A stretch of 64,000 nucleotides of DNA, from contig JADFXH010000010.1 in NCBI GenBank assembly GCA_015233675.1, forward strand, positions 7,284-71,283, given 5' to 3'. Origin of the DNA: Candidatus Omnitrophota bacterium (GTDB taxonomy: Bacteria > Omnitrophota > Gorgyraeia > Zapsychrales > Fredricksoniimonadaceae). Numbering within the stretch: the stretch's first letter is position 1; the number at the start of each line of letters is the position of its first letter. The translations under genes and the position numbers were made by a program. Of this stretch, positions 1-64,000 are shown piece after piece. The notes below the pieces were generated by a model. The model did not search any database and was not told where the DNA came from. It worked only from the letters and a program-made list of their open reading frames with translations.

Positions 1-16
1 ATGAACGACGGACAGA

Positions 17-208
17 ATGGCGCTTCATTTACTGCGCCAGGAGCCGGCCATGCTCTCTGTCGAAGAATGTAAGAAATATTTACCAAATTTGAATGACATT
101 GAAATAACCGAAATACGAGACTCCCTTTATCAAATGGCACATATCCTTATTGACGATTATCTTGATAAAATACGACAAAATGACAACCCAAAAACAAATA
201 GAAGCTAA
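17..208 (+). CDS. hypothetical small protein (63 aa)
   Basis: ORF only. It overlaps the next ORF and has no recognisable motif. Confidence 0.3.
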   Translation: MALHLLRQEPAMLSVEECKKYLPNLNDIEITEIRDSLYQMAHILIDDYLDKIRQNDNPKTNRS

Positions 209-704
209 TCAAAATAATGCCTTGTTAGGTGGAGTTAAAACAGAAGAAGGCAAAAACACAAGCCGCCTAAATGCAAGAAAACATGGATTCTTTAGCAAAA
301 TATTAACCGCCGAAGACAAAGAGTTAAATCAAGACTTTTGCGATGATATTTATGCTGTATTTGATCCATCAAATGTGTATGAGGAACAGTTGCTTGAAAT
401 TATGCTTTCTAACCTTCTGGTTTATCGGAGAATCAGCATAGTGGAAAGCGAATTGCTTTCACGCGCATTAAATAAAAACGCTACCAGCATTGGTTTAGAG
501 AGTTCCCCATACGATTTGAAATTAGAAAATAATGTTGGCGATGAAATTCTCAAATTTCAACGTTATAAAGTAGCGTCTTTGAATGCGATTCTAAAAATAC
601 AATTAAACCTTGAAAGGCTTACTCGAATGCGCAAGGGAGAATCAATACCACCTCCCCAGGTCGCGGACGTTAATGTGTCCAGCGCCAATTTGGGTTCGTT
701 TTGA
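150..704 (+). CDS. hypothetical protein; the real start is probably M11 (nt 180, MTTQKQIEANQ...)
   Basis: ORF ends 4 nt before the recombinase start, so it looks operonic. No motif was recognised. Confidence 0.45.
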   Translation: MTIILIKYDKMTTQKQIEANQNNALLGGVKTEEGKNTSRLNARKHGFFSKILTAEDKELNQDFCDDIYAVFDPSNVYEEQLLEIMLSNLLVYRRISIVESELLSRALNKNATSIGLESSPYDLKLENNVGDEILKFQRYKVASLNAILKIQLNLERLTRMRKGESIPPPQVADVNVSSANLGSF

Positions 705-707
705 AAT

Positions 708-2210
708 ATGAAAGCCATTATCTATTGTAGGGTTTCAACAAAAGATCAAGCCGACATGGGATATTCTTTACCAGCCCAGGAATCAGCTTGTCGAGAGTAT
801 GCCCTCCGAAAAGGATATGAGGTTGTAGAAGTATTCAAAGAAAGAGGGGAAAGTGCCAAAACCGCAGACAGAACAGAATTAAAGAAAATACTCCATTTCT
901 GCACAAAAAATCATGCCATTATTGATGCTCTTCTTTTTTACAAACTTGATCGTCTATCCCGAAATATCGGAGATTATTATGACCTCGTTCGCTTTTTTAA
1001 TAAGTTAAAGATTGAAATTATTTCTATAACAGAAGACCTTGATAATACCCCTACTGGGAAATTCATGAAAACTGTGATCACAGCTTCGGGACAATGGGAC
1101 AATGATATAAAGAGTGAGCGGACAAAGAATGGTATGCAACAAGCTATAAAATCTGGTCGTTGGTGCTGGCGTGCGCCTATTGGATATAAACAAAGCCGTG
1201 ATACTTTTGGAAAAACTCTACTCATACCATCAGAAGAGAGTGTATTTATAACAAAAGCATTTGAATTGATCGAAACTGGTCTCTACAAACAATCAGATGT
1301 TATAAAAGAATTTAGAAAGAACGGTTTTAAAAGAATTAACGAAAAAAGACTCAATGATGTATTAAGAAATCCTATTTATGCTGGAATTATACAACATAGT
1401 TGGCTATCCGAACCTATAGATGGCATCCATAGACCGCTAATTAGCAAAGAAAGTTTTTACAAAGTTCAACTCCTTTTGGATGGCAAACGCCCCAAAATAA
1501 CTTCGTATTATAGAAACCATCCGGATTTTCCTTTACGGAGGTTTGTGAGTTGCCCTAAATGTGGCAATAAATTGACTGGGGGCTGGTCTACGGGCCGTAA
1601 AGAAGTTAAATATGGTTTCTACCGTTGTTATACAAAAGGTTGCTCTCTAAGCGTCACTAAACGCGAATTAGAGCATCGATTTCAAGAACATTTGGAATTC
1701 TATCGTCCTGATAATGCCACATTAAACCTTTTTGAAGCCATACTCCTTGATGTTTGGAGAAAAAAGCAATCCGACCAAATTGAAATTCAGACTAAAGTTG
1801 AACACAGCATAAAGACTCTATACGTTAAAAAAGACCGCCTTGATGAATTAGTCATCAAAGGAACGATGGATGATACGACCTATAAACTGAGGGTTAAGGA
1901 ATTACAAGACGAGGTTTCAGCTAAACAAATTGAACTCAGTGAATTAAAGACAGGATCAGAAACTGATTTAGAAGATTGTCTAAAATACTGCAAATTCTTC
2001 GTGACCAACTTCGCTCCCCATTGGGCCGCCGGCAATATTGACCTTAAACAGCGGTTCCAACGTTTAATCTTCCCAGATAAAATCTATTATGAGAACGGAA
2101 CTTTTAGAACCACCGTAACCAATTTAGTTTTCAAGAGGTTACAGGGAAAAAGTCCCGACTTATCCGATTTGGTAGCCCTCAGCCGCATGCCAAAGGGCAG
2201 TTATCTCTGA
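708..2210 (+). CDS. large serine recombinase (resolvase/invertase N-terminal domain + recombinase domain + zinc ribbon)
   Basis: N-terminus MKAIIYCRVSTKDQ carries the catalytic Ser. Also present: LLFYKLDRLSRN, the Cys cluster CPKCGNKLTG...YRCYTKGC, and a C-terminal coiled-coil region. Confidence 0.9.
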   Translation: MKAIIYCRVSTKDQADMGYSLPAQESACREYALRKGYEVVEVFKERGESAKTADRTELKKILHFCTKNHAIIDALLFYKLDRLSRNIGDYYDLVRFFNKLKIEIISITEDLDNTPTGKFMKTVITASGQWDNDIKSERTKNGMQQAIKSGRWCWRAPIGYKQSRDTFGKTLLIPSEESVFITKAFELIETGLYKQSDVIKEFRKNGFKRINEKRLNDVLRNPIYAGIIQHSWLSEPIDGIHRPLISKESFYKVQLLLDGKRPKITSYYRNHPDFPLRRFVSCPKCGNKLTGGWSTGRKEVKYGFYRCYTKGCSLSVTKRELEHRFQEHLEFYRPDNATLNLFEAILLDVWRKKQSDQIEIQTKVEHSIKTLYVKKDRLDELVIKGTMDDTTYKLRVKELQDEVSAKQIELSELKTGSETDLEDCLKYCKFFVTNFAPHWAAGNIDLKQRFQRLIFPDKIYYENGTFRTTVTNLVFKRLQGKSPDLSDLVALSRMPKGSYL

Positions 2211-2346
2211 ATTGCTCAAGCGCATTATAGCTGCTTTATCATGCAAGACCAACGGATTTTAGCGTTCAGAGATAGAATTCCGGGGGTGATTTTTGAAATG
2301 GTGAGCAACTGTTATTGAGAAAAACGACTAAAAATGGCTAAAATTA

Positions 2347-2443
2347 TGTCCATTTTGTCCGGTCATTTTTGGCTAAAAAATACGTAACTCTTTGAGGGAT
2401 TAAGAGATATCAATGGCCCCCTCTCTTTGTCCGGACATGGACA
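2347..2443. repeat. imperfect palindrome, candidate recombination (att-like) site
   Basis: Arms TGTCCATTTTGTCCGG (2347-2362) and CCGGACATGGACA (2431-2443) flank a core GCTAAAAAATACGTAACTCTTTGA (about 2372-2395). A related string, GCTAAAAACAGATGCCCTAACTCTTTAA, occurs at 24257-24284. Confidence 0.35.
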
Positions 2444-2460
2444 ATATTTCGATTTCATCC

Positions 2461-2871
2461 TCAAATATAATATTTGGAAATGCGTCCCTTCCCCTTGTTA
2501 GCGTATCTGCCGGAATCCGTATCTTCATCCGCTTTATATGGTATCTTCCGTGTTATTCCCAATTGACGAAGCTCTTGGCGAATTCGCATGACATCTTCTT
2601 CATCCGTCCAATCATAGGTATAAACGCAGATGACTTTAACATTTGAATTTGTTGTGTTGGGATTTACCTTAGCTGTGGCTACCTTTGATTCTTCCCCTAG
2701 TTTTCCTGCTTCAGTCGCCAATTTAATCTTGGACCATGCATTATCGATCCGTTCAATGGGAACAAAAATCAACCACTTACCACCATTTTTAGAATGCGGC
2801 GGATATGTTCCTTGCAGTCGGTTAGCAAAGAGCCAGCATTCACTAGTTTCTTGAGAGGGATTTATTTGCAT
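2461..2871 (-). CDS. DUF1917/Bles03-like small protein (136 aa)
   Basis: The pattern GGKWLIFVP..IDNAWSKIK.ATEAGKLG...KVICVYTYDWTDEEDVMRIRQELRQLGI..KIPYKADEDT matches my memory of this family. The start overlaps the upstream helicase gene by 29 nt. Confidence 0.5.
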   Translation of the reverse strand: MQINPSQETSECWLFANRLQGTYPPHSKNGGKWLIFVPIERIDNAWSKIKLATEAGKLGEESKVATAKVNPNTTNSNVKVICVYTYDWTDEEDVMRIRQELRQLGITRKIPYKADEDTDSGRYANKGKGRISKYYI

Positions 2872-5266
2872 CTATTTCATACCCCAACAATTTATATGTC
2901 TTTAAGCGCCGTTGAAACATCCTTCCTAACACCGACACTTCATGATCTACGTAATCATAAATCTGAACATCCTGCTTATCTTTATGATAGCGATGAAGAC
3001 GTCCAGCATACTGAACGATTTTTCCCTTAAATGAACTGGGCATAGTTAGAAATAAAGTATTCAACCGCGGCTCATCAAAGCCCTCCCCGATATAGGAACC
3101 TGTAGCTAAAATGGCTTTACGGCAATGGTCCGGGCAATCTTTTATTTGTTGGAATGTTTCACGCCTCTGTTTCTGTTTGATGCCTCCATGCAAAACGGCC
3201 AGAAATTCTACCCTTCCTTGCAACAGCTTTGCCAGCATTTCCAAATGCTCACGGCGTTCTGTCAAGATCAAAGGAAATCTACCGGCATCTAAAACATTGA
3301 TGATGTCATCAATGATCAACTGGTTACGTTCATGGCTTTCAACCATTCGACTGGAAAGATCTACTATTTTTGAACCTTCTATCCATGGATAAGAAAAAGT
3401 TGTTGCTCTTGGAATAACTATCGAACTTGAAATATGTGCCGTCATATCCTTTTGTTTAATCCTATGACAAATCGGCCCACACTGCATGTGGATAATAGGC
3501 TGGTGCCCATCCCCACGATAAGGTGTCGCTGTTAATCCCAAAACATATTTTGCTTTAGCCTGAGTTAATACTTTTTCAAATGAGACCGCCCCCACATGAT
3601 GACATTCATCAACAATGACAAAACCATAATTGGCAATGCCATCATAAACACCCTCTGCCATATCTAAGCTCTGCACCATACCAACATCAATAACGCCGGT
3701 TGCCTTATTCTTACCTCCCCCGATTTGACCAATTTCTTTCTTGTTAATACCTAAAAATGATGCCAACTGTAATCGCCACTGATCCATAATGGGTTTACGG
3801 TGGACAAGGACTAAAACATTCGTCTTGCGTTTAGCAATAGCTGCTATCGCTAACACTGTTTTACCTGTTCCGGGTGGGGCTACAAAGACCCCAAAGTCAA
3901 CTTCGAGAACGCCTTCTAGAGCTTCTTCTTGTTCTTCATTAAGAGTACCATCAAAATCAAAATTGGTTTCAAGGCCAGCCACACGTTTGTCTTCTATATT
4001 CAATTTGACATCATATCCTTTAAGCAAAGCCTGCGCATCTTCCAAACAACCACGGGGAAGGGCAAGATAACCGTCAATAATTTCCGCACAACATATAACC
4101 CTTGGGGTGGCATGAGTTGAAAAACGCATCCTTTGTTTTTTATAAAACTCAGGATTCTGAAACGCCGCCAGGTGTTTTAACTGATTATACAAAACCGAAG
4201 GACCTTGTCCGGTCTTAATATAAATACGGTTTGCTAAAACAGCATCTATAGATTGGGGTAAATCTTTAACATCGACCTTAAATCGTTTTTTACCAGAAGG
4301 AAGCCGCATCCACGGTTCATCATCTTCCTGAACAGGACTTGGGCGAGCAGCAATAACTTGTCCTGTTTTGATCGCTTGTTCTGCCTTTTCCTCAACCTCT
4401 TTATAAGACATCTTCTTAACTGATGCTAAAAAATGCCACTGATCTGTATACGGCTTCCCATTTTTATCGATAAAAAGACTGTTGCCATTGGCCCCCGCTT
4501 CTTTTTGAAATGGTAAAGCGATCAAATTTCCAAAACCGCCTTTAGGCAAAGTATCTTGACTGGGGAATAAACGATCATAGCTTTTCATATCCATTTGATA
4601 GCGTTTGGACATGCTTTGTGTAATTAAAAAACTCCCCAGCCGTCTTGCTAAAACGGCGGGTACTTCTTCGCTAAAGAATATCCATACGTGCCCACCATTT
4701 CCTGATCTAGAACGCTCAACAGCTGCTGGCACTCCTTCTTCATGGCAGGTTTGCATAATTGCCTGCACATCGTCCATCCAATGCTCCTTATCAAAATCTA
4801 TAGCCAAAAAATAACAACTTTCATTCTTGAGCATTGGATAAACACCCATGACTTGGATGCCGTTCAAATGCTGCTTGATGGCAGTTTCATCCAAAGGAAG
4901 GAACCCCTGATTAGGACACTCGGAACATTTAATAGCAGGCTTGCGGCATAAAGCCCGATTCCATTCATGTTTACAAACGGGACTATATCCACGCTTACCG
5001 GTTTTATTGTTAATCCAGAGCTTGGAATAAACATCCTCACGGCCACGGAAATAACTTTTAAACAATGCTATTTTCTCATCGGATATATGACCGTTTGATA
5101 AAGAATTGGTCTGGAGTGTGGTGCTTAGCGGAAAAGATTGTAGTTTGACAAGATTTTGAACTTTGAGATTATTCAATAAAACAATTTGTTCATCAATATT
5201 CTTTATTCTTGCCTCAATGGCAGAACGCTCTTGATTGGAATTATTTTGATAATCATTTTCATGCAC
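2843..5266 (-). CDS. archaeo-eukaryotic primase (AEP/PrimPol-like) domain fused to an SF2 (DEAD/DEAH-type) helicase, 807 aa
   Basis: AEP motifs: LAIDFD (DxD) and SGNGGHVWIFF (sGxGxH). A Cys cluster, CKHEWNRALCRKPAIKCSECP, is also present. Helicase motifs: PPGTGKT, VIVDECHH, LTATP, QYAGRLHR. Confidence 0.85.
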   Translation of the reverse strand: MHENDYQNNSNQERSAIEARIKNIDEQIVLLNNLKVQNLVKLQSFPLSTTLQTNSLSNGHISDEKIALFKSYFRGREDVYSKLWINNKTGKRGYSPVCKHEWNRALCRKPAIKCSECPNQGFLPLDETAIKQHLNGIQVMGVYPMLKNESCYFLAIDFDKEHWMDDVQAIMQTCHEEGVPAAVERSRSGNGGHVWIFFSEEVPAVLARRLGSFLITQSMSKRYQMDMKSYDRLFPSQDTLPKGGFGNLIALPFQKEAGANGNSLFIDKNGKPYTDQWHFLASVKKMSYKEVEEKAEQAIKTGQVIAARPSPVQEDDEPWMRLPSGKKRFKVDVKDLPQSIDAVLANRIYIKTGQGPSVLYNQLKHLAAFQNPEFYKKQRMRFSTHATPRVICCAEIIDGYLALPRGCLEDAQALLKGYDVKLNIEDKRVAGLETNFDFDGTLNEEQEEALEGVLEVDFGVFVAPPGTGKTVLAIAAIAKRKTNVLVLVHRKPIMDQWRLQLASFLGINKKEIGQIGGGKNKATGVIDVGMVQSLDMAEGVYDGIANYGFVIVDECHHVGAVSFEKVLTQAKAKYVLGLTATPYRGDGHQPIIHMQCGPICHRIKQKDMTAHISSSIVIPRATTFSYPWIEGSKIVDLSSRMVESHERNQLIIDDIINVLDAGRFPLILTERREHLEMLAKLLQGRVEFLAVLHGGIKQKQRRETFQQIKDCPDHCRKAILATGSYIGEGFDEPRLNTLFLTMPSSFKGKIVQYAGRLHRYHKDKQDVQIYDYVDHEVSVLGRMFQRRLKTYKLLGYEIDANKSLSRN

Positions 5267-5321
5267 AATGTTGATCCTCTGGAGTTGATTTCTCCGGAAT
5301 ATCCCAAAACACTCAAAACAT

Positions 5322-5349
5322 TTGACAATGCCACGGTAGGATGTATACT
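5322..5349 (+). promoter_or_regulatory. near-consensus sigma70-type promoter for the candidate sRNA
   Basis: TTGACA (5322-5327), a 16-nt spacer, then TATACT (5344-5349). Confidence 0.45.
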
Positions 5350-5355
5350 CTAATT

Positions 5356-5422
5356 AGATTTAAGGGACTGGGGTTTCCCGGTCGGCAAACGGCTCTGGTG
5401 CAAATCGGAGCCGTTTGTTTTT
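5356..5422 (+). ncRNA. candidate sRNA of about 65 nt (two hairpins, intrinsic terminator)
   Basis: Hairpin 1 is GACUGGG-GUUU-CCCGGUC (5366-5383). Hairpin 2 is CAAACGGCUCUGG / UCGGAGCCGUUUG (5386-5417), followed by TTTTT. The G-U wobbles pair only in the plus-strand transcript. Confidence 0.4.
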
Positions 5423-6152
5423 ATGGAAACACTTTAAGTCCATAGACCTGCCCCTTACCACGATAAAACTTCCCTTTTAAAACTTCATACGCCAAATTCT
5501 CAGACTGCGGATTCAAAACGTGCCTTGCTATTGGATAAGCTGCCAGATCGGCTAACTGCATTCCAATAATATTCATATTTTTGGGAACAAATCTTAACCT
5601 AAACTCAATTCTTTTGAAACGCTCTGCAGGTATATAATCCGTCCCTTGGCTGACAGTCCTCAAAAAACAAAGCATCAGTTCGTCATCTTCCCGTTTGCCA
5701 CGGCTTTCTGCAAGGATGTGTACCTTCTTCTGCCCCTTCTCTTCAAGTAACGGCAACAACCGCTCCAAGGTGAACACCAGAGCAAGATCATACGGATTTT
5801 TTGCCTCTACTCCATAACGGTCTTTATGCTCCTGTTTGCGGATCACAGATGCAATCAAAGTATAATCAAAGCCACCCATGATCTTGTTGATCCTGGTATA
5901 GAATTCCTGACGTTTTTTAGCATCTGTTAAGATACGAAAGTCGCCCAAGGTCTTTCTAATCTCCCGCGAATGAAGGATAACCGCCTCGTGCCCAAAAAAG
6001 TCAGTCTTCAACCGGGATACTTCTGGAACAATTTTCTGGTTGTAGATCACATCATCACAAATAAACATAGCCAGCGCGAACAACGGGAAATCCTTGTCCA
6101 CCGCTTCCAATGTATGATCGCCAGATTCATCAAGATAGACCAATAAAGGCAT
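5421..6152 (-). CDS. DUF3800 domain protein
   Basis: N-terminus MPLLVYLDESGD is the characteristic YxDESG start of DUF3800. The size, 243 aa, is also typical. Confidence 0.75.
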   Translation of the reverse strand: MPLLVYLDESGDHTLEAVDKDFPLFALAMFICDDVIYNQKIVPEVSRLKTDFFGHEAVILHSREIRKTLGDFRILTDAKKRQEFYTRINKIMGGFDYTLIASVIRKQEHKDRYGVEAKNPYDLALVFTLERLLPLLEEKGQKKVHILAESRGKREDDELMLCFLRTVSQGTDYIPAERFKRIEFRLRFVPKNMNIIGMQLADLAAYPIARHVLNPQSENLAYEVLKGKFYRGKGQVYGLKVFP

Positions 6153-6571
6153 GCCGTTAATATACCCTTACTCTACTAAAAGTTCCACTTTTTATTATCC
6201 ACTGCAAAAATATTTTATTGGTCATCCTTCTCTGTGTTTCAGGGTTTTTAACTGGTTGTGAGGTCTTTCTGGAGCTTGTTTTTTTAGACATTCTTAACAA
6301 GAATACGCATTTACAACAAGCTGCTGCAGCATCCACTGTGTATTTAAAACCTCCTCGTGTTTTATTTCAGTTGTAGCAGTTGAAATCTTTGAATAAAAGA
6401 ATGCGATTTTTATCTACCTATAAAAACACCTTTTTTAATATTTTTAATTCCTCCGGGTGGACATCACCAATCACTTATAAATCAAGTCCCCAAATCTTTC
6501 TTCTTTTGTGCAAATTCTTCAAAAGCCATCCCAATGATCAAATATACACATAGGGAACTCCTTCCTGGGTT

Positions 6572-7156
6572 TTATTTCCCATACATAGCTTTTAACTGTT
6601 CTATTTTAGGGAATTCAGGATAAAATTCTCCCTGCGGTCCGACATAACCATTTCCCGATTTTTTAATAACAACAGTTGTATAACCGCCATTACTATTAGG
6701 AATATTTACCGGAAACGTATCCTGATTGGCCACAGGAGCAGTCACAACTGGCGCTGGCACAACAACTGCCGGCGGCACAACCGCTTCTGGCTTTGCAACA
6801 ACTTGATAACCATGTGGCGTATAGACATAATAAGTCCCATTATTCAGATAATAGGTCACTCCATTAACAATGACCGGTTGAAAATCTGTTGGAATAGTCG
6901 TGACAACAGCCCCTACAGGCGGATTTACCAAAGCATAATCTCCGTCACCTACATAGGTATAATACAATCCATCATAATAATAGTATTTAACCCCTCCTAC
7001 CCAAACCGTAAAATACCCAGCAGGTAGATGATGAAAATGCCACCCATAATGAGGATGGTCATGCCATCGATAAAAACCATGATCATCGTGATAGTATCCC
7101 GGGCCACCAACACTTAAACCCACAGACCAATCTGCGTATGACAACCCAGGGGACAA
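6572..7156 (-). CDS. secreted Tyr/His/Gly-rich repeat protein (DUF6515-like?); start problematic
   Basis: Repeated YYY.DG.YY...G.Y.VV.PP motifs. The ORF track starts at a TTG. The in-frame upstream sequence encodes a textbook signal peptide, but a TAA lies at codon 3 after a perfect SD+ATG (see findings). Confidence 0.55.
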   Translation of the reverse strand: MSPGLSYADWSVGLSVGGPGYYHDDHGFYRWHDHPHYGWHFHHLPAGYFTVWVGGVKYYYYDGLYYTYVGDGDYALVNPPVGAVVTTIPTDFQPVIVNGVTYYLNNGTYYVYTPHGYQVVAKPEAVVPPAVVVPAPVVTAPVANQDTFPVNIPNSNGGYTTVVIKKSGNGYVGPQGEFYPEFPKIEQLKAMYGK

Positions 7157-7231
7157 AACAAATGTTAACGCTAAAATACTGAAAAATATTTTTGTTATTT
7201 CAATTTTTTAAAACATATACAAACTCCTTTC

Positions 7232-7894
7232 TTATTTCTGCAATAGATCCCGAATTTTATCTTTGGATTTTTCAATAATATCTTTGATTTTCTTTAATGG
7301 TTGATTCGTAATCTTGGAAATTTCTGAAAGATCATATCCATCTAAAGCGAAAAGACTAAAAATTTGTCTGTCTTCTTCCGGTAAAAGACTTAGGGCATCC
7401 ATAAGTATTTTATTTTCTTCCTGCTGGGTCAGCTGGCGAAATGATTCCGGAGATTCTTCCCCGGGCAGTAGATCTTCCCACAAAATGTCATCAGCAGGCT
7501 CAATCTGGCTCCACCACCATTGATCGGAATCAAAATCCGGTTCAACCCCTACATCATCCATAGGAACAGGTTTCATGGCGTCTGAAAGACCAAGAAATTT
7601 TCTCTCTTTCTCAACTGCCTGTTTAATAATCTGAAAAAGGATCTGTACCAGCCACTGGTCAAGATTTATAGCTTTTGCCTTTTTGCGGTAATCCCTCCAT
7701 GCTTTTAAAATAGTTTCATTGATTAAATCCTCAATGCTTACAGCCCCCAAACGGATATTTTCTTTAATTTCCAGATTATAAATTTCTCTACTTGCAATCT
7801 TCCGAAGACTGTCCAAATGGGGTTTAAGCAGAAATATAAAAGTCTCCCTTTGTTTATTGTCAACGGCTTGATCCAAATTGCCGGAAATATTCAT
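7232..7894 (-). CDS. sigma-70 family (ECF-like) RNA polymerase sigma factor with a long acidic linker
   Basis: Region 2-like LDQWLVQILFQIIKQAVEKERK. Region 4 HTH LPEEDRQIFSLFALDGYDLSEISKITNQPLKKIKDII. Confidence 0.7.
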   Translation of the reverse strand: MNISGNLDQAVDNKQRETFIFLLKPHLDSLRKIASREIYNLEIKENIRLGAVSIEDLINETILKAWRDYRKKAKAINLDQWLVQILFQIIKQAVEKERKFLGLSDAMKPVPMDDVGVEPDFDSDQWWWSQIEPADDILWEDLLPGEESPESFRQLTQQEENKILMDALSLLPEEDRQIFSLFALDGYDLSEISKITNQPLKKIKDIIEKSKDKIRDLLQK

Positions 7895-7975
7895 CTTACC
7901 CTGCTTATCAGTATCCTTTCGGTCTTGACTTTTGGTATGGCGCTTATTGGTGATATAACGGTCGAGCTGATTAAA

Positions 7976-8278
7976 TTATAACTCAAAACTTTTCTTAAGT
8001 GACGGCAACGGCATATCCCAGGATTGTTCCTGTACGGAAATGATTTCTGAGGGCAGCGTCAAAATGATATGGGTCTGCCATTCATCAGCGCTGTTCAAAT
8101 GATGAGTGTTTAAATATATCGATGGAGATTCATCCAGGGGGTAACGTTTCAGACGGTAAATCAAACGATCTATTTGCCGCTTAGCTTCAGACTGTAGTCC
8201 TTTGCGTAAACTTTCCGGCACCTGGTTTAAATTGACCAACTGTTTTATTTCGGGAGAATTGTTTTTTTTCATAGTCAT
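7976..8278 (-). CDS. hypothetical protein (100 aa); weak resemblance to the HPF/RaiA beta-alpha-beta-beta pattern
   Basis: ORF sits in the operon context. The secondary-structure-like pattern is judged by eye only. Confidence 0.35.
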   Translation of the reverse strand: MTMKKNNSPEIKQLVNLNQVPESLRKGLQSEAKRQIDRLIYRLKRYPLDESPSIYLNTHHLNSADEWQTHIILTLPSEIISVQEQSWDMPLPSLKKSFEL

Positions 8279-8302
8279 TATTTAATTCCCTTATAAATAA
8301 AT

Positions 8303-8385
8303 CCCCCGGCGCGGGCAGTTAAAGCGGCGGGCTGCCGTATAACTTTTGCGCTTTTGAACGCCTGCCTCTGCGCCCGGGGGGCAGG
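8303..8385 (-). other. GC-rich structured intergenic element (complex terminator or leader)
   Basis: Local hairpins: GGCAG/CTGCC (8314-8336) and CCTGCC/GGCAGG (8361-8385). Long-range pairing: CCCCCGGCGC (8303-8312) with GCGCCCGGGGG (8370-8380). The background is AT-rich. On the minus strand a U-rich stretch (AUUUAUUUAU) follows. Confidence 0.4.
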
Positions 8386-8397
8386 AATTCATATTTA

Positions 8398-9036
8398 TTA
8401 ATTGATCGTAATTTTTTCATTCTCCGCTTTTTCTTCTTTTTTCGTCATACGTCCGACCTTGATTGTTAAGACGCCATTCTTATATGCAGCTTCTATCTGA
8501 TCCTTTTTGGCGTCCTTAGGTAAAGGGATTGCCTGCATAAAACTTCCATAGGATCTGCCTTGATAATAATATTGGCTGTTATTGCGCTCGTTTTCAGTCT
8601 GCCGTTGGCCCGAAACGGTTAATACTCCGTCTTTTATTTCAACATTGATCTTGTCTTTGTCCATGCCGGGAATATCCATCGTCACAATATACTGCTTATC
8701 CGTCTGCTTCATATCCATTCTAGGGGTAAAAGCCATACCATTATCGGCAAAAGCCTGCCCCATGTTACGATCAATTTGAGCTTGCATTCTCATCATTTGT
8801 GCGAAAGGGTCTTCAAATTGATCATAAATAACATTAGTTGGAGAATATGCCCCAGGCGCAGAGTTTTGTTTACTCGCTAATTGGGCTTGCAATTGATCAA
8901 CCTTACTTTGCAAGGCTTGGATCTGATCTTTTAACTCGGCGGTATCATCAGCCCAAACCTTTGAACTCATTAATAATCCACCTACCATTACAGCTATTAC
9001 TGATACTTTCTTGATTAAAAAATGTGTTTTATTCAT
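8398..9036 (-). CDS. Hsp20/alpha-crystallin domain protein with an N-terminal Sec signal peptide and coiled coil
   Basis: Signal MNKTHFLIKKVSVIAVMVGGLLMSSKVWA|DD. ACD motifs: MDIPGMDKDKINVEIKDGVLTVSG, and YGSFMQAIPLP...AAYKNGVLTIKV. Confidence 0.85.
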   Translation of the reverse strand: MNKTHFLIKKVSVIAVMVGGLLMSSKVWADDTAELKDQIQALQSKVDQLQAQLASKQNSAPGAYSPTNVIYDQFEDPFAQMMRMQAQIDRNMGQAFADNGMAFTPRMDMKQTDKQYIVTMDIPGMDKDKINVEIKDGVLTVSGQRQTENERNNSQYYYQGRSYGSFMQAIPLPKDAKKDQIEAAYKNGVLTIKVGRMTKKEEKAENEKITIN

Positions 9037-10352
9037 ACCCTTCCCTCCTTAATATTATTGGTACTCTTTGAAAATCTTTTTTCTTTTATTTTATCTTTAA
9101 TAACCGCCCCAACAGCTTCTGCATAATTACTGATCAAATCGCGCTCAACCTTGATTCTTCCCAAAGCTGATACCCATGGGCTGTTTTCTATATCAAAACT
9201 GACAAAACGTTTCTTTAAAAGGGATTTGTAAAGGTCTATAAACTGACTGGCCATCCTGTCCAAAGAAAATGATGCCGCGGTCTGTCTTGCATTATTTTTC
9301 AATTCTTTTTCTAAATGTTTATCTTGCCCAAAAACCCAATCTAACGCTTCACAGAAATCCTCCGTGTTTTCTCTAAAGACAATTCGCCCCGTCAGCCTGT
9401 CTTTTATAAAGTCCCTGACTCCTGTTGCATCCAGGGCCACCACAGGATCACCTGCCGCTAATGCCTCCAGTAAAACGATTCCCTGTGTTTCTGTTTTCGA
9501 ACTAAAAGCAAATACATCCATGGCATGATAGGCATCAATCAATTCTTGACCTTCTAAAGCCCCTGTGAGAACCAGCCGATCTTCAAGCTTTTCTTTTTTG
9601 AATATATCTTTTACTTGGGCAAGACTTGGGCCCGAACCTACCAATAGAAACCTGGCATGGGAATGATATTTCAAAAAGGTGATGACTGATTTGACTAAAA
9701 ATATTAAATTTTTCTCAACAGCCAACCTGCCCACATGTCCCACTAAGAAATCATTGGAATTGATCTTATATTCATTTCTAAAATTCAAACCATCCCCATG
9801 CCTAAATCTTTCACAATCAACACCCGTAGGTATCATCTCAATGGGCTTTTTCACTCCCCTTTCGAGAAGCATCTGCTTAATGCTTTGACTTGGGGCAATG
9901 ACACAATCAACCAAATTTGCATATCCGGTAGTTAACTCAATCACAAATTTCTTTAATTCAGGAGAATCCAACGGCACATAATGAGTATAATCTTCATATT
10001 TCGTATGATGGGTAAAGACAATGGGTGCTTTATATTTATTGGCGATCCTTAAAGCCGTATCCCCTAAAATAATGGGATGGTGAGAATGAATGATATCTGG
10101 TTTAAACTCATCTAGACTGCCAGACAAGTTTACAGGGATAGGAAGCCTGACGGAAAAATCGCTTCCATTAAAACGACGTAACGCCGGGATGCGCACAACC
10201 CCCTTTTCGTCACAAGGCGCCCCATCATATTCAAGGGTCAAAATCAATACATCATGCCCCAACCTTTGATACTCCCTGGTAAAGGATTGTATTGATCTTT
10301 CGACTCCTCCTACAATTGGAGTGTATGTATTTGACACCATCAGAATTTTCAT
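9033..10352 (-). CDS. glycosyltransferase family 4 (GT-B, group 1)
   Basis: MKILMVSNTYTPIVGGVE; the C-terminal region contains ETQGIVLLEALAAGDPVV (EX7E-like). The start at 10352 is chosen because a GAGGGG SD lies 3 nt upstream; the ORF track extends to 10382. Confidence 0.85.
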   Translation of the reverse strand: MKILMVSNTYTPIVGGVERSIQSFTREYQRLGHDVLILTLEYDGAPCDEKGVVRIPALRRFNGSDFSVRLPIPVNLSGSLDEFKPDIIHSHHPIILGDTALRIANKYKAPIVFTHHTKYEDYTHYVPLDSPELKKFVIELTTGYANLVDCVIAPSQSIKQMLLERGVKKPIEMIPTGVDCERFRHGDGLNFRNEYKINSNDFLVGHVGRLAVEKNLIFLVKSVITFLKYHSHARFLLVGSGPSLAQVKDIFKKEKLEDRLVLTGALEGQELIDAYHAMDVFAFSSKTETQGIVLLEALAAGDPVVALDATGVRDFIKDRLTGRIVFRENTEDFCEALDWVFGQDKHLEKELKNNARQTAASFSLDRMASQFIDLYKSLLKKRFVSFDIENSPWVSALGRIKVERDLISNYAEAVGAVIKDKIKEKRFSKSTNNIKEGRV

Positions 10353-10359
10353 AGACCCC

Positions 10360-12639
10360 TCAATACGATTCTTTCTCATCAATAGTTATAGAAGCTTCTT
10401 TGGCTAAAGCAATTTTCTTGCCATAACCAGGAAGGGCTATTTCAATAGTTGGTTCCTCATTACGCCAATGCCCTTCCCAGCTGACTGTTATTTTCTTTTG
10501 ATTATTCCTGACTTCCAGACGGATAGGACCAAATGAGGTCAATGTTTCTCCAAAAACAATCCTCCTTTTTGAATTTAGCCAACTCTGTGGTATCCCTGAA
10601 CATAAAACAAGCTTCTTGCTTGAAAACTCTTCGCGCACAAAACAATTTCTGATCATCATCGCCCATTCAGCAGAGCTCCAGGCATGTTGTCCATCCCCCA
10701 TACAACCGGTTTTAATGCGAGGATGTATTGCTTCCGGCCACTGTCCGGTCGGGCTTGCTAAGTCTGCCACGGTCTGCATTAATTTAAAATATCGAGAATC
10801 CCCATTCCTAAGTAAAACTTGGGCCATGTGAAGAGTTAAATAAGGATTGATGCCGGAATGGGTCATGTCCTGAAAAAACCCACCACCGACCATACAATTC
10901 TTCAAAAGAAACTCGACAGTATTCAAAAGACGCGGCTCATCTTCTCCCAAAAGTTGTAAGGGATAGCCTGAAACAATAGAACCAATGGCGCCGGCATCAA
11001 GACGGCGGTACGGTGAGGCTGCCATGGCCAATTGTCCAAGGGACTTATGTGCTGCATTGAGACTCGCCTCAATACAGCTCCAAAAATCATTAGCTTCTTG
11101 GACGTATCTCTTGGCATCCTCATGATCACCATAAAGTCCGGCCAAATACGCAGCGGCATTCAAACCAGCCACACCCCAGAAATCATCCCAATAATAATAA
11201 TCATTGGGACCAAGATGCTCTGCACTAAACCCCGGAGGCAGCAAACCGGCATGTGGTTTTTGCGGTTTAGGAGCAAGCCGTTTACGCATAATCCATCTAG
11301 CTCCCTTTTTAATGGCATCCCTCCAAAATGGATCAGGTTTTTCTCCTGTTAATTGGCAGTATTTACCCATGATCCAAAGAGCTTCACCGTTGGAATCCCA
11401 TTCACCATCTTGAGAAAGGAAATACCCTAAAGGAGTTTGTTTATCCGGGAAGGTATCCAACACGCGTTTGACACGTTTGGTCAGCCCCATGCATAACATG
11501 CTATAAAGAATAAAAGCGGCATCTCTAAACCAGAACCTTCGATAGGTATAAGGCCCAGGATAGACTTCATCAGGAGAAAACAAAACCATTGTCCTGATGG
11601 AAGCATCAAATAAAAATTGAAATTTACTGTCTGGTACGTTCAATGAACAGGTATCTGCCAAACTTTCACGCCAGCTATGTGAAAATATAATTGAAGTTTT
11701 GTTCTCCTTTTCCAAAGGAATATGGATACTCACCTCTTTAGGCGTTCTTGCCTGCAAAGGAAATAACGCAGCAGCCGTTGCCATGCCAACCTTACACTTG
11801 ACATGTCTTTTTTTATTTTCATTAACTAAAGGATTACCATCTTTATTGTTTAAACGACCGTAAACATCACCTTCTTTATAAGATGAAAACAAAGTATGAT
11901 CCGGTATTTGATCAAAACTAATCAGTTCTTTTTTATTAACCTTCCAAAGTTTATGATCATCCAACTGCTCAATTTCATGGATGAAACTAATACCCTCCGG
12001 ATTATAGGGCCTTAAAACAACAGCCAGCCATCCAGGCTGCGTGGAAAGACCTTTAATATTTAAATTACAAAAAAAATCACCTTCTTTGAGAGTAACATCA
12101 ACGTTTGAAATAATGCTCGACTGATTATTTTTAACTTCCGAGCTCACCATTAAATTATCCTTCATAATCAATCTTTGGGAAGATTGTTTGCTGCCCGAAG
12201 GAAATAACGGATCACCATTTTCAGGGATAATCCAGGCATCAATGGACCAACCATCCCAAAAAGGGGTCACCAATCCCCTGGGATCAACGATCGGCCATTG
12301 TTTCGTGTCAGGGAGCCCAACAGCCGTCCAATTGCGATGGGTCAAATTGATATGTGTTATAGAAAAAGCCCTGGGTATGAAAGATTCATGGACGGGGTTG
12401 AATTGGCATTTGACCCAATAGGGCCAAACCCAATCAAGATTATGTTGAATGGCCTGGCTGTTGATAAGCCCCCTGGCGTGAAAAATGATCCCGGCACGTA
12501 ACAATTCTACCGGGACCGTTACTTCGGAGGGTTGTGCAAAATTCTGTAAACGGGATAGCAGTTCAACAGGATCAAGCATCCCATGTTTTCTAGCAGCATT
12601 ACGAATAACAGATTTCCACAACAACCCTTTTAACCACAT
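10360..12639 (-). CDS. GH15-like (glucoamylase/trehalase-type alpha/alpha-6 barrel) glycoside hydrolase, 759 aa
   Basis: YTYRRFWFRDAAFILYSMLCMG, followed by GEWDSNGEALW, typical of GH15-like catalytic domains. The N-terminal half is unassigned. Confidence 0.55.
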   Translation of the reverse strand: MWLKGLLWKSVIRNAARKHGMLDPVELLSRLQNFAQPSEVTVPVELLRAGIIFHARGLINSQAIQHNLDWVWPYWVKCQFNPVHESFIPRAFSITHINLTHRNWTAVGLPDTKQWPIVDPRGLVTPFWDGWSIDAWIIPENGDPLFPSGSKQSSQRLIMKDNLMVSSEVKNNQSSIISNVDVTLKEGDFFCNLNIKGLSTQPGWLAVVLRPYNPEGISFIHEIEQLDDHKLWKVNKKELISFDQIPDHTLFSSYKEGDVYGRLNNKDGNPLVNENKKRHVKCKVGMATAAALFPLQARTPKEVSIHIPLEKENKTSIIFSHSWRESLADTCSLNVPDSKFQFLFDASIRTMVLFSPDEVYPGPYTYRRFWFRDAAFILYSMLCMGLTKRVKRVLDTFPDKQTPLGYFLSQDGEWDSNGEALWIMGKYCQLTGEKPDPFWRDAIKKGARWIMRKRLAPKPQKPHAGLLPPGFSAEHLGPNDYYYWDDFWGVAGLNAAAYLAGLYGDHEDAKRYVQEANDFWSCIEASLNAAHKSLGQLAMAASPYRRLDAGAIGSIVSGYPLQLLGEDEPRLLNTVEFLLKNCMVGGGFFQDMTHSGINPYLTLHMAQVLLRNGDSRYFKLMQTVADLASPTGQWPEAIHPRIKTGCMGDGQHAWSSAEWAMMIRNCFVREEFSSKKLVLCSGIPQSWLNSKRRIVFGETLTSFGPIRLEVRNNQKKITVSWEGHWRNEEPTIEIALPGYGKKIALAKEASITIDEKESY

Positions 12640-12680
12640 AAAGCACTCTTTTTATAATCACAAAGTGTTGATTCAATAAA

Positions 12681-13613
12681 TTATTTAGAAATTCTGTTCT
12701 TAAAATCTTCCAGGCGTATTTTTAATTTATCTAAAAAGCTGGAAGACTCCTGATTGTTTGTAATCTTATTCTTGATTTCCTGAATGTCCTTGTACAATTG
12801 GGCAAACTCCACATCATGCTTGCCATATCCCAATTCTTCCGCAATTTCTAATTGATCATTGGCCTTCTTCAACAGGGCCTGAACCTGATCTTTTTTGTCC
12901 TGTGTCAATTTGTCAGGGGTTATTGAAGAAACAATCTTGGAAGCCCCTTGGAGATACGATTGACTATTTAATATAGGAATAGGAATGCTGTTCTCCAATA
13001 TAACCAAGGTGGATAAAGTTACCTGGAGAGATTTCTGGGCCTCAGCAATTTTATTTTCCTGAATCAGGCTGGCAGCGCCCCTGATTGCTGTAGGATAGGT
13101 ACTCATAGGAAGATTGACACTCGTGATACGTATTTCACTGACAAGATTATCAAGTATCCTCCTGGCTGCCTGTAAATACCCGTTCTTGATTAAGGATTCA
13201 ACTTCTGCCCTGTGCTGCTTAATCGCATCCAAATTTTCATTAAGACTTAATGTCCCAACGTTCATATTGATAGGCAAATAAGCCAATTGTGGAAACCGCG
13301 CAGTCAATATATCAAGCTTGCCTACCGCCTGCTCCAAGGCCTCAAAGGCTTTGTCTTTGTTGCCTTTATCAAGAAAACCTACGGCCTTTAAGGTCTGATC
13401 ATAAGCATTCAAGGCTTCCTGAATGAGCTTTTTATCCTCTGTTTTTTGTGTCTCTTTTTGCTGGTTTTGGACACTTGTTTTTAAATCATTTTGGGTTACA
13501 CACATCTCTTGATCATTAGGATCATTACTCTGCGCATTCAGGCCGCCGCAGAATGCGAAACTACATAAAAATATTAGTGTGAAAAAAATTCCAAAAATCT
13601 TTTTAATGTTCAT
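12681..13613 (-). CDS. YfdX-family periplasmic protein
   Basis: Signal peptide present. Two YfdX-like helical segments: ALNAYDQTLKAVGFLDKGNKDKAFEALEQA, and GYLQAARRILDNLVSEIRITSVNLPMSTYPTAIRGAASLIQENKIAEAQKSL. Confidence 0.6.
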   Translation of the reverse strand: MNIKKIFGIFFTLIFLCSFAFCGGLNAQSNDPNDQEMCVTQNDLKTSVQNQQKETQKTEDKKLIQEALNAYDQTLKAVGFLDKGNKDKAFEALEQAVGKLDILTARFPQLAYLPINMNVGTLSLNENLDAIKQHRAEVESLIKNGYLQAARRILDNLVSEIRITSVNLPMSTYPTAIRGAASLIQENKIAEAQKSLQVTLSTLVILENSIPIPILNSQSYLQGASKIVSSITPDKLTQDKKDQVQALLKKANDQLEIAEELGYGKHDVEFAQLYKDIQEIKNKITNNQESSSFLDKLKIRLEDFKNRISK

Positions 13614-13660
13614 TTTTAACCTCCTTCCAGTTATAGAAACCTTCTTCCCCTAGAGACCCT

Positions 13661-14035
13661 TTACGTTATGGCTATTTTTTGAGGCTGTGCCTCTTGAGAC
13701 TTGACCAGCGTCACCTTCAAAACCCCATTCTGATAATTGGCGGTTATTTTATGCTGATCAACTTCAGCATTCAGCTGAAACTCCCGTCTATACTCAACGG
13801 CTGTATAACGCTCGTTATAAATGGCATTATATTTCTCTTCGATATGGTCTTTTTTCCTAATGCCATTGATAGTCAGATTACTTCCCTGGATTTCTACATT
13901 GAGCGTGTCCTTGCCAACACCTGGCATCTCAACACAAAGGACAACTTCCTTGTCTGTCTCATAAATATCAACGGGTGGACGAACAATATGATGATTATTC
14001 TGTGTTTCCCAATTTCCTTTAATTTTGTCAAACAT
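13661..14035 (-). CDS. small heat shock protein, Hsp20 family (124 aa)
   Basis: PPVDIYETDKEVVLCVEMPGVGKDTLNVEIQGSNLTING...YQNGVLKVTL. Confidence 0.9.
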   Translation of the reverse strand: MFDKIKGNWETQNNHHIVRPPVDIYETDKEVVLCVEMPGVGKDTLNVEIQGSNLTINGIRKKDHIEEKYNAIYNERYTAVEYRREFQLNAEVDQHKITANYQNGVLKVTLVKSQEAQPQKIAIT

Positions 14036-14060
14036 ATCAACTTCCCTCCTTTCAAAATGA

Positions 14061-14534
14061 CTATTTCACATCAATTTTAATCTGTAATGGCTTTGTTTCT
14101 TCTTTCTTGGGCAAGGTCAATTCCAGGACACCATCTTTGAAATTTGCCTGTACCTTACCACGTTCTACCTCTGTCGGTAACGATATGGCCCGATGAAAAC
14201 TACCATAAAACCGCTCGGTCCTTAAATAATCATTTTCGTTAACTTTCGATTCCTGCTTCTTTTCTCCACTGATAGTTAGAATATTCTCTTGAATGGATAC
14301 TTCTATGTCATCCTTGGTTAGTCCCGGGAGATCCGCTTTAACAACAAGACTGTCTTTGGAATCATAAATATCAACAGCAGGGGCCCATTGCCCTCCCAAC
14401 AAGGATGTATCATCGTATCCGTGTCTTGAAGGTAAAAAGTCAAAAAGCCTGTTCATTTCCCTTTGGAGATTTTCCAAGTCCGAAAAGGGGGTAAACGCTA
14501 CATTTTGATTTCTTTTGATAGGAAAATTTGTCAT
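14061..14534 (-). CDS. small heat shock protein, Hsp20/IbpA-like (157 aa)
   Basis: WAPAVDIYDSKDSLVVKADLPGLTKDDIEVSIQENILTISGEKK...ERFYGSFHRAISLP...FKDGVLELTLPK. Confidence 0.9.
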   Translation of the reverse strand: MTNFPIKRNQNVAFTPFSDLENLQREMNRLFDFLPSRHGYDDTSLLGGQWAPAVDIYDSKDSLVVKADLPGLTKDDIEVSIQENILTISGEKKQESKVNENDYLRTERFYGSFHRAISLPTEVERGKVQANFKDGVLELTLPKKEETKPLQIKIDVK

Positions 14535-14574
14535 TTCATTACCTCCTTTATTTTGATGCTGGTTGCTTATATAA

Positions 14575-14601
14575 TTGGCACTTGTATAGATAGAGTGCCA
14601 G
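14575..14601 (-). promoter_or_regulatory. CIRCE-like inverted repeat upstream of hsp20
   Basis: The gene strand reads CTGGCACTC-N9-AAGTGCCAA, versus the CIRCE consensus TTAGCACTC-N9-GAGTGCTAA (14/18 match). The core TGGCACT/AGTGCCA is perfect. It lies 41-67 nt upstream of the hsp20 ATG. Confidence 0.45.
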
Positions 14602-14618
14602 TTTTAAGATAAAATTTT

Positions 14619-14933
14619 TTATTCTTTCTGTTGTTTAGAATTATCCAGCTCCATTTTAAGAATGACCTTTAATCCATCTACATTGACATGATGTTCCTTC
14701 ATATAAAACCAAGCATGTTTAAGGCTTTTCAACTCACGCTTAGAATAAAGCCTTGCATTACCTTGCTTTTTACGAGGAGGACTTACTATCCCTTCATTGT
14801 CCAACTGTTTCAGTACCCAAATAGGTACGTCCAATAAACGGCACACCACGCTACTTGTATAAAGAGGCACATCCGGATCTATTTGCATTTCTTCAAACTT
14901 GTCATTCTTGTGTACAACCATTTTTTTATTCAA
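14619..14933 (-). CDS. MerR-family (HspR/heat-shock-regulator-like) transcriptional regulator
   Basis: HTH YTSSVVCRLLDVPIWVLKQLDNEGIVSPPRKKQGNARLYSKRELKSLK. It is the first gene of the sHsp string. Confidence 0.75.
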   Translation of the reverse strand: MNKKMVVHKNDKFEEMQIDPDVPLYTSSVVCRLLDVPIWVLKQLDNEGIVSPPRKKQGNARLYSKRELKSLKHAWFYMKEHHVNVDGLKVILKMELDNSKQQKE

Positions 14934-14983
14934 CTTGTATTTCTCCTTTCAATCTCATCATTCCATCTAACACAAAAATAGCA

Positions 14984-15036
14984 TATTTCGAAACATTTGT
15001 CAAGTATTTCGAAATATTTATTTCGTATTTCGAAAT
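14984..15036. promoter_or_regulatory. three phased TATTTCGAAA(T) palindromic operator-like sites
   Basis: TATTTCGAAA occurs at 14984, 15005 and 15026, exactly 21 bp apart. The middle copy is the perfect 12-bp palindrome TATTTCGAAATA. The sites lie in the divergent region between merR-like and the antiporter. Confidence 0.55.
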
Positions 15037-15126
15037 TAGGCATTCAAGCCTTAACCACGAAAAGCTGATTGAAAAGTCTTTTAAAATCTCATTCCGTGTC
15101 TTTATTAAGAAACTCTGTTAAAATCA

Positions 15127-16608
15127 ATGCTTTCGCAAACCCAAAAGGACATTATGCTTTCAATAGAAACAATTTTATTAATCATTGCTCTGTTATTATT
15201 CCTTAGCGTCGCCGCCAGTAAGGTATCTGACCGCTTCGGCGTCCCCACCCTCTTTTTATTTCTAACCATCGGCATGTTCGCTGGATCAGTAAGTGTTGGA
15301 GGGGTTCACTACAATGATCCTTGGGCGACCAAAACAATGGGGACTATCGCCCTGATCTTTATTCTTTTTTCCGTCGGCTTTGACATGGACAAAAAAGACA
15401 TTAAGAATGTTTTTCTGTCCGGCCTTAGTCTTTCAACAATCGGTGTATTATTGACCGCCCTTTTTGTGGGCTTATTTGCAATATATTTCCTTAAATTTTC
15501 GATGTTAGAAGGATTGCTGCTCGGGGCCATCGTATCTTCGACAGATGCTTCTGCTGTGTTTGACATTTTAAGGTCAAATAAAGTGGGCTTGCAAGGAAAA
15601 CTACAGCCCCTGCTGGAATTCGAATCTGGGAGCAATGATCCCATGGCTGTTTTTCTTACCGTAGGGGTCATAAGTTTGTTGCAGTATCCAACCCTCTCTC
15701 CATTCCATCTGATACCAGAATTCTTTATAGATATGGGGATAGGAGCTGTGTGCGCTTATGTATTAGGTAAAGCTGGTATTTATCTAATAAACCATCTTAA
15801 GCTACACAACACTGGACTTTATCCCGCCTTAATTATTGCCCTTGTTCTTTTTATCTATGCCGCAACAACATCTATTCATGGCAACGGCTTTCTTGCCATT
15901 TATCTTGCGGGGATTATAATTGGCAATGCCAATCTAATTCACAAAAAGACCATTAAGCACTTCTGTGAAGGCTCAGCATGGCTCATGCAAATTAGCATGT
16001 TTCTGATGCTGGGCTTTCAGGTTTTTCCTTCAAAAATTATCCCTGTCATTGGTCCTGGTTTATTAGTTTCAGCGTTCTTAATATTACTGGCAAGACCTTT
16101 AAGTGTTTTTATTTCGCTTGGGTTTACCAAGACAACTATTCAGGAAAAGGCATTCATCTCTTGGGTAGGATTACGTGGAGCGGTTCCAATTATTCTTGCA
16201 ACATTCCCGCTTTTGTCTCGCATACCCAAAGCGGATATGATTTTTAACATGGTGTTTTTTATTGTCCTCACATCTGTACTTCTTCAAGGGACAACTCTAT
16301 CTCTTGTCGCAAAACTACTTGGTGTTAATATTCCGCTAAAACCAAAACGTAATTACCCAATAGCATTAGAACATTCCGAAGAAATTAATGCAAATCTGGA
16401 AGATCTGATTGTTCCACATAATTCTACTGCTGTTCAAAAACCTCTTTTCCAACTTGGAGTCCCTAAAGGCGCTCTTATTGCATTAATTTATAGGGACGAA
16501 AAATACTTTATTCCAAATGGTGGCACACTGCTCCTTTCCGGGGACACTCTTCTTGTAATTGCAAATAAAGAGGATTTGCAGACGCTAAAGTCAATTCTTA
16601 GCAATTGA
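15127..16608 (+). CDS. K+/H+ (cation/proton) antiporter, CPA1 NhaP2/CvrA-like, with C-terminal TrkA-C domain
   Basis: Multi-TM N-terminal region containing LLGAIVSSTDASAVF and ESGSNDPMA. The soluble C-terminal region contains a TrkA-C-like LLLSGDTLLVIANKEDL. The likely real start is M10 (nt 15154), with AAGGA 4 nt upstream. Confidence 0.85.
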   Translation: MLSQTQKDIMLSIETILLIIALLLFLSVAASKVSDRFGVPTLFLFLTIGMFAGSVSVGGVHYNDPWATKTMGTIALIFILFSVGFDMDKKDIKNVFLSGLSLSTIGVLLTALFVGLFAIYFLKFSMLEGLLLGAIVSSTDASAVFDILRSNKVGLQGKLQPLLEFESGSNDPMAVFLTVGVISLLQYPTLSPFHLIPEFFIDMGIGAVCAYVLGKAGIYLINHLKLHNTGLYPALIIALVLFIYAATTSIHGNGFLAIYLAGIIIGNANLIHKKTIKHFCEGSAWLMQISMFLMLGFQVFPSKIIPVIGPGLLVSAFLILLARPLSVFISLGFTKTTIQEKAFISWVGLRGAVPIILATFPLLSRIPKADMIFNMVFFIVLTSVLLQGTTLSLVAKLLGVNIPLKPKRNYPIALEHSEEINANLEDLIVPHNSTAVQKPLFQLGVPKGALIALIYRDEKYFIPNGGTLLLSGDTLLVIANKEDLQTLKSILSN

Positions 16609-16747
16609 GTTAGGAAAAGTTGATACAGGCATCTCAGTTGCTTCAAAGATCGCCCGGGCTCTTAATTCCTCGTTAAGCAACCTCATAAAAGAGGCAGAGA
16701 ATAGTATATAAGTTTTTGTTATACACTATCCCTGCCCCTTTTACACG

Positions 16748-18373
16748 CTATTCGTTATAGAAAACCGTTGCCCTTCCTGTGTCCAGGTTTAATGAGGTCA
16801 TTATCCGCTTGCGGGTACTATGACTAATCCTAAATACCATCTCAAGCGCATCAGGACCGTCATCATACTTGGCCTTTGGAAAATATGTAAGCTGATCTAT
16901 CAACAATTTGTGATTCTTATCGAATTGAAGGGTACCATTCTTAATGAAAGGCTGTAGCGTCTGGACTCTCTGTATTTTTTTATCAGCCGGCCCATTTTCG
17001 ATATATTCAAGGGGCATATAAATACCCTGCTTGAGACTTTCCTTTTCCAGTTCTTTAATAATAAGTTCCTGGAATCCGTTTGATTCTATGCCAATTTTTC
17101 TAAATCTGAATCTTTGGGCATAGTTAAGGATATCCTGAATGGTCTCATCCGGGGTGCGGCGTTTTATATCAGCAATAATCACATATTTTATCCTCGTTTT
17201 TAAATCCATCGCAATTATGATTATCGCTGAATAATCTCCCCTAACTGTATCCTTGCCAAGTGAAGGATCACAAGACATATAAAATCCCACATCACGGCCT
17301 AACCGCTTCAATATATCATCGAGCGATTTATACTCTTTGTTCCAATAAGTTGCCTCATCCATATTAAAAATCAACGAACCTCTATCGATTGGATTATTTT
17401 GGTACTCGCTTGCAAAACTCACCGGATCATTGTCCTGTTCTATGCGCAAGTCAAAATAGTCATACCTGTCAGGCCAAAGAAGCTCAACACCTTTTAACAT
17501 TTCAGTCTTCCTTGATTCATAGAGCTTGCGCGCCGCTTCAACCCCTTGTTGATCTTTAAAAGAATCCCTATGATTGTACACATCCAGACAATACACCCAA
17601 GGAATCGGGTCAGTGGCATCGGAAATAATCGCACTGTACATTCTTTTTTCCCAACCTTGGGTTTTAGGGTCGAGGTAATAACTCAACAAGCTCTGAGGAT
17701 GACACACGGTCCCCAGCAGTATAAAATTAGTGCCCTCTTGACCAAGTTTTAATATACTCTTTGTATACCAATCCTTGATTTTTTCGCGTGATTCAGCAGT
17801 TTCTGTATTAGCCAAGGTCTCAAGATCATCGATTATAGCAAGCGTTGGACGGTGGACGCCAAATTTTAGCCCTCTGGGATTCTGCCTCCAGCCGAGGGCC
17901 ATAATTTTGATCTTATTAAGCGTCTGTATTTCATCTTTTGTCCATCGCGGCGGCTTGGGCCTGCCATCTTTCTCAAAAACCTCTGGGAAATCCTGCCTTA
18001 ATTTCTCATTCTCGCTAAGCTCCGCCTTAATGTTTTCCATTAATTTTTCGACCTGAGCTGTTGTGTCTGAAAAAATGACTATGAATTTCTCTTTGGAATA
18101 ACATATACAGTAAAGGATATAGATAAGCGAAATCAACGTCGACTTACCAAATCCTCTGGGTGCGGCAATGGCTATTTTTTTCCCGCGGATCTTTAAAACA
18201 TCAAAGAGTAAATCATATATCTCCCGATGCGCTGGGGAAGGCTTATACTTAAGATGATGTAATAGATACAATTGTGCAAACGCCAACAATGACGTTTCCC
18301 CTGCCATGCGCCTGATTAAACCTGCCTTACTAATTAGATTATTTCTCATTTTGGATCTCCTTTTTTTGGGCAT
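16748..18373 (-). CDS. phage terminase large subunit (TerL)-like
   Basis: Walker A AAPRGFGKST, Walker B-like LAIIDDLE, and a C-terminal nuclease-like region ending with DDGPDALE. Confidence 0.75.
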   Translation of the reverse strand: MPKKRRSKMRNNLISKAGLIRRMAGETSLLAFAQLYLLHHLKYKPSPAHREIYDLLFDVLKIRGKKIAIAAPRGFGKSTLISLIYILYCICYSKEKFIVIFSDTTAQVEKLMENIKAELSENEKLRQDFPEVFEKDGRPKPPRWTKDEIQTLNKIKIMALGWRQNPRGLKFGVHRPTLAIIDDLETLANTETAESREKIKDWYTKSILKLGQEGTNFILLGTVCHPQSLLSYYLDPKTQGWEKRMYSAIISDATDPIPWVYCLDVYNHRDSFKDQQGVEAARKLYESRKTEMLKGVELLWPDRYDYFDLRIEQDNDPVSFASEYQNNPIDRGSLIFNMDEATYWNKEYKSLDDILKRLGRDVGFYMSCDPSLGKDTVRGDYSAIIIIAMDLKTRIKYVIIADIKRRTPDETIQDILNYAQRFRFRKIGIESNGFQELIIKELEKESLKQGIYMPLEYIENGPADKKIQRVQTLQPFIKNGTLQFDKNHKLLIDQLTYFPKAKYDDGPDALEMVFRISHSTRKRIMTSLNLDTGRATVFYNE

Positions 18374-19049
18374 TGGTTATCTCGATAACCTTTGATTCGA
18401 TCTCCGCTTTATCGAGCTTACGTTTTACATCATTAATTTCTTGCTGCATTTGTGGCGTCAATCCACCAGACTCAGAGAGAATTCTTTCGCTCTCTGCAAT
18501 CTCAAGACGGATATCATTAAGTGATTTTTCATCATCCGCGCTGACGTGATGCGAAAAATCCCCTATGATCTCCTGTGGTTTCTGGAAAACATACCCTGAA
18601 GATTGAAGCTTTTCCAGCAGCTCTTTTAATACCTTCCATGCAGCAAATTCAGCCTGTACTTTTTCCAAAGTACTAGCATCCTTAGAGCGGGCTAGTCGTG
18701 TTAAATGCGCATGGTGATTCATGGCCTTGATAAAGACTTCCCCAATAAACTGCTTGGCGAAATTCGCGCTGGGTGACAGTTCATTGCGCTGCCGGATATC
18801 CTTCATGTCACGCGCAATAGTTTTCTCCGAGCACTTTAATACCTGCGCCATCTGCGGATACGTATAGCCCTCCGCATCCATTAACTGAACGCACTCTTGC
18901 CTTGCTTCCTTATTGATAGTCCCCGGGGAAATCTGCCCGTCCTTAATTTGCTGCAGAAGCGTCAATGCAGATTCTTCTTTGGGATTTCCAACCTGGCCGC
19001 CGCCGTTATTTGTTTGCATCTTGGACCTCCTTGCAGTACTTAGCCACAA
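18339..19049 (-). CDS. HTH protein, probable terminase small subunit
   Basis: HTH GYTYPQMAQVLKCSEKTIARDMKDIRQ, followed by a coiled-coil tail. It lies immediately upstream of TerL and overlaps it. Confidence 0.45.
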   Translation of the reverse strand: MWLSTARRSKMQTNNGGGQVGNPKEESALTLLQQIKDGQISPGTINKEARQECVQLMDAEGYTYPQMAQVLKCSEKTIARDMKDIRQRNELSPSANFAKQFIGEVFIKAMNHHAHLTRLARSKDASTLEKVQAEFAAWKVLKELLEKLQSSGYVFQKPQEIIGDFSHHVSADDEKSLNDIRLEIAESERILSESGGLTPQMQQEINDVKRKLDKAEIESKVIEITNAQKKEIQNEK

Positions 19050-20287
19050 GATCCGCAGGCGCCTTATCTTGACCTATATAAGAGATATACCGCCTTATAA
19101 TGCCATCACAAAATGCTTCGGAAATCTCCATACAAAAACAGCGTCTTGCGAGACTCGTCGCAGCAATTAACGCACTCCCTGAACCACCAAAAAGTTCAAG
19201 GACAATATTACCTCTTTGGGAGCTATTGCGAATGGCTCTAGCGGGTATCTCAACAGGCTTTTGTGTCAAATGCTGGTACTTTTTGGTCGCGTCACGCTTG
19301 ATTTCCCATAGCGTTGTCTCATTGTTAGGCCCATACCATTTATGAACACCGCCGTCTTCTTTCCACCCATACAAACAAAATTCTGTTTGTTGATTGTAAT
19401 CTCCATATGAGATCGAAAAACTCGGTTTTGCCCACGTTATTACGCAACTAATATGATATTTGCGTTTTGTGAGCATCTCATACATCGCAGAAAACTGCTT
19501 ATGGGCATTAAAAACGTAGATAGGGGCACCGGGAGCAAGATAGCCATCCATATTTGAGAACACCTTCTCAATCCATTTTTCATAATCCTCCTTTGATAAA
19601 TCATCTTGATATATTGTTTGCCATTTGCGACATTTCTTTGGACGAAAACCCTTATTCGGCCGGTCCCCCTGATAATACGAAATTCCGTAGGGGGGGATCA
19701 GTAAAAAGCATGTCTGCTTTTTCATTGCCCATAAGGAGCTTTAAATCATTAGGGTCAGCCGAATCCCCACAAACAAGCCGATGTCCATTTAATTCAATAA
19801 CATCGCCCCGCTTTGTGATCGGTTTCTCTATATCATTAACTGCTGCATCAAAATCAAAGTCATCCCCATCTTTTTCTGGAACAAGGCCATCTAGAATTTC
19901 ACTAACTTCAGCTACATCAAAGCCGGTGGACGCCATATCAAAATCCGGCATTGCTTGTAATTCACTCAACACATGGGCTAATTTTTCCAGGTCCCAGCCC
20001 CCACTAAGCTTGTTAAGAGCCAAATTGGCGGCTTTTTCTTTCTCAAGAGAGAAATTGACGATCACCGCCTGAGTCTCAGTAATCCCTTGCCCCCGCAATA
20101 TTTTCGCCCGTTGGTGTCCAGAAATAATATGTCTGGTCTGTTCATTTACAACTATCGGCTGTAAAAAACCAAAATCGATAATACTTTGATTTAATTTCTC
20201 GTAAGCCGGTTGGCCTGGCTGAAGATCAAGCCGGGGGTTATACGGGGCATCTTTAAACGATGATAGTTGAATGGTTTCGATACGCAT
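19006..20287 (-). pseudogene. ParB-like nuclease domain / N6-N4 DNA methyltransferase fusion, split by a +1 frameshift in a C7 tract
   Basis: ORF 19652-20287 has a ParB N-terminal domain (FLQPIVVNEQTRHIISGHQR) and ends ...ADMLFTDPPLRN*. ORF 19006-19725 continues ...IPPYGISYYQG...ELFGGSGS. Removing one C gives FTDPPYGISY. Confidence 0.8.
19690..19696 (-). repeat. homopolymer G7 on the plus strand (C7 on the coding strand) at the frameshift site
   Basis: Read directly: ccgtaGGGGGGGatc. Confidence 0.95.
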
Positions 20288-20323
20288 GGAACACCCTCCT
20301 GTTTTTTAAAAAACATTGGTTAT

Positions 20324-20660
20324 CCAATTGGGGAGGGAACTTCTGCAACAAAAAAACCCAACCCCAATTGGTTTAATTGCAATTTGGGTTAGGTCTTGAT
20401 TCTTTAAAGCAACCTATAGAAAAAAAGAAAAGACTTCAACCCTATTGCAATTTACAACTGCATTGGGGTGAAGTCTCAGGATGGGCACGGCGCAATGGGG
20501 GTAATTAATCCAATAAGGACGCCACTATAAGCGCAAGGTGGTAGTCGAGAGACGGCACCGTTTCAGTGAAATCTCACGAGACGGGCACGGGCGCATTGGG
20601 GTGAATGTCCATATTCCGGACGCACATTGTAGCGCGAGGTAAGGTCAGGAGACTGCACTT
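20324..20660. ncRNA. candidate structured RNA or iteron region: hairpins plus two tandem 100-nt GC-rich units
   Basis: A 10-bp perfect stem CCAATTGGGG/CCCCAATTGG (20324-20371). A 12-bp stem AGACTTCAACCC/GGGGTGAAGTCT (20431-20476). Units begin with GGGCACGG at 20483 and 20583. There is no ORF in the 480-bp gap. Confidence 0.35.
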
Positions 20661-20770
20661 TAAAATCGTTTTACTTCAACTTCACGGATATCATACCATT
20701 TGATTAAAAAATGAAAACCATAAACATTTTTCTTTTCCAGCAGCCATTGAATGTAAAATCTTTTACTATT

Positions 20771-21781
20771 TTATTTCAATCTTTTGCGTTTCTCTGTTTT
20801 ATGTTCAAGCTCTTTGACGACGCGATCAAAATCAGAAATGTAATTCTTGCCCCTCTCCTTACGGTATTTTCCAAACTCTTCTTCCGCTTTCTGCGCAGCC
20901 GCCTCAGCGCTGACACTTCCGGCATTTGTTAAACGCCCCCGTTCGCTCAATTTCAAAAAATCATCGAGTTTCGTAATCCAATCTGCCATTTTCATTAATC
21001 GGCCGTTAGTCGCTTGCAACTCCGCGAAATCAAGATACATGGACACAATCAAATTAAGCTGTTTAAGTTCACCTTCTGTAAGATAATTCTTGGCGATCTT
21101 GATATCCTGTGCCGTGATGTAATTACCCTTAAAGCTTGTCAGCCCCATCATCGGCTTTTTTCTGTCCGCACGCTTTGAAATGATTTCCGCTGCGGTATGG
21201 CCATGGACGGCATAGTGCATCTTGTTTTGCACAGTCGCAAAAAACTCATTAGTTATTTTTTCATCCTTGCGGTAATCAATACTTGTGACATAAATATCCG
21301 TGACTTTCTGGTAAAAATTGCGCTCACTGCTCCTGATGTCCCTGATACGCTGTAATAATTCCTGAAAATACCGCTCCTTCTGGCCCCCTTGCTTGAGCCG
21401 TTCATCATCCAACGTAAAGCCCTTGATAATATATTCTTTCAACCGCTGGGTCGCCCAAATACGAAATTGCGTGCCCTGCAAAGACTTAACTCTATACCCA
21501 ACCGAGATGATCACATCAAGGTTATAGTGCTTAACGCCATATTCTTTCCCATCAGTTCCAGTACGTCGGAATTCCCGACATACTGATTTTTCATCAAGTT
21601 CGCCCTCTTTAAAGGCATTCTGAATATGCTCAGTGATGGTAGTCCGGCCTTTATTAAAAAGGTCTGCCATCTGATCTTGTGTTAACCAGACGGTTTCATC
21701 TTCCATCTTTACCTGAATCTTCGTCTGGACATCATCAGTTTGATATAAAATGATCTGCGATGGATCCTTGTCTTTATTCAT
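20771..21781 (-). CDS. RhuM-family virulence/phage-associated protein
   Basis: IILYQTDDVQTKIQVKMEDETVWLTQDQMADLF...YNLDVIISVGYRVKSLQGTQFRIWATQRLKEYIIKGF is the canonical RhuM N-terminal region. Confidence 0.8.
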   Translation of the reverse strand: MNKDKDPSQIILYQTDDVQTKIQVKMEDETVWLTQDQMADLFNKGRTTITEHIQNAFKEGELDEKSVCREFRRTGTDGKEYGVKHYNLDVIISVGYRVKSLQGTQFRIWATQRLKEYIIKGFTLDDERLKQGGQKERYFQELLQRIRDIRSSERNFYQKVTDIYVTSIDYRKDEKITNEFFATVQNKMHYAVHGHTAAEIISKRADRKKPMMGLTSFKGNYITAQDIKIAKNYLTEGELKQLNLIVSMYLDFAELQATNGRLMKMADWITKLDDFLKLSERGRLTNAGSVSAEAAAQKAEEEFGKYRKERGKNYISDFDRVVKELEHKTEKRKRLK

Positions 21782-21955
21782 TGAGCATCCCTTTTTAATG
21801 CTTATACACGGGGGAACATATAAACACCGATTGTTTAATGCTTAATAGTAGCACTCGAATCTAATCTTGCAAATGAACTTTTCTAACCCCTAATTAACTT
21901 GATTTATCTCTGATTCTATGGCCCTATGTTGACATAAGAAAACGGAGATCTGGCT

Positions 21956-22429
21956 ATGGATGAAACTATTGCCTCTCGAATTGAGGCGCTAAAAAATATG
22001 CCGCTGTTGGACTTACAGAAAACCTTTCAGGAGCTCTGTAAAACTCAAGAAATGCCCTGCGATAATAAAATGTATCTCATAAAAAGAATCGCATACAAAC
22101 TTCAGGAAGATAAACACGGCGGATTATCCAATACCGCCAAGGCCAAAGTCAATGAACTTACCGCCAAATATGATCCGATAAACAATAAAGCACTTAGACC
22201 GCAGATCATATCGGCAGGCAAAGGGATTGGTTCTATGCCTTTTTCAAGGGATAAGCGGCTGCCAATACCGGGCACTATCATTACAAAAAAATACAAAGAC
22301 CAGACAATCCAGGTCAAGGTGCTTGAAAAAGGCTTTGAATACCTAAACACCTATTACAAAACTTTATCGGCAGTCGCCCAAGAGATCACCGGAGCACACT
22401 GGAATGGCTTTAATTTCTTCAATTTATAG
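21956..22429 (+). CDS. DUF2924 domain protein (recombinase partner)
   Basis: MYLIKRIAYKLQEDKHGGLS is the characteristic DUF2924 segment. The stop lies 2 nt before the recombinase start. Confidence 0.7.
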   Translation: MDETIASRIEALKNMPLLDLQKTFQELCKTQEMPCDNKMYLIKRIAYKLQEDKHGGLSNTAKAKVNELTAKYDPINNKALRPQIISAGKGIGSMPFSRDKRLPIPGTIITKKYKDQTIQVKVLEKGFEYLNTYYKTLSAVAQEITGAHWNGFNFFNL

Positions 22430-22431
22430 GA

Positions 22432-24045
22432 ATGGCGATAGTGAATAATCCCGAAAAAGAAAAAAAGCAGATTAATTGCGCTATCTACACAAGAAAATCT
22501 ATTGCTGATGGTCTTGATCGTGACTTTACAACGCTGGACGCTCAGCGTGAATCCTGCGAGAGCTATATCGCAAGCCAAAAGCATGAAGGCTGGATTTGTT
22601 TATCTGAAAAATATGATGATGGCGGCTTTACAGGTGCAAATATTGAGAGGCCTGCCCTTCAAAAGCTTCTATCGGATATTAGGGCAGACAAAATTAACTG
22701 CGTTGTTGTATATAAAGTTGACCGCCTATCGAGATCGTTGCTCGATTTTGCCGAGCTCCTTTCTTTATTTGAAAAACACAACGTGACCTTTGTATCGGTC
22801 ACCCAGCATTTTAACACGCAAAACTCCATGGGCCGGCTGACGCTTAATATTCTCCTGTCCTTTGCCCAATTTGAACGTGAGATCATAAGCGAACGGACCC
22901 GCGATAAAATGGCTGCATCTAAAAGGAAAGGCAAATGGGTCGGCGGGTGCGTTCCCATAGGATATGATCTGGATAGAGCAAACCGCAAATTGGTCGTCAA
23001 TCCTGCGGAAGCAAAGATTGTGCAGGAAATATTCGAGGCTTACCTAAAAGAAGGAACGCTGATCTCGGCCACACGGTTTATCAATGATAAAGGTTATTTA
23101 ACCAAAAAATACGCCTCCACCACCGGCAAACGGCGAGGCGGCGGTAAATTCAAAAGCTCAACACTTAACCAAATAATCAAAAATCCATATTACTTGGGCA
23201 AGGTCCGGCATGACAATGTTTTATATCCGGGCGAGCAGGAACGAATTATTTCAGATGAAATCTTTGAACAAGCTCAGGAGCTTCTGGCTACAAACAGACG
23301 GGTGTTTTGTCTCAAACCAAAACATTCCAAAATTGGCCTCTTAAGCCATATCCTGCGTTGCAACGCCTGCAATTCAACCATGTACATTGCTTATACAGAG
23401 AAACATAAGAAATTCAAATATTATCATTACGTTTGCCTTGGCGCGCACACGCGTGGTTATAAAGCTTGCCCCACCAAACTAGTTAATGCCAATCTGATGA
23501 ACAATAAAGTCGTGGAAAGCCTGCGATCTATTACAGAAGATCCTCGAATTATTGGAGACAAATGGGACCAGCTTAGCCTTGATCATAAAATCCCAATTAT
23601 CAAATCAATAATCAAAGAAGTGCGTTATAACGGCGGCACTGAGATCTTGGAAATCCAGTTACACGATGATAAAGTGCATACCTTTAACGTGCCAAAACAG
23701 GAACTAAAACATGTGCCTGCCACAGCCAAGGAGAATCTTATAAAAAAGGAGCCGCAAATAAGACAAAATTTGCTGCTCGCTCATCAGATTCAAAGTCTTC
23801 TCTCCGAAGGCAAATCAAACCATTTAAAACAGATTGCCGGATGGCTTAACATCAGTCAACAAAGAATCAACCAATTACGAAATTTCGTGCTCCTATGTCC
23901 CCAAATACAGGAAGAAATATTCTTAGGCGATAACAACATCCTCTCCAATATCCCCGAATACAAGCTGCGGCAAATCTCCAATACGATCGATTGGCAGGAA
24001 CAGGAAAAACTCTGGCAGGATCTGCTCAAGACGCTCCTTAAATAA
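22432..24045 (+). CDS. large serine recombinase
   Basis: CAIYTRKSIADGLDRDFTTLDAQRE carries the catalytic Ser. Also VVVYKVDRLSRS, and the zinc-ribbon-like CNACNSTMY...YHYVCLGAHTRGYKAC. Confidence 0.9.
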   Translation: MAIVNNPEKEKKQINCAIYTRKSIADGLDRDFTTLDAQRESCESYIASQKHEGWICLSEKYDDGGFTGANIERPALQKLLSDIRADKINCVVVYKVDRLSRSLLDFAELLSLFEKHNVTFVSVTQHFNTQNSMGRLTLNILLSFAQFEREIISERTRDKMAASKRKGKWVGGCVPIGYDLDRANRKLVVNPAEAKIVQEIFEAYLKEGTLISATRFINDKGYLTKKYASTTGKRRGGGKFKSSTLNQIIKNPYYLGKVRHDNVLYPGEQERIISDEIFEQAQELLATNRRVFCLKPKHSKIGLLSHILRCNACNSTMYIAYTEKHKKFKYYHYVCLGAHTRGYKACPTKLVNANLMNNKVVESLRSITEDPRIIGDKWDQLSLDHKIPIIKSIIKEVRYNGGTEILEIQLHDDKVHTFNVPKQELKHVPATAKENLIKKEPQIRQNLLLAHQIQSLLSEGKSNHLKQIAGWLNISQQRINQLRNFVLLCPQIQEEIFLGDNNILSNIPEYKLRQISNTIDWQEQEKLWQDLLKTLLK

Positions 24046-24256
24046 GCAAACCCTCTCTCAATATCGTTCCCAAAAATCAGCCAATTTCTAGTTTATGGCC
24101 ATTTTACGACGAGCCATAGCCGCCCTGATAGCCAATTTTAGCATAAACTACCAGGCAAAAACTGGGAGATATTTGGGCCTATTTCACTCGATAAATTGGC
24201 TTGAGGCGAAGTTCTATGTGCGCCTCTGAAATCAGCTGGCAAATTTCTCAAGTACC

Positions 24257-24284
24257 GCTAAAAACAGATGCCCTAACTCTTTAA
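24257..24284. repeat. second copy of the GCTAAAAA...TAACTCTTT motif (candidate island junction)
   Basis: CGCTAAAAACAGATGCCCTAACTCTTTAA, compared with GGCTAAAAAATACGTAACTCTTTGA at about 2371-2395. Confidence 0.3.
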
Positions 24285-24338
24285 AACATCGACAGATAAA
24301 AAATGCCACGACTGGTTTTCACAATCATGGCGTTTATC

Positions 24339-24365
24339 CTCTCTTCATTCAAAGAGAGAGCTTTT
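24339..24365 (+). terminator. hairpin CTCTCTT/AAGAGAG followed by CTTTTAT
   Basis: Read directly. It lies between the recombinase region and the tRNA-Glu 3' end. Confidence 0.4.
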
Positions 24366-24369
24366 ATAC

Positions 24370-24447
24370 TGGTAGCCCCAACCGGATTTGAACCGGTGTT
24401 TTCTGCCTGAGAAGCAGACGTCCTGGACCAGGCTAGACGATGGGGCC
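24370..24447 (-). tRNA. tRNA-Glu (anticodon CUC), CCA encoded
   Basis: Manual cloverleaf: acceptor GGCCCCA/TGGGGCT, D arm GTCT..AGGAC, anticodon stem TCTGC/GCAGA with loop TTCTCAG, T arm ACCGG-TTCAAAT-CCGGT. Confidence 0.9.
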
Positions 24448-24564
24448 GTATCAATATCGAATGTTAAGGATATCTCAAAGCTTCTTAATCGTCAACAAAT
24501 ATCGTTGACACTTGGCACCTTGAATTTATAATCAAGACACGGGGTTTCAACCAGCAATCACCTC

Positions 24565-25773
24565 TTGACCTTAAGGAGAATTTACTTGCCTACCAGTATC
24601 AGTATTGGATTCAGCCAGCACTCCGATCCTCAAGAAGCCACTTTACAGGCTTGTGTACATGTAAAAAATCACCTCAACAGCATCGACACCGATTTAATCA
24701 TTATCTTTGCCTCTCCTCAATACGTTGTCCCTGAAATTCAGACAATCATAACCCGTACTCTTAGGCCAAAACACTTAGTCGGATCTTCCACCGGCGGCAT
24801 TATCTTATCCAATGGCGTTACTAACCGGGGCATCGCTATTGTAGGTATTAATTCCACCGACATGGTCTTTGGAGTTTCCGCTGTAAGAGACATCGAAAAT
24901 CAAGATGTATATGCTGTCGGGCTCGACCTGGCGCACAAAGCGATCCGTGATTTAAACTCATCCCATCGGGAAGTGTTCATCACTTTTTCGCAGGGTATAG
25001 AAAAAAATTGTCCGCAATTTATCCGCGGCGTTAAAGAAGCATTAGGCATAGGCTTCCCTGTCCTGGGAGCCGTTTCAAGCGATGATTTCAAGTACAAAAA
25101 ACTCTCTCAATTCTTTCAGGATCAAATATTACAAAATTCCGCAATTGGTCTTTTGCTGGGAGGGACATACCCTCTTGCTATTGGTTGTAAAAACGGCTTT
25201 AAACCTCTGGGAAAGCCTCGCACCATAACTAAAGTCGACGGCCATATAATCCATACTATTGACAATAAACCAGCAGTCGAAATTTATAAACATTTTTTGG
25301 GATCCGAGGCCGAAGGGCTGAAAGACGCCACTTTAAATTCGTACGCAGCAATGTACCCGCTTGGCATTTACCTGGAAGATTCCCGCCAATATTTGTTACG
25401 CAACATCATTGACATCTTGGCAGACGGTAGTATTGTATGTCATGGAGGCATCCCTCAGGGCGCTGAGGTGCATTTGATGATCAGCAATAATGAGTCCTGC
25501 CAAAACTCTGCTATCGAAGCGGCGGAATTAGTTAAAGACTCTCTCGCAGATAAGCAGGCTAAACTGATCCTTGTATTTGAGTCCTTAGCCCGTCATAAAA
25601 TCCTGGGACGTAATGCTTTCAGCGAAATTCAGGCCATCAAAAATGTTTTAGGCCATACAACGCCGATTGTCGGCATGTGTTCCTATGGAGAGATCGGCCC
25701 ATTTAACACGCTGGATAACGTGAAGAATATTTATTTGCATAACGAAAGTATTCTTATTATAGCCATTTCCTAA
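24565..25773 (+). CDS. FIST (FIST_N + FIST_C) sensory domain protein
   Basis: DLIIIFASPQY, and near the C-terminus GMCSYGEIGPF. The likely true start is the TTG at 24586, which has AAGGAG at 24573-24578. Confidence 0.75.
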   Translation: MTLRRIYLPTSISIGFSQHSDPQEATLQACVHVKNHLNSIDTDLIIIFASPQYVVPEIQTIITRTLRPKHLVGSSTGGIILSNGVTNRGIAIVGINSTDMVFGVSAVRDIENQDVYAVGLDLAHKAIRDLNSSHREVFITFSQGIEKNCPQFIRGVKEALGIGFPVLGAVSSDDFKYKKLSQFFQDQILQNSAIGLLLGGTYPLAIGCKNGFKPLGKPRTITKVDGHIIHTIDNKPAVEIYKHFLGSEAEGLKDATLNSYAAMYPLGIYLEDSRQYLLRNIIDILADGSIVCHGGIPQGAEVHLMISNNESCQNSAIEAAELVKDSLADKQAKLILVFESLARHKILGRNAFSEIQAIKNVLGHTTPIVGMCSYGEIGPFNTLDNVKNIYLHNESILIIAIS

Positions 25774-25847
25774 CAAGGAAGATTTTTTGTTTATTCTGTT
25801 GCATATTCGATAACGCGTCTGCCGCGAGATGGCCGGCCAGACCTAAA

Positions 25848-27401
25848 ATGGACATCATGGACACGACGTCTCCTCTAATCTTATGGGCATTAGGTATCAT
25901 AATTCTTATCCTGCTATGCACCTGCGGCTATCTATTTTATGTTTTAACCACTCAGGAAGAAACCATCAAGAAAATGAAAGAAGAGCACGCCAAGCTGATG
26001 CGTTCTTTCAACGATTTAGACGAACAAGCGAAACTGATCATCCTCACTGATTTGGAACTTAATAAAACCCGGGAAGAAATGGATAAACGTCTCAATGGTT
26101 TAAATTCTCTTCAAAGGACATCCCGGCAGATAAGCCAGGCGCTTAATGAAAGTGAAGTTTTTCAAAAAATTTCTCCAGCGCTTTTCGAAGATTTGGGGTT
26201 CTCCCGCGCCCTGATCGTCACTGCAAATGATAATAACTTTTTAAAAGTCCGCATTAACGTCGGCTATAAAAATCCCCGTGCTGAAGCTATATTGACAGAT
26301 ATTGACTCTGAGGAGCCTCTTAAAAAAATTCTTTATGAAACCCACTCGCTTTCTTCCATCAATTGTCCTAACAAAATTAAAGAAAAAATAGTCAAAGTAT
26401 TTGAAGCTGAACATTTTATATTCTCTCCTATTGTAACCCAGACCGGAAATATCGGATTTGTTTTCGTAGGCAACCGGTATACCGCTTCTATGGTGACACA
26501 AGGAGAAGAAGAGCTGATCACCATTCTCTCGGGACAAATAGGCCAGTCAATCGAAAATGCAAAGCTATTTGAAAAAGTTTTCCACTCAAGCCAGGCATTG
26601 GAATTAAAAGTTGCGGACCGCACCAAGCAATTGGCCAGTGCCCTGCAAAAAGTCAACGACATCAGTAAGAAAAAAACAGAATTTATTTCCGCCGTTTCAC
26701 ATGAACTCAGGACCCCTTTGACTTCTATCAAAGGATATGCCGCCATACTCATGGCCGGAAAAATCGGCGAAATCCCTGTTGCTGTCAAAGAGCGTCTGGC
26801 CAAAATCAATTCCCATTCTGATAATTTGGTCTCCTTGATAAATAATCTGTTGGACATCGCGCGTATTGAATCCGGCAGGCAAGAGATGAAATTCGTTCTT
26901 TCCAAGATTAAAAATATTGTCGATAATGTCTCCGATTTGCTTACACCCCAAATGACCACCAAAGGCGTTAACCTGCATTTGCTCCTTCCTGAACAAATAG
27001 GGGAAGTTTACGCCGACGCTTCCCATATTGAGCGTGTCCTTATTAACCTGTTAAGCAATGCCATTAAATTTACGCCCCCCCAAGGGACGATCACCATAGC
27101 TGTTGCGCCAATTCCCGATGACGGATATGCCGTCTTTAACGTTTCCGATACCGGCATCGGTATACCTGCGCCGGAGATACAAAAACTTTTCAGTGAGTTT
27201 TACAGGGTTGACAATGAAATCAACCAAAATGTCAAAGGGACCGGTTTGGGGCTGGTACTGGCTAAGAATATTGTCCAGGCGCACCACGGTAAAATGTGGG
27301 TCCAGAGCAAGGTGGGGATGGGAACTTCATTTTATTTTACCTTGCCCTGTTCCCAAAAAGCATTTGAAGATCACTTAACCCAAGAGAAAACCGATGCGTA
27401 A
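25848..27401 (+). CDS. membrane sensor histidine kinase with GAF-like domain
   Basis: N-terminal TM segment. H-box SHELRTPLTSIKGYA, N-box LLSNAIKFT, G-boxes DTGIGIP and GTGLGL. Confidence 0.9.
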   Translation: MDIMDTTSPLILWALGIIILILLCTCGYLFYVLTTQEETIKKMKEEHAKLMRSFNDLDEQAKLIILTDLELNKTREEMDKRLNGLNSLQRTSRQISQALNESEVFQKISPALFEDLGFSRALIVTANDNNFLKVRINVGYKNPRAEAILTDIDSEEPLKKILYETHSLSSINCPNKIKEKIVKVFEAEHFIFSPIVTQTGNIGFVFVGNRYTASMVTQGEEELITILSGQIGQSIENAKLFEKVFHSSQALELKVADRTKQLASALQKVNDISKKKTEFISAVSHELRTPLTSIKGYAAILMAGKIGEIPVAVKERLAKINSHSDNLVSLINNLLDIARIESGRQEMKFVLSKIKNIVDNVSDLLTPQMTTKGVNLHLLLPEQIGEVYADASHIERVLINLLSNAIKFTPPQGTITIAVAPIPDDGYAVFNVSDTGIGIPAPEIQKLFSEFYRVDNEINQNVKGTGLGLVLAKNIVQAHHGKMWVQSKVGMGTSFYFTLPCSQKAFEDHLTQEKTDA

Positions 27402-28323
27402 AGAACGAATTTTAGTTATTGATGACGACCCTGATATCCGTGATGTCCTTGACCTGAGCTTGTCAGAACATTACTCTGTCTTCGCGGCAAGTAACGGCAA
27501 AGAAGGTTTGGAGATGGTAAGGACCAAAAACCCGGATTTGATCATCACCGACTATAATATGCCCGTAATGAATGGCCCGGAATTCTGCATCCAGTTGCGC
27601 CGTGACATACTGCTGCGCCATTTGCCCGTCATCATGCTGACCGGCAAAGGCGAAACCAAGGACATGGTCACCGGCATAGAATCCGGAGCAGACGACTATT
27701 TAATCAAACCTTTTGAGCCCGAAGCCCTGTTGGCGCGAATCCACATGATCTTAAAACGCACCACCCGTTCACTGGACGCAAATCCCCTGACCCACCTGCC
27801 GGGCAATTCTTCCATTATGGAAGAATTTCAAAGCTATATCGACAACGACAAGCCCTTTGCTGTTGGCTATGTGGATCTTGATAAATTCAAAATTTATAAC
27901 GATAAATACGGATTCGAACACGGAGACGAGATCATCCGTTCACTGGCCCGCATTCTCATTGACGCCACCCAGCAGTCCTGCGGAAAAGACGCCTTTGTCG
28001 GCCATATCGGCGGGGATGATTTTGTATTTATCTGTGAAGATGCCAAGGCTGACGCTATCAGCCAGAACATCATAGATGCCTTTGACAAGCTCTCCCCGGG
28101 CTTCTATAACAACGAAGACCGCTCTGCCGGTTTTATTATGGGAGTCGACAGGCAAGGAAATACAATCAAAGCAGGATTAGTCTCCGTGTCCATCGGCGTT
28201 GTCAGCAATGTTACCCAGAAGATAACCCATGTGGCCCAGATCGGAGAGCTCGGCGCGGATTTAAAGAAATTTGCTAAATCAATAGGAAAAAGCAATTTTC
28301 AAAGGGACCAGAGGAAAAAATAG
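27394..28323 (+). CDS. response regulator: REC + GGDEF-family domain with variant GGDDF motif
   Basis: REC: ILVIDDDPDIRD...DLIITDYNMPVMNG...KPF. GGDEF-like: YVDLDKFKIYNDKYGFEHGDEII...VGHIGGDDFVFI. Overlaps the kinase gene by 8 nt. Confidence 0.85.
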   Translation: MRKERILVIDDDPDIRDVLDLSLSEHYSVFAASNGKEGLEMVRTKNPDLIITDYNMPVMNGPEFCIQLRRDILLRHLPVIMLTGKGETKDMVTGIESGADDYLIKPFEPEALLARIHMILKRTTRSLDANPLTHLPGNSSIMEEFQSYIDNDKPFAVGYVDLDKFKIYNDKYGFEHGDEIIRSLARILIDATQQSCGKDAFVGHIGGDDFVFICEDAKADAISQNIIDAFDKLSPGFYNNEDRSAGFIMGVDRQGNTIKAGLVSVSIGVVSNVTQKITHVAQIGELGADLKKFAKSIGKSNFQRDQRKK

Positions 28324-28328
28324 CCCCC

Positions 28329-28398
28329 AAAAAGGTGTCAAAAAAGGTGTCAGTTCTCTTTTTGGAGAACTGACACCTTTTTTTGACACCTTTTTTTT
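28329..28398. terminator. bidirectional intrinsic terminator (stem of about 30 bp flanked by A and T tracts)
   Basis: AAAAAGGTGTCAAAAAAGGTGTCAGTTCTC-TTTTTG-GAGAACTGACACCTTTTTTTGACACCTTTTTTTT, located between convergent genes. Confidence 0.8.
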
Positions 28399-28416
28399 GT
28401 TCGGGAGAGCTATTTA

Positions 28417-31400
28417 CTATGAACATCTTCCCCTAATGCACTTTTTAGGACTGGAACAATTTGAAGAACAAGTTATGAGTCCACAAGAATCTGCATATGT
28501 TGTTGTGCTGCATTTACCAGAACAACTAGGCTGACAGCAAAGATTGCCGGGGGTACTACATTCCAGTCCCGTAGCGCAAACAGAAGAGCAGCAAAGTTGA
28601 CCCTTGCCTCCACACGTAGCACATTTCCCAGTACTAGTATTGCAAGCCAAACCAGCACTAACATCGCAAGTATTGCCAGCACAGCATATTTGTCCGACGC
28701 CCTCGCCACATGGTGGACATAAGCCAGTAGCTAAACATGTGCCGGCACCGCAGACTGAGCCAGCACAGCACTCTTGACCAGAGCCGCCGCAAAAACAATT
28801 GCCTGCAACGCAGCTAAAATTAGAATTACACCCCCCATTAGACGTCGATGGAGCACAGCATGCTTGCGTAGGGGCCCCGCCTCCACACGAAGTTGTAGCT
28901 CCGCTACAAGAGTATAGTTTTACAAGACATGTCCCTGAAGTAGCACTATCCGCGCATCCGGCGCCCGGAGGCGTATCAAATGCATGTGATTGAACCGTGA
29001 AACCAGTATTGCCAGCGCACAGGAGCCCAATACAATTTGGAGGAGACTCTCCCGGATTCCCGCAAACCGTTTTATTAGCAACTACCGGAGCCGCGGTGAA
29101 AGATACTAACGTCTCTCCACAACAAGTGTTATTACCATTGTAATTGATGCAAGTCGTTCCGCTGATGGAACAGCCCGGGCCGGAAGAACAGCACTGATTA
29201 CCACTAAGACCACAAACAGGGTTAGGCTTGCAATAAGCACCACTGCCGGAACCGGTAAAAGTAGATGCTGAATCACACTCCGCCTGGCAAGGCGTCGGGG
29301 TTGCCGGACAGGGATTAACCAAGGTATAAGATGTTGTGTTATTGCTAGGCTGGCTGTTATTGCCGCATGGTTGAGAATTGGCAGGCAGCCCCTGACAGGA
29401 ATCCAGCTGACAAGCACTGCCATCAAAATAATAACCCGGACTGCATTCCGCCTGACAGGCTGCCGGAATTGTAGGACAAGAGCTAACTAAAGTGAATGGG
29501 GTTGTGCTATTGGCCGCAGAAGTGTTATTAGCGCACTCCGTCGCATTCAGGGGCAAAGCCCCTTGGCAAAGATTCGTCTGGCATTTATTAATATTCGTGT
29601 CACAGACATATCCTGTATCACAAGTGCTGCCGTCACAACATGCACTGCCCCACGTGCCGCCACCACAACGAGTCTCGTGCACTAATGGTGCCGGGTGGGC
29701 ACAGCCTGGGGAATATACAGCGCAAGTAAATCCTTCCGCATGTTTAGCATTGCCAACACCAGAAGTTTGGGAGGAACAGGTTTTCCCATCGTATTGTATA
29801 AGCTCACTCAGGCCACCCTCATGCCATATCACTTGATAAATATCCGCATTGGAACCGTATAAGCCCTGGCAGACATTCTTTAAAGTGTCGCCCGTCGCAT
29901 CAAAACCTATCCAATACAAGCTAGTACAATTCCCTTTAGAATCCCATGCAGTACAATAGGAATGATCCCCGCAAAACGCATTTCCTTGGCTGTCAAAGGT
30001 ATCATGTCCATTTTTCATCTGCTCTACCAAGAAGCAGCAGTTAGGATTGTTTGTCCATTGGCCTGAAGCACATTGTGCGCTAATATTTCCTCCAGCACAA
30101 CATGGTCCGCTTCCACAACTGGGTGTAATACTCGAACAACTATACGTTGCGGTTTGGCCGCTGGCTGTCCCGGCGCCAAATGTTGCATTGCCACATGTCG
30201 TGCTGACCGTCGTATCCGCTAAACAACTGTTTGGCTGGCAAGTGCCGCTTATACAAGTATTCCCGGCATTACAGTTGCCCGAACAGCATGTCTGTCCGGC
30301 GTCGCCGCAGGCTGAAGCTGCAGAACAGCAGGAGTTACAATCAAAGGTATGGCCCATGTCTGTGCGGTTCACCCCGCATGCGTTGGCGGTACTGAAACAT
30401 CCGTCCCCAACATCGGGCAGCGGCGTTGCCTGTCCGCAAGCAAGCTCTCCGCCGCAATTTAAGGTTAGCGCACCGGTCTGGTCAACGCCAATAGAAGGTT
30501 GCTTTCCGAGAGGCAGCGTAACTGCACATACATAGACCTTTGTATTGTCCGTAGTTCCGCTGCCAAGAATAGTGCAGGATGAAAATGAGCCGCAAGCTGG
30601 ATTGCAGGAATATGAAAAACCTGCAATCCCGGTAATATTCAAACTAAGCGATTTGTTAATGCTGCCCAAGTCAGCGCAGTTTGAGGTGCAATAATGGCCA
30701 TTAAAAGTTTTATACGCATTCTGAGCTGCCGCGATGCTCTGAAGACTTGCGGTCAAATTATCCTTGATTTCCTTGAAAGAAGAACACTGATCCTTGCAGG
30801 TATTAGAAATGCTGCTGCAAACCGAACCGGAATTATTGCACTGGGTTGTACTGCTGCAGCACGGCTCATCTTGGCCGCCGCATTCGCATTGCTTAGAAGT
30901 GGCATTAAAGGCAAATCCGAGGCCGCATTCAGCCTGGCAATCAGAAGGATTATTGCAATCCCCTGCCAAGAAATACGCCGTCTGGTCCTGAATCGGTGAG
31001 GTGTTTGAACAAGATGTGGCATGAGAAGGTAAATTTATGCATTGGTTCGCCGCGCAGCTATTTGGGTTTTTGGCATCAATATGATAACGGAAGTTACATA
31101 TCGCCTGGCAGGCCGCGGGGTTAGTACAATTGCTTTTCAATGAATACGCCTCCTGATCCTTGGTAGGAAGTGGTTCGGTGGGACAATATCCCCCGTTAAA
31201 ATTATTTGGCAAGCTTTGGCACTGGTTGGCCACGCATGCACCGTTTGAATAATGGTGAGTGCTGTCGCAATTCGCTTGGCAGGCCACGGGGTTGCTACAA
31301 TCTGCCTTCAAAACATAAAGAGCCCCATCCTGCGTGGGAAGAGGAGCGCCGCTGCAGGCCGCCGCGTTAGCAGGCAGGCTCGAAGCCGCGCATTGATCTT

Positions 31401-32517
31401 GCGCGCAGCTGCCGTTCAGATAATGATAGTTGATAGCGCATTGCGCCTGGCAGGCCACAGGATTGTTGCAATCTGCCGCCAATACAGATGCAGCCCCATC
31501 CTGCGTTGGGAGCGGGGCATTGGCACAAGCTGACGCGTGAGCAGGCAACGCCGCACACTGGTTTGCCGCACAGCTGCCGCTGGAATAATGGTGATAAGTA
31601 TCGCATTGCGCCTGACAGGAGGTTGTCCCATCACAGCTCTGACTCAAGGTAAAGGAAGCATTATTGCTGGCTGGAAGGGCCGAATTATTACAGTCTATTG
31701 CTCCGGCAGGAATGGTTAATGCCGAGCAAACATTAGGCACACAACCTTGAGGACCTGAGCAATTATGTCCGGCCAAACAGTTTGCAGACTGGCTTTGTCC
31801 GCAATTATTGATCCAGGCAGAAGTGTTGCAAACATTATTATTGGGCATGCAACATTGGTCGTTAAAACATATGCTGTTCCCTGTACAATTGGCAGGTATG
31901 CTCTGACCGCAATTATTGGTATAACTTGCCGCTATGCATGCCTTGGGAGTGTCGGGCTGGCAGCAATTGTCATTGTAACATACATTGGGGGACTGGCAAT
32001 TGGACGCGATTGTAAGCCCGCAATCGTCTGTATAGCTTGCCGCTACGCAATTGGCTGGTATTTTAGGCGTGCAGCAGTTTCCATTATAACAAACATCCTT
32101 GTCCGTGGGACAACAGTTGCCGCTACAACTGACATGGCAGGAAGCGGAACCACTACAGTCTACAATCTGCCCCTTGCAGGTCTGGCCGGGGCCGCAAGTG
32201 ACGTTGCCTGCGGGACAATTTTTGCCGCCAAAAGCGGGCGCAGGGCATTCGCAAGCGCCGTACATTACGTCAAAGCCTTTATTGCCCTGCGGTGGACAAG
32301 TGACCGGGCACCAACCGCCGTCAATTTTTTGGGGATTATTCCCCATAATAACGTTAGTCACACTATTATAATAGCCCGTTGCCGCATTGTGCACTTTGTC
32401 AACCAGGGAACCAGGGCCAAAACCGGTAATAACAACCACCGCGACCACAGCTAAAAGTAGAAGATACTCTAAGCCGGTCTGCCCTCGAGAAGAACTATGA
32501 TCAACGGGTGTCCTCAT
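28417..32517 (-). CDS. 1366-aa cysteine-rich repeat protein with Flp/class-III prepilin-type N-terminal signal
   Basis: N-terminus ...SSRG|QTGLEYLLLLAVVAVVVITGF. I counted about 167 Cys by hand. Several internal Cys-repeat families are present. It has its own promoter and terminator. Confidence 0.85.
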   Translation of the reverse strand: MRTPVDHSSSRGQTGLEYLLLLAVVAVVVITGFGPGSLVDKVHNAATGYYNSVTNVIMGNNPQKIDGGWCPVTCPPQGNKGFDVMYGACECPAPAFGGKNCPAGNVTCGPGQTCKGQIVDCSGSASCHVSCSGNCCPTDKDVCYNGNCCTPKIPANCVAASYTDDCGLTIASNCQSPNVCYNDNCCQPDTPKACIAASYTNNCGQSIPANCTGNSICFNDQCCMPNNNVCNTSAWINNCGQSQSANCLAGHNCSGPQGCVPNVCSALTIPAGAIDCNNSALPASNNASFTLSQSCDGTTSCQAQCDTYHHYSSGSCAANQCAALPAHASACANAPLPTQDGAASVLAADCNNPVACQAQCAINYHYLNGSCAQDQCAASSLPANAAACSGAPLPTQDGALYVLKADCSNPVACQANCDSTHHYSNGACVANQCQSLPNNFNGGYCPTEPLPTKDQEAYSLKSNCTNPAACQAICNFRYHIDAKNPNSCAANQCINLPSHATSCSNTSPIQDQTAYFLAGDCNNPSDCQAECGLGFAFNATSKQCECGGQDEPCCSSTTQCNNSGSVCSSISNTCKDQCSSFKEIKDNLTASLQSIAAAQNAYKTFNGHYCTSNCADLGSINKSLSLNITGIAGFSYSCNPACGSFSSCTILGSGTTDNTKVYVCAVTLPLGKQPSIGVDQTGALTLNCGGELACGQATPLPDVGDGCFSTANACGVNRTDMGHTFDCNSCCSAASACGDAGQTCCSGNCNAGNTCISGTCQPNSCLADTTVSTTCGNATFGAGTASGQTATYSCSSITPSCGSGPCCAGGNISAQCASGQWTNNPNCCFLVEQMKNGHDTFDSQGNAFCGDHSYCTAWDSKGNCTSLYWIGFDATGDTLKNVCQGLYGSNADIYQVIWHEGGLSELIQYDGKTCSSQTSGVGNAKHAEGFTCAVYSPGCAHPAPLVHETRCGGGTWGSACCDGSTCDTGYVCDTNINKCQTNLCQGALPLNATECANNTSAANSTTPFTLVSSCPTIPAACQAECSPGYYFDGSACQLDSCQGLPANSQPCGNNSQPSNNTTSYTLVNPCPATPTPCQAECDSASTFTGSGSGAYCKPNPVCGLSGNQCCSSGPGCSISGTTCINYNGNNTCCGETLVSFTAAPVVANKTVCGNPGESPPNCIGLLCAGNTGFTVQSHAFDTPPGAGCADSATSGTCLVKLYSCSGATTSCGGGAPTQACCAPSTSNGGCNSNFSCVAGNCFCGGSGQECCAGSVCGAGTCLATGLCPPCGEGVGQICCAGNTCDVSAGLACNTSTGKCATCGGKGQLCCSSVCATGLECSTPGNLCCQPSCSGKCSTTTYADSCGLITCSSNCSSPKKCIRGRCS

Positions 32518-32560
32518 AATATCCTAACTAAAGTAACCCTTAAAGACCCTAGATAATACA

Positions 32561-32589
32561 AATATAACATACCTTGACAGATTTGGCAA
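32561..32589 (-). promoter_or_regulatory. sigma70-type promoter of the Cys-rich gene
   Basis: On the minus strand: TTGCCA (32589-32584), 17 nt, then TGtTATATT (extended -10; TATATT = 32566-32561). An AGGA SD lies 6 nt before the ATG. Confidence 0.5.
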
Positions 32590-32615
32590 AAAATCATGTC
32601 ACTTTTTGTAAAAAA

Positions 32616-32981
32616 TCAGTTAAAGAAAATACCCAGCTCTCCATACTTACCTTTTTGCTTAGTCGTATAAGCTTTTTTCCAGGAAACACCGGTAAGAGAA
32701 GTTAAGATATCAATACGTACAGGCGGCTGGCCAAGCTGAATAACATTGTCCCTTTGGGTAAAATCTTCAGATTTTAACCCTATATTACCAAAGCCAAATT
32801 CTTTTAACGCTTCAATAATTCTAAAAGAATTATCCTCGCTGGGTTCAAAAAAAATATCGATATCCCCTGTCATTCGTGGAGCTCCATGAAAGGCAAGGGC
32901 ATATCCACCAACAATTATATACCTAACGTGAAGGGCATTGAATAACGCGAGCAACTCTTTGAAGTCTTTCTGAGCTTCCAT
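32616..32981 (-). CDS. nucleotidyltransferase-fold small protein (MNT/AbiEii-like NTase family)
   Basis: VRYIIVGGYALAFHGAPRMTGDIDIFF (GG..A...HG..R.T.D.D motif). Confidence 0.55.
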   Translation of the reverse strand: MEAQKDFKELLALFNALHVRYIIVGGYALAFHGAPRMTGDIDIFFEPSEDNSFRIIEALKEFGFGNIGLKSEDFTQRDNVIQLGQPPVRIDILTSLTGVSWKKAYTTKQKGKYGELGIFFN

Positions 32982-33129
32982 AAATTTGATTTCTTAGGAT
33001 TTCGACAGCGGCCACACGGTCTTTCGCAGGCCGTCTTAACCAATATTTTAAATCTTCATCGAGAGTTGAGGAATCTGTGAGGTGAGTTTTTTTGAATTTT
33101 CTTTTTATCATTGGACGTTCCATAGGCAA
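32923..33129 (-). CDS. hypothetical small protein overlapping the NTase gene by 59 nt
   Basis: ORF only. The segment ...VAAVEILRNQIYGSSERLQRVARVI resembles small proteins often found beside such NTases. Confidence 0.3.
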   Translation of the reverse strand: MPMERPMIKRKFKKTHLTDSSTLDEDLKYWLRRPAKDRVAAVEILRNQIYGSSERLQRVARVIQCPSR

Positions 33130-33181
33130 AAATTATTATAACAAATCCAAAATCATTAAAGAATAAAATAGCCGATTTAAA

Positions 33182-33883
33182 TCACAAGCTTTTAAGGCTC
33201 TTGGTGACCTCAAAGAGATTGCCGGCACCAAAAAGATAGCTGGCAGTAATTAAGATATTTGCCCCTGCTTTCACGGCTAAAGGAGCAGTTTGGGCGTTAA
33301 TGCCTCCATCTATCGCGATATCCCCGCTAAAAATCGCCTTCAAGCGCTCCAATTTAGGCAAAACTTCAGGCATGAATTGCTGGCCGGAAAACCCGGGATT
33401 GACAGACATGATCAAAACCCCGTCACAATCCTTTAAAATTTCTTCGCATAATGCCGTGCAGGGATTGAACACCACAAAAGCTTTTTTCCCAAGCCCGCGG
33501 ATTTTCTTTAAATCCGCACGCAAAGCAGGGATGTCCACCTGACTGATTTGTTTAGGCCATTGATTCCATTGGTGGCATGTTCTTAAGCGCTCCCCGTAAC
33601 ACTCAGCCTGTATCTGAATGCTGTCCGCGCCTGCTTTGGCGTAACTTTCAATATACTCTCCCGGGTGCTCAATCATCAAATGGGCTGACAACAAAAGCTG
33701 TGTGCGCTTGCGAACAGCCTCAACTATCACAGGCCCAACGGTCAAATTAGGGACAAAATGCCCATCCATGCAATCAATGTGAAAACGTGTCACGCCGGCA
33801 TCTTCGCAACGCTTGATGTCGCGGGCTAAATTTCCAAAATCAGCCGCAAGAATGCTTGCTGAAACTTCGATAGGTTTCTTCAT
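33182..33883 (-). CDS. rpe: ribulose-phosphate 3-epimerase
   Basis: SILAADFGNLARDIKRCEDAGVTRFHIDCMDGHFVPNLTVGP...MSVNPGFSGQQF. Confidence 0.9.
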   Translation of the reverse strand: MKKPIEVSASILAADFGNLARDIKRCEDAGVTRFHIDCMDGHFVPNLTVGPVIVEAVRKRTQLLLSAHLMIEHPGEYIESYAKAGADSIQIQAECYGERLRTCHQWNQWPKQISQVDIPALRADLKKIRGLGKKAFVVFNPCTALCEEILKDCDGVLIMSVNPGFSGQQFMPEVLPKLERLKAIFSGDIAIDGGINAQTAPLAVKAGANILITASYLFGAGNLFEVTKSLKSL

Positions 33884-33904
33884 GCTTGTCCAATTGCCTC
33901 AAAT

Positions 33905-33989
33905 TGGTGCGTGGGGAGGGAATTGAACCCTCACGCCTTACGGCATACGCCCCTCAAACGTACGCGTCTACCAATTCCGCCACCCACGC
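33905..33989 (-). tRNA. tRNA-Leu (anticodon GAG), long variable arm, CCA encoded
   Basis: Acceptor GCGTGGG/CCCACGC is perfect. Anticodon stem TACGT/GCGTA with loop TTGAGGG. Variable arm TGCCGTAAGGCGT. T arm GAGGG-TTCAATT-CCCTC. Confidence 0.9.
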
Positions 33990-34244
33990 GCAAATGTTCT
34001 ACCATTTCCTTCTTGACTACCGAACGTACCAGAATTTTAGCATTGCTGAGCAAGTAGCAGGGAATATTGTTTCCGCCACCCGAGCTTATTTGCTAACTGT
34101 TCTTCGCTAACGCATTCAAAGTAAAAACACTCTCGGTGCCAATCGTCACGATATCAATTTTATGTCCTTTCGCTAGAGTGACCGCAGGGATAAATTTATC
34201 CCTGCTGCCTCACTGCGTATAATAGCTTTTAAGCATTCCGGCAA

Positions 34245-35849
34245 TTATTTCCCGCAATTCAGCGCCGCCTCTATAAAACCTTTGAACAGCGGATGGGCGA
34301 CGTCAGGCTTAGACTTGAATTCCGGATGGAACTGACAGCCGACAAACCACGGATGGTCTTTGATCTCGACAATTTCCACTAAATCCCGCTCGGGATTAAG
34401 TCCCGCGATTACCATCCCTTTTTGTGTCAACTGCCCACGATACGCATTATTGAATTCATAACGATGGCGATGGCGTTCGGAAATTTTTTCATTCTTATAC
34501 GCCTCAAAACTTTTAGTCCCCTTTTCCAAAACGCACGTGTAAGCCCCCAGGCGCATGGAAGCCCCCAAATTCTCGATCTTTTTCTGTTCTTCGATCAAAC
34601 TGATGACAGGATCCGGGGTCTGGGGATCAAATTCCGTCGAGTTCGCCGCTTTGAGGCCTGCCACATTACGGGCGAATTCTATGGTCGCGATCTGCATGCC
34701 TAAACAAATACCAAAAAACGGAATATTGTTTTCCCTGACATATTTAACTGCCGCAATTTTCCCCTCGATGCCGCGGCTGCCAAAACCGCCGGGAATCAAA
34801 ATCCCATGCGCGTCTTTTATATATTTCTTAAACCCATGTGTCTCCACTTCTTCGGAATCAACTTTAAAAATACTGACCTTCGCATTATTGGCAATCCCTC
34901 CGTGCACCAGTGCCTCATAGATAGATTTATAAGCATCTTGCAATGAAATGTATTTACCCACCACCGCGATCTTAACTTCTTTGGCCGGAAAACGCAGGCG
35001 TTTGACAACCCCGTCTTCCCAACTCTTGATACCACGGTCTGCCAGCTTAATATTCAGCTTCTTTAAAATCAACTCATCTAACCCTTCTTTTTTAAGGAAC
35101 AGCGGCACTTCGTAAATATGCTTAACGTCCGCCGCTTCAATAACATCTTCCACATCCACGTTACAAAAAAGGGCTATTTTTTCGCGTTGTTCCTGAGAGA
35201 TGGGTCTTTCGGTGCGACACATCAAAATCTGGGGGATGATCCCTATTTCCCGCAAGCGCCCGACGCTATGCTGAGTAGGTTTGGTTTTCTGTTCGCCGGC
35301 AGATTTAATATAAGGCAGCAGTGTCACGTGGATATTCAACGCGTAATGCTCCCCTAATTCCCAACGCAGCTGCCTGATGGCCTCCAAAAATGGAAGGCTT
35401 TCAATATCACCCACCGTTCCGCCGATCTCCACAATGGTCACATCCACATCATTAGATTTCGAGACCTTCAGGATGCGCTCTTTGATCTCATCCGTAATAT
35501 GAGGAATGATCTGCACGGTCTTGCCCAGATAATCCCCATGGCGTTCCTTGGTGATCACGGAATAATAGACTTTCCCGGCGGTAATGCTGCTGTCTTTAGT
35601 CAGCTGGGCATGGGTGAACCGTTCATAGTGCCCAAGGTCCAGGTCTGTTTCGGCCCCGTCGTCGGTTACATACACTTCCCCGTGCTGATAGGGATTCATG
35701 GTCCCCGGGTCTACATTCAAATACGGATCGCATTTGATGATGGCCGTCTTAAGGCCCCTGGCCTCAAGTAATTTGCCGATTGAAGCCGCGGCAATGCCTT
35801 TGCCTAAACTGGAGACCACTCCGCCTGTGACAAAAATGTATTTGCTCAT
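34245..35849 (-). CDS. pyrG: CTP synthase
   Basis: [18 protein letters not shown]...; the C-terminal GATase contains GICLGMQ and HRHRYE. Confidence 0.95.
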
Positions 35850-37219
35850 ATTTCCAACTTTAGTTTATCTGTGTTTTTAGGTATTTGTGTCGGATATTTC
35901 CCGGTAAAACAAGCTGAACAAAAATTGCCCTTTTCTTTCATGACCGACAACATGCCCTCCAGGCTCAAATAATACAAGGAGTCGACTTTAATAAAATCCG
36001 CGACTTCCTTGACCGTCTTATTGTGCGCGATCAATTCTCCCGTGGATGGAAAATCAATCCCGTAGAAACAGGGAAACTTGATAGGAGGGCAGGAAATACA
36101 CATATGTATTTCCTTGGCGCCGGCCTCGCGGATCTCTTCAATACGGCTGCGGGAGGTGGTCCCCCGCACGATTGAATCCTCGATGACAACAACTGACTTG
36201 CCTTTGATCATATCTTGAATGGGATTAAGCTTAACTCGAACCCGAAAATCACGCAAAAATTGGGAAGGCTGGATAAATGTACGTCCGATATAATGGTTGC
36301 GGACTATCGCCATTTCAAAAGGCAGCCCCAACTGCTGGGCATAGCCCAATGCCGCATAAAGACCGGAATCAGGAATACCCATCACAAAATCCGCTTTCAC
36401 CGGATGTTCAATGGCCAACCGTTCTCCCAATCGTTTTCTGACCTGATAAATATTATCATTAAAAATCCGGCTGTCGGGCCGGGCAAAATAAATATTCTCA
36501 AACACACAAAAAGCGCGGGATTCGCCTACAAAGCCGGGCAGAAAAACAGACTCTAGTTTATTGCCTTTAATGATCACAATTTCACCGGGTTCTATTTCAC
36601 GCACAAACTCAGCCTTCATCATATCAAAAGCACAGCTCTCTGATGCCAGGATATACCCATCCCCTAATTTCCCCAAACACAAAGGCCTGAACCCCTGGGG
36701 ATCACGGGCCCCGACCAGGCAATCCTTCAACAAAAGCACCACAGAATAAGCCCCTTTGACTTGGGCAAATACCTTGATGAGCCATTGGGGCATGTCCCCG
36801 TTAGGGGTCTTGGCTAATAAATGTACAAAAATTTCGGAGTCCATAGAAGTCTGAAAAATCGATCCTTCATTCTCCAATTTAGCGTAAAGCTCCTCAGTAT
36901 TAGTCAAGTTCCCGTTATGGGCCACGGCAATAGTTTTTTTGCGATGAGTTACTAAAATAGGCTGGATGTTTTTTGTTGTAGAACTGCCGGTGGTTGAATA
37001 CCGTGTGTGGGCAATGGCCATATGACCGGTTAATTTACGGATATTGTCCTCATCGAAATTATCCACTGCCAGGCCGCTTTTTTTTAAGACATGGGTCTCG
37101 CTCCCGTTGTAAGAGACAATCCCCGCCGCCTCCTCGCCTCTGTGCTGCAAGGCATACAGGCCTAAAAAGGCTATTTTACTTGCTTCCTTATGATGACTGA
37201 CGCCAACGATGCCGCACAT
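35846..37219 (-). CDS. purF: amidophosphoribosyltransferase
   Basis: MCGIVGV Ntn start; PRTase motif [13 protein letters not shown]. Confidence 0.95.
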
Positions 37220-37249
37220 ATACGAACCTCAAATTTATTTTAGCCCCTT

Positions 37250-37274
37250 GTCATTCCCGCGAAAGCTGGAATCT
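37250..37274 (+). repeat. REP-like hairpin, copy 1 (GTCATTCCCGCGAAAGCTGGAATCT)
   Basis: An 8-bp stem with one mismatch and a GAAA loop, in the purF-carB spacer. Confidence 0.7.
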
Positions 37275-37318
37275 ATAACAAAATTAATTCTGATTAAAAT
37301 TCCGTGATGACAAAAATA

Positions 37319-40300
37319 TTAAACTTCAATCTTTGACCGGTACAATACCTGTAATGATTCTACCGTAAACTCCTCCTTAATACTCGCTTCTATGCCATTG
37401 ACCGCGGCCCATGCGCCCTGTAAAGTGGTAATACAAGGGATATTATGCAAAATAGCTGCCGCCCTGATGACCCTCATATCCGATTGGCTTTTTTTGCCTG
37501 ATGGCGTATTGATAATTAGATTTATCTCACCTTTTTGGACTAATGTCAACGCGTTATTTTCACCTTCATAATGTTTGTCTACGATGATCACATCAATCCC
37601 CGCTGAACGAAGGGCCTTGGCCGTGCCCCGGGTGGCCATGATCTTAAATTGTAAATCTGCCAGCTTCTTGGCGATAAATGCCACATCGCGTTTGTCAAAA
37701 TCATTGACACTAATAAAAATTACCCCTTGTTTGGGCAAGGCTTGGTTGGCCGCCATTTGAGATTTGGCAAAAGCCGCTCCAAAACTCGAGGCTATGCCCA
37801 TGACCTCACCTGTGGATTTCATTTCCGGCCCTAAAATAATATCTACCCCGGAGAAACGGCTGAAGGGCAACACCGATTCTTTGACACAGATATATTTTAA
37901 TTCTTCCGGATTAACCAATTCAAAATCACTCAGTTTCTTGCCGGCCATGATCTGGGCTGCGATCTTAGCGAGCGGCATACCTGTGGCTTTACTGACAAAC
38001 GGAGTGGTCCTAGACGCGCGAGGATTGACCTCAAGGACATACACCTGACGGCCTTTAACCGCGAATTGAATATTCATCAGCCCCACGACCTTCAGCGCAT
38101 GAGCTAAACGCACGGTCTGGTTTTTAATGTCCTCAATCACCTCTTCGCTTAATGTGTGGGGCGGCAAAACGCAGGCTGAGTCACCCGAATGGATACCGGC
38201 ATTTTCAATATGTTCCATAACTCCGGCGACATACACATCCTTACCGTCACAAATGGCGTCAACGTCCACCTCTTGGGCATCCTCCAAAAATTTATCGATC
38301 AATACCGGATGCCCGCGCGAGACGCTGTGAAGTTCATCTAAAAAGGATTTGATCGACTCTTCATCATAAACGATCCGCATCGCACGTCCGCCCAGCACGT
38401 AGGAAGGCCTCACCAGTACAGGATAGCCGATGCGGCCGGCCGCAATCAGCGTTTCTTCCTTAGTTACAGTTGAGGCATTAGCCGGCTGTTTTAGCCCCAG
38501 CTTGTCCATTAATTTGGAAAAATGCTCCCGGTTTTCGGCGAGGTCAATAGAGTCAACGGTAGTCCCGATAATCGGCACCCCTGCCTGGGAAAGACGGCGC
38601 GCTAAATTAAGCGGCGTCTGCCCTCCAAATTGAACAATGACTCCGTCGGGTTTCTCCACTTCAAATACGTTCATCACATCTTCAAATGTCAAAGGTTCAA
38701 AATACAGCCTGTCCGAGGTGTCATAATCCGTCGAAACCGTTTCCGGATTAGAGTTGATCATAATCGTTTCAAAACCCATTTCCTTAAGGGCAAAGGCCGC
38801 ATGGCAGCAGCAATAATCAAATTCGATCCCCTGCCCGATGCGATTGGGCCCTCCTCCCAAAATCATGATCTTCTTCTTTTTAGATTTGCTCTTTTGATTA
38901 TTGATGATCGCCTCGTCTTCAGTCTCATATGTCGAATAATAGTAAGGCGTATATGCCTCGAACTCCGCGGCACAGGTATCCACCAGTTTGAAGGTCACCA
39001 CAATCCCCAAATCCTTACGCATCGCACGAACGTCTTTTTCGCTTTTGTTCAGGATTTCAGCCAACTGAGCGTCTGAAAAACCGTATTCCTTGGCCCGTCG
39101 TAAAAGTTCCGGCCCCAGGGTCCCGCTAGAGTCGCCCACGGATTTTAAATGGTCCTCCAGCTCTAAAATCTGGGCGATCTGGTCAATAAACCAAACATCA
39201 ATCTTGGAAATCTCCGAAACCTGGTCTATGCTCATTCCTTTTTGCAATGCGTATTTCAAATAGAATATACGTGAGGCATTGGGCTCTTGGAGGCGCTGAC
39301 GGATTTTAACATCATCAATATAGCGCCAGTCCTGTTTATTATCCAGACCGATGTGGTCGATCTCCAGCCCCCTTAACCCCTTTTGCAAAGCTTCCTTGAA
39401 ATTACGGCCGATGGCCATGGTTTCACCGACGCTCTTCATTTGTATGCTTAAAATATCTTTGGCTTCAGGGAACTTTTCAAAAGTAAAGCGGGGGATCTTG
39501 ACGACTACATAATCAATGGTAGGCTCAAAACACGCGGGCGTTTCCCTGGTAATATCATTCTGAATTTCATCCAGCGAATAACCCACAGCTAATTTGGCGG
39601 CGAATTTAGCAATGGGGAAACCTGTCGCCTTTGACGCCAAAGCTGAGGAACGAGAGACCCTCGGGTTCATTTCAATAACCACCATTCGTCCGTCTTTAGG
39701 GTCCACGGCGAATTGGATATTCGACCCTCCGGTTTCAACCCCGATCTCCCGGATCAAACGGATTGAGGCATCACGCATGTTCTGGTACTCGGCGTCAGTC
39801 AATGTCTGTGCCGGCGCTACAGTAATGCTGTCTCCGGTATGCACCCCCATGGGGTCTAAATTTTCAATGGAGCAGACGATCACAACATTATCGTTATAGT
39901 CCCTCATCACTTCCAGCTCATATTCTTTCCAGCCTTCAATAGACTCCTCAATGAGGATCTCATGGATCATGGAACTTTCAATCCCTAAGGCCGCGATGCG
40001 CTCGAATTCCTGCATGTCATGCGCGATCCCTCCGCCTGTTCCTCCTAAGGTAAAAGAAGCCCTTACGATGCAAGGGAATCCGATACCCGTAACCGCATAC
40101 TTGGCTTCTTCAACATTATACGCAAAAACACTTTTAGGGACCTCTAGCCCCACTTTAATAGCTGCGGCTTTAAATTCACTGCGGTCTTCAGATTTTCTGA
40201 TCACCTCATATTTGGCCCCAAGCATTTCGACGTTATATTTGGCTAAAATTCCCTGCTCATGGAGTTTCATGGCCAAATTAAGCCCTGTCTGACCTCCTAA

Positions 40301-40567
40301 AGTAGGCAAAATTGCATTAGGCCTTTCTTTACGGATGATATATTCCAAAAATTCAGTCGTCAATGGCTCAATGTAGGTAGCGTCGGCAATGCCCGGATCA
40401 GTCATAATGGTTGCCGGATTAGAATTAATCAGCACAACCTCATAGCCTTCTTCTTTGAGGGCCTTGCAAGCCTGGGAGCCGGAATAATCAAATTCACAAG
40501 CCTGACCTATAACAATAGGCCCTGCTCCTATGATCATAATTTTCTTAATATCAGTTCGCTTTGGCAT
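37319..40567 (-). CDS. carB: carbamoyl-phosphate synthase large subunit
   Basis: [33 protein letters not shown]. Duplicated ATP-grasp halves and a C-terminal MGS-like domain. Confidence 0.95.
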
Positions 40568-41657
40568 TTTTATGGTTATCGATCATTTCAATAAACTTAT
40601 TGAACAAATACTTAGCGTCATGCGGGCCGGGGGCTGATTCCGGGTGATACTGTATGGAGAATGCGGGGAACTTTTTATGCCGGATACCCTCAACGCTCTG
40701 ATCGTTTAAATTCATATGAATAATCTCTACATCGTTGAGGTTGAGACTTTTAATATCCACACAAAACCCGTGGTTCTGGCTTGTGACCGCGATACTGTTT
40801 CCCTCAAGGTCTTTGACCGGATGATTAGCCCCATGATGACCGAATTTTAGTTTATATGTCTTTCCGCCAAGAGCCAGGCCTAAAATCTGATTGCCTAAGC
40901 AAATGCCGAAAATAGGGACCTTCCCTAATAATTCCCGGACAGTATCAATCACATAGGTCACAACTGCCGGATCGCCGGGGCCGTTGGAAAGGAATAACCC
41001 GTCGGGCTTGATACTCATAATTTCTTTTGATTTTGCCTTGGCCGGAAATACATGCACTTCACATCCCAAGCCTGCCAATATACGCAATATATTATATTTG
41101 ATCCCGCAGTCAATGGCCGCTATCTTGTAACGCCTGGGACCCTGGTGCTTCCAAACGTATTTCTTTAAAGTACTGACATCCTTGACAAAATCCATTCCTT
41201 CCATAGAAGGCATCTCATCTATTTTTCTCTGGAGACTTTTGGGATCAAAATCTTCCGTTGAAATAAGCGCTTTCATGGCTCCGGATATACGCAAATGACG
41301 GGTCAAGGCACGCGTGTCCACTCCTTCTAAAGCGATAATTTTATTGTCATTTAAATACTCGGTCAGGCTTTTTTTAGCGCGCCAATTTGAATGGCGGCGG
41401 CAGAATTCTTTGACAACAAAGCCTTTGACATGAATATCGTCAGATTCAACATCTTCATCATTAACACCGTAATTCCCGATCAAAGGATAGGTCATAACGA
41501 CAATCTGTCCGGTATAGGAGGGATCAGTGAGAACTTCCTGATAACCGGTCATGGCGGTATTAAAGACAGCTTCGCCTGCGGTTTCCCCTGTCTCTTTTAA
41601 AGTACGGCCGCGGAAGCTCGTACCGTCCTGAAGATATAATATTGCTTCTTTCATGCC
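40551..41657 (-). CDS. carA: carbamoyl-phosphate synthase small subunit
   Basis: [17 protein letters not shown]... and the GATase motif GICLGNQ. The start is set at the internal Met; the ORF track extends to 41723. Confidence 0.92.
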
Positions 41658-41816
41658 CTGCTTTTTAATTGAAATATTGCGGAAAAAAGCCCAATTGCAT
41701 CGGTTTCTAAATAACAGAATCATCCGACGTCGAGGGAATAATTTATATTATCTTAAACACTATAAGGCAACTCTTCTTTATTGTCAAGCAAGCTTCCTAC
41801 AGTTTAAATTTTTCCT

Positions 41817-42200
41817 TTAGGATTCCCTATTACTCAGGATGGATTTAATTGAGGCAACCAGTTTTTCCGGAGGCATCGTTTTTTGAATATAGTCACTGGC
41901 TCCGTAAGAAGCATAGTCTATTAAATCCTTGGGAGTATCAATAGATGTATAAAAAATAACGGGAATTTCTTCTGTGGATGGATTTCGCTTAAGTTTTTTA
42001 CATATTTCTATCCCGGAAATGCCCGGAAGCAGAACGTCCAAAAGAATCAAATCCGGCTTTTGTTCCTGGGCCATGCGCATGCCTTGGGGGCCGTCTTCCG
42101 CCAAAAGAACGTCAAAACCATTTTTTACCAAAATCTGGTTGACCAGCGTCCTATCCATCAGGCTATCATCAATAAATAAAATTATTTTTTTATCTGACAT
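41817..42200 (-). CDS. single-domain response regulator (CheY-like receiver)
   Basis: ILFIDDSLMDR...DLILLDVLLPGISG...KP-type receiver motifs. Confidence 0.85.
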   Translation of the reverse strand: MSDKKIILFIDDSLMDRTLVNQILVKNGFDVLLAEDGPQGMRMAQEQKPDLILLDVLLPGISGIEICKKLKRNPSTEEIPVIFYTSIDTPKDLIDYASYGASDYIQKTMPPEKLVASIKSILSNRES

Positions 42201-42240
42201 ATATAAATTAAGTATACATCTTTTTTAGTAATGTCGACAA

Positions 42241-42885
42241 CTATTGTTTTAACTTTTCTAAACTATACCCTATCTTCTCTATCCCCGAACTGACCGCTAG
42301 ATTGATGGGCAAAAATGTATGTCCGTGACAAGGGTCAATGCCTGCCACATAACAAGCATGGGCGGTTAATAAAGGGACCTCCCCTGTCTCTTTTTGGAAT
42401 TCCTGTCGGGCACGTTTACAGGCTTGAGGCTGGCTATCGGTGATGATTTTACATGTAACGAGCTCTCGTCGTCCATATTTATTTTTTCGGGCAGAAAAAC
42501 CAAATAAACGGCACAACCCGGGGCGGTAAGCATAAATACTGCAACATCCGCCGGCCTGATTTATAGGATCATGCACATAAAAAACACACACCCCATTAGT
42601 GGCGTTTAATCGGATCTCTTCCAGTTTATGTTGGGCCATGCCTTTGGACCACAGGTGAGCTGCCAATGGCAAGACTTCAGCAATCGTTGTTTCAATGCAG
42701 GGATTTTCACAACAAGAACCACAGCCGTCCTTACATTTGAGCCCTGTCTGCCCGGAAAATTCTTCTGTCTGCCGGTCGATGCTGTCAAACAAAGACATTA
42801 TGTCCCTAATGATCTTTTGGTCCATAAGGGGCAGACAACGGATTATTTCATCGAAAGTCATACTCATCTGTCCAAATGACGTCAT
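42241..42885 (-). CDS. YkgJ/UPF0153-family cysteine-cluster (Zn/Fe-S) protein
   Basis: CKDGCGSCCENPCIE... and the later C...CRLFG. The annotated start lies inside a REP-like repeat, so the true start is probably the Met of MSMTFDE. Confidence 0.65.
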   Translation of the reverse strand: MTSFGQMSMTFDEIIRCLPLMDQKIIRDIMSLFDSIDRQTEEFSGQTGLKCKDGCGSCCENPCIETTIAEVLPLAAHLWSKGMAQHKLEEIRLNATNGVCVFYVHDPINQAGGCCSIYAYRPGLCRLFGFSARKNKYGRRELVTCKIITDSQPQACKRARQEFQKETGEVPLLTAHACYVAGIDPCHGHTFLPINLAVSSGIEKIGYSLEKLKQ

Positions 42886-42906
42886 TCTGAGCGAAGCAAA
42901 GAATCT
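42881..42906 (+). repeat. REP-like element, divergent copy (GTCATTCTGAGCGAAGCAAAGAATCT)
   Basis: It has the same TCATTC...GAATCT ends as the other copies, with a different interior. Confidence 0.5.
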
Positions 42907-42933
42907 TAATGCGTCTTAAAAATCGCGGCTGAT

Positions 42934-43518
42934 TCAAAATGATTGAGACAGTGCTCTTAAAACGCTCTCTTCAAGTTGGGGATCCATGGGATCAGTCTTG
43001 GGTCCAAATCGGGCTATCACCCGACCCTGTCGGTCAACTAGAAATTTATTAAAATTCCAAGTAATCTCTCCTGAAAAACCTGATAAAGTTGTCAAATATT
43101 GATATAAAAAATCTATTCCCGGCTTTCGAACGCTGATTTGAGAAAAAAGCGGAAAACTTGTCTTAAAGCTCAGTTCACAAAATTGTTTGGGAGGACTATT
43201 GTCTCCCGGTTCCTGACCCGGAAAATCATTAGTAGGAAAAGCCAGAATGACAAACCCGCGATCCTTGTAACGCTCATACAGCTTTTCCAGATCGTTGTAC
43301 TGGTTTCCCTCCCCGCAATGGATAGTGGTATTAACTATCAAAAGCGCTTGGCCCCTATAATCCGCGAGACTCTTATCAGTCCCTGCCATAGTTTTGACTT
43401 TAAAATCATAGACGCTTTGAACCCTGGCCGGATTTGCCATCTCCTGCGCCTGCGCCTGACTAACGAAGATAAAAATACTCAACGCATAAAACGTGATGAT
43501 AAAACCTTTCATAATCAT
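42934..43518 (-). CDS. glutathione peroxidase family protein with signal peptide
   Basis: VYDFKVKTMAGTDKSLADYRGQALLIVNT..HCG...ILAFPTNDFPGQEPG...WNFNKFLVDRQGRV. Confidence 0.85.
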   Translation of the reverse strand: MIMKGFIITFYALSIFIFVSQAQAQEMANPARVQSVYDFKVKTMAGTDKSLADYRGQALLIVNTTIHCGEGNQYNDLEKLYERYKDRGFVILAFPTNDFPGQEPGDNSPPKQFCELSFKTSFPLFSQISVRKPGIDFLYQYLTTLSGFSGEITWNFNKFLVDRQGRVIARFGPKTDPMDPQLEESVLRALSQSF

Positions 43519-43544
43519 CCCTCCGCATGACTATTAAATTGACG

Positions 43545-43925
43545 TTAAATATAGGCCACAACTTCGATTTCCACCAAAGAATCCTTGGGGATACGGGCAA
43601 CCTGAAGGGTGGAACGGGCTGGCGCTGTTTCGCTCTTAAAATATTTAGCGTACACTTCATTCATTCCGGCGAAATCATTCAAATCTTTCAAATAAACAGT
43701 CGCCTTGATCACTTTTTCCAAAGATGATCCGCCGTGAGTTAAAACTACGCTGAGATTTTGGATGACCTGCTCTGTCTGTTCTTTAATGCCTCCGTCAACC
43801 ATATTACCCTGTTTGTCGAGCGGAATTTGTCCGGCCGTGTAAATTAAATTGCCGATTGATACGGCTTGATTGTAAGGTCCCACCGGTAAAGACGCCTTAT
43901 CCGTTTTAATAATTTTCTTGCTCAT
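43545..43925 (-). CDS. RidA/YjgF family reactive-intermediate deaminase
   Basis: PVGPYNQAVSIGNLIYTAGQIPLD...ARSTLQVARIPKDSLVEIEVVA. Confidence 0.9.
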   Translation of the reverse strand: MSKKIIKTDKASLPVGPYNQAVSIGNLIYTAGQIPLDKQGNMVDGGIKEQTEQVIQNLSVVLTHGGSSLEKVIKATVYLKDLNDFAGMNEVYAKYFKSETAPARSTLQVARIPKDSLVEIEVVAYI

Positions 43926-43960
43926 TTGCTCCTCCTCTGCGGGGTCTATTTTGGCGTTGC

Positions 43961-44149
43961 TGTTATGGACATGGGCAAAGAATTATTGCCTTCCACACAT
44001 TCAGGAATTTTTCGCCAAATGTCTGCAAGGGTTTATGACAAAAATGTTCCAAATGAAGAGAAACTTTAGAACATTTTTGTTGTAAACCGAAGCAGACGGC
44101 GAAAATATTCCGTGTGGAAGGTAATAATTCTTTGCCCATGTCCATAACA
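43961..44149. mobile_element. 189-bp foldback palindrome (MITE-like element or long structured RNA)
   Basis: The 38-bp termini TGTTATGGACATGGGCAAAGAATTATTGCCTTCCACAC (43961-43998) and their reverse complement (44112-44149) match at 37/38. The inner arms are also largely complementary down to the centre. Confidence 0.55.
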
Positions 44150-44150
44150 C

Positions 44151-45374
44151 TTACAACTGTTTAATTAATGCCTGCGCCACTGTGTAGCCGCTGGACCATG
44201 CCCATTGAAAATTAAATCCGCCGATACGCCCGTCCACATCAAGGACTTCTCCGGCAAAGAATAAACCGGGCTCTAATTTAGATTCTAACGTCTTCGGGTT
44301 AATTTCAGACAGATCAATTCCACCGGCGGTCACTTCTGCTTTACTATATCCTAGAGCTCCCGTAATATCAAGAGGATAATGCACACACTTAGCTGCTAAA
44401 CGCTGCCGCAACCCCTTATCCAGTTGATTCATGACCAGGTCCGATTTAATGCCTGCTTTTTTAAGGATGACCTCAGCCAAACGCTTAGGCATCAATTCAT
44501 CCAATACCCCTTGTAGTGTCTTGCGGGGGGCCTTTTGCTGAAGGAGGCACAGGTGCGATTGCAGGGAATGCTCGTCATGGTCCGGAATAAAATTAATAAT
44601 GACCTGTTTTTGACCTTCGGCTCTAATCCAGTGCCGGCTGATATCCAGCACCGCGGGTCCGGAAAAGCCAAGGTGCGTAAAAAGAAAACTGCCCCGGGTG
44701 AAAAAATGCTTTTTGCCATCGATTAAAAGAGACAGGGATGCTTTAATTGTGATCCCTGATAAATTTTTAAAATCAACATCCCTGGAACTTAAAGGTGTCA
44801 GCGCGGCTGTAGCATCGATCATCGAGTGCCCAAAGGATTGCGCCAGCCTAAAACCTGTTCCGTCACTGCCGGTTGCGGGATAAGATAATCCTCCTGTCGT
44901 AAGGACTATTTTTTTACAATGAAAACGGAAATGTTCCCCTTTGAGGAAAAAACCATTAATATCACGGCCTGCCGCCTCAACTTTATGATCGCACAACAGT
45001 GTTATATTATTCTCTAAATTTATTTTACCCAAAAGCGCCTCAAGGATTGTTTTGCCTGAATTAGTAGATGGGAAATATTTTCCCTCACTATCGATGGTCA
45101 ATTCAACGCCCAAATCCTTAAAAAAGCGGATCGTGTCCGTATTACTAAAAGACCTGAGAATATGGCGCACACAAATAATCTTCCCGCTGTTAAAATCCTT
45201 TTCACTGACCGTTTGATTGGTGACATTACACCGGGTCCCTCCGGAGATAATGATCTTGGCTCCGGGCCGGCTTTGCCCTTCAAGCAAAAGTACCCTCAGC
45301 CCTCCAAAACCCGCCTGTATGGCTGTCATCAATCCCGCCGCCCCTGCCCCGACAATGATCACATCATAATCCAT
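44151..45374 (-). CDS. HI0933/BaiN-like NAD(P)/FAD-dependent oxidoreductase
   Basis: MDYDVIIVGAGAAGLMTAI...GGTRCNVTN...FAGEVLDVDGRIGGFNFQWAWSSG. Confidence 0.85.
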   Translation of the reverse strand: MDYDVIIVGAGAAGLMTAIQAGFGGLRVLLLEGQSRPGAKIIISGGTRCNVTNQTVSEKDFNSGKIICVRHILRSFSNTDTIRFFKDLGVELTIDSEGKYFPSTNSGKTILEALLGKINLENNITLLCDHKVEAAGRDINGFFLKGEHFRFHCKKIVLTTGGLSYPATGSDGTGFRLAQSFGHSMIDATAALTPLSSRDVDFKNLSGITIKASLSLLIDGKKHFFTRGSFLFTHLGFSGPAVLDISRHWIRAEGQKQVIINFIPDHDEHSLQSHLCLLQQKAPRKTLQGVLDELMPKRLAEVILKKAGIKSDLVMNQLDKGLRQRLAAKCVHYPLDITGALGYSKAEVTAGGIDLSEINPKTLESKLEPGLFFAGEVLDVDGRIGGFNFQWAWSSGYTVAQALIKQL

Positions 45375-46073
45375 TTATACTATTTCCTTTTTATCGATTT
45401 CCCGAAATTGACCGGGCGAAAGATCGCCTAACTTTAATTTCCCGAATGAAATGCGTTTAAGCGCCGTGACTTGTGAGCCGATTGTCTCAAACATGCGGCG
45501 GATCTCGCGATTTTTCCCCTCGGAAAGCTCAACAATCAAATGAGATTCTTTATTGCTTTCCTTACGTAAAATAATCCCTGATGCTTTCAACAACTGCCCC
45601 TGATTTTCTATGCCTTCAGACAATTGCTTTATTTTATTGCCGGTGATACGCCCTGTGACAGTGACGGTATAAATACGGGGTATCGCATTGTCCGGATCGG
45701 TCAAAAAATTAGACAACTGAGTGTCTGTTGTCATCAATAACAAGCCGCAAGATGCCATATCCAGCCGTCCAACCGGATGCAAATGTTGTAAAGGGGCCGG
45801 CAGCAAATCATAAACGGTTTTACGCCCTTTTTCATCTGATCTGCTGGTGACTATCCCCTTGGGCTTATATAACATGATCGTGCAAAATGCCGCGCGCTTC
45901 GCAGGCTTACCGTCAATGGCTATAGGAACTGCCTGTGGGTCAACTAAAACCGCAGGATCTTTGATAATATGCCCATTGACTGCAATGCGCCCTGCCTTGA
46001 TCCATTCTTTGGTCTGGCTGCGAGAGGCAATGCCTAATTTCGATAACGCCCTCTCTAAAGGAACTTGACCCAT
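45375..46073 (-). CDS. pseudouridine synthase, RsuA/RluB family, with S4 domain
   Basis: S4: LSKLGIASRSQTKEWIKAGRIAVNG. Catalytic GRLDMASCGLLLMTTD. Confidence 0.85.
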   Translation of the reverse strand: MGQVPLERALSKLGIASRSQTKEWIKAGRIAVNGHIIKDPAVLVDPQAVPIAIDGKPAKRAAFCTIMLYKPKGIVTSRSDEKGRKTVYDLLPAPLQHLHPVGRLDMASCGLLLMTTDTQLSNFLTDPDNAIPRIYTVTVTGRITGNKIKQLSEGIENQGQLLKASGIILRKESNKESHLIVELSEGKNREIRRMFETIGSQVTALKRISFGKLKLGDLSPGQFREIDKKEIV

Positions 46074-46981
46074 AGGCCCACCAGGTAACTCTCCTTAAAG
46101 CCGTTAGCGCCGATAAAATCCTCATCCTGTCCAACCCTTTGAATATGTTCCACCCGACGGCCTTTCAGTCCGTGAGCCAAAAAACTCTCAAGATCTGCGT
46201 GGGTGATCTCACTATAATTAGTAGTGACCAGCAATCTTCCCCCGGGTTTTAAAACCGTAACCGCCGAAGCTATTATTTGGGGCAAGTCGCGTTTGACCTG
46301 AAACACCTTTGTCCCATAACGGGCAAAAGACGGAGGATCCAGGATGATCATGTCAAAATCATTGCCCTTTTTAAAAGCCCTCTGCAAAAATGAAATCGAG
46401 TCTGCCTTCACAAACTCCCCCTCACCGACGGTTAAAGCATTTAGCTTATAATTCTTTTCCCCGCGCTCTAGGGACTTCCGGCTGATGTCTGTGTTAATGA
46501 CCTCCCCCGCTCCATGCGCACGCGCATAAACACCGAAAGAACAGGTGTACGCGAAACAATTCAGCACTTTTTTGCCCCTGCAAGCTTGTGCGACCAGCCG
46601 TCGATTTTGTCTCATATCTAAAAATAAACCGCAATTAAGGCCGTCATTTAGATCGACTTCAAATTTATTGCCGTGTTCTGTGACAAATGTTTTAGGGTCG
46701 CTTCCTATAAATATTCGTCCCGTCACATCAAGTCCCCGGCGGGTTTTTACGATCAAGAAATCGATAGGGCAGGTCCTTGTCAAAATGCCGCAAATCGCAT
46801 CTAAATGCTTGTGCCAATCTTCTTTGAGGACCTGTATATGAATATATTTATCAAATCGGTCAATCAAGAGGCCGTCTGCACCATCACCCTTGCCATTGAC
46901 TAAACGCATGGCATTAGTTATTGTTGATAATTTATCCCTCTGGCGAATGGCCCGGATCAATAGAGCTTGTAAAGAGTTCAT
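46055..46981 (-). CDS. class I SAM-dependent RNA methyltransferase (RlmI-like)
   Basis: VLNCFAYTCSFGVYA...VINTDIS...FDMIILDPPSF. Confidence 0.75.
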   Translation of the reverse strand: MNSLQALLIRAIRQRDKLSTITNAMRLVNGKGDGADGLLIDRFDKYIHIQVLKEDWHKHLDAICGILTRTCPIDFLIVKTRRGLDVTGRIFIGSDPKTFVTEHGNKFEVDLNDGLNCGLFLDMRQNRRLVAQACRGKKVLNCFAYTCSFGVYARAHGAGEVINTDISRKSLERGEKNYKLNALTVGEGEFVKADSISFLQRAFKKGNDFDMIILDPPSFARYGTKVFQVKRDLPQIIASAVTVLKPGGRLLVTTNYSEITHADLESFLAHGLKGRRVEHIQRVGQDEDFIGANGFKESYLVGLWVKFL

Positions 46982-48489
46982 GGCAGACTTTTAAAAATTG
47001 CTTCTATAGATCGTCGGCAGTCCCCTGTAGGGCAATCCAGATACGACAGCCCAAGCCTTCGTTCAATGATATCTTCCGGAGTTTGGGCCATCTCCACTTC
47101 ACGCGCGTAAATGACTTGGGCCCCAATAGCCGGCGAACAGGAGCATATTTTTTGTTTAAGGTTGCTGTTGCCTCGAGTGATATTAAGCACATCTTCAAAG
47201 CGGCTGCCATAGATGCTCTGCAAATATTTTATCAGGTCCAAGGGCACTTCAAATCGCTGGCTTAGGATCTTTAACTCTTCATTACTGCCCCCGCTGCCGT
47301 AAAGAACATATTGTCGGCTATAAGGCAATTTAGATGCCAAGTGGGGCAATGCTTTTATAATGGCATCTTCGGCGATAGCGCGATACGTGGTGTATTTGCC
47401 TCCCATGACATAATAAATCCCCGAAGAGCTGCTCTCGACGACATGTTTACGGGAAATTCTCGAGGGATCTCCTTTGTCAGCGACCAAAGGCCTTAGCCCG
47501 GCGAAAGTAGAAATTATTTTTGAACGGTCAAAATCAATATTAGGGAAAACCCTGCCGGCTTCCTGTAATAAATACTGAATATCTGCTTCGTCAACCCGTA
47601 CATGATCGGGACTTTCATGATAATCAGTGTCAGTTGTGCCTATCAGAGAATTGCCTTTAAAAGGGATGACGAAAAAAACACGTTTATCCTGACGGCTTTG
47701 TAATAAAAAAGCACTGGAGGAAATTTCTCCTCTATACACAATATGAACACCCTTGGTCGGCCGCAGGCGGTCAACAGGATGCGGCAGGTCTTTTTGGATC
47801 AATTCATCTGCCCAAGGGCCTGCTGTCACAATTAACTTAGAACCAAAAACATCCATTTGCTGTCCGCTTAATGAATTTCGGACCTTAACGCCAATTGTAC
47901 GTTGATTATTGTCTTTGATAAAATTCTCAACCTCCAAATAATTTACTGTGACAGCCCCTCTGTTGTAGGCCATCAGCACATTTTCCAAACAAAGCCTAGC
48001 ATCATCCATTTGCGCGTCAGTATATCCCACTCCTCCAATAAGTCCATCCAGGTTGATACCGGGAGCCAGCGCGCTTATTTCGCTGACTTGCAAAAAACGA
48101 TGCTGTCCCATTCGATATTTACCGCTTAATAGATCATAAAGCCAAACGCCTAATTTCATCATCCATAAGGGCCTTGTATCATTTTTATAAACCGGGATCA
48201 CAAATGGCAAAGGCTTGACCAAATAAGGCACTGATTGCCACTGGATAAATCTTTCCCTAAGAGACTCATGGACCAGGTCGAACTCAAAATTCTCAAGATA
48301 ACGGATCCCTCCATGGAGAAGTTTGGTGGATTTGCTGGAAGTGCCTTGGGCAAAATCTCCTTTTTCCAGCAAAGCAACAGTAGCCCCGCATGCCGCGGCC
48401 AAATTAGCAATGGCCGCCCCATTAATTCCGCCGCCGACAACAATCAAATCAAATTTACTTTTGGTAAGACGAGAAATATCGCGTATCAT
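46978..48489 (-). CDS. glpD: FAD-dependent glycerol-3-phosphate dehydrogenase
   Basis: FDLIVVGGGINGAAIA...TSSKSTKLLHGGIRYL. It lies adjacent to glpK. Confidence 0.85.
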   Translation of the reverse strand: MIRDISRLTKSKFDLIVVGGGINGAAIANLAAACGATVALLEKGDFAQGTSSKSTKLLHGGIRYLENFEFDLVHESLRERFIQWQSVPYLVKPLPFVIPVYKNDTRPLWMMKLGVWLYDLLSGKYRMGQHRFLQVSEISALAPGINLDGLIGGVGYTDAQMDDARLCLENVLMAYNRGAVTVNYLEVENFIKDNNQRTIGVKVRNSLSGQQMDVFGSKLIVTAGPWADELIQKDLPHPVDRLRPTKGVHIVYRGEISSSAFLLQSRQDKRVFFVIPFKGNSLIGTTDTDYHESPDHVRVDEADIQYLLQEAGRVFPNIDFDRSKIISTFAGLRPLVADKGDPSRISRKHVVESSSSGIYYVMGGKYTTYRAIAEDAIIKALPHLASKLPYSRQYVLYGSGGSNEELKILSQRFEVPLDLIKYLQSIYGSRFEDVLNITRGNSNLKQKICSCSPAIGAQVIYAREVEMAQTPEDIIERRLGLSYLDCPTGDCRRSIEAIFKSLP

Positions 48490-48532
48490 CTAATACCCTC
48501 TTCACTTAAACTTCCCTGCGGCAGGCATTTAA

Positions 48533-50014
48533 TTAACGTGCCAGCGTTTGCCGGACCGCATGACACCAGCCGCTATATTTAATCTCGGATTCCACTCGTG
48601 ACATGCGTGGCTTGAAAACTCGTTCTATCTTTTTGATCTTACACACATCTTTGGGGTCCCACAAACCTATCGAAACCCCTGCCAAATAAGCCGCTCCTGC
48701 GACGGTTGAATCAACCATCAAAGGCCTGACAATTGGAATGTTTAAGATATCAGCCTGGAACTTCATAAGAAAATCATTCCTGCAAGCTCCGCCGTCTACA
48801 GCCAAAGATTTAATCTTAAGCCCTGATTCTTTGCTCATCAAGTCAAAAACATCCTTGGTCTGATAAGCCATGGATTCCAAGGCAGCACGCACGATATGCC
48901 GCGCGCTTGTTCCCCGAGTCAAACCTGTTATCGAGCCCCGCGCATCCGCATCCCAATATGGGGCCCCTAATCCAACAAAAGCCGGCACCAGATACACTCC
49001 GTTCGTATCCTTAATACTTGCTATCATCTCTTCACTCGAGAAAGAATCCTTGATCAGCCTTAATTCATCCCGAAGCCATTGTATAACAGCCCCTGCGATA
49101 AACACGGCCCCCTCCAACACGTACACCGTTTTTCCCCGGGCATCGCAACCCAAGGTAGTTAACAGGCCATTCTTAGAATATACGCATTTACTGCCCGTAT
49201 TAAGCAGCATAAAGCATCCGGTGCCATAGGTGTTCTTGATACTGCCTGGAATAAAACATCCCTGCCCGTATAAAGCCGCTTGTTGGTCCCCCATAACGGC
49301 CGCGATAGGAATGCCCCCTGGAAGGCCGGCGGCGCCTTGAGCGGTATACCCAAACACCGATGATGATGGCAGCACCGTAGGTAAAATATTCTTGGGAATA
49401 TTTAATAATTTTAATAAAGGGGAACTCCATTTTTTGGACTTAATGTCAAAAATCAGTGTACGGCTGGCGTTGGTCATATCTGTGGCGTGCGTGGCGCCAT
49501 CGGTCAATTTATAAATAAGCCAGCTGTCGATGGTGCCAAAAGCAGCCTCGGAATTAACCGCTTTTTGTCTCAGCCCCTTGACATTATCCAGGAGCCATTG
49601 AATTTTTGTGCCGGAAAAATACGCGTCAACGACCAATCCCGTTGTCTGTCGAAACATTCTCTCATGCTTTTTAAGCTGGGCGCAAAGCTCTGCTGTACGC
49701 CGGCATTGCCAGACAATAGCATGATAAAAAGGTTTAGCTGTCTTGCGGTCCCAAATAACAGTAGTCTCACGCTGATTAGTAATACCGATGGCCGCAATGG
49801 TCTTTGGATCAATACGGGACTCTGTCAGCGCCTTTCGAATAACAGCATCAACGCTATTCCAAATTTCTTGGGCATCATGCTCAACCCAGCCGGGCTTAGG
49901 ATAATATTGCTTGAACTCCTGATAGGCACAGGATACCACACGGCCTTGAGCGTCAAAAATAAACGCCCTCGATCCCGTAGTTCCCTGATCTATGGAAAGT
50001 ATATGCTTTTTCAT
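48533..50014 (-). CDS. glpK: glycerol kinase
   Basis: MKKHILSIDQGTTGSRAFIFD...GITNQRETTVIWD...GDQQAALYGQ. The start is set at the internal Met; the ORF track extends to 50080. Confidence 0.93.
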   Translation of the reverse strand: MKKHILSIDQGTTGSRAFIFDAQGRVVSCAYQEFKQYYPKPGWVEHDAQEIWNSVDAVIRKALTESRIDPKTIAAIGITNQRETTVIWDRKTAKPFYHAIVWQCRRTAELCAQLKKHERMFRQTTGLVVDAYFSGTKIQWLLDNVKGLRQKAVNSEAAFGTIDSWLIYKLTDGATHATDMTNASRTLIFDIKSKKWSSPLLKLLNIPKNILPTVLPSSSVFGYTAQGAAGLPGGIPIAAVMGDQQAALYGQGCFIPGSIKNTYGTGCFMLLNTGSKCVYSKNGLLTTLGCDARGKTVYVLEGAVFIAGAVIQWLRDELRLIKDSFSSEEMIASIKDTNGVYLVPAFVGLGAPYWDADARGSITGLTRGTSARHIVRAALESMAYQTKDVFDLMSKESGLKIKSLAVDGGACRNDFLMKFQADILNIPIVRPLMVDSTVAGAAYLAGVSIGLWDPKDVCKIKKIERVFKPRMSRVESEIKYSGWCHAVRQTLAR

Positions 50015-50033
50015 AAACTTGCCCGGATGATGC

Positions 50034-50780
50034 TCACTTTTGGCCGAATCGTTTTTTGTTTTGCTCAAATCCGGCTTCACCTAAAACTTTCCTAGCTAAG
50101 TCATCTTTGTTCATCCCGTTATCAAAGTCATAATCCACAATGGCCAGTATTTGCAGTAATTCCCCAAAAGGCCTCTGAAGCATCTGCGGATTTGCCTCAG
50201 CCATTTGGTCTATCATCTGCGCATAGTGCAAAGGGGGAGCATTGATTTTAACTCCCTGCTTGTGAAAACGATCAATGTATTCGGATATGGTCAAAAGTTT
50301 GGCCTGATCGTCGATCAATAACGTCCAGACAGCCGATTTGTTATCCAGCTTTTTCCATACTTCGGAAAGATCAACAACATCTTTGATGCTCGAAGAACCC
50401 GCCGGCAACATACCTGGTCCTGGAGTTTCTTTTTGGGCCTGACTAGCCGCCGGATTATTACCGGCCGGATGAGTTTCGCTTGATACCGACGGATTATGAG
50501 CTTTAAGAATAGCCTCGGCAATGGCCTGATTACGCTCATCAACCTCCTGTTGATACGTCTTCTTCACCGGGCCTTGAGGCTGGCCGCCCCCCTGGCGCTG
50601 CTGATATTCCTGATATTGCTCTTGTGTCATCTGAGGGCGCTGCTTCTGGGCTTTCATCTGCTGTACGCGCATTATAATGCCGGCGGCATAAGAAATATCT
50701 GCTTCTAGAAATAAAAATCCGATAAAAAAAATAAAAACAGGCCGTTTAATGACTGCCTTTAAAGAAATTCTTCGTTGCAA
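50034..50780 (-). CDS. hypothetical secreted Gln-rich protein
   Basis: N-terminal hydrophobic segment and a Q-rich low-complexity region. No motif was recognised. Confidence 0.45.
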   Translation of the reverse strand: MQRRISLKAVIKRPVFIFFIGFLFLEADISYAAGIIMRVQQMKAQKQRPQMTQEQYQEYQQRQGGGQPQGPVKKTYQQEVDERNQAIAEAILKAHNPSVSSETHPAGNNPAASQAQKETPGPGMLPAGSSSIKDVVDLSEVWKKLDNKSAVWTLLIDDQAKLLTISEYIDRFHKQGVKINAPPLHYAQMIDQMAEANPQMLQRPFGELLQILAIVDYDFDNGMNKDDLARKVLGEAGFEQNKKRFGQK

Positions 50781-50840
50781 AAAGAGCTCCCTTATATTTT
50801 TCTATTGTTGCATCCCCTTGAGGATAAGTCAAATGGCCAT

Positions 50841-50865
50841 GTCATTCCGGCGAAAGCCGGAATCT
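50841..50865 (+). repeat. REP-like hairpin, copy 3 (GTCATTCCGGCGAAAGCCGGAATCT)
   Basis: Perfect 8-bp stem ATTCCGGC/GCCGGAAT with a GAAA loop. It ends 7 nt from the lnt stop. Confidence 0.8.
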
Positions 50866-50872
50866 TAGCTAT

Positions 50873-52225
50873 CTAAGGATTATTGATCATTATATCAAAA
50901 ATCCCACTGCCTTCGCGGCCTAATTTAAGATTTCCGTCCGTATGGATAACTCCGCTGGGATCAACAGCGAAACTAAATCCAGTGTTAGCGGCACGTATAA
51001 CCCACATTCGATTTTCAACAGCCCGCATGATCGCTGCCTGCGCATGAAGCATATAAGAAGAATTTTCTGTAAACCATCCGTCATTGGAGATTTCCACTAA
51101 AAATTTGGCCCCTGCCTCACGCAGATTGTTCACGATGGAAGGATACGCGGATTCGGAGCAAATCACAACCCCGAAAAGCAAATCCCCGCGGCTTAATTTA
51201 AATATACCCGGTATATTTCCGGCACTAAAATGATAGCCCCTTCCCCAACCAAGTCCCCATTTCTCTAAGGGGGTTGTCTCCGCAAAAGGCACCAGGGCTT
51301 GCTTATGATACAATCCCCCCGCTTGTCCCCTGGAGTCAATCAACAACGCGCTATTATATTCCTTCCCATCAATAATGGGGGCCATCCCGACTAGCATGTC
51401 CGCGTTGATGTGCGTGGCCTCTTGAAAAATAAGCGGACGCCATCGAGAGCTTTGCATAAGATCGTCGGGATATGCGGTTTCAGGCCAAATGACCAAATCC
51501 GGGTGATTTCGCTTAAAAGACTGCTCTGTAAGGCTCAAATGAAGCCTGACATTACGGTCAAAAAGATTTAAATCCGTTTTTTCTAAAGGAGAAATATTTG
51601 CCTGAATAACACTGATACGTAGGGTCCTGACCGTTTGTATGGCTGGTCCCTTTATACAAAATCCGGCCAATATGACGCTCAAAAGAATGATGCCCGCGGC
51701 TAGTATAAAACCAAACCTCTTCTTTTTATATACAATGGCTGAATAAAAAAGAACGTTGACTAAAAAAATAATAAAACTCATGCCCAAACACCCAAAAAAT
51801 CCATATAGCTTTAACATCAACGGACAAAAGGCTTGGGCATGACTGATATAAAAACTAAACCCTCCCAATAAACTATTCCGTACAAGCTCGCTGATACACC
51901 AAGCAAAGGGAAAATATAGGATATCTATTAAATATTTTCCTGTAGATCTAAAAAAACAAGAGAAGACCACGGCCTGAAGGCTTAAACTACCGATAAAGGC
52001 TAAAAAACCCGCCATAGAAACCCTGGCCACCCCTTGCGCCATCAGTCCGTAAGCAAATAGGCCAAAAAATATTCCGAATCCTAATCGTTTCCTCAAGGGC
52101 TGATTCTCAAGAGCCACTAACAGCGGCACGGCAAAAAACCAAATGCAGATCCAGAAACCGTACATGGAAATGAAATTTGGGAAAGATAAATAAAAAAGAA
52201 CTGCAGATAAAAAAGTAAGCAGCAT
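50873..52225 (-). CDS. lnt: apolipoprotein N-acyltransferase
   Basis: Multi-TM N-terminal half plus a C-terminal nitrilase/CN-hydrolase domain (VIWPETA...VVICSES). Confidence 0.85.
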   Translation of the reverse strand: MLLTFLSAVLFYLSFPNFISMYGFWICIWFFAVPLLVALENQPLRKRLGFGIFFGLFAYGLMAQGVARVSMAGFLAFIGSLSLQAVVFSCFFRSTGKYLIDILYFPFAWCISELVRNSLLGGFSFYISHAQAFCPLMLKLYGFFGCLGMSFIIFLVNVLFYSAIVYKKKRFGFILAAGIILLSVILAGFCIKGPAIQTVRTLRISVIQANISPLEKTDLNLFDRNVRLHLSLTEQSFKRNHPDLVIWPETAYPDDLMQSSRWRPLIFQEATHINADMLVGMAPIIDGKEYNSALLIDSRGQAGGLYHKQALVPFAETTPLEKWGLGWGRGYHFSAGNIPGIFKLSRGDLLFGVVICSESAYPSIVNNLREAGAKFLVEISNDGWFTENSSYMLHAQAAIMRAVENRMWVIRAANTGFSFAVDPSGVIHTDGNLKLGREGSGIFDIMINNP

Positions 52226-52294
52226 GTGTCAATGCACGCATTCAGACGAATCTACACTGCAGATTAGTGTAGCGGGTCACAAATCTTGCCGCTT

Positions 52295-52825
52295 CTAATC
52301 GTTACTCGGCGGCGTTGGGGCAGCGCCCTGTTTTTTCACCGGCACAAATTGGTCGTCAGGGATACCAATAAGTTCGTGGAGCAACGCGGCTGATCTAAGC
52401 ATATTATCTCTGTCCTGCTGGGCCTGAAAAACCTCAACACTATGACGGGCAGCCAAAACCGCCGGCAGTTTCTTGCCCATCATTTTGTTGGCAATGCTCA
52501 ACATATAATAAACAGTCCCATTATCGGGAAATGCCTTAGCGGCACCGTCAAGAAAATCCGCAGCATGGTCATACTCCTGGACCTTCAAGAGAATTTGGCC
52601 TAAAAGCAAATACGCTTCCGGTTCGGAAGGGTTGACCTTAATGGATGTTTCAAGGTCCATGATCGTAGACTTTAAATCTTTGTTTTGCAAATCATTCAAA
52701 CTTTTCATAATTAATTTACGTCCGACATCTTTGCGTTGGTCTACATTTGGCTGTTGCTGATTTTCTTGTTTTTGACAACCTGCCAAGGTTAAAACTGCGA
52801 TTAAAATAACCAGGAACTTTTTCAT
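52295..52825 (-). CDS. TPR-repeat lipoprotein
   Basis: Lipobox LTLAGC. TPR-like repeats (AYLLLGQILLKVQEYDHAADFLDGA...). Confidence 0.7.
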   Translation of the reverse strand: MKKFLVILIAVLTLAGCQKQENQQQPNVDQRKDVGRKLIMKSLNDLQNKDLKSTIMDLETSIKVNPSEPEAYLLLGQILLKVQEYDHAADFLDGAAKAFPDNGTVYYMLSIANKMMGKKLPAVLAARHSVEVFQAQQDRDNMLRSAALLHELIGIPDDQFVPVKKQGAAPTPPSND

Positions 52826-52881
52826 GCTAGCTCTCTTTCTAAACGGGTCCCCACCGCCTTAGGTCTTTAGGACCGCAGGGA

Positions 52882-54372
52882 CTATGTTTTTTGACTGACC
52901 TTCGACGTTAAATAGTTATGCACTCCTTTAGCTGCCGTGCGTCCTTCATATATCGCCCACACCACCAACGACTGTCCTCGCGTCATATCTCCGGCAGTAA
53001 ATACCCCTGGCACCGATGTCATTTTGTTCGCATCAGCGCATACATTCCCCCGGGGATCCAAAGCAACTCCTAATTGTTCCAACATCCCTTTTTTGACGGG
53101 CCCCGTAAATCCCATTGCCAAAAGCAATAAATCACAATCCATTTCAAATTCTGACCCGGCAATCTCGCTCATCTTCATTTGCCCACTGGCAGTATCTTTG
53201 TTCCATTGCAGGCGCACCGCGTGTAATTTTTTTAACCGGCCGTTTTCACCGCTTAAACGTTTAGTCAAGACACTGTAATCGCGGCCGCATCCTTCTTCAT
53301 GAGAGCTGGAGGTCCGTAAAATAAACGCCCAGTTTGGCCAGGGGTTATCTGCAGGGCGACTCAGTGGAGGCTTAGGCATCAATTCGATTTGATTCACGCT
53401 TAAAGCCCCCTGGCGTATGGCTGTACCCACGCAGTCCGAGCCGGTATCTCCTCCGCCTAATACGATCACACGCTTGCCCAAAGCGGTAACTTCACCCAAA
53501 GAAGATGGCTTAACCTGCAATATATTTTCAGCATATTTAGCCATAAATGTCCCTGTAGGATACTTATTATTGCGCAAATTCTGCTGTGGCAAATAATACA
53601 TTGCCTGATAAACGCCTTCTAACTCACGCCCCGGTACGGGCAGTTCACGCGGGAGCTCTGCTCCGCCGCATAAAACAATGGCATCATACTTGTCCCGTAA
53701 GTCTTGGGAGCTGATATTCACGCCGACATGAGCGTTGGTTTTAAAAATAACCCCCTCTTCGTGCATGCGATCCAGCCGGCGGGAAACCACCCATTTCTCC
53801 AGTTTAAAATCAGGTATCCCCAGGGCCAAAAGCCCGCCCAAGGTCTCATTTTTTTCATAAACCGTAACCTTATGGCCATTTTTATTAAGCTCATCCGCGC
53901 AAGCTAATCCTGCGGGGCCGGAACCGATGACGGCAACCTTCATGCCACTATGATGTTTGGGTTTATTAGGCTTGACCCATCCTTTGTCGTAGGCGTTTTC
54001 AATAATGGCAAGTTCAATGTTTTTAATAGTCACCGCAGGAGTGTTAATGCCAAGTACACAGGCATTTTCGCAAGGAGCAGGACAGATGCGCCCGGTAAAT
54101 TCCGGAAAATTATTAGTCTTATGCAGACGCTCGATGGCTTCCTGCCAACGGTCACGGTAAACTAAATCGTTCCAGTCCGGGATGATATTGCCTATAGGAC
54201 AGCCTGACTGGCAAAACGGCACCCCGCAATCCATACAGCGGGCACCCTGATTCCTCAATTCCTTTTCAGAAGGAAGATGCGTGAATTCTTTAAAATGCTT
54301 AATCCGGCTGGACTGATCATCTTTCTTGTAGTCCTGCCGGCCAAATTTCATGAAGCCTCTAATCTCACCCAT
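52882..54372 (-). CDS. gltD: glutamate synthase small (NADPH) subunit
   Basis: CMDCGVPFCQSGCP, and KVAVIGSGPAGLACA. It lies downstream of gltB. Confidence 0.9.
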   Translation of the reverse strand: MGEIRGFMKFGRQDYKKDDQSSRIKHFKEFTHLPSEKELRNQGARCMDCGVPFCQSGCPIGNIIPDWNDLVYRDRWQEAIERLHKTNNFPEFTGRICPAPCENACVLGINTPAVTIKNIELAIIENAYDKGWVKPNKPKHHSGMKVAVIGSGPAGLACADELNKNGHKVTVYEKNETLGGLLALGIPDFKLEKWVVSRRLDRMHEEGVIFKTNAHVGVNISSQDLRDKYDAIVLCGGAELPRELPVPGRELEGVYQAMYYLPQQNLRNNKYPTGTFMAKYAENILQVKPSSLGEVTALGKRVIVLGGGDTGSDCVGTAIRQGALSVNQIELMPKPPLSRPADNPWPNWAFILRTSSSHEEGCGRDYSVLTKRLSGENGRLKKLHAVRLQWNKDTASGQMKMSEIAGSEFEMDCDLLLLAMGFTGPVKKGMLEQLGVALDPRGNVCADANKMTSVPGVFTAGDMTRGQSLVVWAIYEGRTAAKGVHNYLTSKVSQKT

Positions 54373-54422
54373 TTATATAATCCCTGTCCCTTGGCTTAAT
54401 ATGCCTAACCTTCTTGCAAAGC

Positions 54423-57400
54423 TCAACGAGTATTACTATGTAAATTATTTGTATTCTTGATTAATTCTGCTTCTTCTAAAACCCTTCGATAATCCCGGGG
54501 ATAAACTTTTATAAATTGACCCGAAATTTCCTGCCAATTCTTTAAAATGCCCTGGGCTACGGTTGATTGGGTATACTTATAATGTTTTTCAATCAACTCC
54601 TTTAGTTCCAACATATCTTTTTGTTCTTTGACAGGAAAAAGGTCCACCATGCCGGGATTACAATCCTTCTGAAATCGTCCTTCACGGTCCCACACATAGG
54701 CAATGCCGCCGGACATCCCTGCCGCGAAATTACGGCCCGTGGGGCCGATGACCACAACCCTTCCGCCGGTCATGTACTCGCACCCGTGGTCCCCGACTCC
54801 TTCAACCACCGCCGATGCTCCTGAATTGCGTACCGCGAAACGTTCACCGGCGAGCCCCCGGAAAAACGCCTCACCCATGATAGCCCCATATAAAACCACG
54901 TTTCCCACAATCATGTTCTGCTCTGGGACATACTGTGCCAAGCGCGGAGGAAAAACTACCAACCGGCCGCCTGAAAGTCCTTTGCCTACATAATCATTGG
55001 CTTCCCCTTCAAGAGTAAGGCTGATCCCATGCGCCAGAAAAGCGCCAAAACTCTGTCCTGCCGAACCGTTGAATTTAATTTGAATAGTGTCATCCGGCAA
55101 TCCTGCCAATCCGTATTTACGCGCAACTAAACTTGAAAGCATCGTGCCTGTGGTGCGGTTAATATTACGGATGCTTGATTCAATTTTCACCACTTTTTGC
55201 TGATCAATAGCTTGTTGGCTCTGGGCAATCAAGGTATTGTCCAAAGCCTTCTCAAGACCGTGCTCCTGAGTACTGCTGTGATGTATACTTACCCCCTTAG
55301 GGACATCAGGGCGATGCAATATATTAGTCAAATCGATATTCATGGCTTTCCAGTGATCAATGGTGTCCCGGGTATCCAGCATGTCAACACGGCCGACCAT
55401 ATCTTCAAATTTTCTTATTCCCAGCTCGGCCATAATCTGCCGGACTTCCTCAGCGATAAAGGTGAAGAAATTAACCACATATTCCGGCTTTCCGCTAAAC
55501 CTCTTACGAAGCTCAGGGTCCTGGGTAGCGACTCCAACGGAACAGGTGTTTAAATGGCATTTACGCAGCATTACGCAGCCCATCGTAATCAAGGCAGTGG
55601 TGGAAAACCCGAATTCATCAGCACCTAGCATCGCGGCTATGGCCACATCCCGTCCCGTCTTTAATTGCCCATCGGTCTGTATACGTATGCGCCCGCGCAG
55701 ATCATTCATCACTAAAACCTGCTGGGTTTCGGCTATGCCCAGTTCCATAGGAAGCCCTGCGTGCTTGATGGACGTTTGCGGAGAAGCGCCCGTCCCACCC
55801 TCAAAACCGGAAATCAACACATGGTCCGCTTTTCCTTTGGCAACACCGGCGGCCACAGTACCTACTCCAATTTCAGAAACCAGCTTAACGGAAATCATGG
55901 CCTGAGGATTGGCGTTTTTCAAATCATGGATCAATTGGGCCAAATCTTCAATTGAGTAAATGTCATGGTGAGGCGGCGGCGAAATCAAAAGAACACCGGG
56001 CGTTGTATGGCGGGTATATGCGATTTCCTTAGATACCTTATGCCCGGGAAGCTGTCCGCCCTCACCGGGCTTAGCACCCTGGGCCATTTTAATCTGGAGC
56101 TGGTCCGCATTAACCAAATATTCAATCGTAACACCGAAACGGCCCTGGGCCACCTGCTTGATGCGGCTGCGCCGCCAATCGCCGTTGGGATCTTTTTTAA
56201 AACGTTCGGCATCCTCGCCGCCCTCGCCGGTATTTGAAAACCCCCCTAAGCGGTTCATGGCGATAGCCATGGTCTCATGAGCTTCCCGTGATATAGAACC
56301 ATAACTCATGGCTCCGGTGGCAAAACGTTTGACAATCGAGGATGCAGGCTCGACTTCTTCAATAGGGATCGGGTGACCTGTTTTAAATTTTAAAAGTCCC
56401 CGGATATTGGCAATTTGCCGGCTGTTTTCGTTAACCGCTTTGGAGTATTGTTTAAAAACCTGAAAATTGCCCGAGCGTGTCGCGTGCTGCAAAAGGGCAA
56501 TCGTTGTCGGATTTAATTGATGGTATTCCGCTTCTTTACGCCAGTAATATACGCCTCCCTCATCTAACATGCTATCCGTCGCTGTCCAGCGGGGATATCC
56601 CTTCTCGTGGCGCATCAAAGCTTCTTGGGCCACCGTATCAATGTTGATCCCGCCAATGCGTGAGGGCGTCGCGGTAAAATATTTATCTATTAATTCCTGC
56701 CCTAATCCCACAGCTTCAAAAATTTGCGCCCCGCAATACGATTGAATAGTAGAAATTCCCATTTTAGAAATGATTTTATACAAGCCTTTATGGCAGGCCT
56801 TTAAAAAATTCTTTTCGGCTTCGTTGAAAGACATGGTCAACTCAAATTTTGCGTCCATGGTCATCGCTTCAATCGTCTCAAATGCAAGATAAGGATTAAC
56901 CGCATTAGCGCCATATCCAATCAGAACCGCAAAGTGATGCAATTCCCTTGCCTCGCCGGTTTCAACCACAAGACTGACCTTTGTCCGGGTTCCCTTGCGT
57001 ATCAAATGATGATGCAGTCCGGAGCAGGCCAGTAACGATGGGATAGGAGCCTTTTGGGCAGACATGTCCCTGTCTGAAAGAATAAAAATACTATAACCTT
57101 CTGTGATAGCACGGTCCGCCTTGGCGCACAAAGCTTCAAAAGCTTTCTCAAGCCCTGCGGCGCCGTCTTTTTTATCAAACACCGCAGGCAGGGTTATCGC
57201 TTTTAAAGACCCCTGATGGATCCGGCTGATTTTTTCTAATTCTTCATTAGTCAATACCGGGTGCTGAATCCATAAACGATGACAATGCTGGGGGCCTTCC
57301 TCAAGCAAATTACTTTCAGGGCCTAACATCATGTCCTCAGCCATGATGATCTCCTCACGGATAGCATCGATGGGAGGATTTGTCACTTGGGCAAATAATT

Positions 57401-58952
57401 GTTTAAAGTATTCAAAAAGAAGTTTAGGTTTGTCCGACAAAACTGCCAGTGGAGTATCCGCCCCCATGGAACCCGTGGCTTCTTCGCCTTTTGCCATAGG
57501 CTGCAATATGATTTTAAGATCTTCGAGGGTAAATCCAAACGCACGCTGACGTTCAAGCAAGGTCTCTGCGGTAAGGCCCGTCACTTTTTTAGGGGCAGGA
57601 AGCGTACGTATGTCCACGATATTATCTCTGAGCCATTTCTCATACGGATGGCGCCGGGCTAAGGTTTCTTTGACTTCACGGTCCTCGATGATGCGGCCTT
57701 CCCCGGTGTCCACCAAAAACATTTTGCCCGGCTGCAGTCGGCCTTTGGTAATGATCTTCTCAACAGCGATTGGCAATACCCCTGCTTCTGATGCCATTAT
57801 CACGATATCATCATTGGTGACCATATAACGGGACGGGCGCAAACCATTACGATCCAGAAGAGCTCCGACATAGCGCCCGTCGGAGAACGCGATGGCCGCA
57901 GGGCCGTCCCAGGGCTCCATCAAACAGGAATGATATTCATAAAAAGCCCGTTTAGAACGTTCAATTTCCTGATGATTGCTCCAGGCCTCGGGAATCATCA
58001 TCATCATCGCGTGGGGCAGCGAACGGCCGCAAAGGACCAGCATCTCCAGCACATTATCAAATGTCGCGGTGTCTGAACCGTGCGGCACAACGATAGGCAG
58101 CACTTTTTTTAAATCCTCACCGAATGCTTTAGAAACAAATTGTTTCTCGCGTGTCTGTATCCAGTTAATATTGCCGCGTAAGGTATTGATCTCCCCGTTA
58201 TGCGCGATATAGCGATAAGGGTGGGCCAAAGACCAGCTGGGGAAAGTATTAGTAGAATAGCGTGAATGTACCAGGGCAATAGCTGAAACCAGGTCTTTGT
58301 CGCTCAAATCAGGGAAAAAGCGGTCCAATTGCTCACTCATCAACTGGCCTTTGTAAACCATGGTGTTGCTGTTCAGCGAACAAAAATAATAAAAATTTTT
58401 CTGTGTCAGGGTGGAATTATATACCTTATTCCACAAACGCTTGCGGATAACATAAAGTTTGCGGTCAAAGTCTTCCCGGGGAGTTTTTAAACCGCGTCCG
58501 ATAAAAAGCTGCTTGAATGCAGGCATTACCGAGCGGGCGACACGTCCGATCTTGCTTGAATCATAGGGGACCTCTCTCCAGCCGATAAGTTTCTGCCCTT
58601 CTTCGCGTATAATATGTTCGGTCCACTCTTCAATGATATTGCAATCATCCAAAGATGTTGGTAAAAAAACCAGTCCGGCGCCGTAATCACCAGGGGCAGG
58701 AAGTTCTATTTCATTTTTGGCTAATTCTTTGCGAAAGAAAGTATCCGGCATCTGGATGAGGATGCCTGCCCCGTCACCGGTTTGGGGATCACAGCCGCAA
58801 GCCCCGCGATGGCTCAAATTCTCCAAAATTTCAACACCATGGCGGACCATATCATGGGACTTTTGTCCCTTGATATGCGCGATGAAACCAACCCCGCAGG
58901 AATCATGCTCAAATTGCGGATCGTATAAGCCTTGTTTCGGCGGAAGACTCAT
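54423..58952 (-). CDS. gltB: glutamate synthase large subunit
   Basis: The sequence after Met1 reaches the Ntn Cys: ...FEHDSCGVGFIA. FMN and GXGXG domains are present. Length 1509 aa. Confidence 0.95.
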   Translation of the reverse strand: MSLPPKQGLYDPQFEHDSCGVGFIAHIKGQKSHDMVRHGVEILENLSHRGACGCDPQTGDGAGILIQMPDTFFRKELAKNEIELPAPGDYGAGLVFLPTSLDDCNIIEEWTEHIIREEGQKLIGWREVPYDSSKIGRVARSVMPAFKQLFIGRGLKTPREDFDRKLYVIRKRLWNKVYNSTLTQKNFYYFCSLNSNTMVYKGQLMSEQLDRFFPDLSDKDLVSAIALVHSRYSTNTFPSWSLAHPYRYIAHNGEINTLRGNINWIQTREKQFVSKAFGEDLKKVLPIVVPHGSDTATFDNVLEMLVLCGRSLPHAMMMMIPEAWSNHQEIERSKRAFYEYHSCLMEPWDGPAAIAFSDGRYVGALLDRNGLRPSRYMVTNDDIVIMASEAGVLPIAVEKIITKGRLQPGKMFLVDTGEGRIIEDREVKETLARRHPYEKWLRDNIVDIRTLPAPKKVTGLTAETLLERQRAFGFTLEDLKIILQPMAKGEEATGSMGADTPLAVLSDKPKLLFEYFKQLFAQVTNPPIDAIREEIIMAEDMMLGPESNLLEEGPQHCHRLWIQHPVLTNEELEKISRIHQGSLKAITLPAVFDKKDGAAGLEKAFEALCAKADRAITEGYSIFILSDRDMSAQKAPIPSLLACSGLHHHLIRKGTRTKVSLVVETGEARELHHFAVLIGYGANAVNPYLAFETIEAMTMDAKFELTMSFNEAEKNFLKACHKGLYKIISKMGISTIQSYCGAQIFEAVGLGQELIDKYFTATPSRIGGINIDTVAQEALMRHEKGYPRWTATDSMLDEGGVYYWRKEAEYHQLNPTTIALLQHATRSGNFQVFKQYSKAVNENSRQIANIRGLLKFKTGHPIPIEEVEPASSIVKRFATGAMSYGSISREAHETMAIAMNRLGGFSNTGEGGEDAERFKKDPNGDWRRSRIKQVAQGRFGVTIEYLVNADQLQIKMAQGAKPGEGGQLPGHKVSKEIAYTRHTTPGVLLISPPPHHDIYSIEDLAQLIHDLKNANPQAMISVKLVSEIGVGTVAAGVAKGKADHVLISGFEGGTGASPQTSIKHAGLPMELGIAETQQVLVMNDLRGRIRIQTDGQLKTGRDVAIAAMLGADEFGFSTTALITMGCVMLRKCHLNTCSVGVATQDPELRKRFSGKPEYVVNFFTFIAEEVRQIMAELGIRKFEDMVGRVDMLDTRDTIDHWKAMNIDLTNILHRPDVPKGVSIHHSSTQEHGLEKALDNTLIAQSQQAIDQQKVVKIESSIRNINRTTGTMLSSLVARKYGLAGLPDDTIQIKFNGSAGQSFGAFLAHGISLTLEGEANDYVGKGLSGGRLVVFPPRLAQYVPEQNMIVGNVVLYGAIMGEAFFRGLAGERFAVRNSGASAVVEGVGDHGCEYMTGGRVVVIGPTGRNFAAGMSGGIAYVWDREGRFQKDCNPGMVDLFPVKEQKDMLELKELIEKHYKYTQSTVAQGILKNWQEISGQFIKVYPRDYRRVLEEAELIKNTNNLHSNTR

Positions 58953-59032
58953 GTTTGACTCATCTCACATCAGGATTAAATGTTATTGGATTCAAAGGGG
59001 TTATTTTATTATTATTCGTCGCAAAATGCAAA

Positions 59033-60745
59033 TTAAATTAGCAAACATGTCCCAAAAAATCGGATCAGGCTTTCTACAGAGCTTTCCGGCTGATAATGAA
59101 GCCTACGTGCTTGAAGCGCACATGCCCTTGCCTGGCCATATTCTCCTGCTCGATAAAACTGTACTGCTATGGCCATTAATATGGATGCCTGCTTTTCTGT
59201 AGTCCCTGTCAAAAGGTGAATGCTCTCAAACCGTCCTTTTTCCAATAACTGCACTTTAAAAGGGCTATGGCTAAAATCAAAATTCCCGTCTCCCCGAAAA
59301 AGGACACGTGAGTTTTGTAATAAAAGGTCGTTTGACCAAACCCTGTCACTGAAACTCATGATACGCTTTCCCCAAATATTAAAGAAAAATTTATTGGGAT
59401 ACAACCGGAAAAGATCTTCCCTCAGCCCCAGCGACCGGTTCCATCCATCACCGAAAAAAAGTGCCGCCTGCTGGTCTGACGAACGATAATAATCAATGAA
59501 CATACAATTCTGGTACTTTGCGCAAACGTGATCATGGAAGACTGAAATATCCCGAGTAAGCCCTTCTAATTTTAAAAAATAGCTTCTTGCTTGCCAAACC
59601 CCCAGGAAAACAAATATTAAAATACAAACAAATGTAATTTTTCGCCATAAAGCATTCTGAGCCAGTCCAAGCATATAAAGCAAACCCAAAAGCGGGCTAA
59701 ACAATCCCAGGCTTGGCAATAAATAATGTGCTCCGGGATTTTGGGTCACGACCAAACATTGCACCAATATTCCCAAAATTATCGCCGAAATAAAAAGAGA
59801 CACCTTGTCCCATTTTTTGCTCGCAAATTTCCAGCTTACCAGAAATAAAGCCGCGAAGAAAATACCTGCAAACATCCAATGCTCAATAATGTTATTCTTT
59901 CCATTCAAATAAAAACTCCGGATATCAACGCCCCCCGCCTGCTCAGCCTGAAAGCGTCCCCCGTGCGTTATAAAACCGCTGACCCATCCCCATTCCTGGG
60001 GATATAAAGGTATCGCTGGTATTGTCCACACGAAAAATGTTGCCATGAAAACACAAATAAAATAAATTCTATTTTCCCATGATAAAACAATTAGCGGGAC
60101 CGCTAGAAGAGGAAGAAAGGTAAGTTTTACGGCAGTTCCAAACCCGCAAACAAATCCCCAGAATAAACCAGCGGCAACCTTCTCTTTTGGTGTCTTGGCA
60201 AAAAAAACCATAAAAAGGCATATATTAAAAAGATTAAGAACGCTAATAAGCATTGGTTCAGGACTGACATTGGCAACAACAGGAAGGACGGGTTCGAATG
60301 TTTCCCATGATTTCATAACCAAATAACTTAAAGCCGGCAATTGGGTCAACACAGCGGCTAATTTGTCCCCTGTTTTTCGAAACACATACAGCCCTAATCC
60401 AAATGCCGTAAAAAAAGAAAATGCCGATAAAATACCGAATACGATATTCAGATAAAATTCCGGAGCGATTAAAACATGTTTTACAACATCCCCCGCGCAA
60501 TTGCCTATATTAAACACCCAGCAAATCACGCAACACAGGATTTGCACAGGAGTACCCGGATGAGTCGCATCGTTAAGGACTATACCTTTAAGTATATGAA
60601 GGCCGTTGATAAGATACAGATAGGACGGATCGAAATTTGTAGCCAACCAATATGGGCCGGCGGCTAATTTCAAAAGGATGGAAAACCCCAATACAATTCC
60701 GGGAATAAATAAAAAAATCCCGTATTTGCGAAATATCCCCGGCAT
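59033..60745 (-). CDS. polytopic membrane protein, possibly a GT-C-type (ArnT/PMT-like) glycosyltransferase
   Basis: At least 10 hydrophobic segments followed by a soluble C-terminal domain. It is adjacent to a GT2 polyprenyl-phosphate sugar synthase-like gene. Confidence 0.4.
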   Translation of the reverse strand: MPGIFRKYGIFLFIPGIVLGFSILLKLAAGPYWLATNFDPSYLYLINGLHILKGIVLNDATHPGTPVQILCCVICWVFNIGNCAGDVVKHVLIAPEFYLNIVFGILSAFSFFTAFGLGLYVFRKTGDKLAAVLTQLPALSYLVMKSWETFEPVLPVVANVSPEPMLISVLNLFNICLFMVFFAKTPKEKVAAGLFWGFVCGFGTAVKLTFLPLLAVPLIVLSWENRIYFICVFMATFFVWTIPAIPLYPQEWGWVSGFITHGGRFQAEQAGGVDIRSFYLNGKNNIIEHWMFAGIFFAALFLVSWKFASKKWDKVSLFISAIILGILVQCLVVTQNPGAHYLLPSLGLFSPLLGLLYMLGLAQNALWRKITFVCILIFVFLGVWQARSYFLKLEGLTRDISVFHDHVCAKYQNCMFIDYYRSSDQQAALFFGDGWNRSLGLREDLFRLYPNKFFFNIWGKRIMSFSDRVWSNDLLLQNSRVLFRGDGNFDFSHSPFKVQLLEKGRFESIHLLTGTTEKQASILMAIAVQFYRAGEYGQARACALQARRLHYQPESSVESLIRFFGTCLLI

Positions 60746-60758
60746 TGCCCCCTTTTCC

Positions 60759-61457
60759 CTAAATCCCTTTGTTTAAAAACCGGTATTTAATGATCGGCCA
60801 GAACATTTCCAGGGCGGTAGACCATTTTATTTTTTTACCTGCTTTGGAACTCCGGGCCTTGTAATCAATGGGAACTTCTTTAATCGCGTATCCCCGATAT
60901 AAAAGCTTCACTGTAAATTCAGTCTCAAAGGCAAAATTTTTAGAGGTTATGACCATCCCTTCCCAAGCACGCCGGGTAAAGACCTTGTAACAGGTATTAA
61001 TATCGGTCAACCTAACGCCGTAAAGAAGACTGAATGTCCTGTTAGAAATTCCATTAGCCCAACGGTTGATCGGCTCCATTGCCTCGATATGGCCCAAAAA
61101 CCGCGAACCATAAACCACCTCTGTCTGTCCCTGCAAAATAGGCTCTAAAAGTTTGGAATATTGGTTGGGATCATACTCCAGATCTGCGTCTTGGATCAGC
61201 AAAATATCACCGGTAGCCTGTTTAAATCCGGTTAATAAAGCAGCGGTCTTGCCTTGATTGCTTTGATGAATGACAACCATATCCGCTTGACCCTTATAAG
61301 AATTTAAAACCTCCGCTGTCCGGTCCCTGGAGCCGTCATTGACAACCACTATTTCTTTAGCTATCCCTGCAGGCAGGGACACTTCCCGGACCTTTGAAAG
61401 AATCTCTTTAATAGTTGCTTCTTCATTATACGCAGGAATAACAATGGATAATTTCAC
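60759..61457 (-). CDS. glycosyltransferase family 2 (polyprenol-phosphate glycosyltransferase-like)
   Basis: LSIVIPAYNEE...VVNDGSRDRT...IQDADLEYDP. Confidence 0.85.
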   Translation of the reverse strand: MKLSIVIPAYNEEATIKEILSKVREVSLPAGIAKEIVVVNDGSRDRTAEVLNSYKGQADMVVIHQSNQGKTAALLTGFKQATGDILLIQDADLEYDPNQYSKLLEPILQGQTEVVYGSRFLGHIEAMEPINRWANGISNRTFSLLYGVRLTDINTCYKVFTRRAWEGMVITSKNFAFETEFTVKLLYRGYAIKEVPIDYKARSSKAGKKIKWSTALEMFWPIIKYRFLNKGI

Positions 61458-63145
61458 TCTCGGTACCTATTGGTAATCGGCAGGCGCCAGTCTTTGCCGA
61501 AAGCGCATGACGTGATTTTAACGCCGGGAGGGGCCTGCCGTCTTTTATATTCATTCATATCCACCAAACGAATAGTCCGCCAAACAAGCTTTTCGTCCTT
61601 CCCTGAGGCCACAATATCCTGCGGCGAAGCATGCCCTTCGATATATGCCATTAAAATCTTATCCAGGTCCTCATAAGGCCCCAGCGTCTCTTCATCGGTT
61701 TGCCCCAATTTTAACTCTGCCGAAGGGGCTCTAAACAAAATACTTTCAGGGATCAGCGGCTCACGGGAAATGCTGTTACGAAAACGCGCTAACTCATAAA
61801 CCTTGGTCTTAAAAACATCCTTAATGACCGCGTAGCCTCCGGACATGTCCCCGTAAAGGGTGCAATAGCCTACCGCCATTTCACTTTTATTACCCGTGGT
61901 AAGAATAAGTCCGCCAAACTTGTTAGCCATGGCCATTAAAATGTTTCCCCGGATGCGGGCCTGGATGTTCTCTTCGGCAATGCCTGAGGGCATGTTGGCA
62001 AAATAGGGGGCCATTGTTTTTAAATAAGATGAAAAAATTCTTTTAATGGGAATTTCTTTTAATTCAATCTTTAAATTTTTAGCCAATTGCCTCGCATCCT
62101 GGCGGGTGGCCTTGCTATTAAAAGGGCTCGGCATCGAAATAGCCGTTACGTTCCGGGAGCCAAACGCATCACAGGCAATGCAGGCAACTAAGGCAGAGTC
62201 CACTCCGCCGCTTACCCCCAGCGCTACTTTTTTAAAACCGTTTTTAAATGCATAATCACGGGTTCCCAAAACCAGGGCCTTGTAAACTTCTTCGGCCTCA
62301 TCCAAAAGCGGCGCTATAAAGGATTCCCCCGGGCCCTGAGCCTGTCTCAATACCGTCGGAAATGGACTTTGCGATAGCGAAAACACCGGACCTTTAGGCG
62401 AACACCTGCGCGTGTCCGGATTGAGGGCCGCCATAAGCAAATGCTCCTCAAACTGCCTGGCCCGGGCTATCAAGTCACCCGAGGGAGAAATGATCATGCT
62501 CCCCCCGTCGAAAACAAGCTCATCCTGACCGCCAACGGTATTGACATACATTACATGTGTTTTGGTTTCTTTAGCCCTCCCCACCAGGAGTTCCTGGCGA
62601 AGTTTCAACTTCCCTGCCTGATACGGAGATGAGGAGATATTGATCAATATCTGGGCCCCTGCCCTAGCTTGTTCCTGATAAACCGCCCCGTTGATCCAGA
62701 TATCTTCACAGATGTTAATGCCGATTTTAACGCCCTTGACCATCGTAATACCGGAATTTTGTCCTAAAGAAAAATATCGTTTTTCGTCAAAAACGCCGTA
62801 ATTGGGCAATTCCTTCTTATGGAAGATATCCAGTATTTTCCCTTTACCAACAACAGCCGCAGCGTTATAAATTTTTCCGCCGGCGCCACTGTCCACGAAT
62901 CCCGCGATAACAGTCACATCGTTAATTTTCTTGCTCAGAGCATCCAGCGCTTTAATATTATCTGCCACAAAATGTTTTTTAAGCAACAAGTCTTCCGGAG
63001 GGTAACCGCAAAGGGCAAGTTCCGGGAAAACCACCAATTCCGCCCCTTCTTTCTGGGCTTGCGCGGCGTATTGCAGAATCTTTCGCGTATTGCCTGCTAA
63101 ATCACCGACGGTTGAATTAATTTGAGCAAGGGCTATTTTAAGCAT
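61454..63145 (-). CDS. nadE: glutamine-dependent NAD+ synthetase
   Basis: N-terminal CN-hydrolase domain (VVFPELALCGYP, NICEDIW) plus a synthetase domain (ALGVSGGVDSAL). Confidence 0.9.
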   Translation of the reverse strand: MLKIALAQINSTVGDLAGNTRKILQYAAQAQKEGAELVVFPELALCGYPPEDLLLKKHFVADNIKALDALSKKINDVTVIAGFVDSGAGGKIYNAAAVVGKGKILDIFHKKELPNYGVFDEKRYFSLGQNSGITMVKGVKIGINICEDIWINGAVYQEQARAGAQILINISSSPYQAGKLKLRQELLVGRAKETKTHVMYVNTVGGQDELVFDGGSMIISPSGDLIARARQFEEHLLMAALNPDTRRCSPKGPVFSLSQSPFPTVLRQAQGPGESFIAPLLDEAEEVYKALVLGTRDYAFKNGFKKVALGVSGGVDSALVACIACDAFGSRNVTAISMPSPFNSKATRQDARQLAKNLKIELKEIPIKRIFSSYLKTMAPYFANMPSGIAEENIQARIRGNILMAMANKFGGLILTTGNKSEMAVGYCTLYGDMSGGYAVIKDVFKTKVYELARFRNSISREPLIPESILFRAPSAELKLGQTDEETLGPYEDLDKILMAYIEGHASPQDIVASGKDEKLVWRTIRLVDMNEYKRRQAPPGVKITSCAFGKDWRLPITNRYRE

Positions 63146-63180
63146 AAAGGCTCTGCATTCTCATTGACATTTCTATTTAT

Positions 63181-63205
63181 ATCATTCCGGCGAAAGCCGG
63201 AATCT
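63181..63205 (+). repeat. REP-like hairpin, copy 4 (ATCATTCCGGCGAAAGCCGGAATCT)
   Basis: Perfect stem and GAAA loop. It abuts the stop codon of the GATase gene. Confidence 0.8.
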
Positions 63206-63913
63206 TCAACAATGAAGTTGCATGATATCCAAGAAATTTTGGTACAACACATTGGCCTGACGATCAAAACTTGATTTTACCTTCCAGTAAGTTTCCAGCA
63301 TTGCTCCGGCATGGTCCCTGCGGCCGGGTAAATCTGTTGCCCTGTACGCATCACACCATTCCTTAATGCTTTTATCCGTTACCTCAATATGAAACTGCAA
63401 TCCATAGGCATTTTTCCCGACTCTTAACGCCTGGTGGGGACATCCCTCAGATGTGGCCAGCAACTTCCCGTTCGAAGGGATTTGAAACATGTCCCCGTGC
63501 CACTGATAAACAGGGTCTTGAGGACAAAAACCTTTAAACAGGGGATCTTTTTTGCCGTCAGATGTCAGTTGTATCTTATACCAGCCGATCTCTTTGACGG
63601 GAGATCTGACAACCTTGGTTCCGGCAGCTTTGGCTAAAAGCTGTACGCCTAAACAAATGCCCAAATAGGGAACTTCTGCTTCTAAAACTTTCTGAATAAA
63701 ATCATTTTCCGGCTTAAGGAACGGGAAACTCTTTTCTTCGTCCACGTTCATGGGGCCACCCAAGACAACCACCGCTTTAAAAATACGCGGATCAGCAGGT
63801 ATTTGCCCGCCTGCTCCAAGGTCATTAATAAGAAAAGGTTCTTTTCTGTTTTTTAAAAAATCTCCCAAGGTTCCCGGGCCTTCTATGTCGATATGTTTAA
63901 TAATTAAAATCAT
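63206..63913 (-). CDS. class I glutamine amidotransferase (GuaA-N-like GATase1)
   Basis: VPYLGICLGVQLL...LQFHIEV (Cys-His-Glu triad context). Confidence 0.8.
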   Translation of the reverse strand: MILIIKHIDIEGPGTLGDFLKNRKEPFLINDLGAGGQIPADPRIFKAVVVLGGPMNVDEEKSFPFLKPENDFIQKVLEAEVPYLGICLGVQLLAKAAGTKVVRSPVKEIGWYKIQLTSDGKKDPLFKGFCPQDPVYQWHGDMFQIPSNGKLLATSEGCPHQALRVGKNAYGLQFHIEVTDKSIKEWCDAYRATDLPGRRDHAGAMLETYWKVKSSFDRQANVLYQNFLDIMQLHC

Positions 63914-63966
63914 ACCCTCATTGAAGGGGACTCCTCTCGGTTGTAAAAAGGATTATACTACAAAAC

Positions 63967-63998
63967 AAAAAGGGCGGATAAAAATATCCGCCCTTTTT
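63967..63998. terminator. bidirectional intrinsic terminator
   Basis: AAAAA-GGGCGGATA-AAAA-TATCCGCCC-TTTTT. Confidence 0.75.
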
Positions 63999-64000
63999 GT

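Follow-up and report, generated by a model that had tools for sequence, protein, structure and literature searches.

Modular type IV pilins, such as PilB and PilC of Streptococcus sanguinis, CofB of ETEC and TcpB of V. cholerae, combine an N-terminal class III signal and pilin helix with grafted non-pilin modules, which are thought to serve adhesion from the tip of the filament (PMC8179133). Their pilin head is complete, they bear the GFxxxE N-methylation motif (IPR012902), and the most extreme one surveyed has 860 aa and 12 repeats (PMC8179133). The Omnitrophota protein described here is probably a variant of the known modular pilins. It differs from them in its Flp/archaeal-type N-terminus with a mini-domain resembling a thrombospondin type-1 repeat (TSR) as head, in an extension of ~1,250 aa with 19 copies of modules a to c plus other Cys-bearing segments, and in the hypervariability of that extension among orthologues. 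Like the Flp pilins that build Tad (tight adherence) pili, it has a short leader, a G/XXXXEY motif for processing and a hydrophobic helix. Canonical Flp pilins are ~45-80 aa long and lack a globular domain, and their genes usually lie in tad loci, whereas the Omnitrophota gene is unlinked to tad genes and its product has a TSR-like head even in minimal form. As a functional analogy only, the variant-specific surface proteins of Giardia likewise have ~12% Cys, a highly variable modular ectodomain and a conserved anchoring end. They are eukaryotic, CXXC-based and C-terminally anchored members of a multigene family with switching, whereas the gene described here has a single locus in each genome and varies between lineages.

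The gene and its variable locus

The analysis covered a window of 64,000 nucleotides, the whole stretch of DNA under study, and its features are collected in Table 1. The 1366-aa product is identical to the NCBI entry 'hypothetical protein HQL12_07615 [Candidatus Omnitrophica bacterium]', which derives from a MAG, and its Cys content is 12.2%. An AGGA stands a short way before the start codon, with a putative promoter 44 nt 5' of the ATG.

The locus is conserved in more than 20 Omnitrophota genomes in the order carB-purF-pyrG-rpe, the gene itself, RR/GGDEF-HK-FIST. Gene order is retained around P0002-P0004 and P0150 and at 20 of 21 genome loci. Neither the 64-kb window nor the immediate surroundings of any orthologue hold a gene for pilus assembly or for prepilin peptidase. 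Alignments between genomes cover the flanking genes and the first ~98 codons but not the remaining ~3.9 kb of the gene. In a blastn comparison of window positions 24370-36000 with five syntenic loci, two stretches had no DNA counterpart, namely the hypervariable cassette and a window-specific insertion at 32519-33188. The cassette flanks are 66-85% identical in DNA and the flanking proteins 75-93% identical. Orthologues range from 108 aa, with signal, helix and TSR only, to 1642 aa, so that the first ~100 residues are the entire product in some relatives, and module content is different in every orthologue. In genomes with neighbouring genes 75-93% identical, the whole module extension has been swapped for sets of unrelated modules.

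Table 1. Features of the gene and its surroundings, in window coordinates
Feature	Residues	Position (nt)	Strand	Basis or remark
Putative Sigma-70-like promoter, TTGCCA-17-TATATT, extended TG		32561..32589	-	Consensus match only
Complete CDS, single intact ORF	1-1366	28417..32517	-	167 Cys
Hypervariable cassette (gene body past codon ~98 and 3' spacer)		28323..32224	-	blastn against five syntenic loci
Class III (prepilin-type) signal	1-33	32419..32517	-	Sequence and near-cutoff Pfam match
Conserved amphipathic helix, GSLvDkVHnaAxGYYNsVTnVIMG	38-58	32344..32406	-	AF2 secondary structure (low-confidence model) and conservation
Degenerate TSR, PxxIDGGWCPVTCP...Y.ACECPAPAFGGxxCxG	62-105	32203..32334	-	Family profile
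Module a, three tandem copies, 36-37 aa and 6 Cys each	143-252	31762..32091	-	HMM, tile BLAST, gapless repeat search
Module b, five tandem copies, ~57 aa and 6 Cys each	264-546	30880..31728	-	HMM, tile BLAST, gapless repeat search
Module c, copy 1, adjoins b5	546-578	30784..30882	-	Pattern
Non-repeat region	579-700	30418..30783	-	No Pfam or PDB match
Module c, copy 2	737-765	30223..30309	-	Pattern
Non-repeat domain, lower Cys (7)	831-950	29668..30027	-	No detectable relatives
Module c, copy 3	951-983	29569..29667	-	Pattern
Module b, copies 6 and 7	984-1101	29215..29568	-	HMM, subtype clustering
Module c, copy 4, adjoins b7	1102-1134	29116..29214	-	Pattern
Module c, copies 5-8, tandem	1211-1326	28540..28887	-	Pattern, gapless repeat search
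Module a, copy 4, at C-terminus	1327-1365	28423..28539	-	HMM

The N-terminal region

The protein begins with a polar leader of 11-12 residues ending in RG, followed by QTGLEY and then ~20 hydrophobic residues, which by hydropathy form its sole hydrophobic segment. With Glu at +5, the RG/QTGLEY junction agrees with the 'G/XXXXEY' pattern of Flp, and G12, Q13, E17 and Y18 are invariant or nearly so across the family. The window protein scores 19.8-22.8 bits with the Pfam model Class_IIIsignal, just under the cutoff of 23.7, and lies far under the cutoff for Flp_Fap; among the family's N-termini, 26 of 27 match Class_IIIsignal and 10 of 27 match Flp_Fap. The family profile weakly matches the Flp pilin cryo-EM chains 8u1k and 8u2b, and relatives carry the database names 'class III signal peptide-containing protein' and 'Flp pilus assembly pilin Flp' (JGI label 'Flp'). 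The AF2 model of the region is uninformative (pLDDT 41).

The repeat that follows was recognized with the family profile, which aligns with P0032, an Flp-like relative from outside the locus (hhalign probability 97.8%, E 9e-13); the aligned P0032 segment clears the Pfam TSP_1 cutoff at 24.5 bits. A known counterpart of the repeat is found in TSP_1 (PF00090) adhesins, and the 27-sequence profile matches the solved TSRs of UNC5B (1.2e-7), thrombospondin-1 (3e-6), ADAMTS13, C7 and properdin. The window sequence searched alone does not match TSP_1. Canonical TSRs are present in P0032 and in family member L017, and the repeat of the window protein differs from TSP_1 adhesins in having just one Trp left of the WxxW tryptophan ladder. 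This match, at the family-profile level and outside modules a-c, is the only one to a characterised domain. At the level of sequence, these comparisons establish the N-terminus as an Flp/class-III prepilin-type signal, a single hydrophobic helix and a small thrombospondin-type-1-like domain. The prepilin-type signal, the thrombospondin repeat and the hypervariable locus context did not figure in an earlier sequence-only reading of this DNA.

An N-terminus like that of a small pilus subunit makes the protein a probable surface adhesin. It may instead be a membrane-anchored surface-coat or 'bindosome-like' protein, in which the class III signal would serve for processing and anchoring only, as in archaeal sugar-binding proteins, and the stalk would stand in an envelope layer with no pilus polymer. 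The lack of linked pilus genes at all of the more than 20 loci, the very large ectodomain, the presence of only one N-terminal hydrophobic helix and the occurrence in orthologues of the archaeal-type QxSxExxxL pattern, which is that of EppA substrates, speak for such a protein. It is nevertheless considered unlikely, if the most serious of the alternatives, because the minimal orthologues, of 108-119 aa, could pass for ordinary small pilins with a very small head, the family profile shows a likeness to Flp pilin chains, and pilin genes are frequently unlinked to their own machinery.

The cysteine-rich modules

The extension holds 19 module copies (a, 3+1; b, 5+2; c, 8), which make up ~60% of its residues, the remainder being other Cys-bearing segments that include the two non-repeat stretches. 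Each module type has six conserved Cys and exceeds chance expectation. The sequence-only reading had proposed at least three distinct Cys-module families, which is borne out by profile searches, pattern counts and shuffles, and its module counts, coordinates and amino acid-to-nucleotide conversions are all correct. It had also proposed that module a, with the consensus C[YF]N.NCC.P....C.AASYT..CG.....NC, recurs at the C-terminus. The HMM of the three tandem copies indeed recovers aa 1327-1358 at 12.6 bits and is negative at all other positions of the protein; none of 1000 composition-preserving shuffles reaches this score (maximum 10.7). Module a matches neither CBM1 nor hevein.

The HMM built from the five tandem copies of module b recovers aa 987-1041 (24.1 bits) and 1041-1088 (20.9 bits), with none of 1000 shuffles above 6.6 bits, and tile BLAST aligns b copies with up to 69% identity (E 3e-28). 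In P0003, P0004 and P0007, the first b copy groups with b1 of the window protein and the distal b copies group with b6-b7; subtypes common to orthologues argue that the copies are old. Copies b2-b5 are a lineage-specific expansion, and b1 is of the orthologues' first-copy subtype. Module b occurs in 132 cluster representatives. Its relatives are secreted or anchored proteins with PKD, CARDB, Big, GLUG, Lcl_C and dockerin domains, and ~10 of a set of 138 proteins have pilin-type N-termini. The AF2 model of aa 321-376 (pLDDT 82.4) contains five short beta strands. Module b shares with Sushi/CCP and EGF-like domains a small beta-rich disulfide fold and, at the C-terminus, the hairpin motif 'C..GY...G..C', and whole proteins built of b-like repeats clear the Pfam Sushi cutoff through partial matches, which span profile positions ~18-51 only. 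It differs from Sushi in having six Cys instead of four and in lacking the conserved Sushi Trp. A match to a known domain such as EGF would speak against the sequence-only reading, which is only marginally touched by these partial matches among relatives; none of the window's own b copies matches Pfam Sushi, and a Foldseek search of the predicted fold against the PDB gave nothing significant (best E 4.4, EGF-like domains). Module b belongs to an uncharacterised family of ~55-aa beta-rich domains with only a partial Sushi/EGF-like motif, and modules a and c hardly occur outside the 1366-aa protein.

Module c was counted with the pattern CG-x(2-8)-CC-x(2-8)-C-x(3-9)-C-x(3-9)-C, which was composed after inspecting the data and occurs eight times, starting at aa 546, 737, 951, 1102, 1211, 1243, 1270 and 1302 (2000 shuffles: mean 0.36, maximum 3). 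Profile support is weak, as an HMM of four copies finds one further copy only, at 7.3 bits. The CBM1/hevein resemblance that had been suggested for module c is rejected, since no Pfam family is matched at E<=10, CBM_1 and chitin-binding families included, and direct reading shows that the CBM1 aromatic residues are missing. Its best sequence match among solved structures is the cone-snail toxin Mo3964 (2mw7; E 0.008). Framework XXXII M-superfamily conotoxins (Mo3964, Lv32.1) share the C-CC-C-C-C framework and the 'CGxxG[QE]xCC' opening; they are animal venom peptides, and nothing indicates that module c has their connectivity or activity. The similarity is almost certainly convergent. It is very unlikely that the protein is a polyprotein precursor cut into many small knottin-like toxins or antimicrobials against prey, to which the framework and CGxxGQxCC start would lend themselves along with the predatory lifestyles proposed for the phylum (PMC10066038), because modules abut directly and have boundary Cys in common, there are no inter-module spacers or protease-site motifs, and basic residues are few (K+R = 41). 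Non-repeat domains between the modules further argue for one folded chain.

With six conserved Cys each, a beta-rich AF2 model for b and only three CxxC motifs in the protein, the modules look structural and disulfide-bonded. As many Omnitrophota are anaerobes, the oxidised state of the 160+ Cys is an assumption. A metal-, mineral- or redox-active protein, whose thiols would bind metals or shuttle electrons, might be suspected from the 12% Cys, the anaerobic or metal-associated habits of many Omnitrophota, and the conductive pilins and metal-reducing cytochromes discussed for the phylum (PMC10066038). This is highly improbable in view of the absence of CxxCH, the scarcity of His (1.5%), the fixed six-Cys frameworks typical of disulfide-knotted modules and a module b model that forms a compact beta domain without need of a cofactor.

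Tandem Repeats Finder returned nothing relevant on the DNA, and a gapless search detected periodic spacings of 171 nt (b), 108-111 nt (a) and 84-93 nt (c) at 62-82% identity, so the copies are old and diverged and stem neither from recent duplication nor from misassembly, in agreement with the evolved architecture described earlier from the divergence of DNA and protein. In the first non-repeat region, aa 591-638 weakly resemble the head of the bona fide type IV pilin P0013 in pairwise BLAST (41% over 49 aa, E 1e-6), which phmmer did not reproduce. Decay or neutral drift of a low-complexity gene without specific function, suggested by the very fast turnover among close relatives and by orthologues of only ~110 aa that mark the extension as dispensable, is hardly credible for an unbroken 4.1-kb ORF with Cys frameworks strictly kept in copies just 30-50% identical, module subtypes common to different species and long versions in many genomes.

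A probable modular pilin-like adhesin

Modular pilins bearing adhesive modules are documented (PMC8179133), and Omnitrophota are described as mostly host-dependent nanobacteria in which type-4a and Tad pili are widespread (PMC10066038). On balance, the protein of this uncultured bacterium is somewhat more likely than not to be a modular pilin of Flp type, or an adhesin anchored by a pilin part, whose ectodomain is rich in disulfides and diversifies rapidly. To our knowledge, an ectodomain of ~140 kDa on an Flp-type subunit is without precedent, which weighs against this reading, as does the passage through a secretin that would be needed. Pilus assembly and a ligand are presumed. In such an adhesin, prepilin peptidase would cut after Gly12, and the N-terminal helix could then place the protein in a Tad/type-IV-like filament, where the tip or the position of a bulky subunit is most plausible, or alternatively act as a membrane anchor only. 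The modules would fold in the periplasm as disulfide-locked beads, together forming a long protease-resistant stalk with surfaces that may bind a substrate or a partner or prey cell. The protein is thus probably a surface adhesin that differs sharply among closely related genomes, in which gain, loss and duplication of modules would alter binding specificity or allow evasion of recognition on short evolutionary times.

A prepilin-type N-terminus on a cysteine-rich protein

The Cys-rich gene is a single uninterrupted ORF of 1366 codons, and its product is identical to the protein deposited at NCBI as 'MAG: hypothetical protein HQL12_07615 [Candidatus Omnitrophica bacterium]'. The product contains 167 cysteines (12.2%) and is also rich in Ser, Gly, Ala, Asn and Thr. 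Its sole hydrophobic segment forms an N-terminal helix, beyond which the protein is entirely hydrophilic and built of six-Cys modules. Its 30 N-glycosylation sequons exceed the number in shuffles (21.7 +/- 4.1) only mildly.

The N-terminus reads M-R-T-P-V-D-H-S-S-S-R-G/Q-T-G-L-E-Y, followed by LLLLAVVAVVVITGF. This is the layout of a class III signal, with a short polar leader ending in Gly12, a glutamate at +5 (Glu17) and about 20 hydrophobic residues. Tyr18 at +6 completes the motif G/XXXXEY, which is the processing pattern of Flp pilins. The Pfam model Class_IIIsignal scores 19.8-22.8 bits (22.8 bits corresponding to E 8e-5) relative to a cutoff of 23.7, and it matches 26 of 27 relatives, among which G12, Q13, E17 and Y18 show little or no variation. 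The relatives carry database names such as 'class III signal peptide-containing protein' and 'Flp pilus assembly pilin Flp'. Flp_Fap (PF04964) scores 12.5 bits with a cutoff of 32.2, so the protein falls outside that family; the model matches 10 of the 27 relatives at E<=1 (best E 0.001). Flp/Fap pilins are also far smaller, with a mature size of 45-80 aa. The helix part of the 27-sequence family profile gives weak matches to Flp pilin cryo-EM chains, and an AF2 model of the N-terminal 149 aa from eight sequences (pLDDT 41) is usable for helix positions only.

The modular pilins of Raynaud et al. (2021) combine the IPR012902/N_methyl signature (GFxxxE) with an extra non-pilin domain, whereas the present protein lacks that signature and has no N_methyl match. 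It nevertheless conforms to the underlying idea of a pilin helix with grafted modules, with a leader of Flp/archaeal type.

A conserved amphipathic helix links the signal to a segment of the form 'P.IDGGWCPVTCP...Y.ACECPAPAFGG..C.G', a candidate thrombospondin type-1 repeat (TSR), a domain whose typical layout is CSxTCG / RxRxC / PxPxxGGxxC with six cysteines. The family profile matches solved TSRs of UNC5B (1.2e-7) and thrombospondin-1 (3e-6), as well as those of ADAMTS13, C7 and properdin. With hhalign, the profile aligns to the N-terminal region of P0032, a Flp-like relative outside the locus, at 97.8% probability (E 9e-13), and the aligned P0032 segment exceeds the Pfam TSP_1 cutoff. The window segment on its own has no TSP_1 match at E<=10, and W69 (in GGWCPVTCP) is the one tryptophan left of the WxxW ladder, more of which is kept in P0032 and in the relatives L017 and L019. 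The segment is therefore termed a putative degenerate TSR. L017 also carries a second, canonical TSR.

Hypervariability at a conserved locus

The gene is flanked by carA-carB-purF-pyrG-tRNA-Leu-rpe on one side and by a convergent FIST/histidine kinase/response-regulator-GGDEF operon on the other. Gene order is identical around the orthologues P0002, P0003, P0004 and P0150, and a search with the N-terminal profile located 21 species-level genome loci, 20 of which share it, L017 being the sole exception. Flanking proteins are 75-93% identical to their window counterparts. At the DNA level, five loci align to window positions 24370-36000 at 66-85% identity save for two gaps (see table). The larger gap begins past codon ~98 and covers the body of the gene. 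The smaller is a 0.67-kb window-specific insertion between rpe and the Cys-rich gene, which has no counterpart in L001, L003, L004, L007 or L014 and encodes a 121-aa AbiEii-like nucleotidyltransferase; a small upstream ORF in the insertion reads like the partner of this protein.

Orthologues range from 108-119 aa, through ~400-800 aa, up to 1642 aa. A further 95 family members in a collection of 5.8 billion proteins are mostly 80-250 aa long, some of them fragments. The minimal orthologues possibly represent an ancestral 'Flp pilin with a thrombospondin-repeat head', an arrangement for which no prior description was found. Each long orthologue has its own module content. Modules a (~37 aa) and c (~28 aa) are essentially private to the window protein, apart from two copies of c in P0004. 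Module b (~55 aa) is present in eight other orthologues, and most other orthologues are dominated by a distinct 'CGxDxCG' module. Kinship between these modules and module a is unproven, amounting to a 5-bit resemblance to one P0006 copy, the only match found for module a anywhere. Among the seven b copies of the window protein, b1 clusters with the first b copy of the orthologues P0003, P0004 and P0007, and b6-b7 cluster with their distal b copies, while b2-b5 form a lineage-specific expansion. The picture is of an ancestral small pilin-like gene in which Cys-rich modules were repeatedly gained, duplicated and replaced.

The C-terminal part of P0007 contains about eight near-identical copies of a ~70-aa unit, 'CLKN.G.GVNN.TATFPLTNAG...GTCN.GSG.A.ATCNATTG.WG...GTCC', and recent tandem expansion thus does occur among the orthologues. 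The FIST/GGDEF operon converges on the 3' end of the gene and keeps this position in nearly all orthologous loci; a c-di-GMP link to the regulation of a surface structure is conceivable. Beyond the operon, a mobile/defence island adjoins a tRNA-Glu gene that is 98.8% identical in L004.

Features of the window protein, its locus and selected orthologues
Feature	Nucleotides	Residues	Remark
Cys-rich gene	28417-32517 (-)
Module a, tandem copies		143-252	three copies
Module a, C-terminal copy		1327-1358
Module b, tandem copies		264-546	five copies
Module b, further copies		987-1041; 1041-1088
Module c, starts		546, 737, 951, 1102, 1211, 1243, 1270, 1302	eight copies
Region resembling P0013	30604-30747	591-638
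Non-repeat domain	29668-30027	831-950	120 aa, few Cys
Unaligned gap 1	28323-32224		gene body; DNA alignment, five loci
Unaligned gap 2	32519-33188		insertion
AbiEii-like nucleotidyltransferase	32616-32981 (-)		within insertion
FIST/histidine kinase/GGDEF operon	24565-28323 (+)
tRNA-Glu	24370-24447
Mobile/defence island	1-24450
Serine recombinases	708-2210; 22432-24045		in island
TOTE-type AEP primase-helicase	2843-5266		in island
RhuM	20771-21781		in island
DUF3800; DUF2924			in island
Minimal orthologue P0150	L025 10001-10327		signal, helix and TSR-like segment only
Minimal orthologue in L023	L023 8663-9022		signal, helix and TSR-like segment only
P0007 ~70-aa units		~1090-1640

Identity and age of the modules

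The sequence-only reading described at least three Cys-module families, one of them reused at both ends of the protein. This is correct, as are all of its residue-to-nucleotide conversions, yet it covers the lesser share of what the gene shows. Trained on the three tandem a copies, an HMM recovers the C-terminal copy at 12.6 bits, with all remaining positions of the protein scoring below zero; none of 1000 shuffles reaches this score (maximum 10.7 bits). For module b, an HMM from the five tandem copies finds the two further copies at 24.1 and 20.9 bits, respectively, compared with a maximum of 6.6 bits over 1000 shuffles, and adjacent copies are up to 69% identical. The module c framework CG-x-CC-x-C-x-C-x-C, a pattern devised after seeing the data, occurs eight times, whereas 2000 shuffles contain it 0.36 times on average and at most 3 times; profile support is weak because loop lengths vary. 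Tandem Repeats Finder detects no array in the gene because the copies are too diverged. A gapless repeat search returns periods of 108-111 nt for module a, 171 nt for b and 84-93 nt for c, with DNA identities of 62-82%. The copies are therefore old, and an assembly artefact or recent duplication, already dismissed from the sequence, is excluded.

No Pfam or NCBIfam model matches any module of the window protein at E<=10 when each region is scanned alone. For module b, a word-indexed search of 5.8 billion sequences with a 22-copy profile yields nothing at E<=0.01, because the profile is too short for an E-value at that scale. Searched exhaustively by profile, 1.84 billion representatives yield 132 module b proteins at E<=1e-3, including 35 at E<=1e-10, with the broad consensus CxGxxPxNAxLCxGDDxGLxxxTxxxLVxxCTxxxKCEYxCxxGYxxxGxxC. 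These proteins are secreted or anchored and also carry PKD, CARDB, Big, GLUG, Lcl_C or dockerin domains; about 10 of 138 have pilin-type N-termini.

The closest known families are Sushi/CCP and EGF. The Pfam Sushi cutoff is passed by 11 of 41 module b proteins, only via summed partial matches, and the matches in relatives are confined to the 'Y.C..GY...G..C' hairpin at profile positions ~18-51. Single copies match Sushi (PF00084) at E<=1 in 5 of 70 family copies and in none of the seven window copies, and a PDB profile search returns factor H only (E 2.1). Sushi domains have four conserved cysteines and a conserved tryptophan, whereas module b has six cysteines and no conserved tryptophan. A full Sushi assignment is rejected, since the matches are partial, are found in relatives only and differ in Cys count. 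EGF-type Pfam families are weakly matched by 1-4 of the 70 copies (best E 0.005) and not at all by the window protein, and an EGF-like assignment, which calls for the signature C-x-C-x2-G-[FYW]-x(4-8)-C together with a profile match, is rejected for modules b and c. AF2 applied to a 70-sequence alignment gives a confident five-strand mini-domain (pLDDT 82), for which Foldseek returns nothing significant among PDB or viral structures, EGF-like domains at E>4 coming closest. Module b is thus described as an uncharacterised six-Cys beta domain that has no Pfam or NCBIfam entry and whose C-terminal hairpin is Sushi/EGF-like; it is not assigned to either family.

Module c (CGGxGQxCCxSxxxCxxGxxCxxxxGxC) had been loosely likened to the carbohydrate-binding knottins CBM1 and hevein. 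This likeness is not supported: neither the tandem c modules nor c1 alone has a Pfam match at E<=10, the consensus has no conserved aromatic residues, and the C-CC-C-C-C framework differs from both. Granulin and EGF assignments are likewise rejected, as the window protein gives no profile match to them. Among solved structures, the cone-snail peptide Mo3964 matches best (2mw7, E 0.008). Framework-XXXII conotoxins, which include Mo3964 and Lv32.1, have the same C-CC-C-C-C framework and a CGxxGQxCC start (PMC9741281), as do the module c copies, including those at 28540-28887. The likeness, though striking, is probably convergence.

Outside the modules, the non-repeat domain (CCFLVEQMKNGHDTFDSQGN...WHEGGLSELIQYDGK...) has no relatives detectable in any search and could itself be the head that binds a ligand or performs catalysis. 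Another region is 41% identical over 49 aa (E 1e-6, pairwise BLAST) to the head of P0013, a genuine type IV pilin (GFTLIE) in which module b is also present. This match is not recovered by phmmer, Pfam or PDB searches, and an internal pilin head is retained as a lead only; the region is possibly a buried pilin-head remnant, or a chance likeness.

Proposed function and significance

With modest confidence, the protein is taken on balance to be a pilin-anchored, surface-displayed adhesin. This reading builds on the prepilin-type N-terminus, the single membrane or filament helix and the hypervariability at a fixed locus. A prepilin peptidase would cleave after Gly12, and the helix would either lodge the protein in a Tad/type-IV-like filament, the tip being the likeliest site, as argued for modular pilins in PMC8179133, or simply anchor it in the membrane. 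The modules would fold oxidatively into a rigid stalk presenting binding surfaces, and the cassette would diversify under selection for partner specificity or evasion. The mechanism fits the description in PMC10066038, according to which most Omnitrophota are host-dependent nanobacteria and type-4a and Tad pili are widespread. Neither that study nor a 2026 Omnitrophota genome survey mentions cysteine, and pilins appear in them only in other contexts.

A less likely alternative is that the helix serves for anchoring only, without incorporation into a filament. The 64-kb window holds no pilus machinery genes, and no prepilin peptidase or assembly ATPase/platform gene is found there or in the orthologue flanks; PMC10066038 reports type-4a pili from almost every Omnitrophota lineage surveyed and Tad pili from many. 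A metal or redox role is unlikely, heme and metal motifs being rejected on a count of three CxxC and no CxxCH. Also unlikely are a knottin polyprotein and the neutral decay of a gene that is still one open frame.

Modular pilins and Cys-rich repeat adhesins are both already known, and the adhesin proposed here is therefore not a new category. It is unusual in its Flp/archaeal-type signal in place of GFxxxE, its TSR-like head, the number and size of its modules, and an ectodomain wholly replaced between genomes that share ~80-90% identity in the neighbouring genes. The 'modular pilin' idea is extended to proteins with Flp/class III signals, at a size (1366-1642 aa, with dozens of modules) that exceeds catalogued modular pilins, with a putative degenerate thrombospondin repeat heading a bacterial pilin-like protein and an uncharacterised domain family, module b, now defined.

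Omnitrophota are uncultured and widespread, and we know of no mechanism for their partner recognition. The locus is easy to find by its conserved flanks, its 5' end encodes a pilin-like anchor, and its ~3.9-kb ectodomain differs entirely between genomes that are 75-93% identical in the adjoining genes; the locus is therefore a concrete candidate specificity determinant, usable for metagenome tracking, module-by-module expression and binding tests. A further-reaching view, possible and held only tentatively, is that the one Flp-type pilin gene of this conserved locus serves as a host- or prey-recognition determinant that evolves by wholesale accretion and replacement of eukaryote-like, disulfide-knotted TSR-, Sushi/EGF- and knottin-like modules. 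If true, the 'bottle-brush' or tip-decorated pili of close nanobacterial relatives would differ completely, and prokaryotes would have an equivalent of hypervariable Cys-rich surface antigens on a pilin scaffold.
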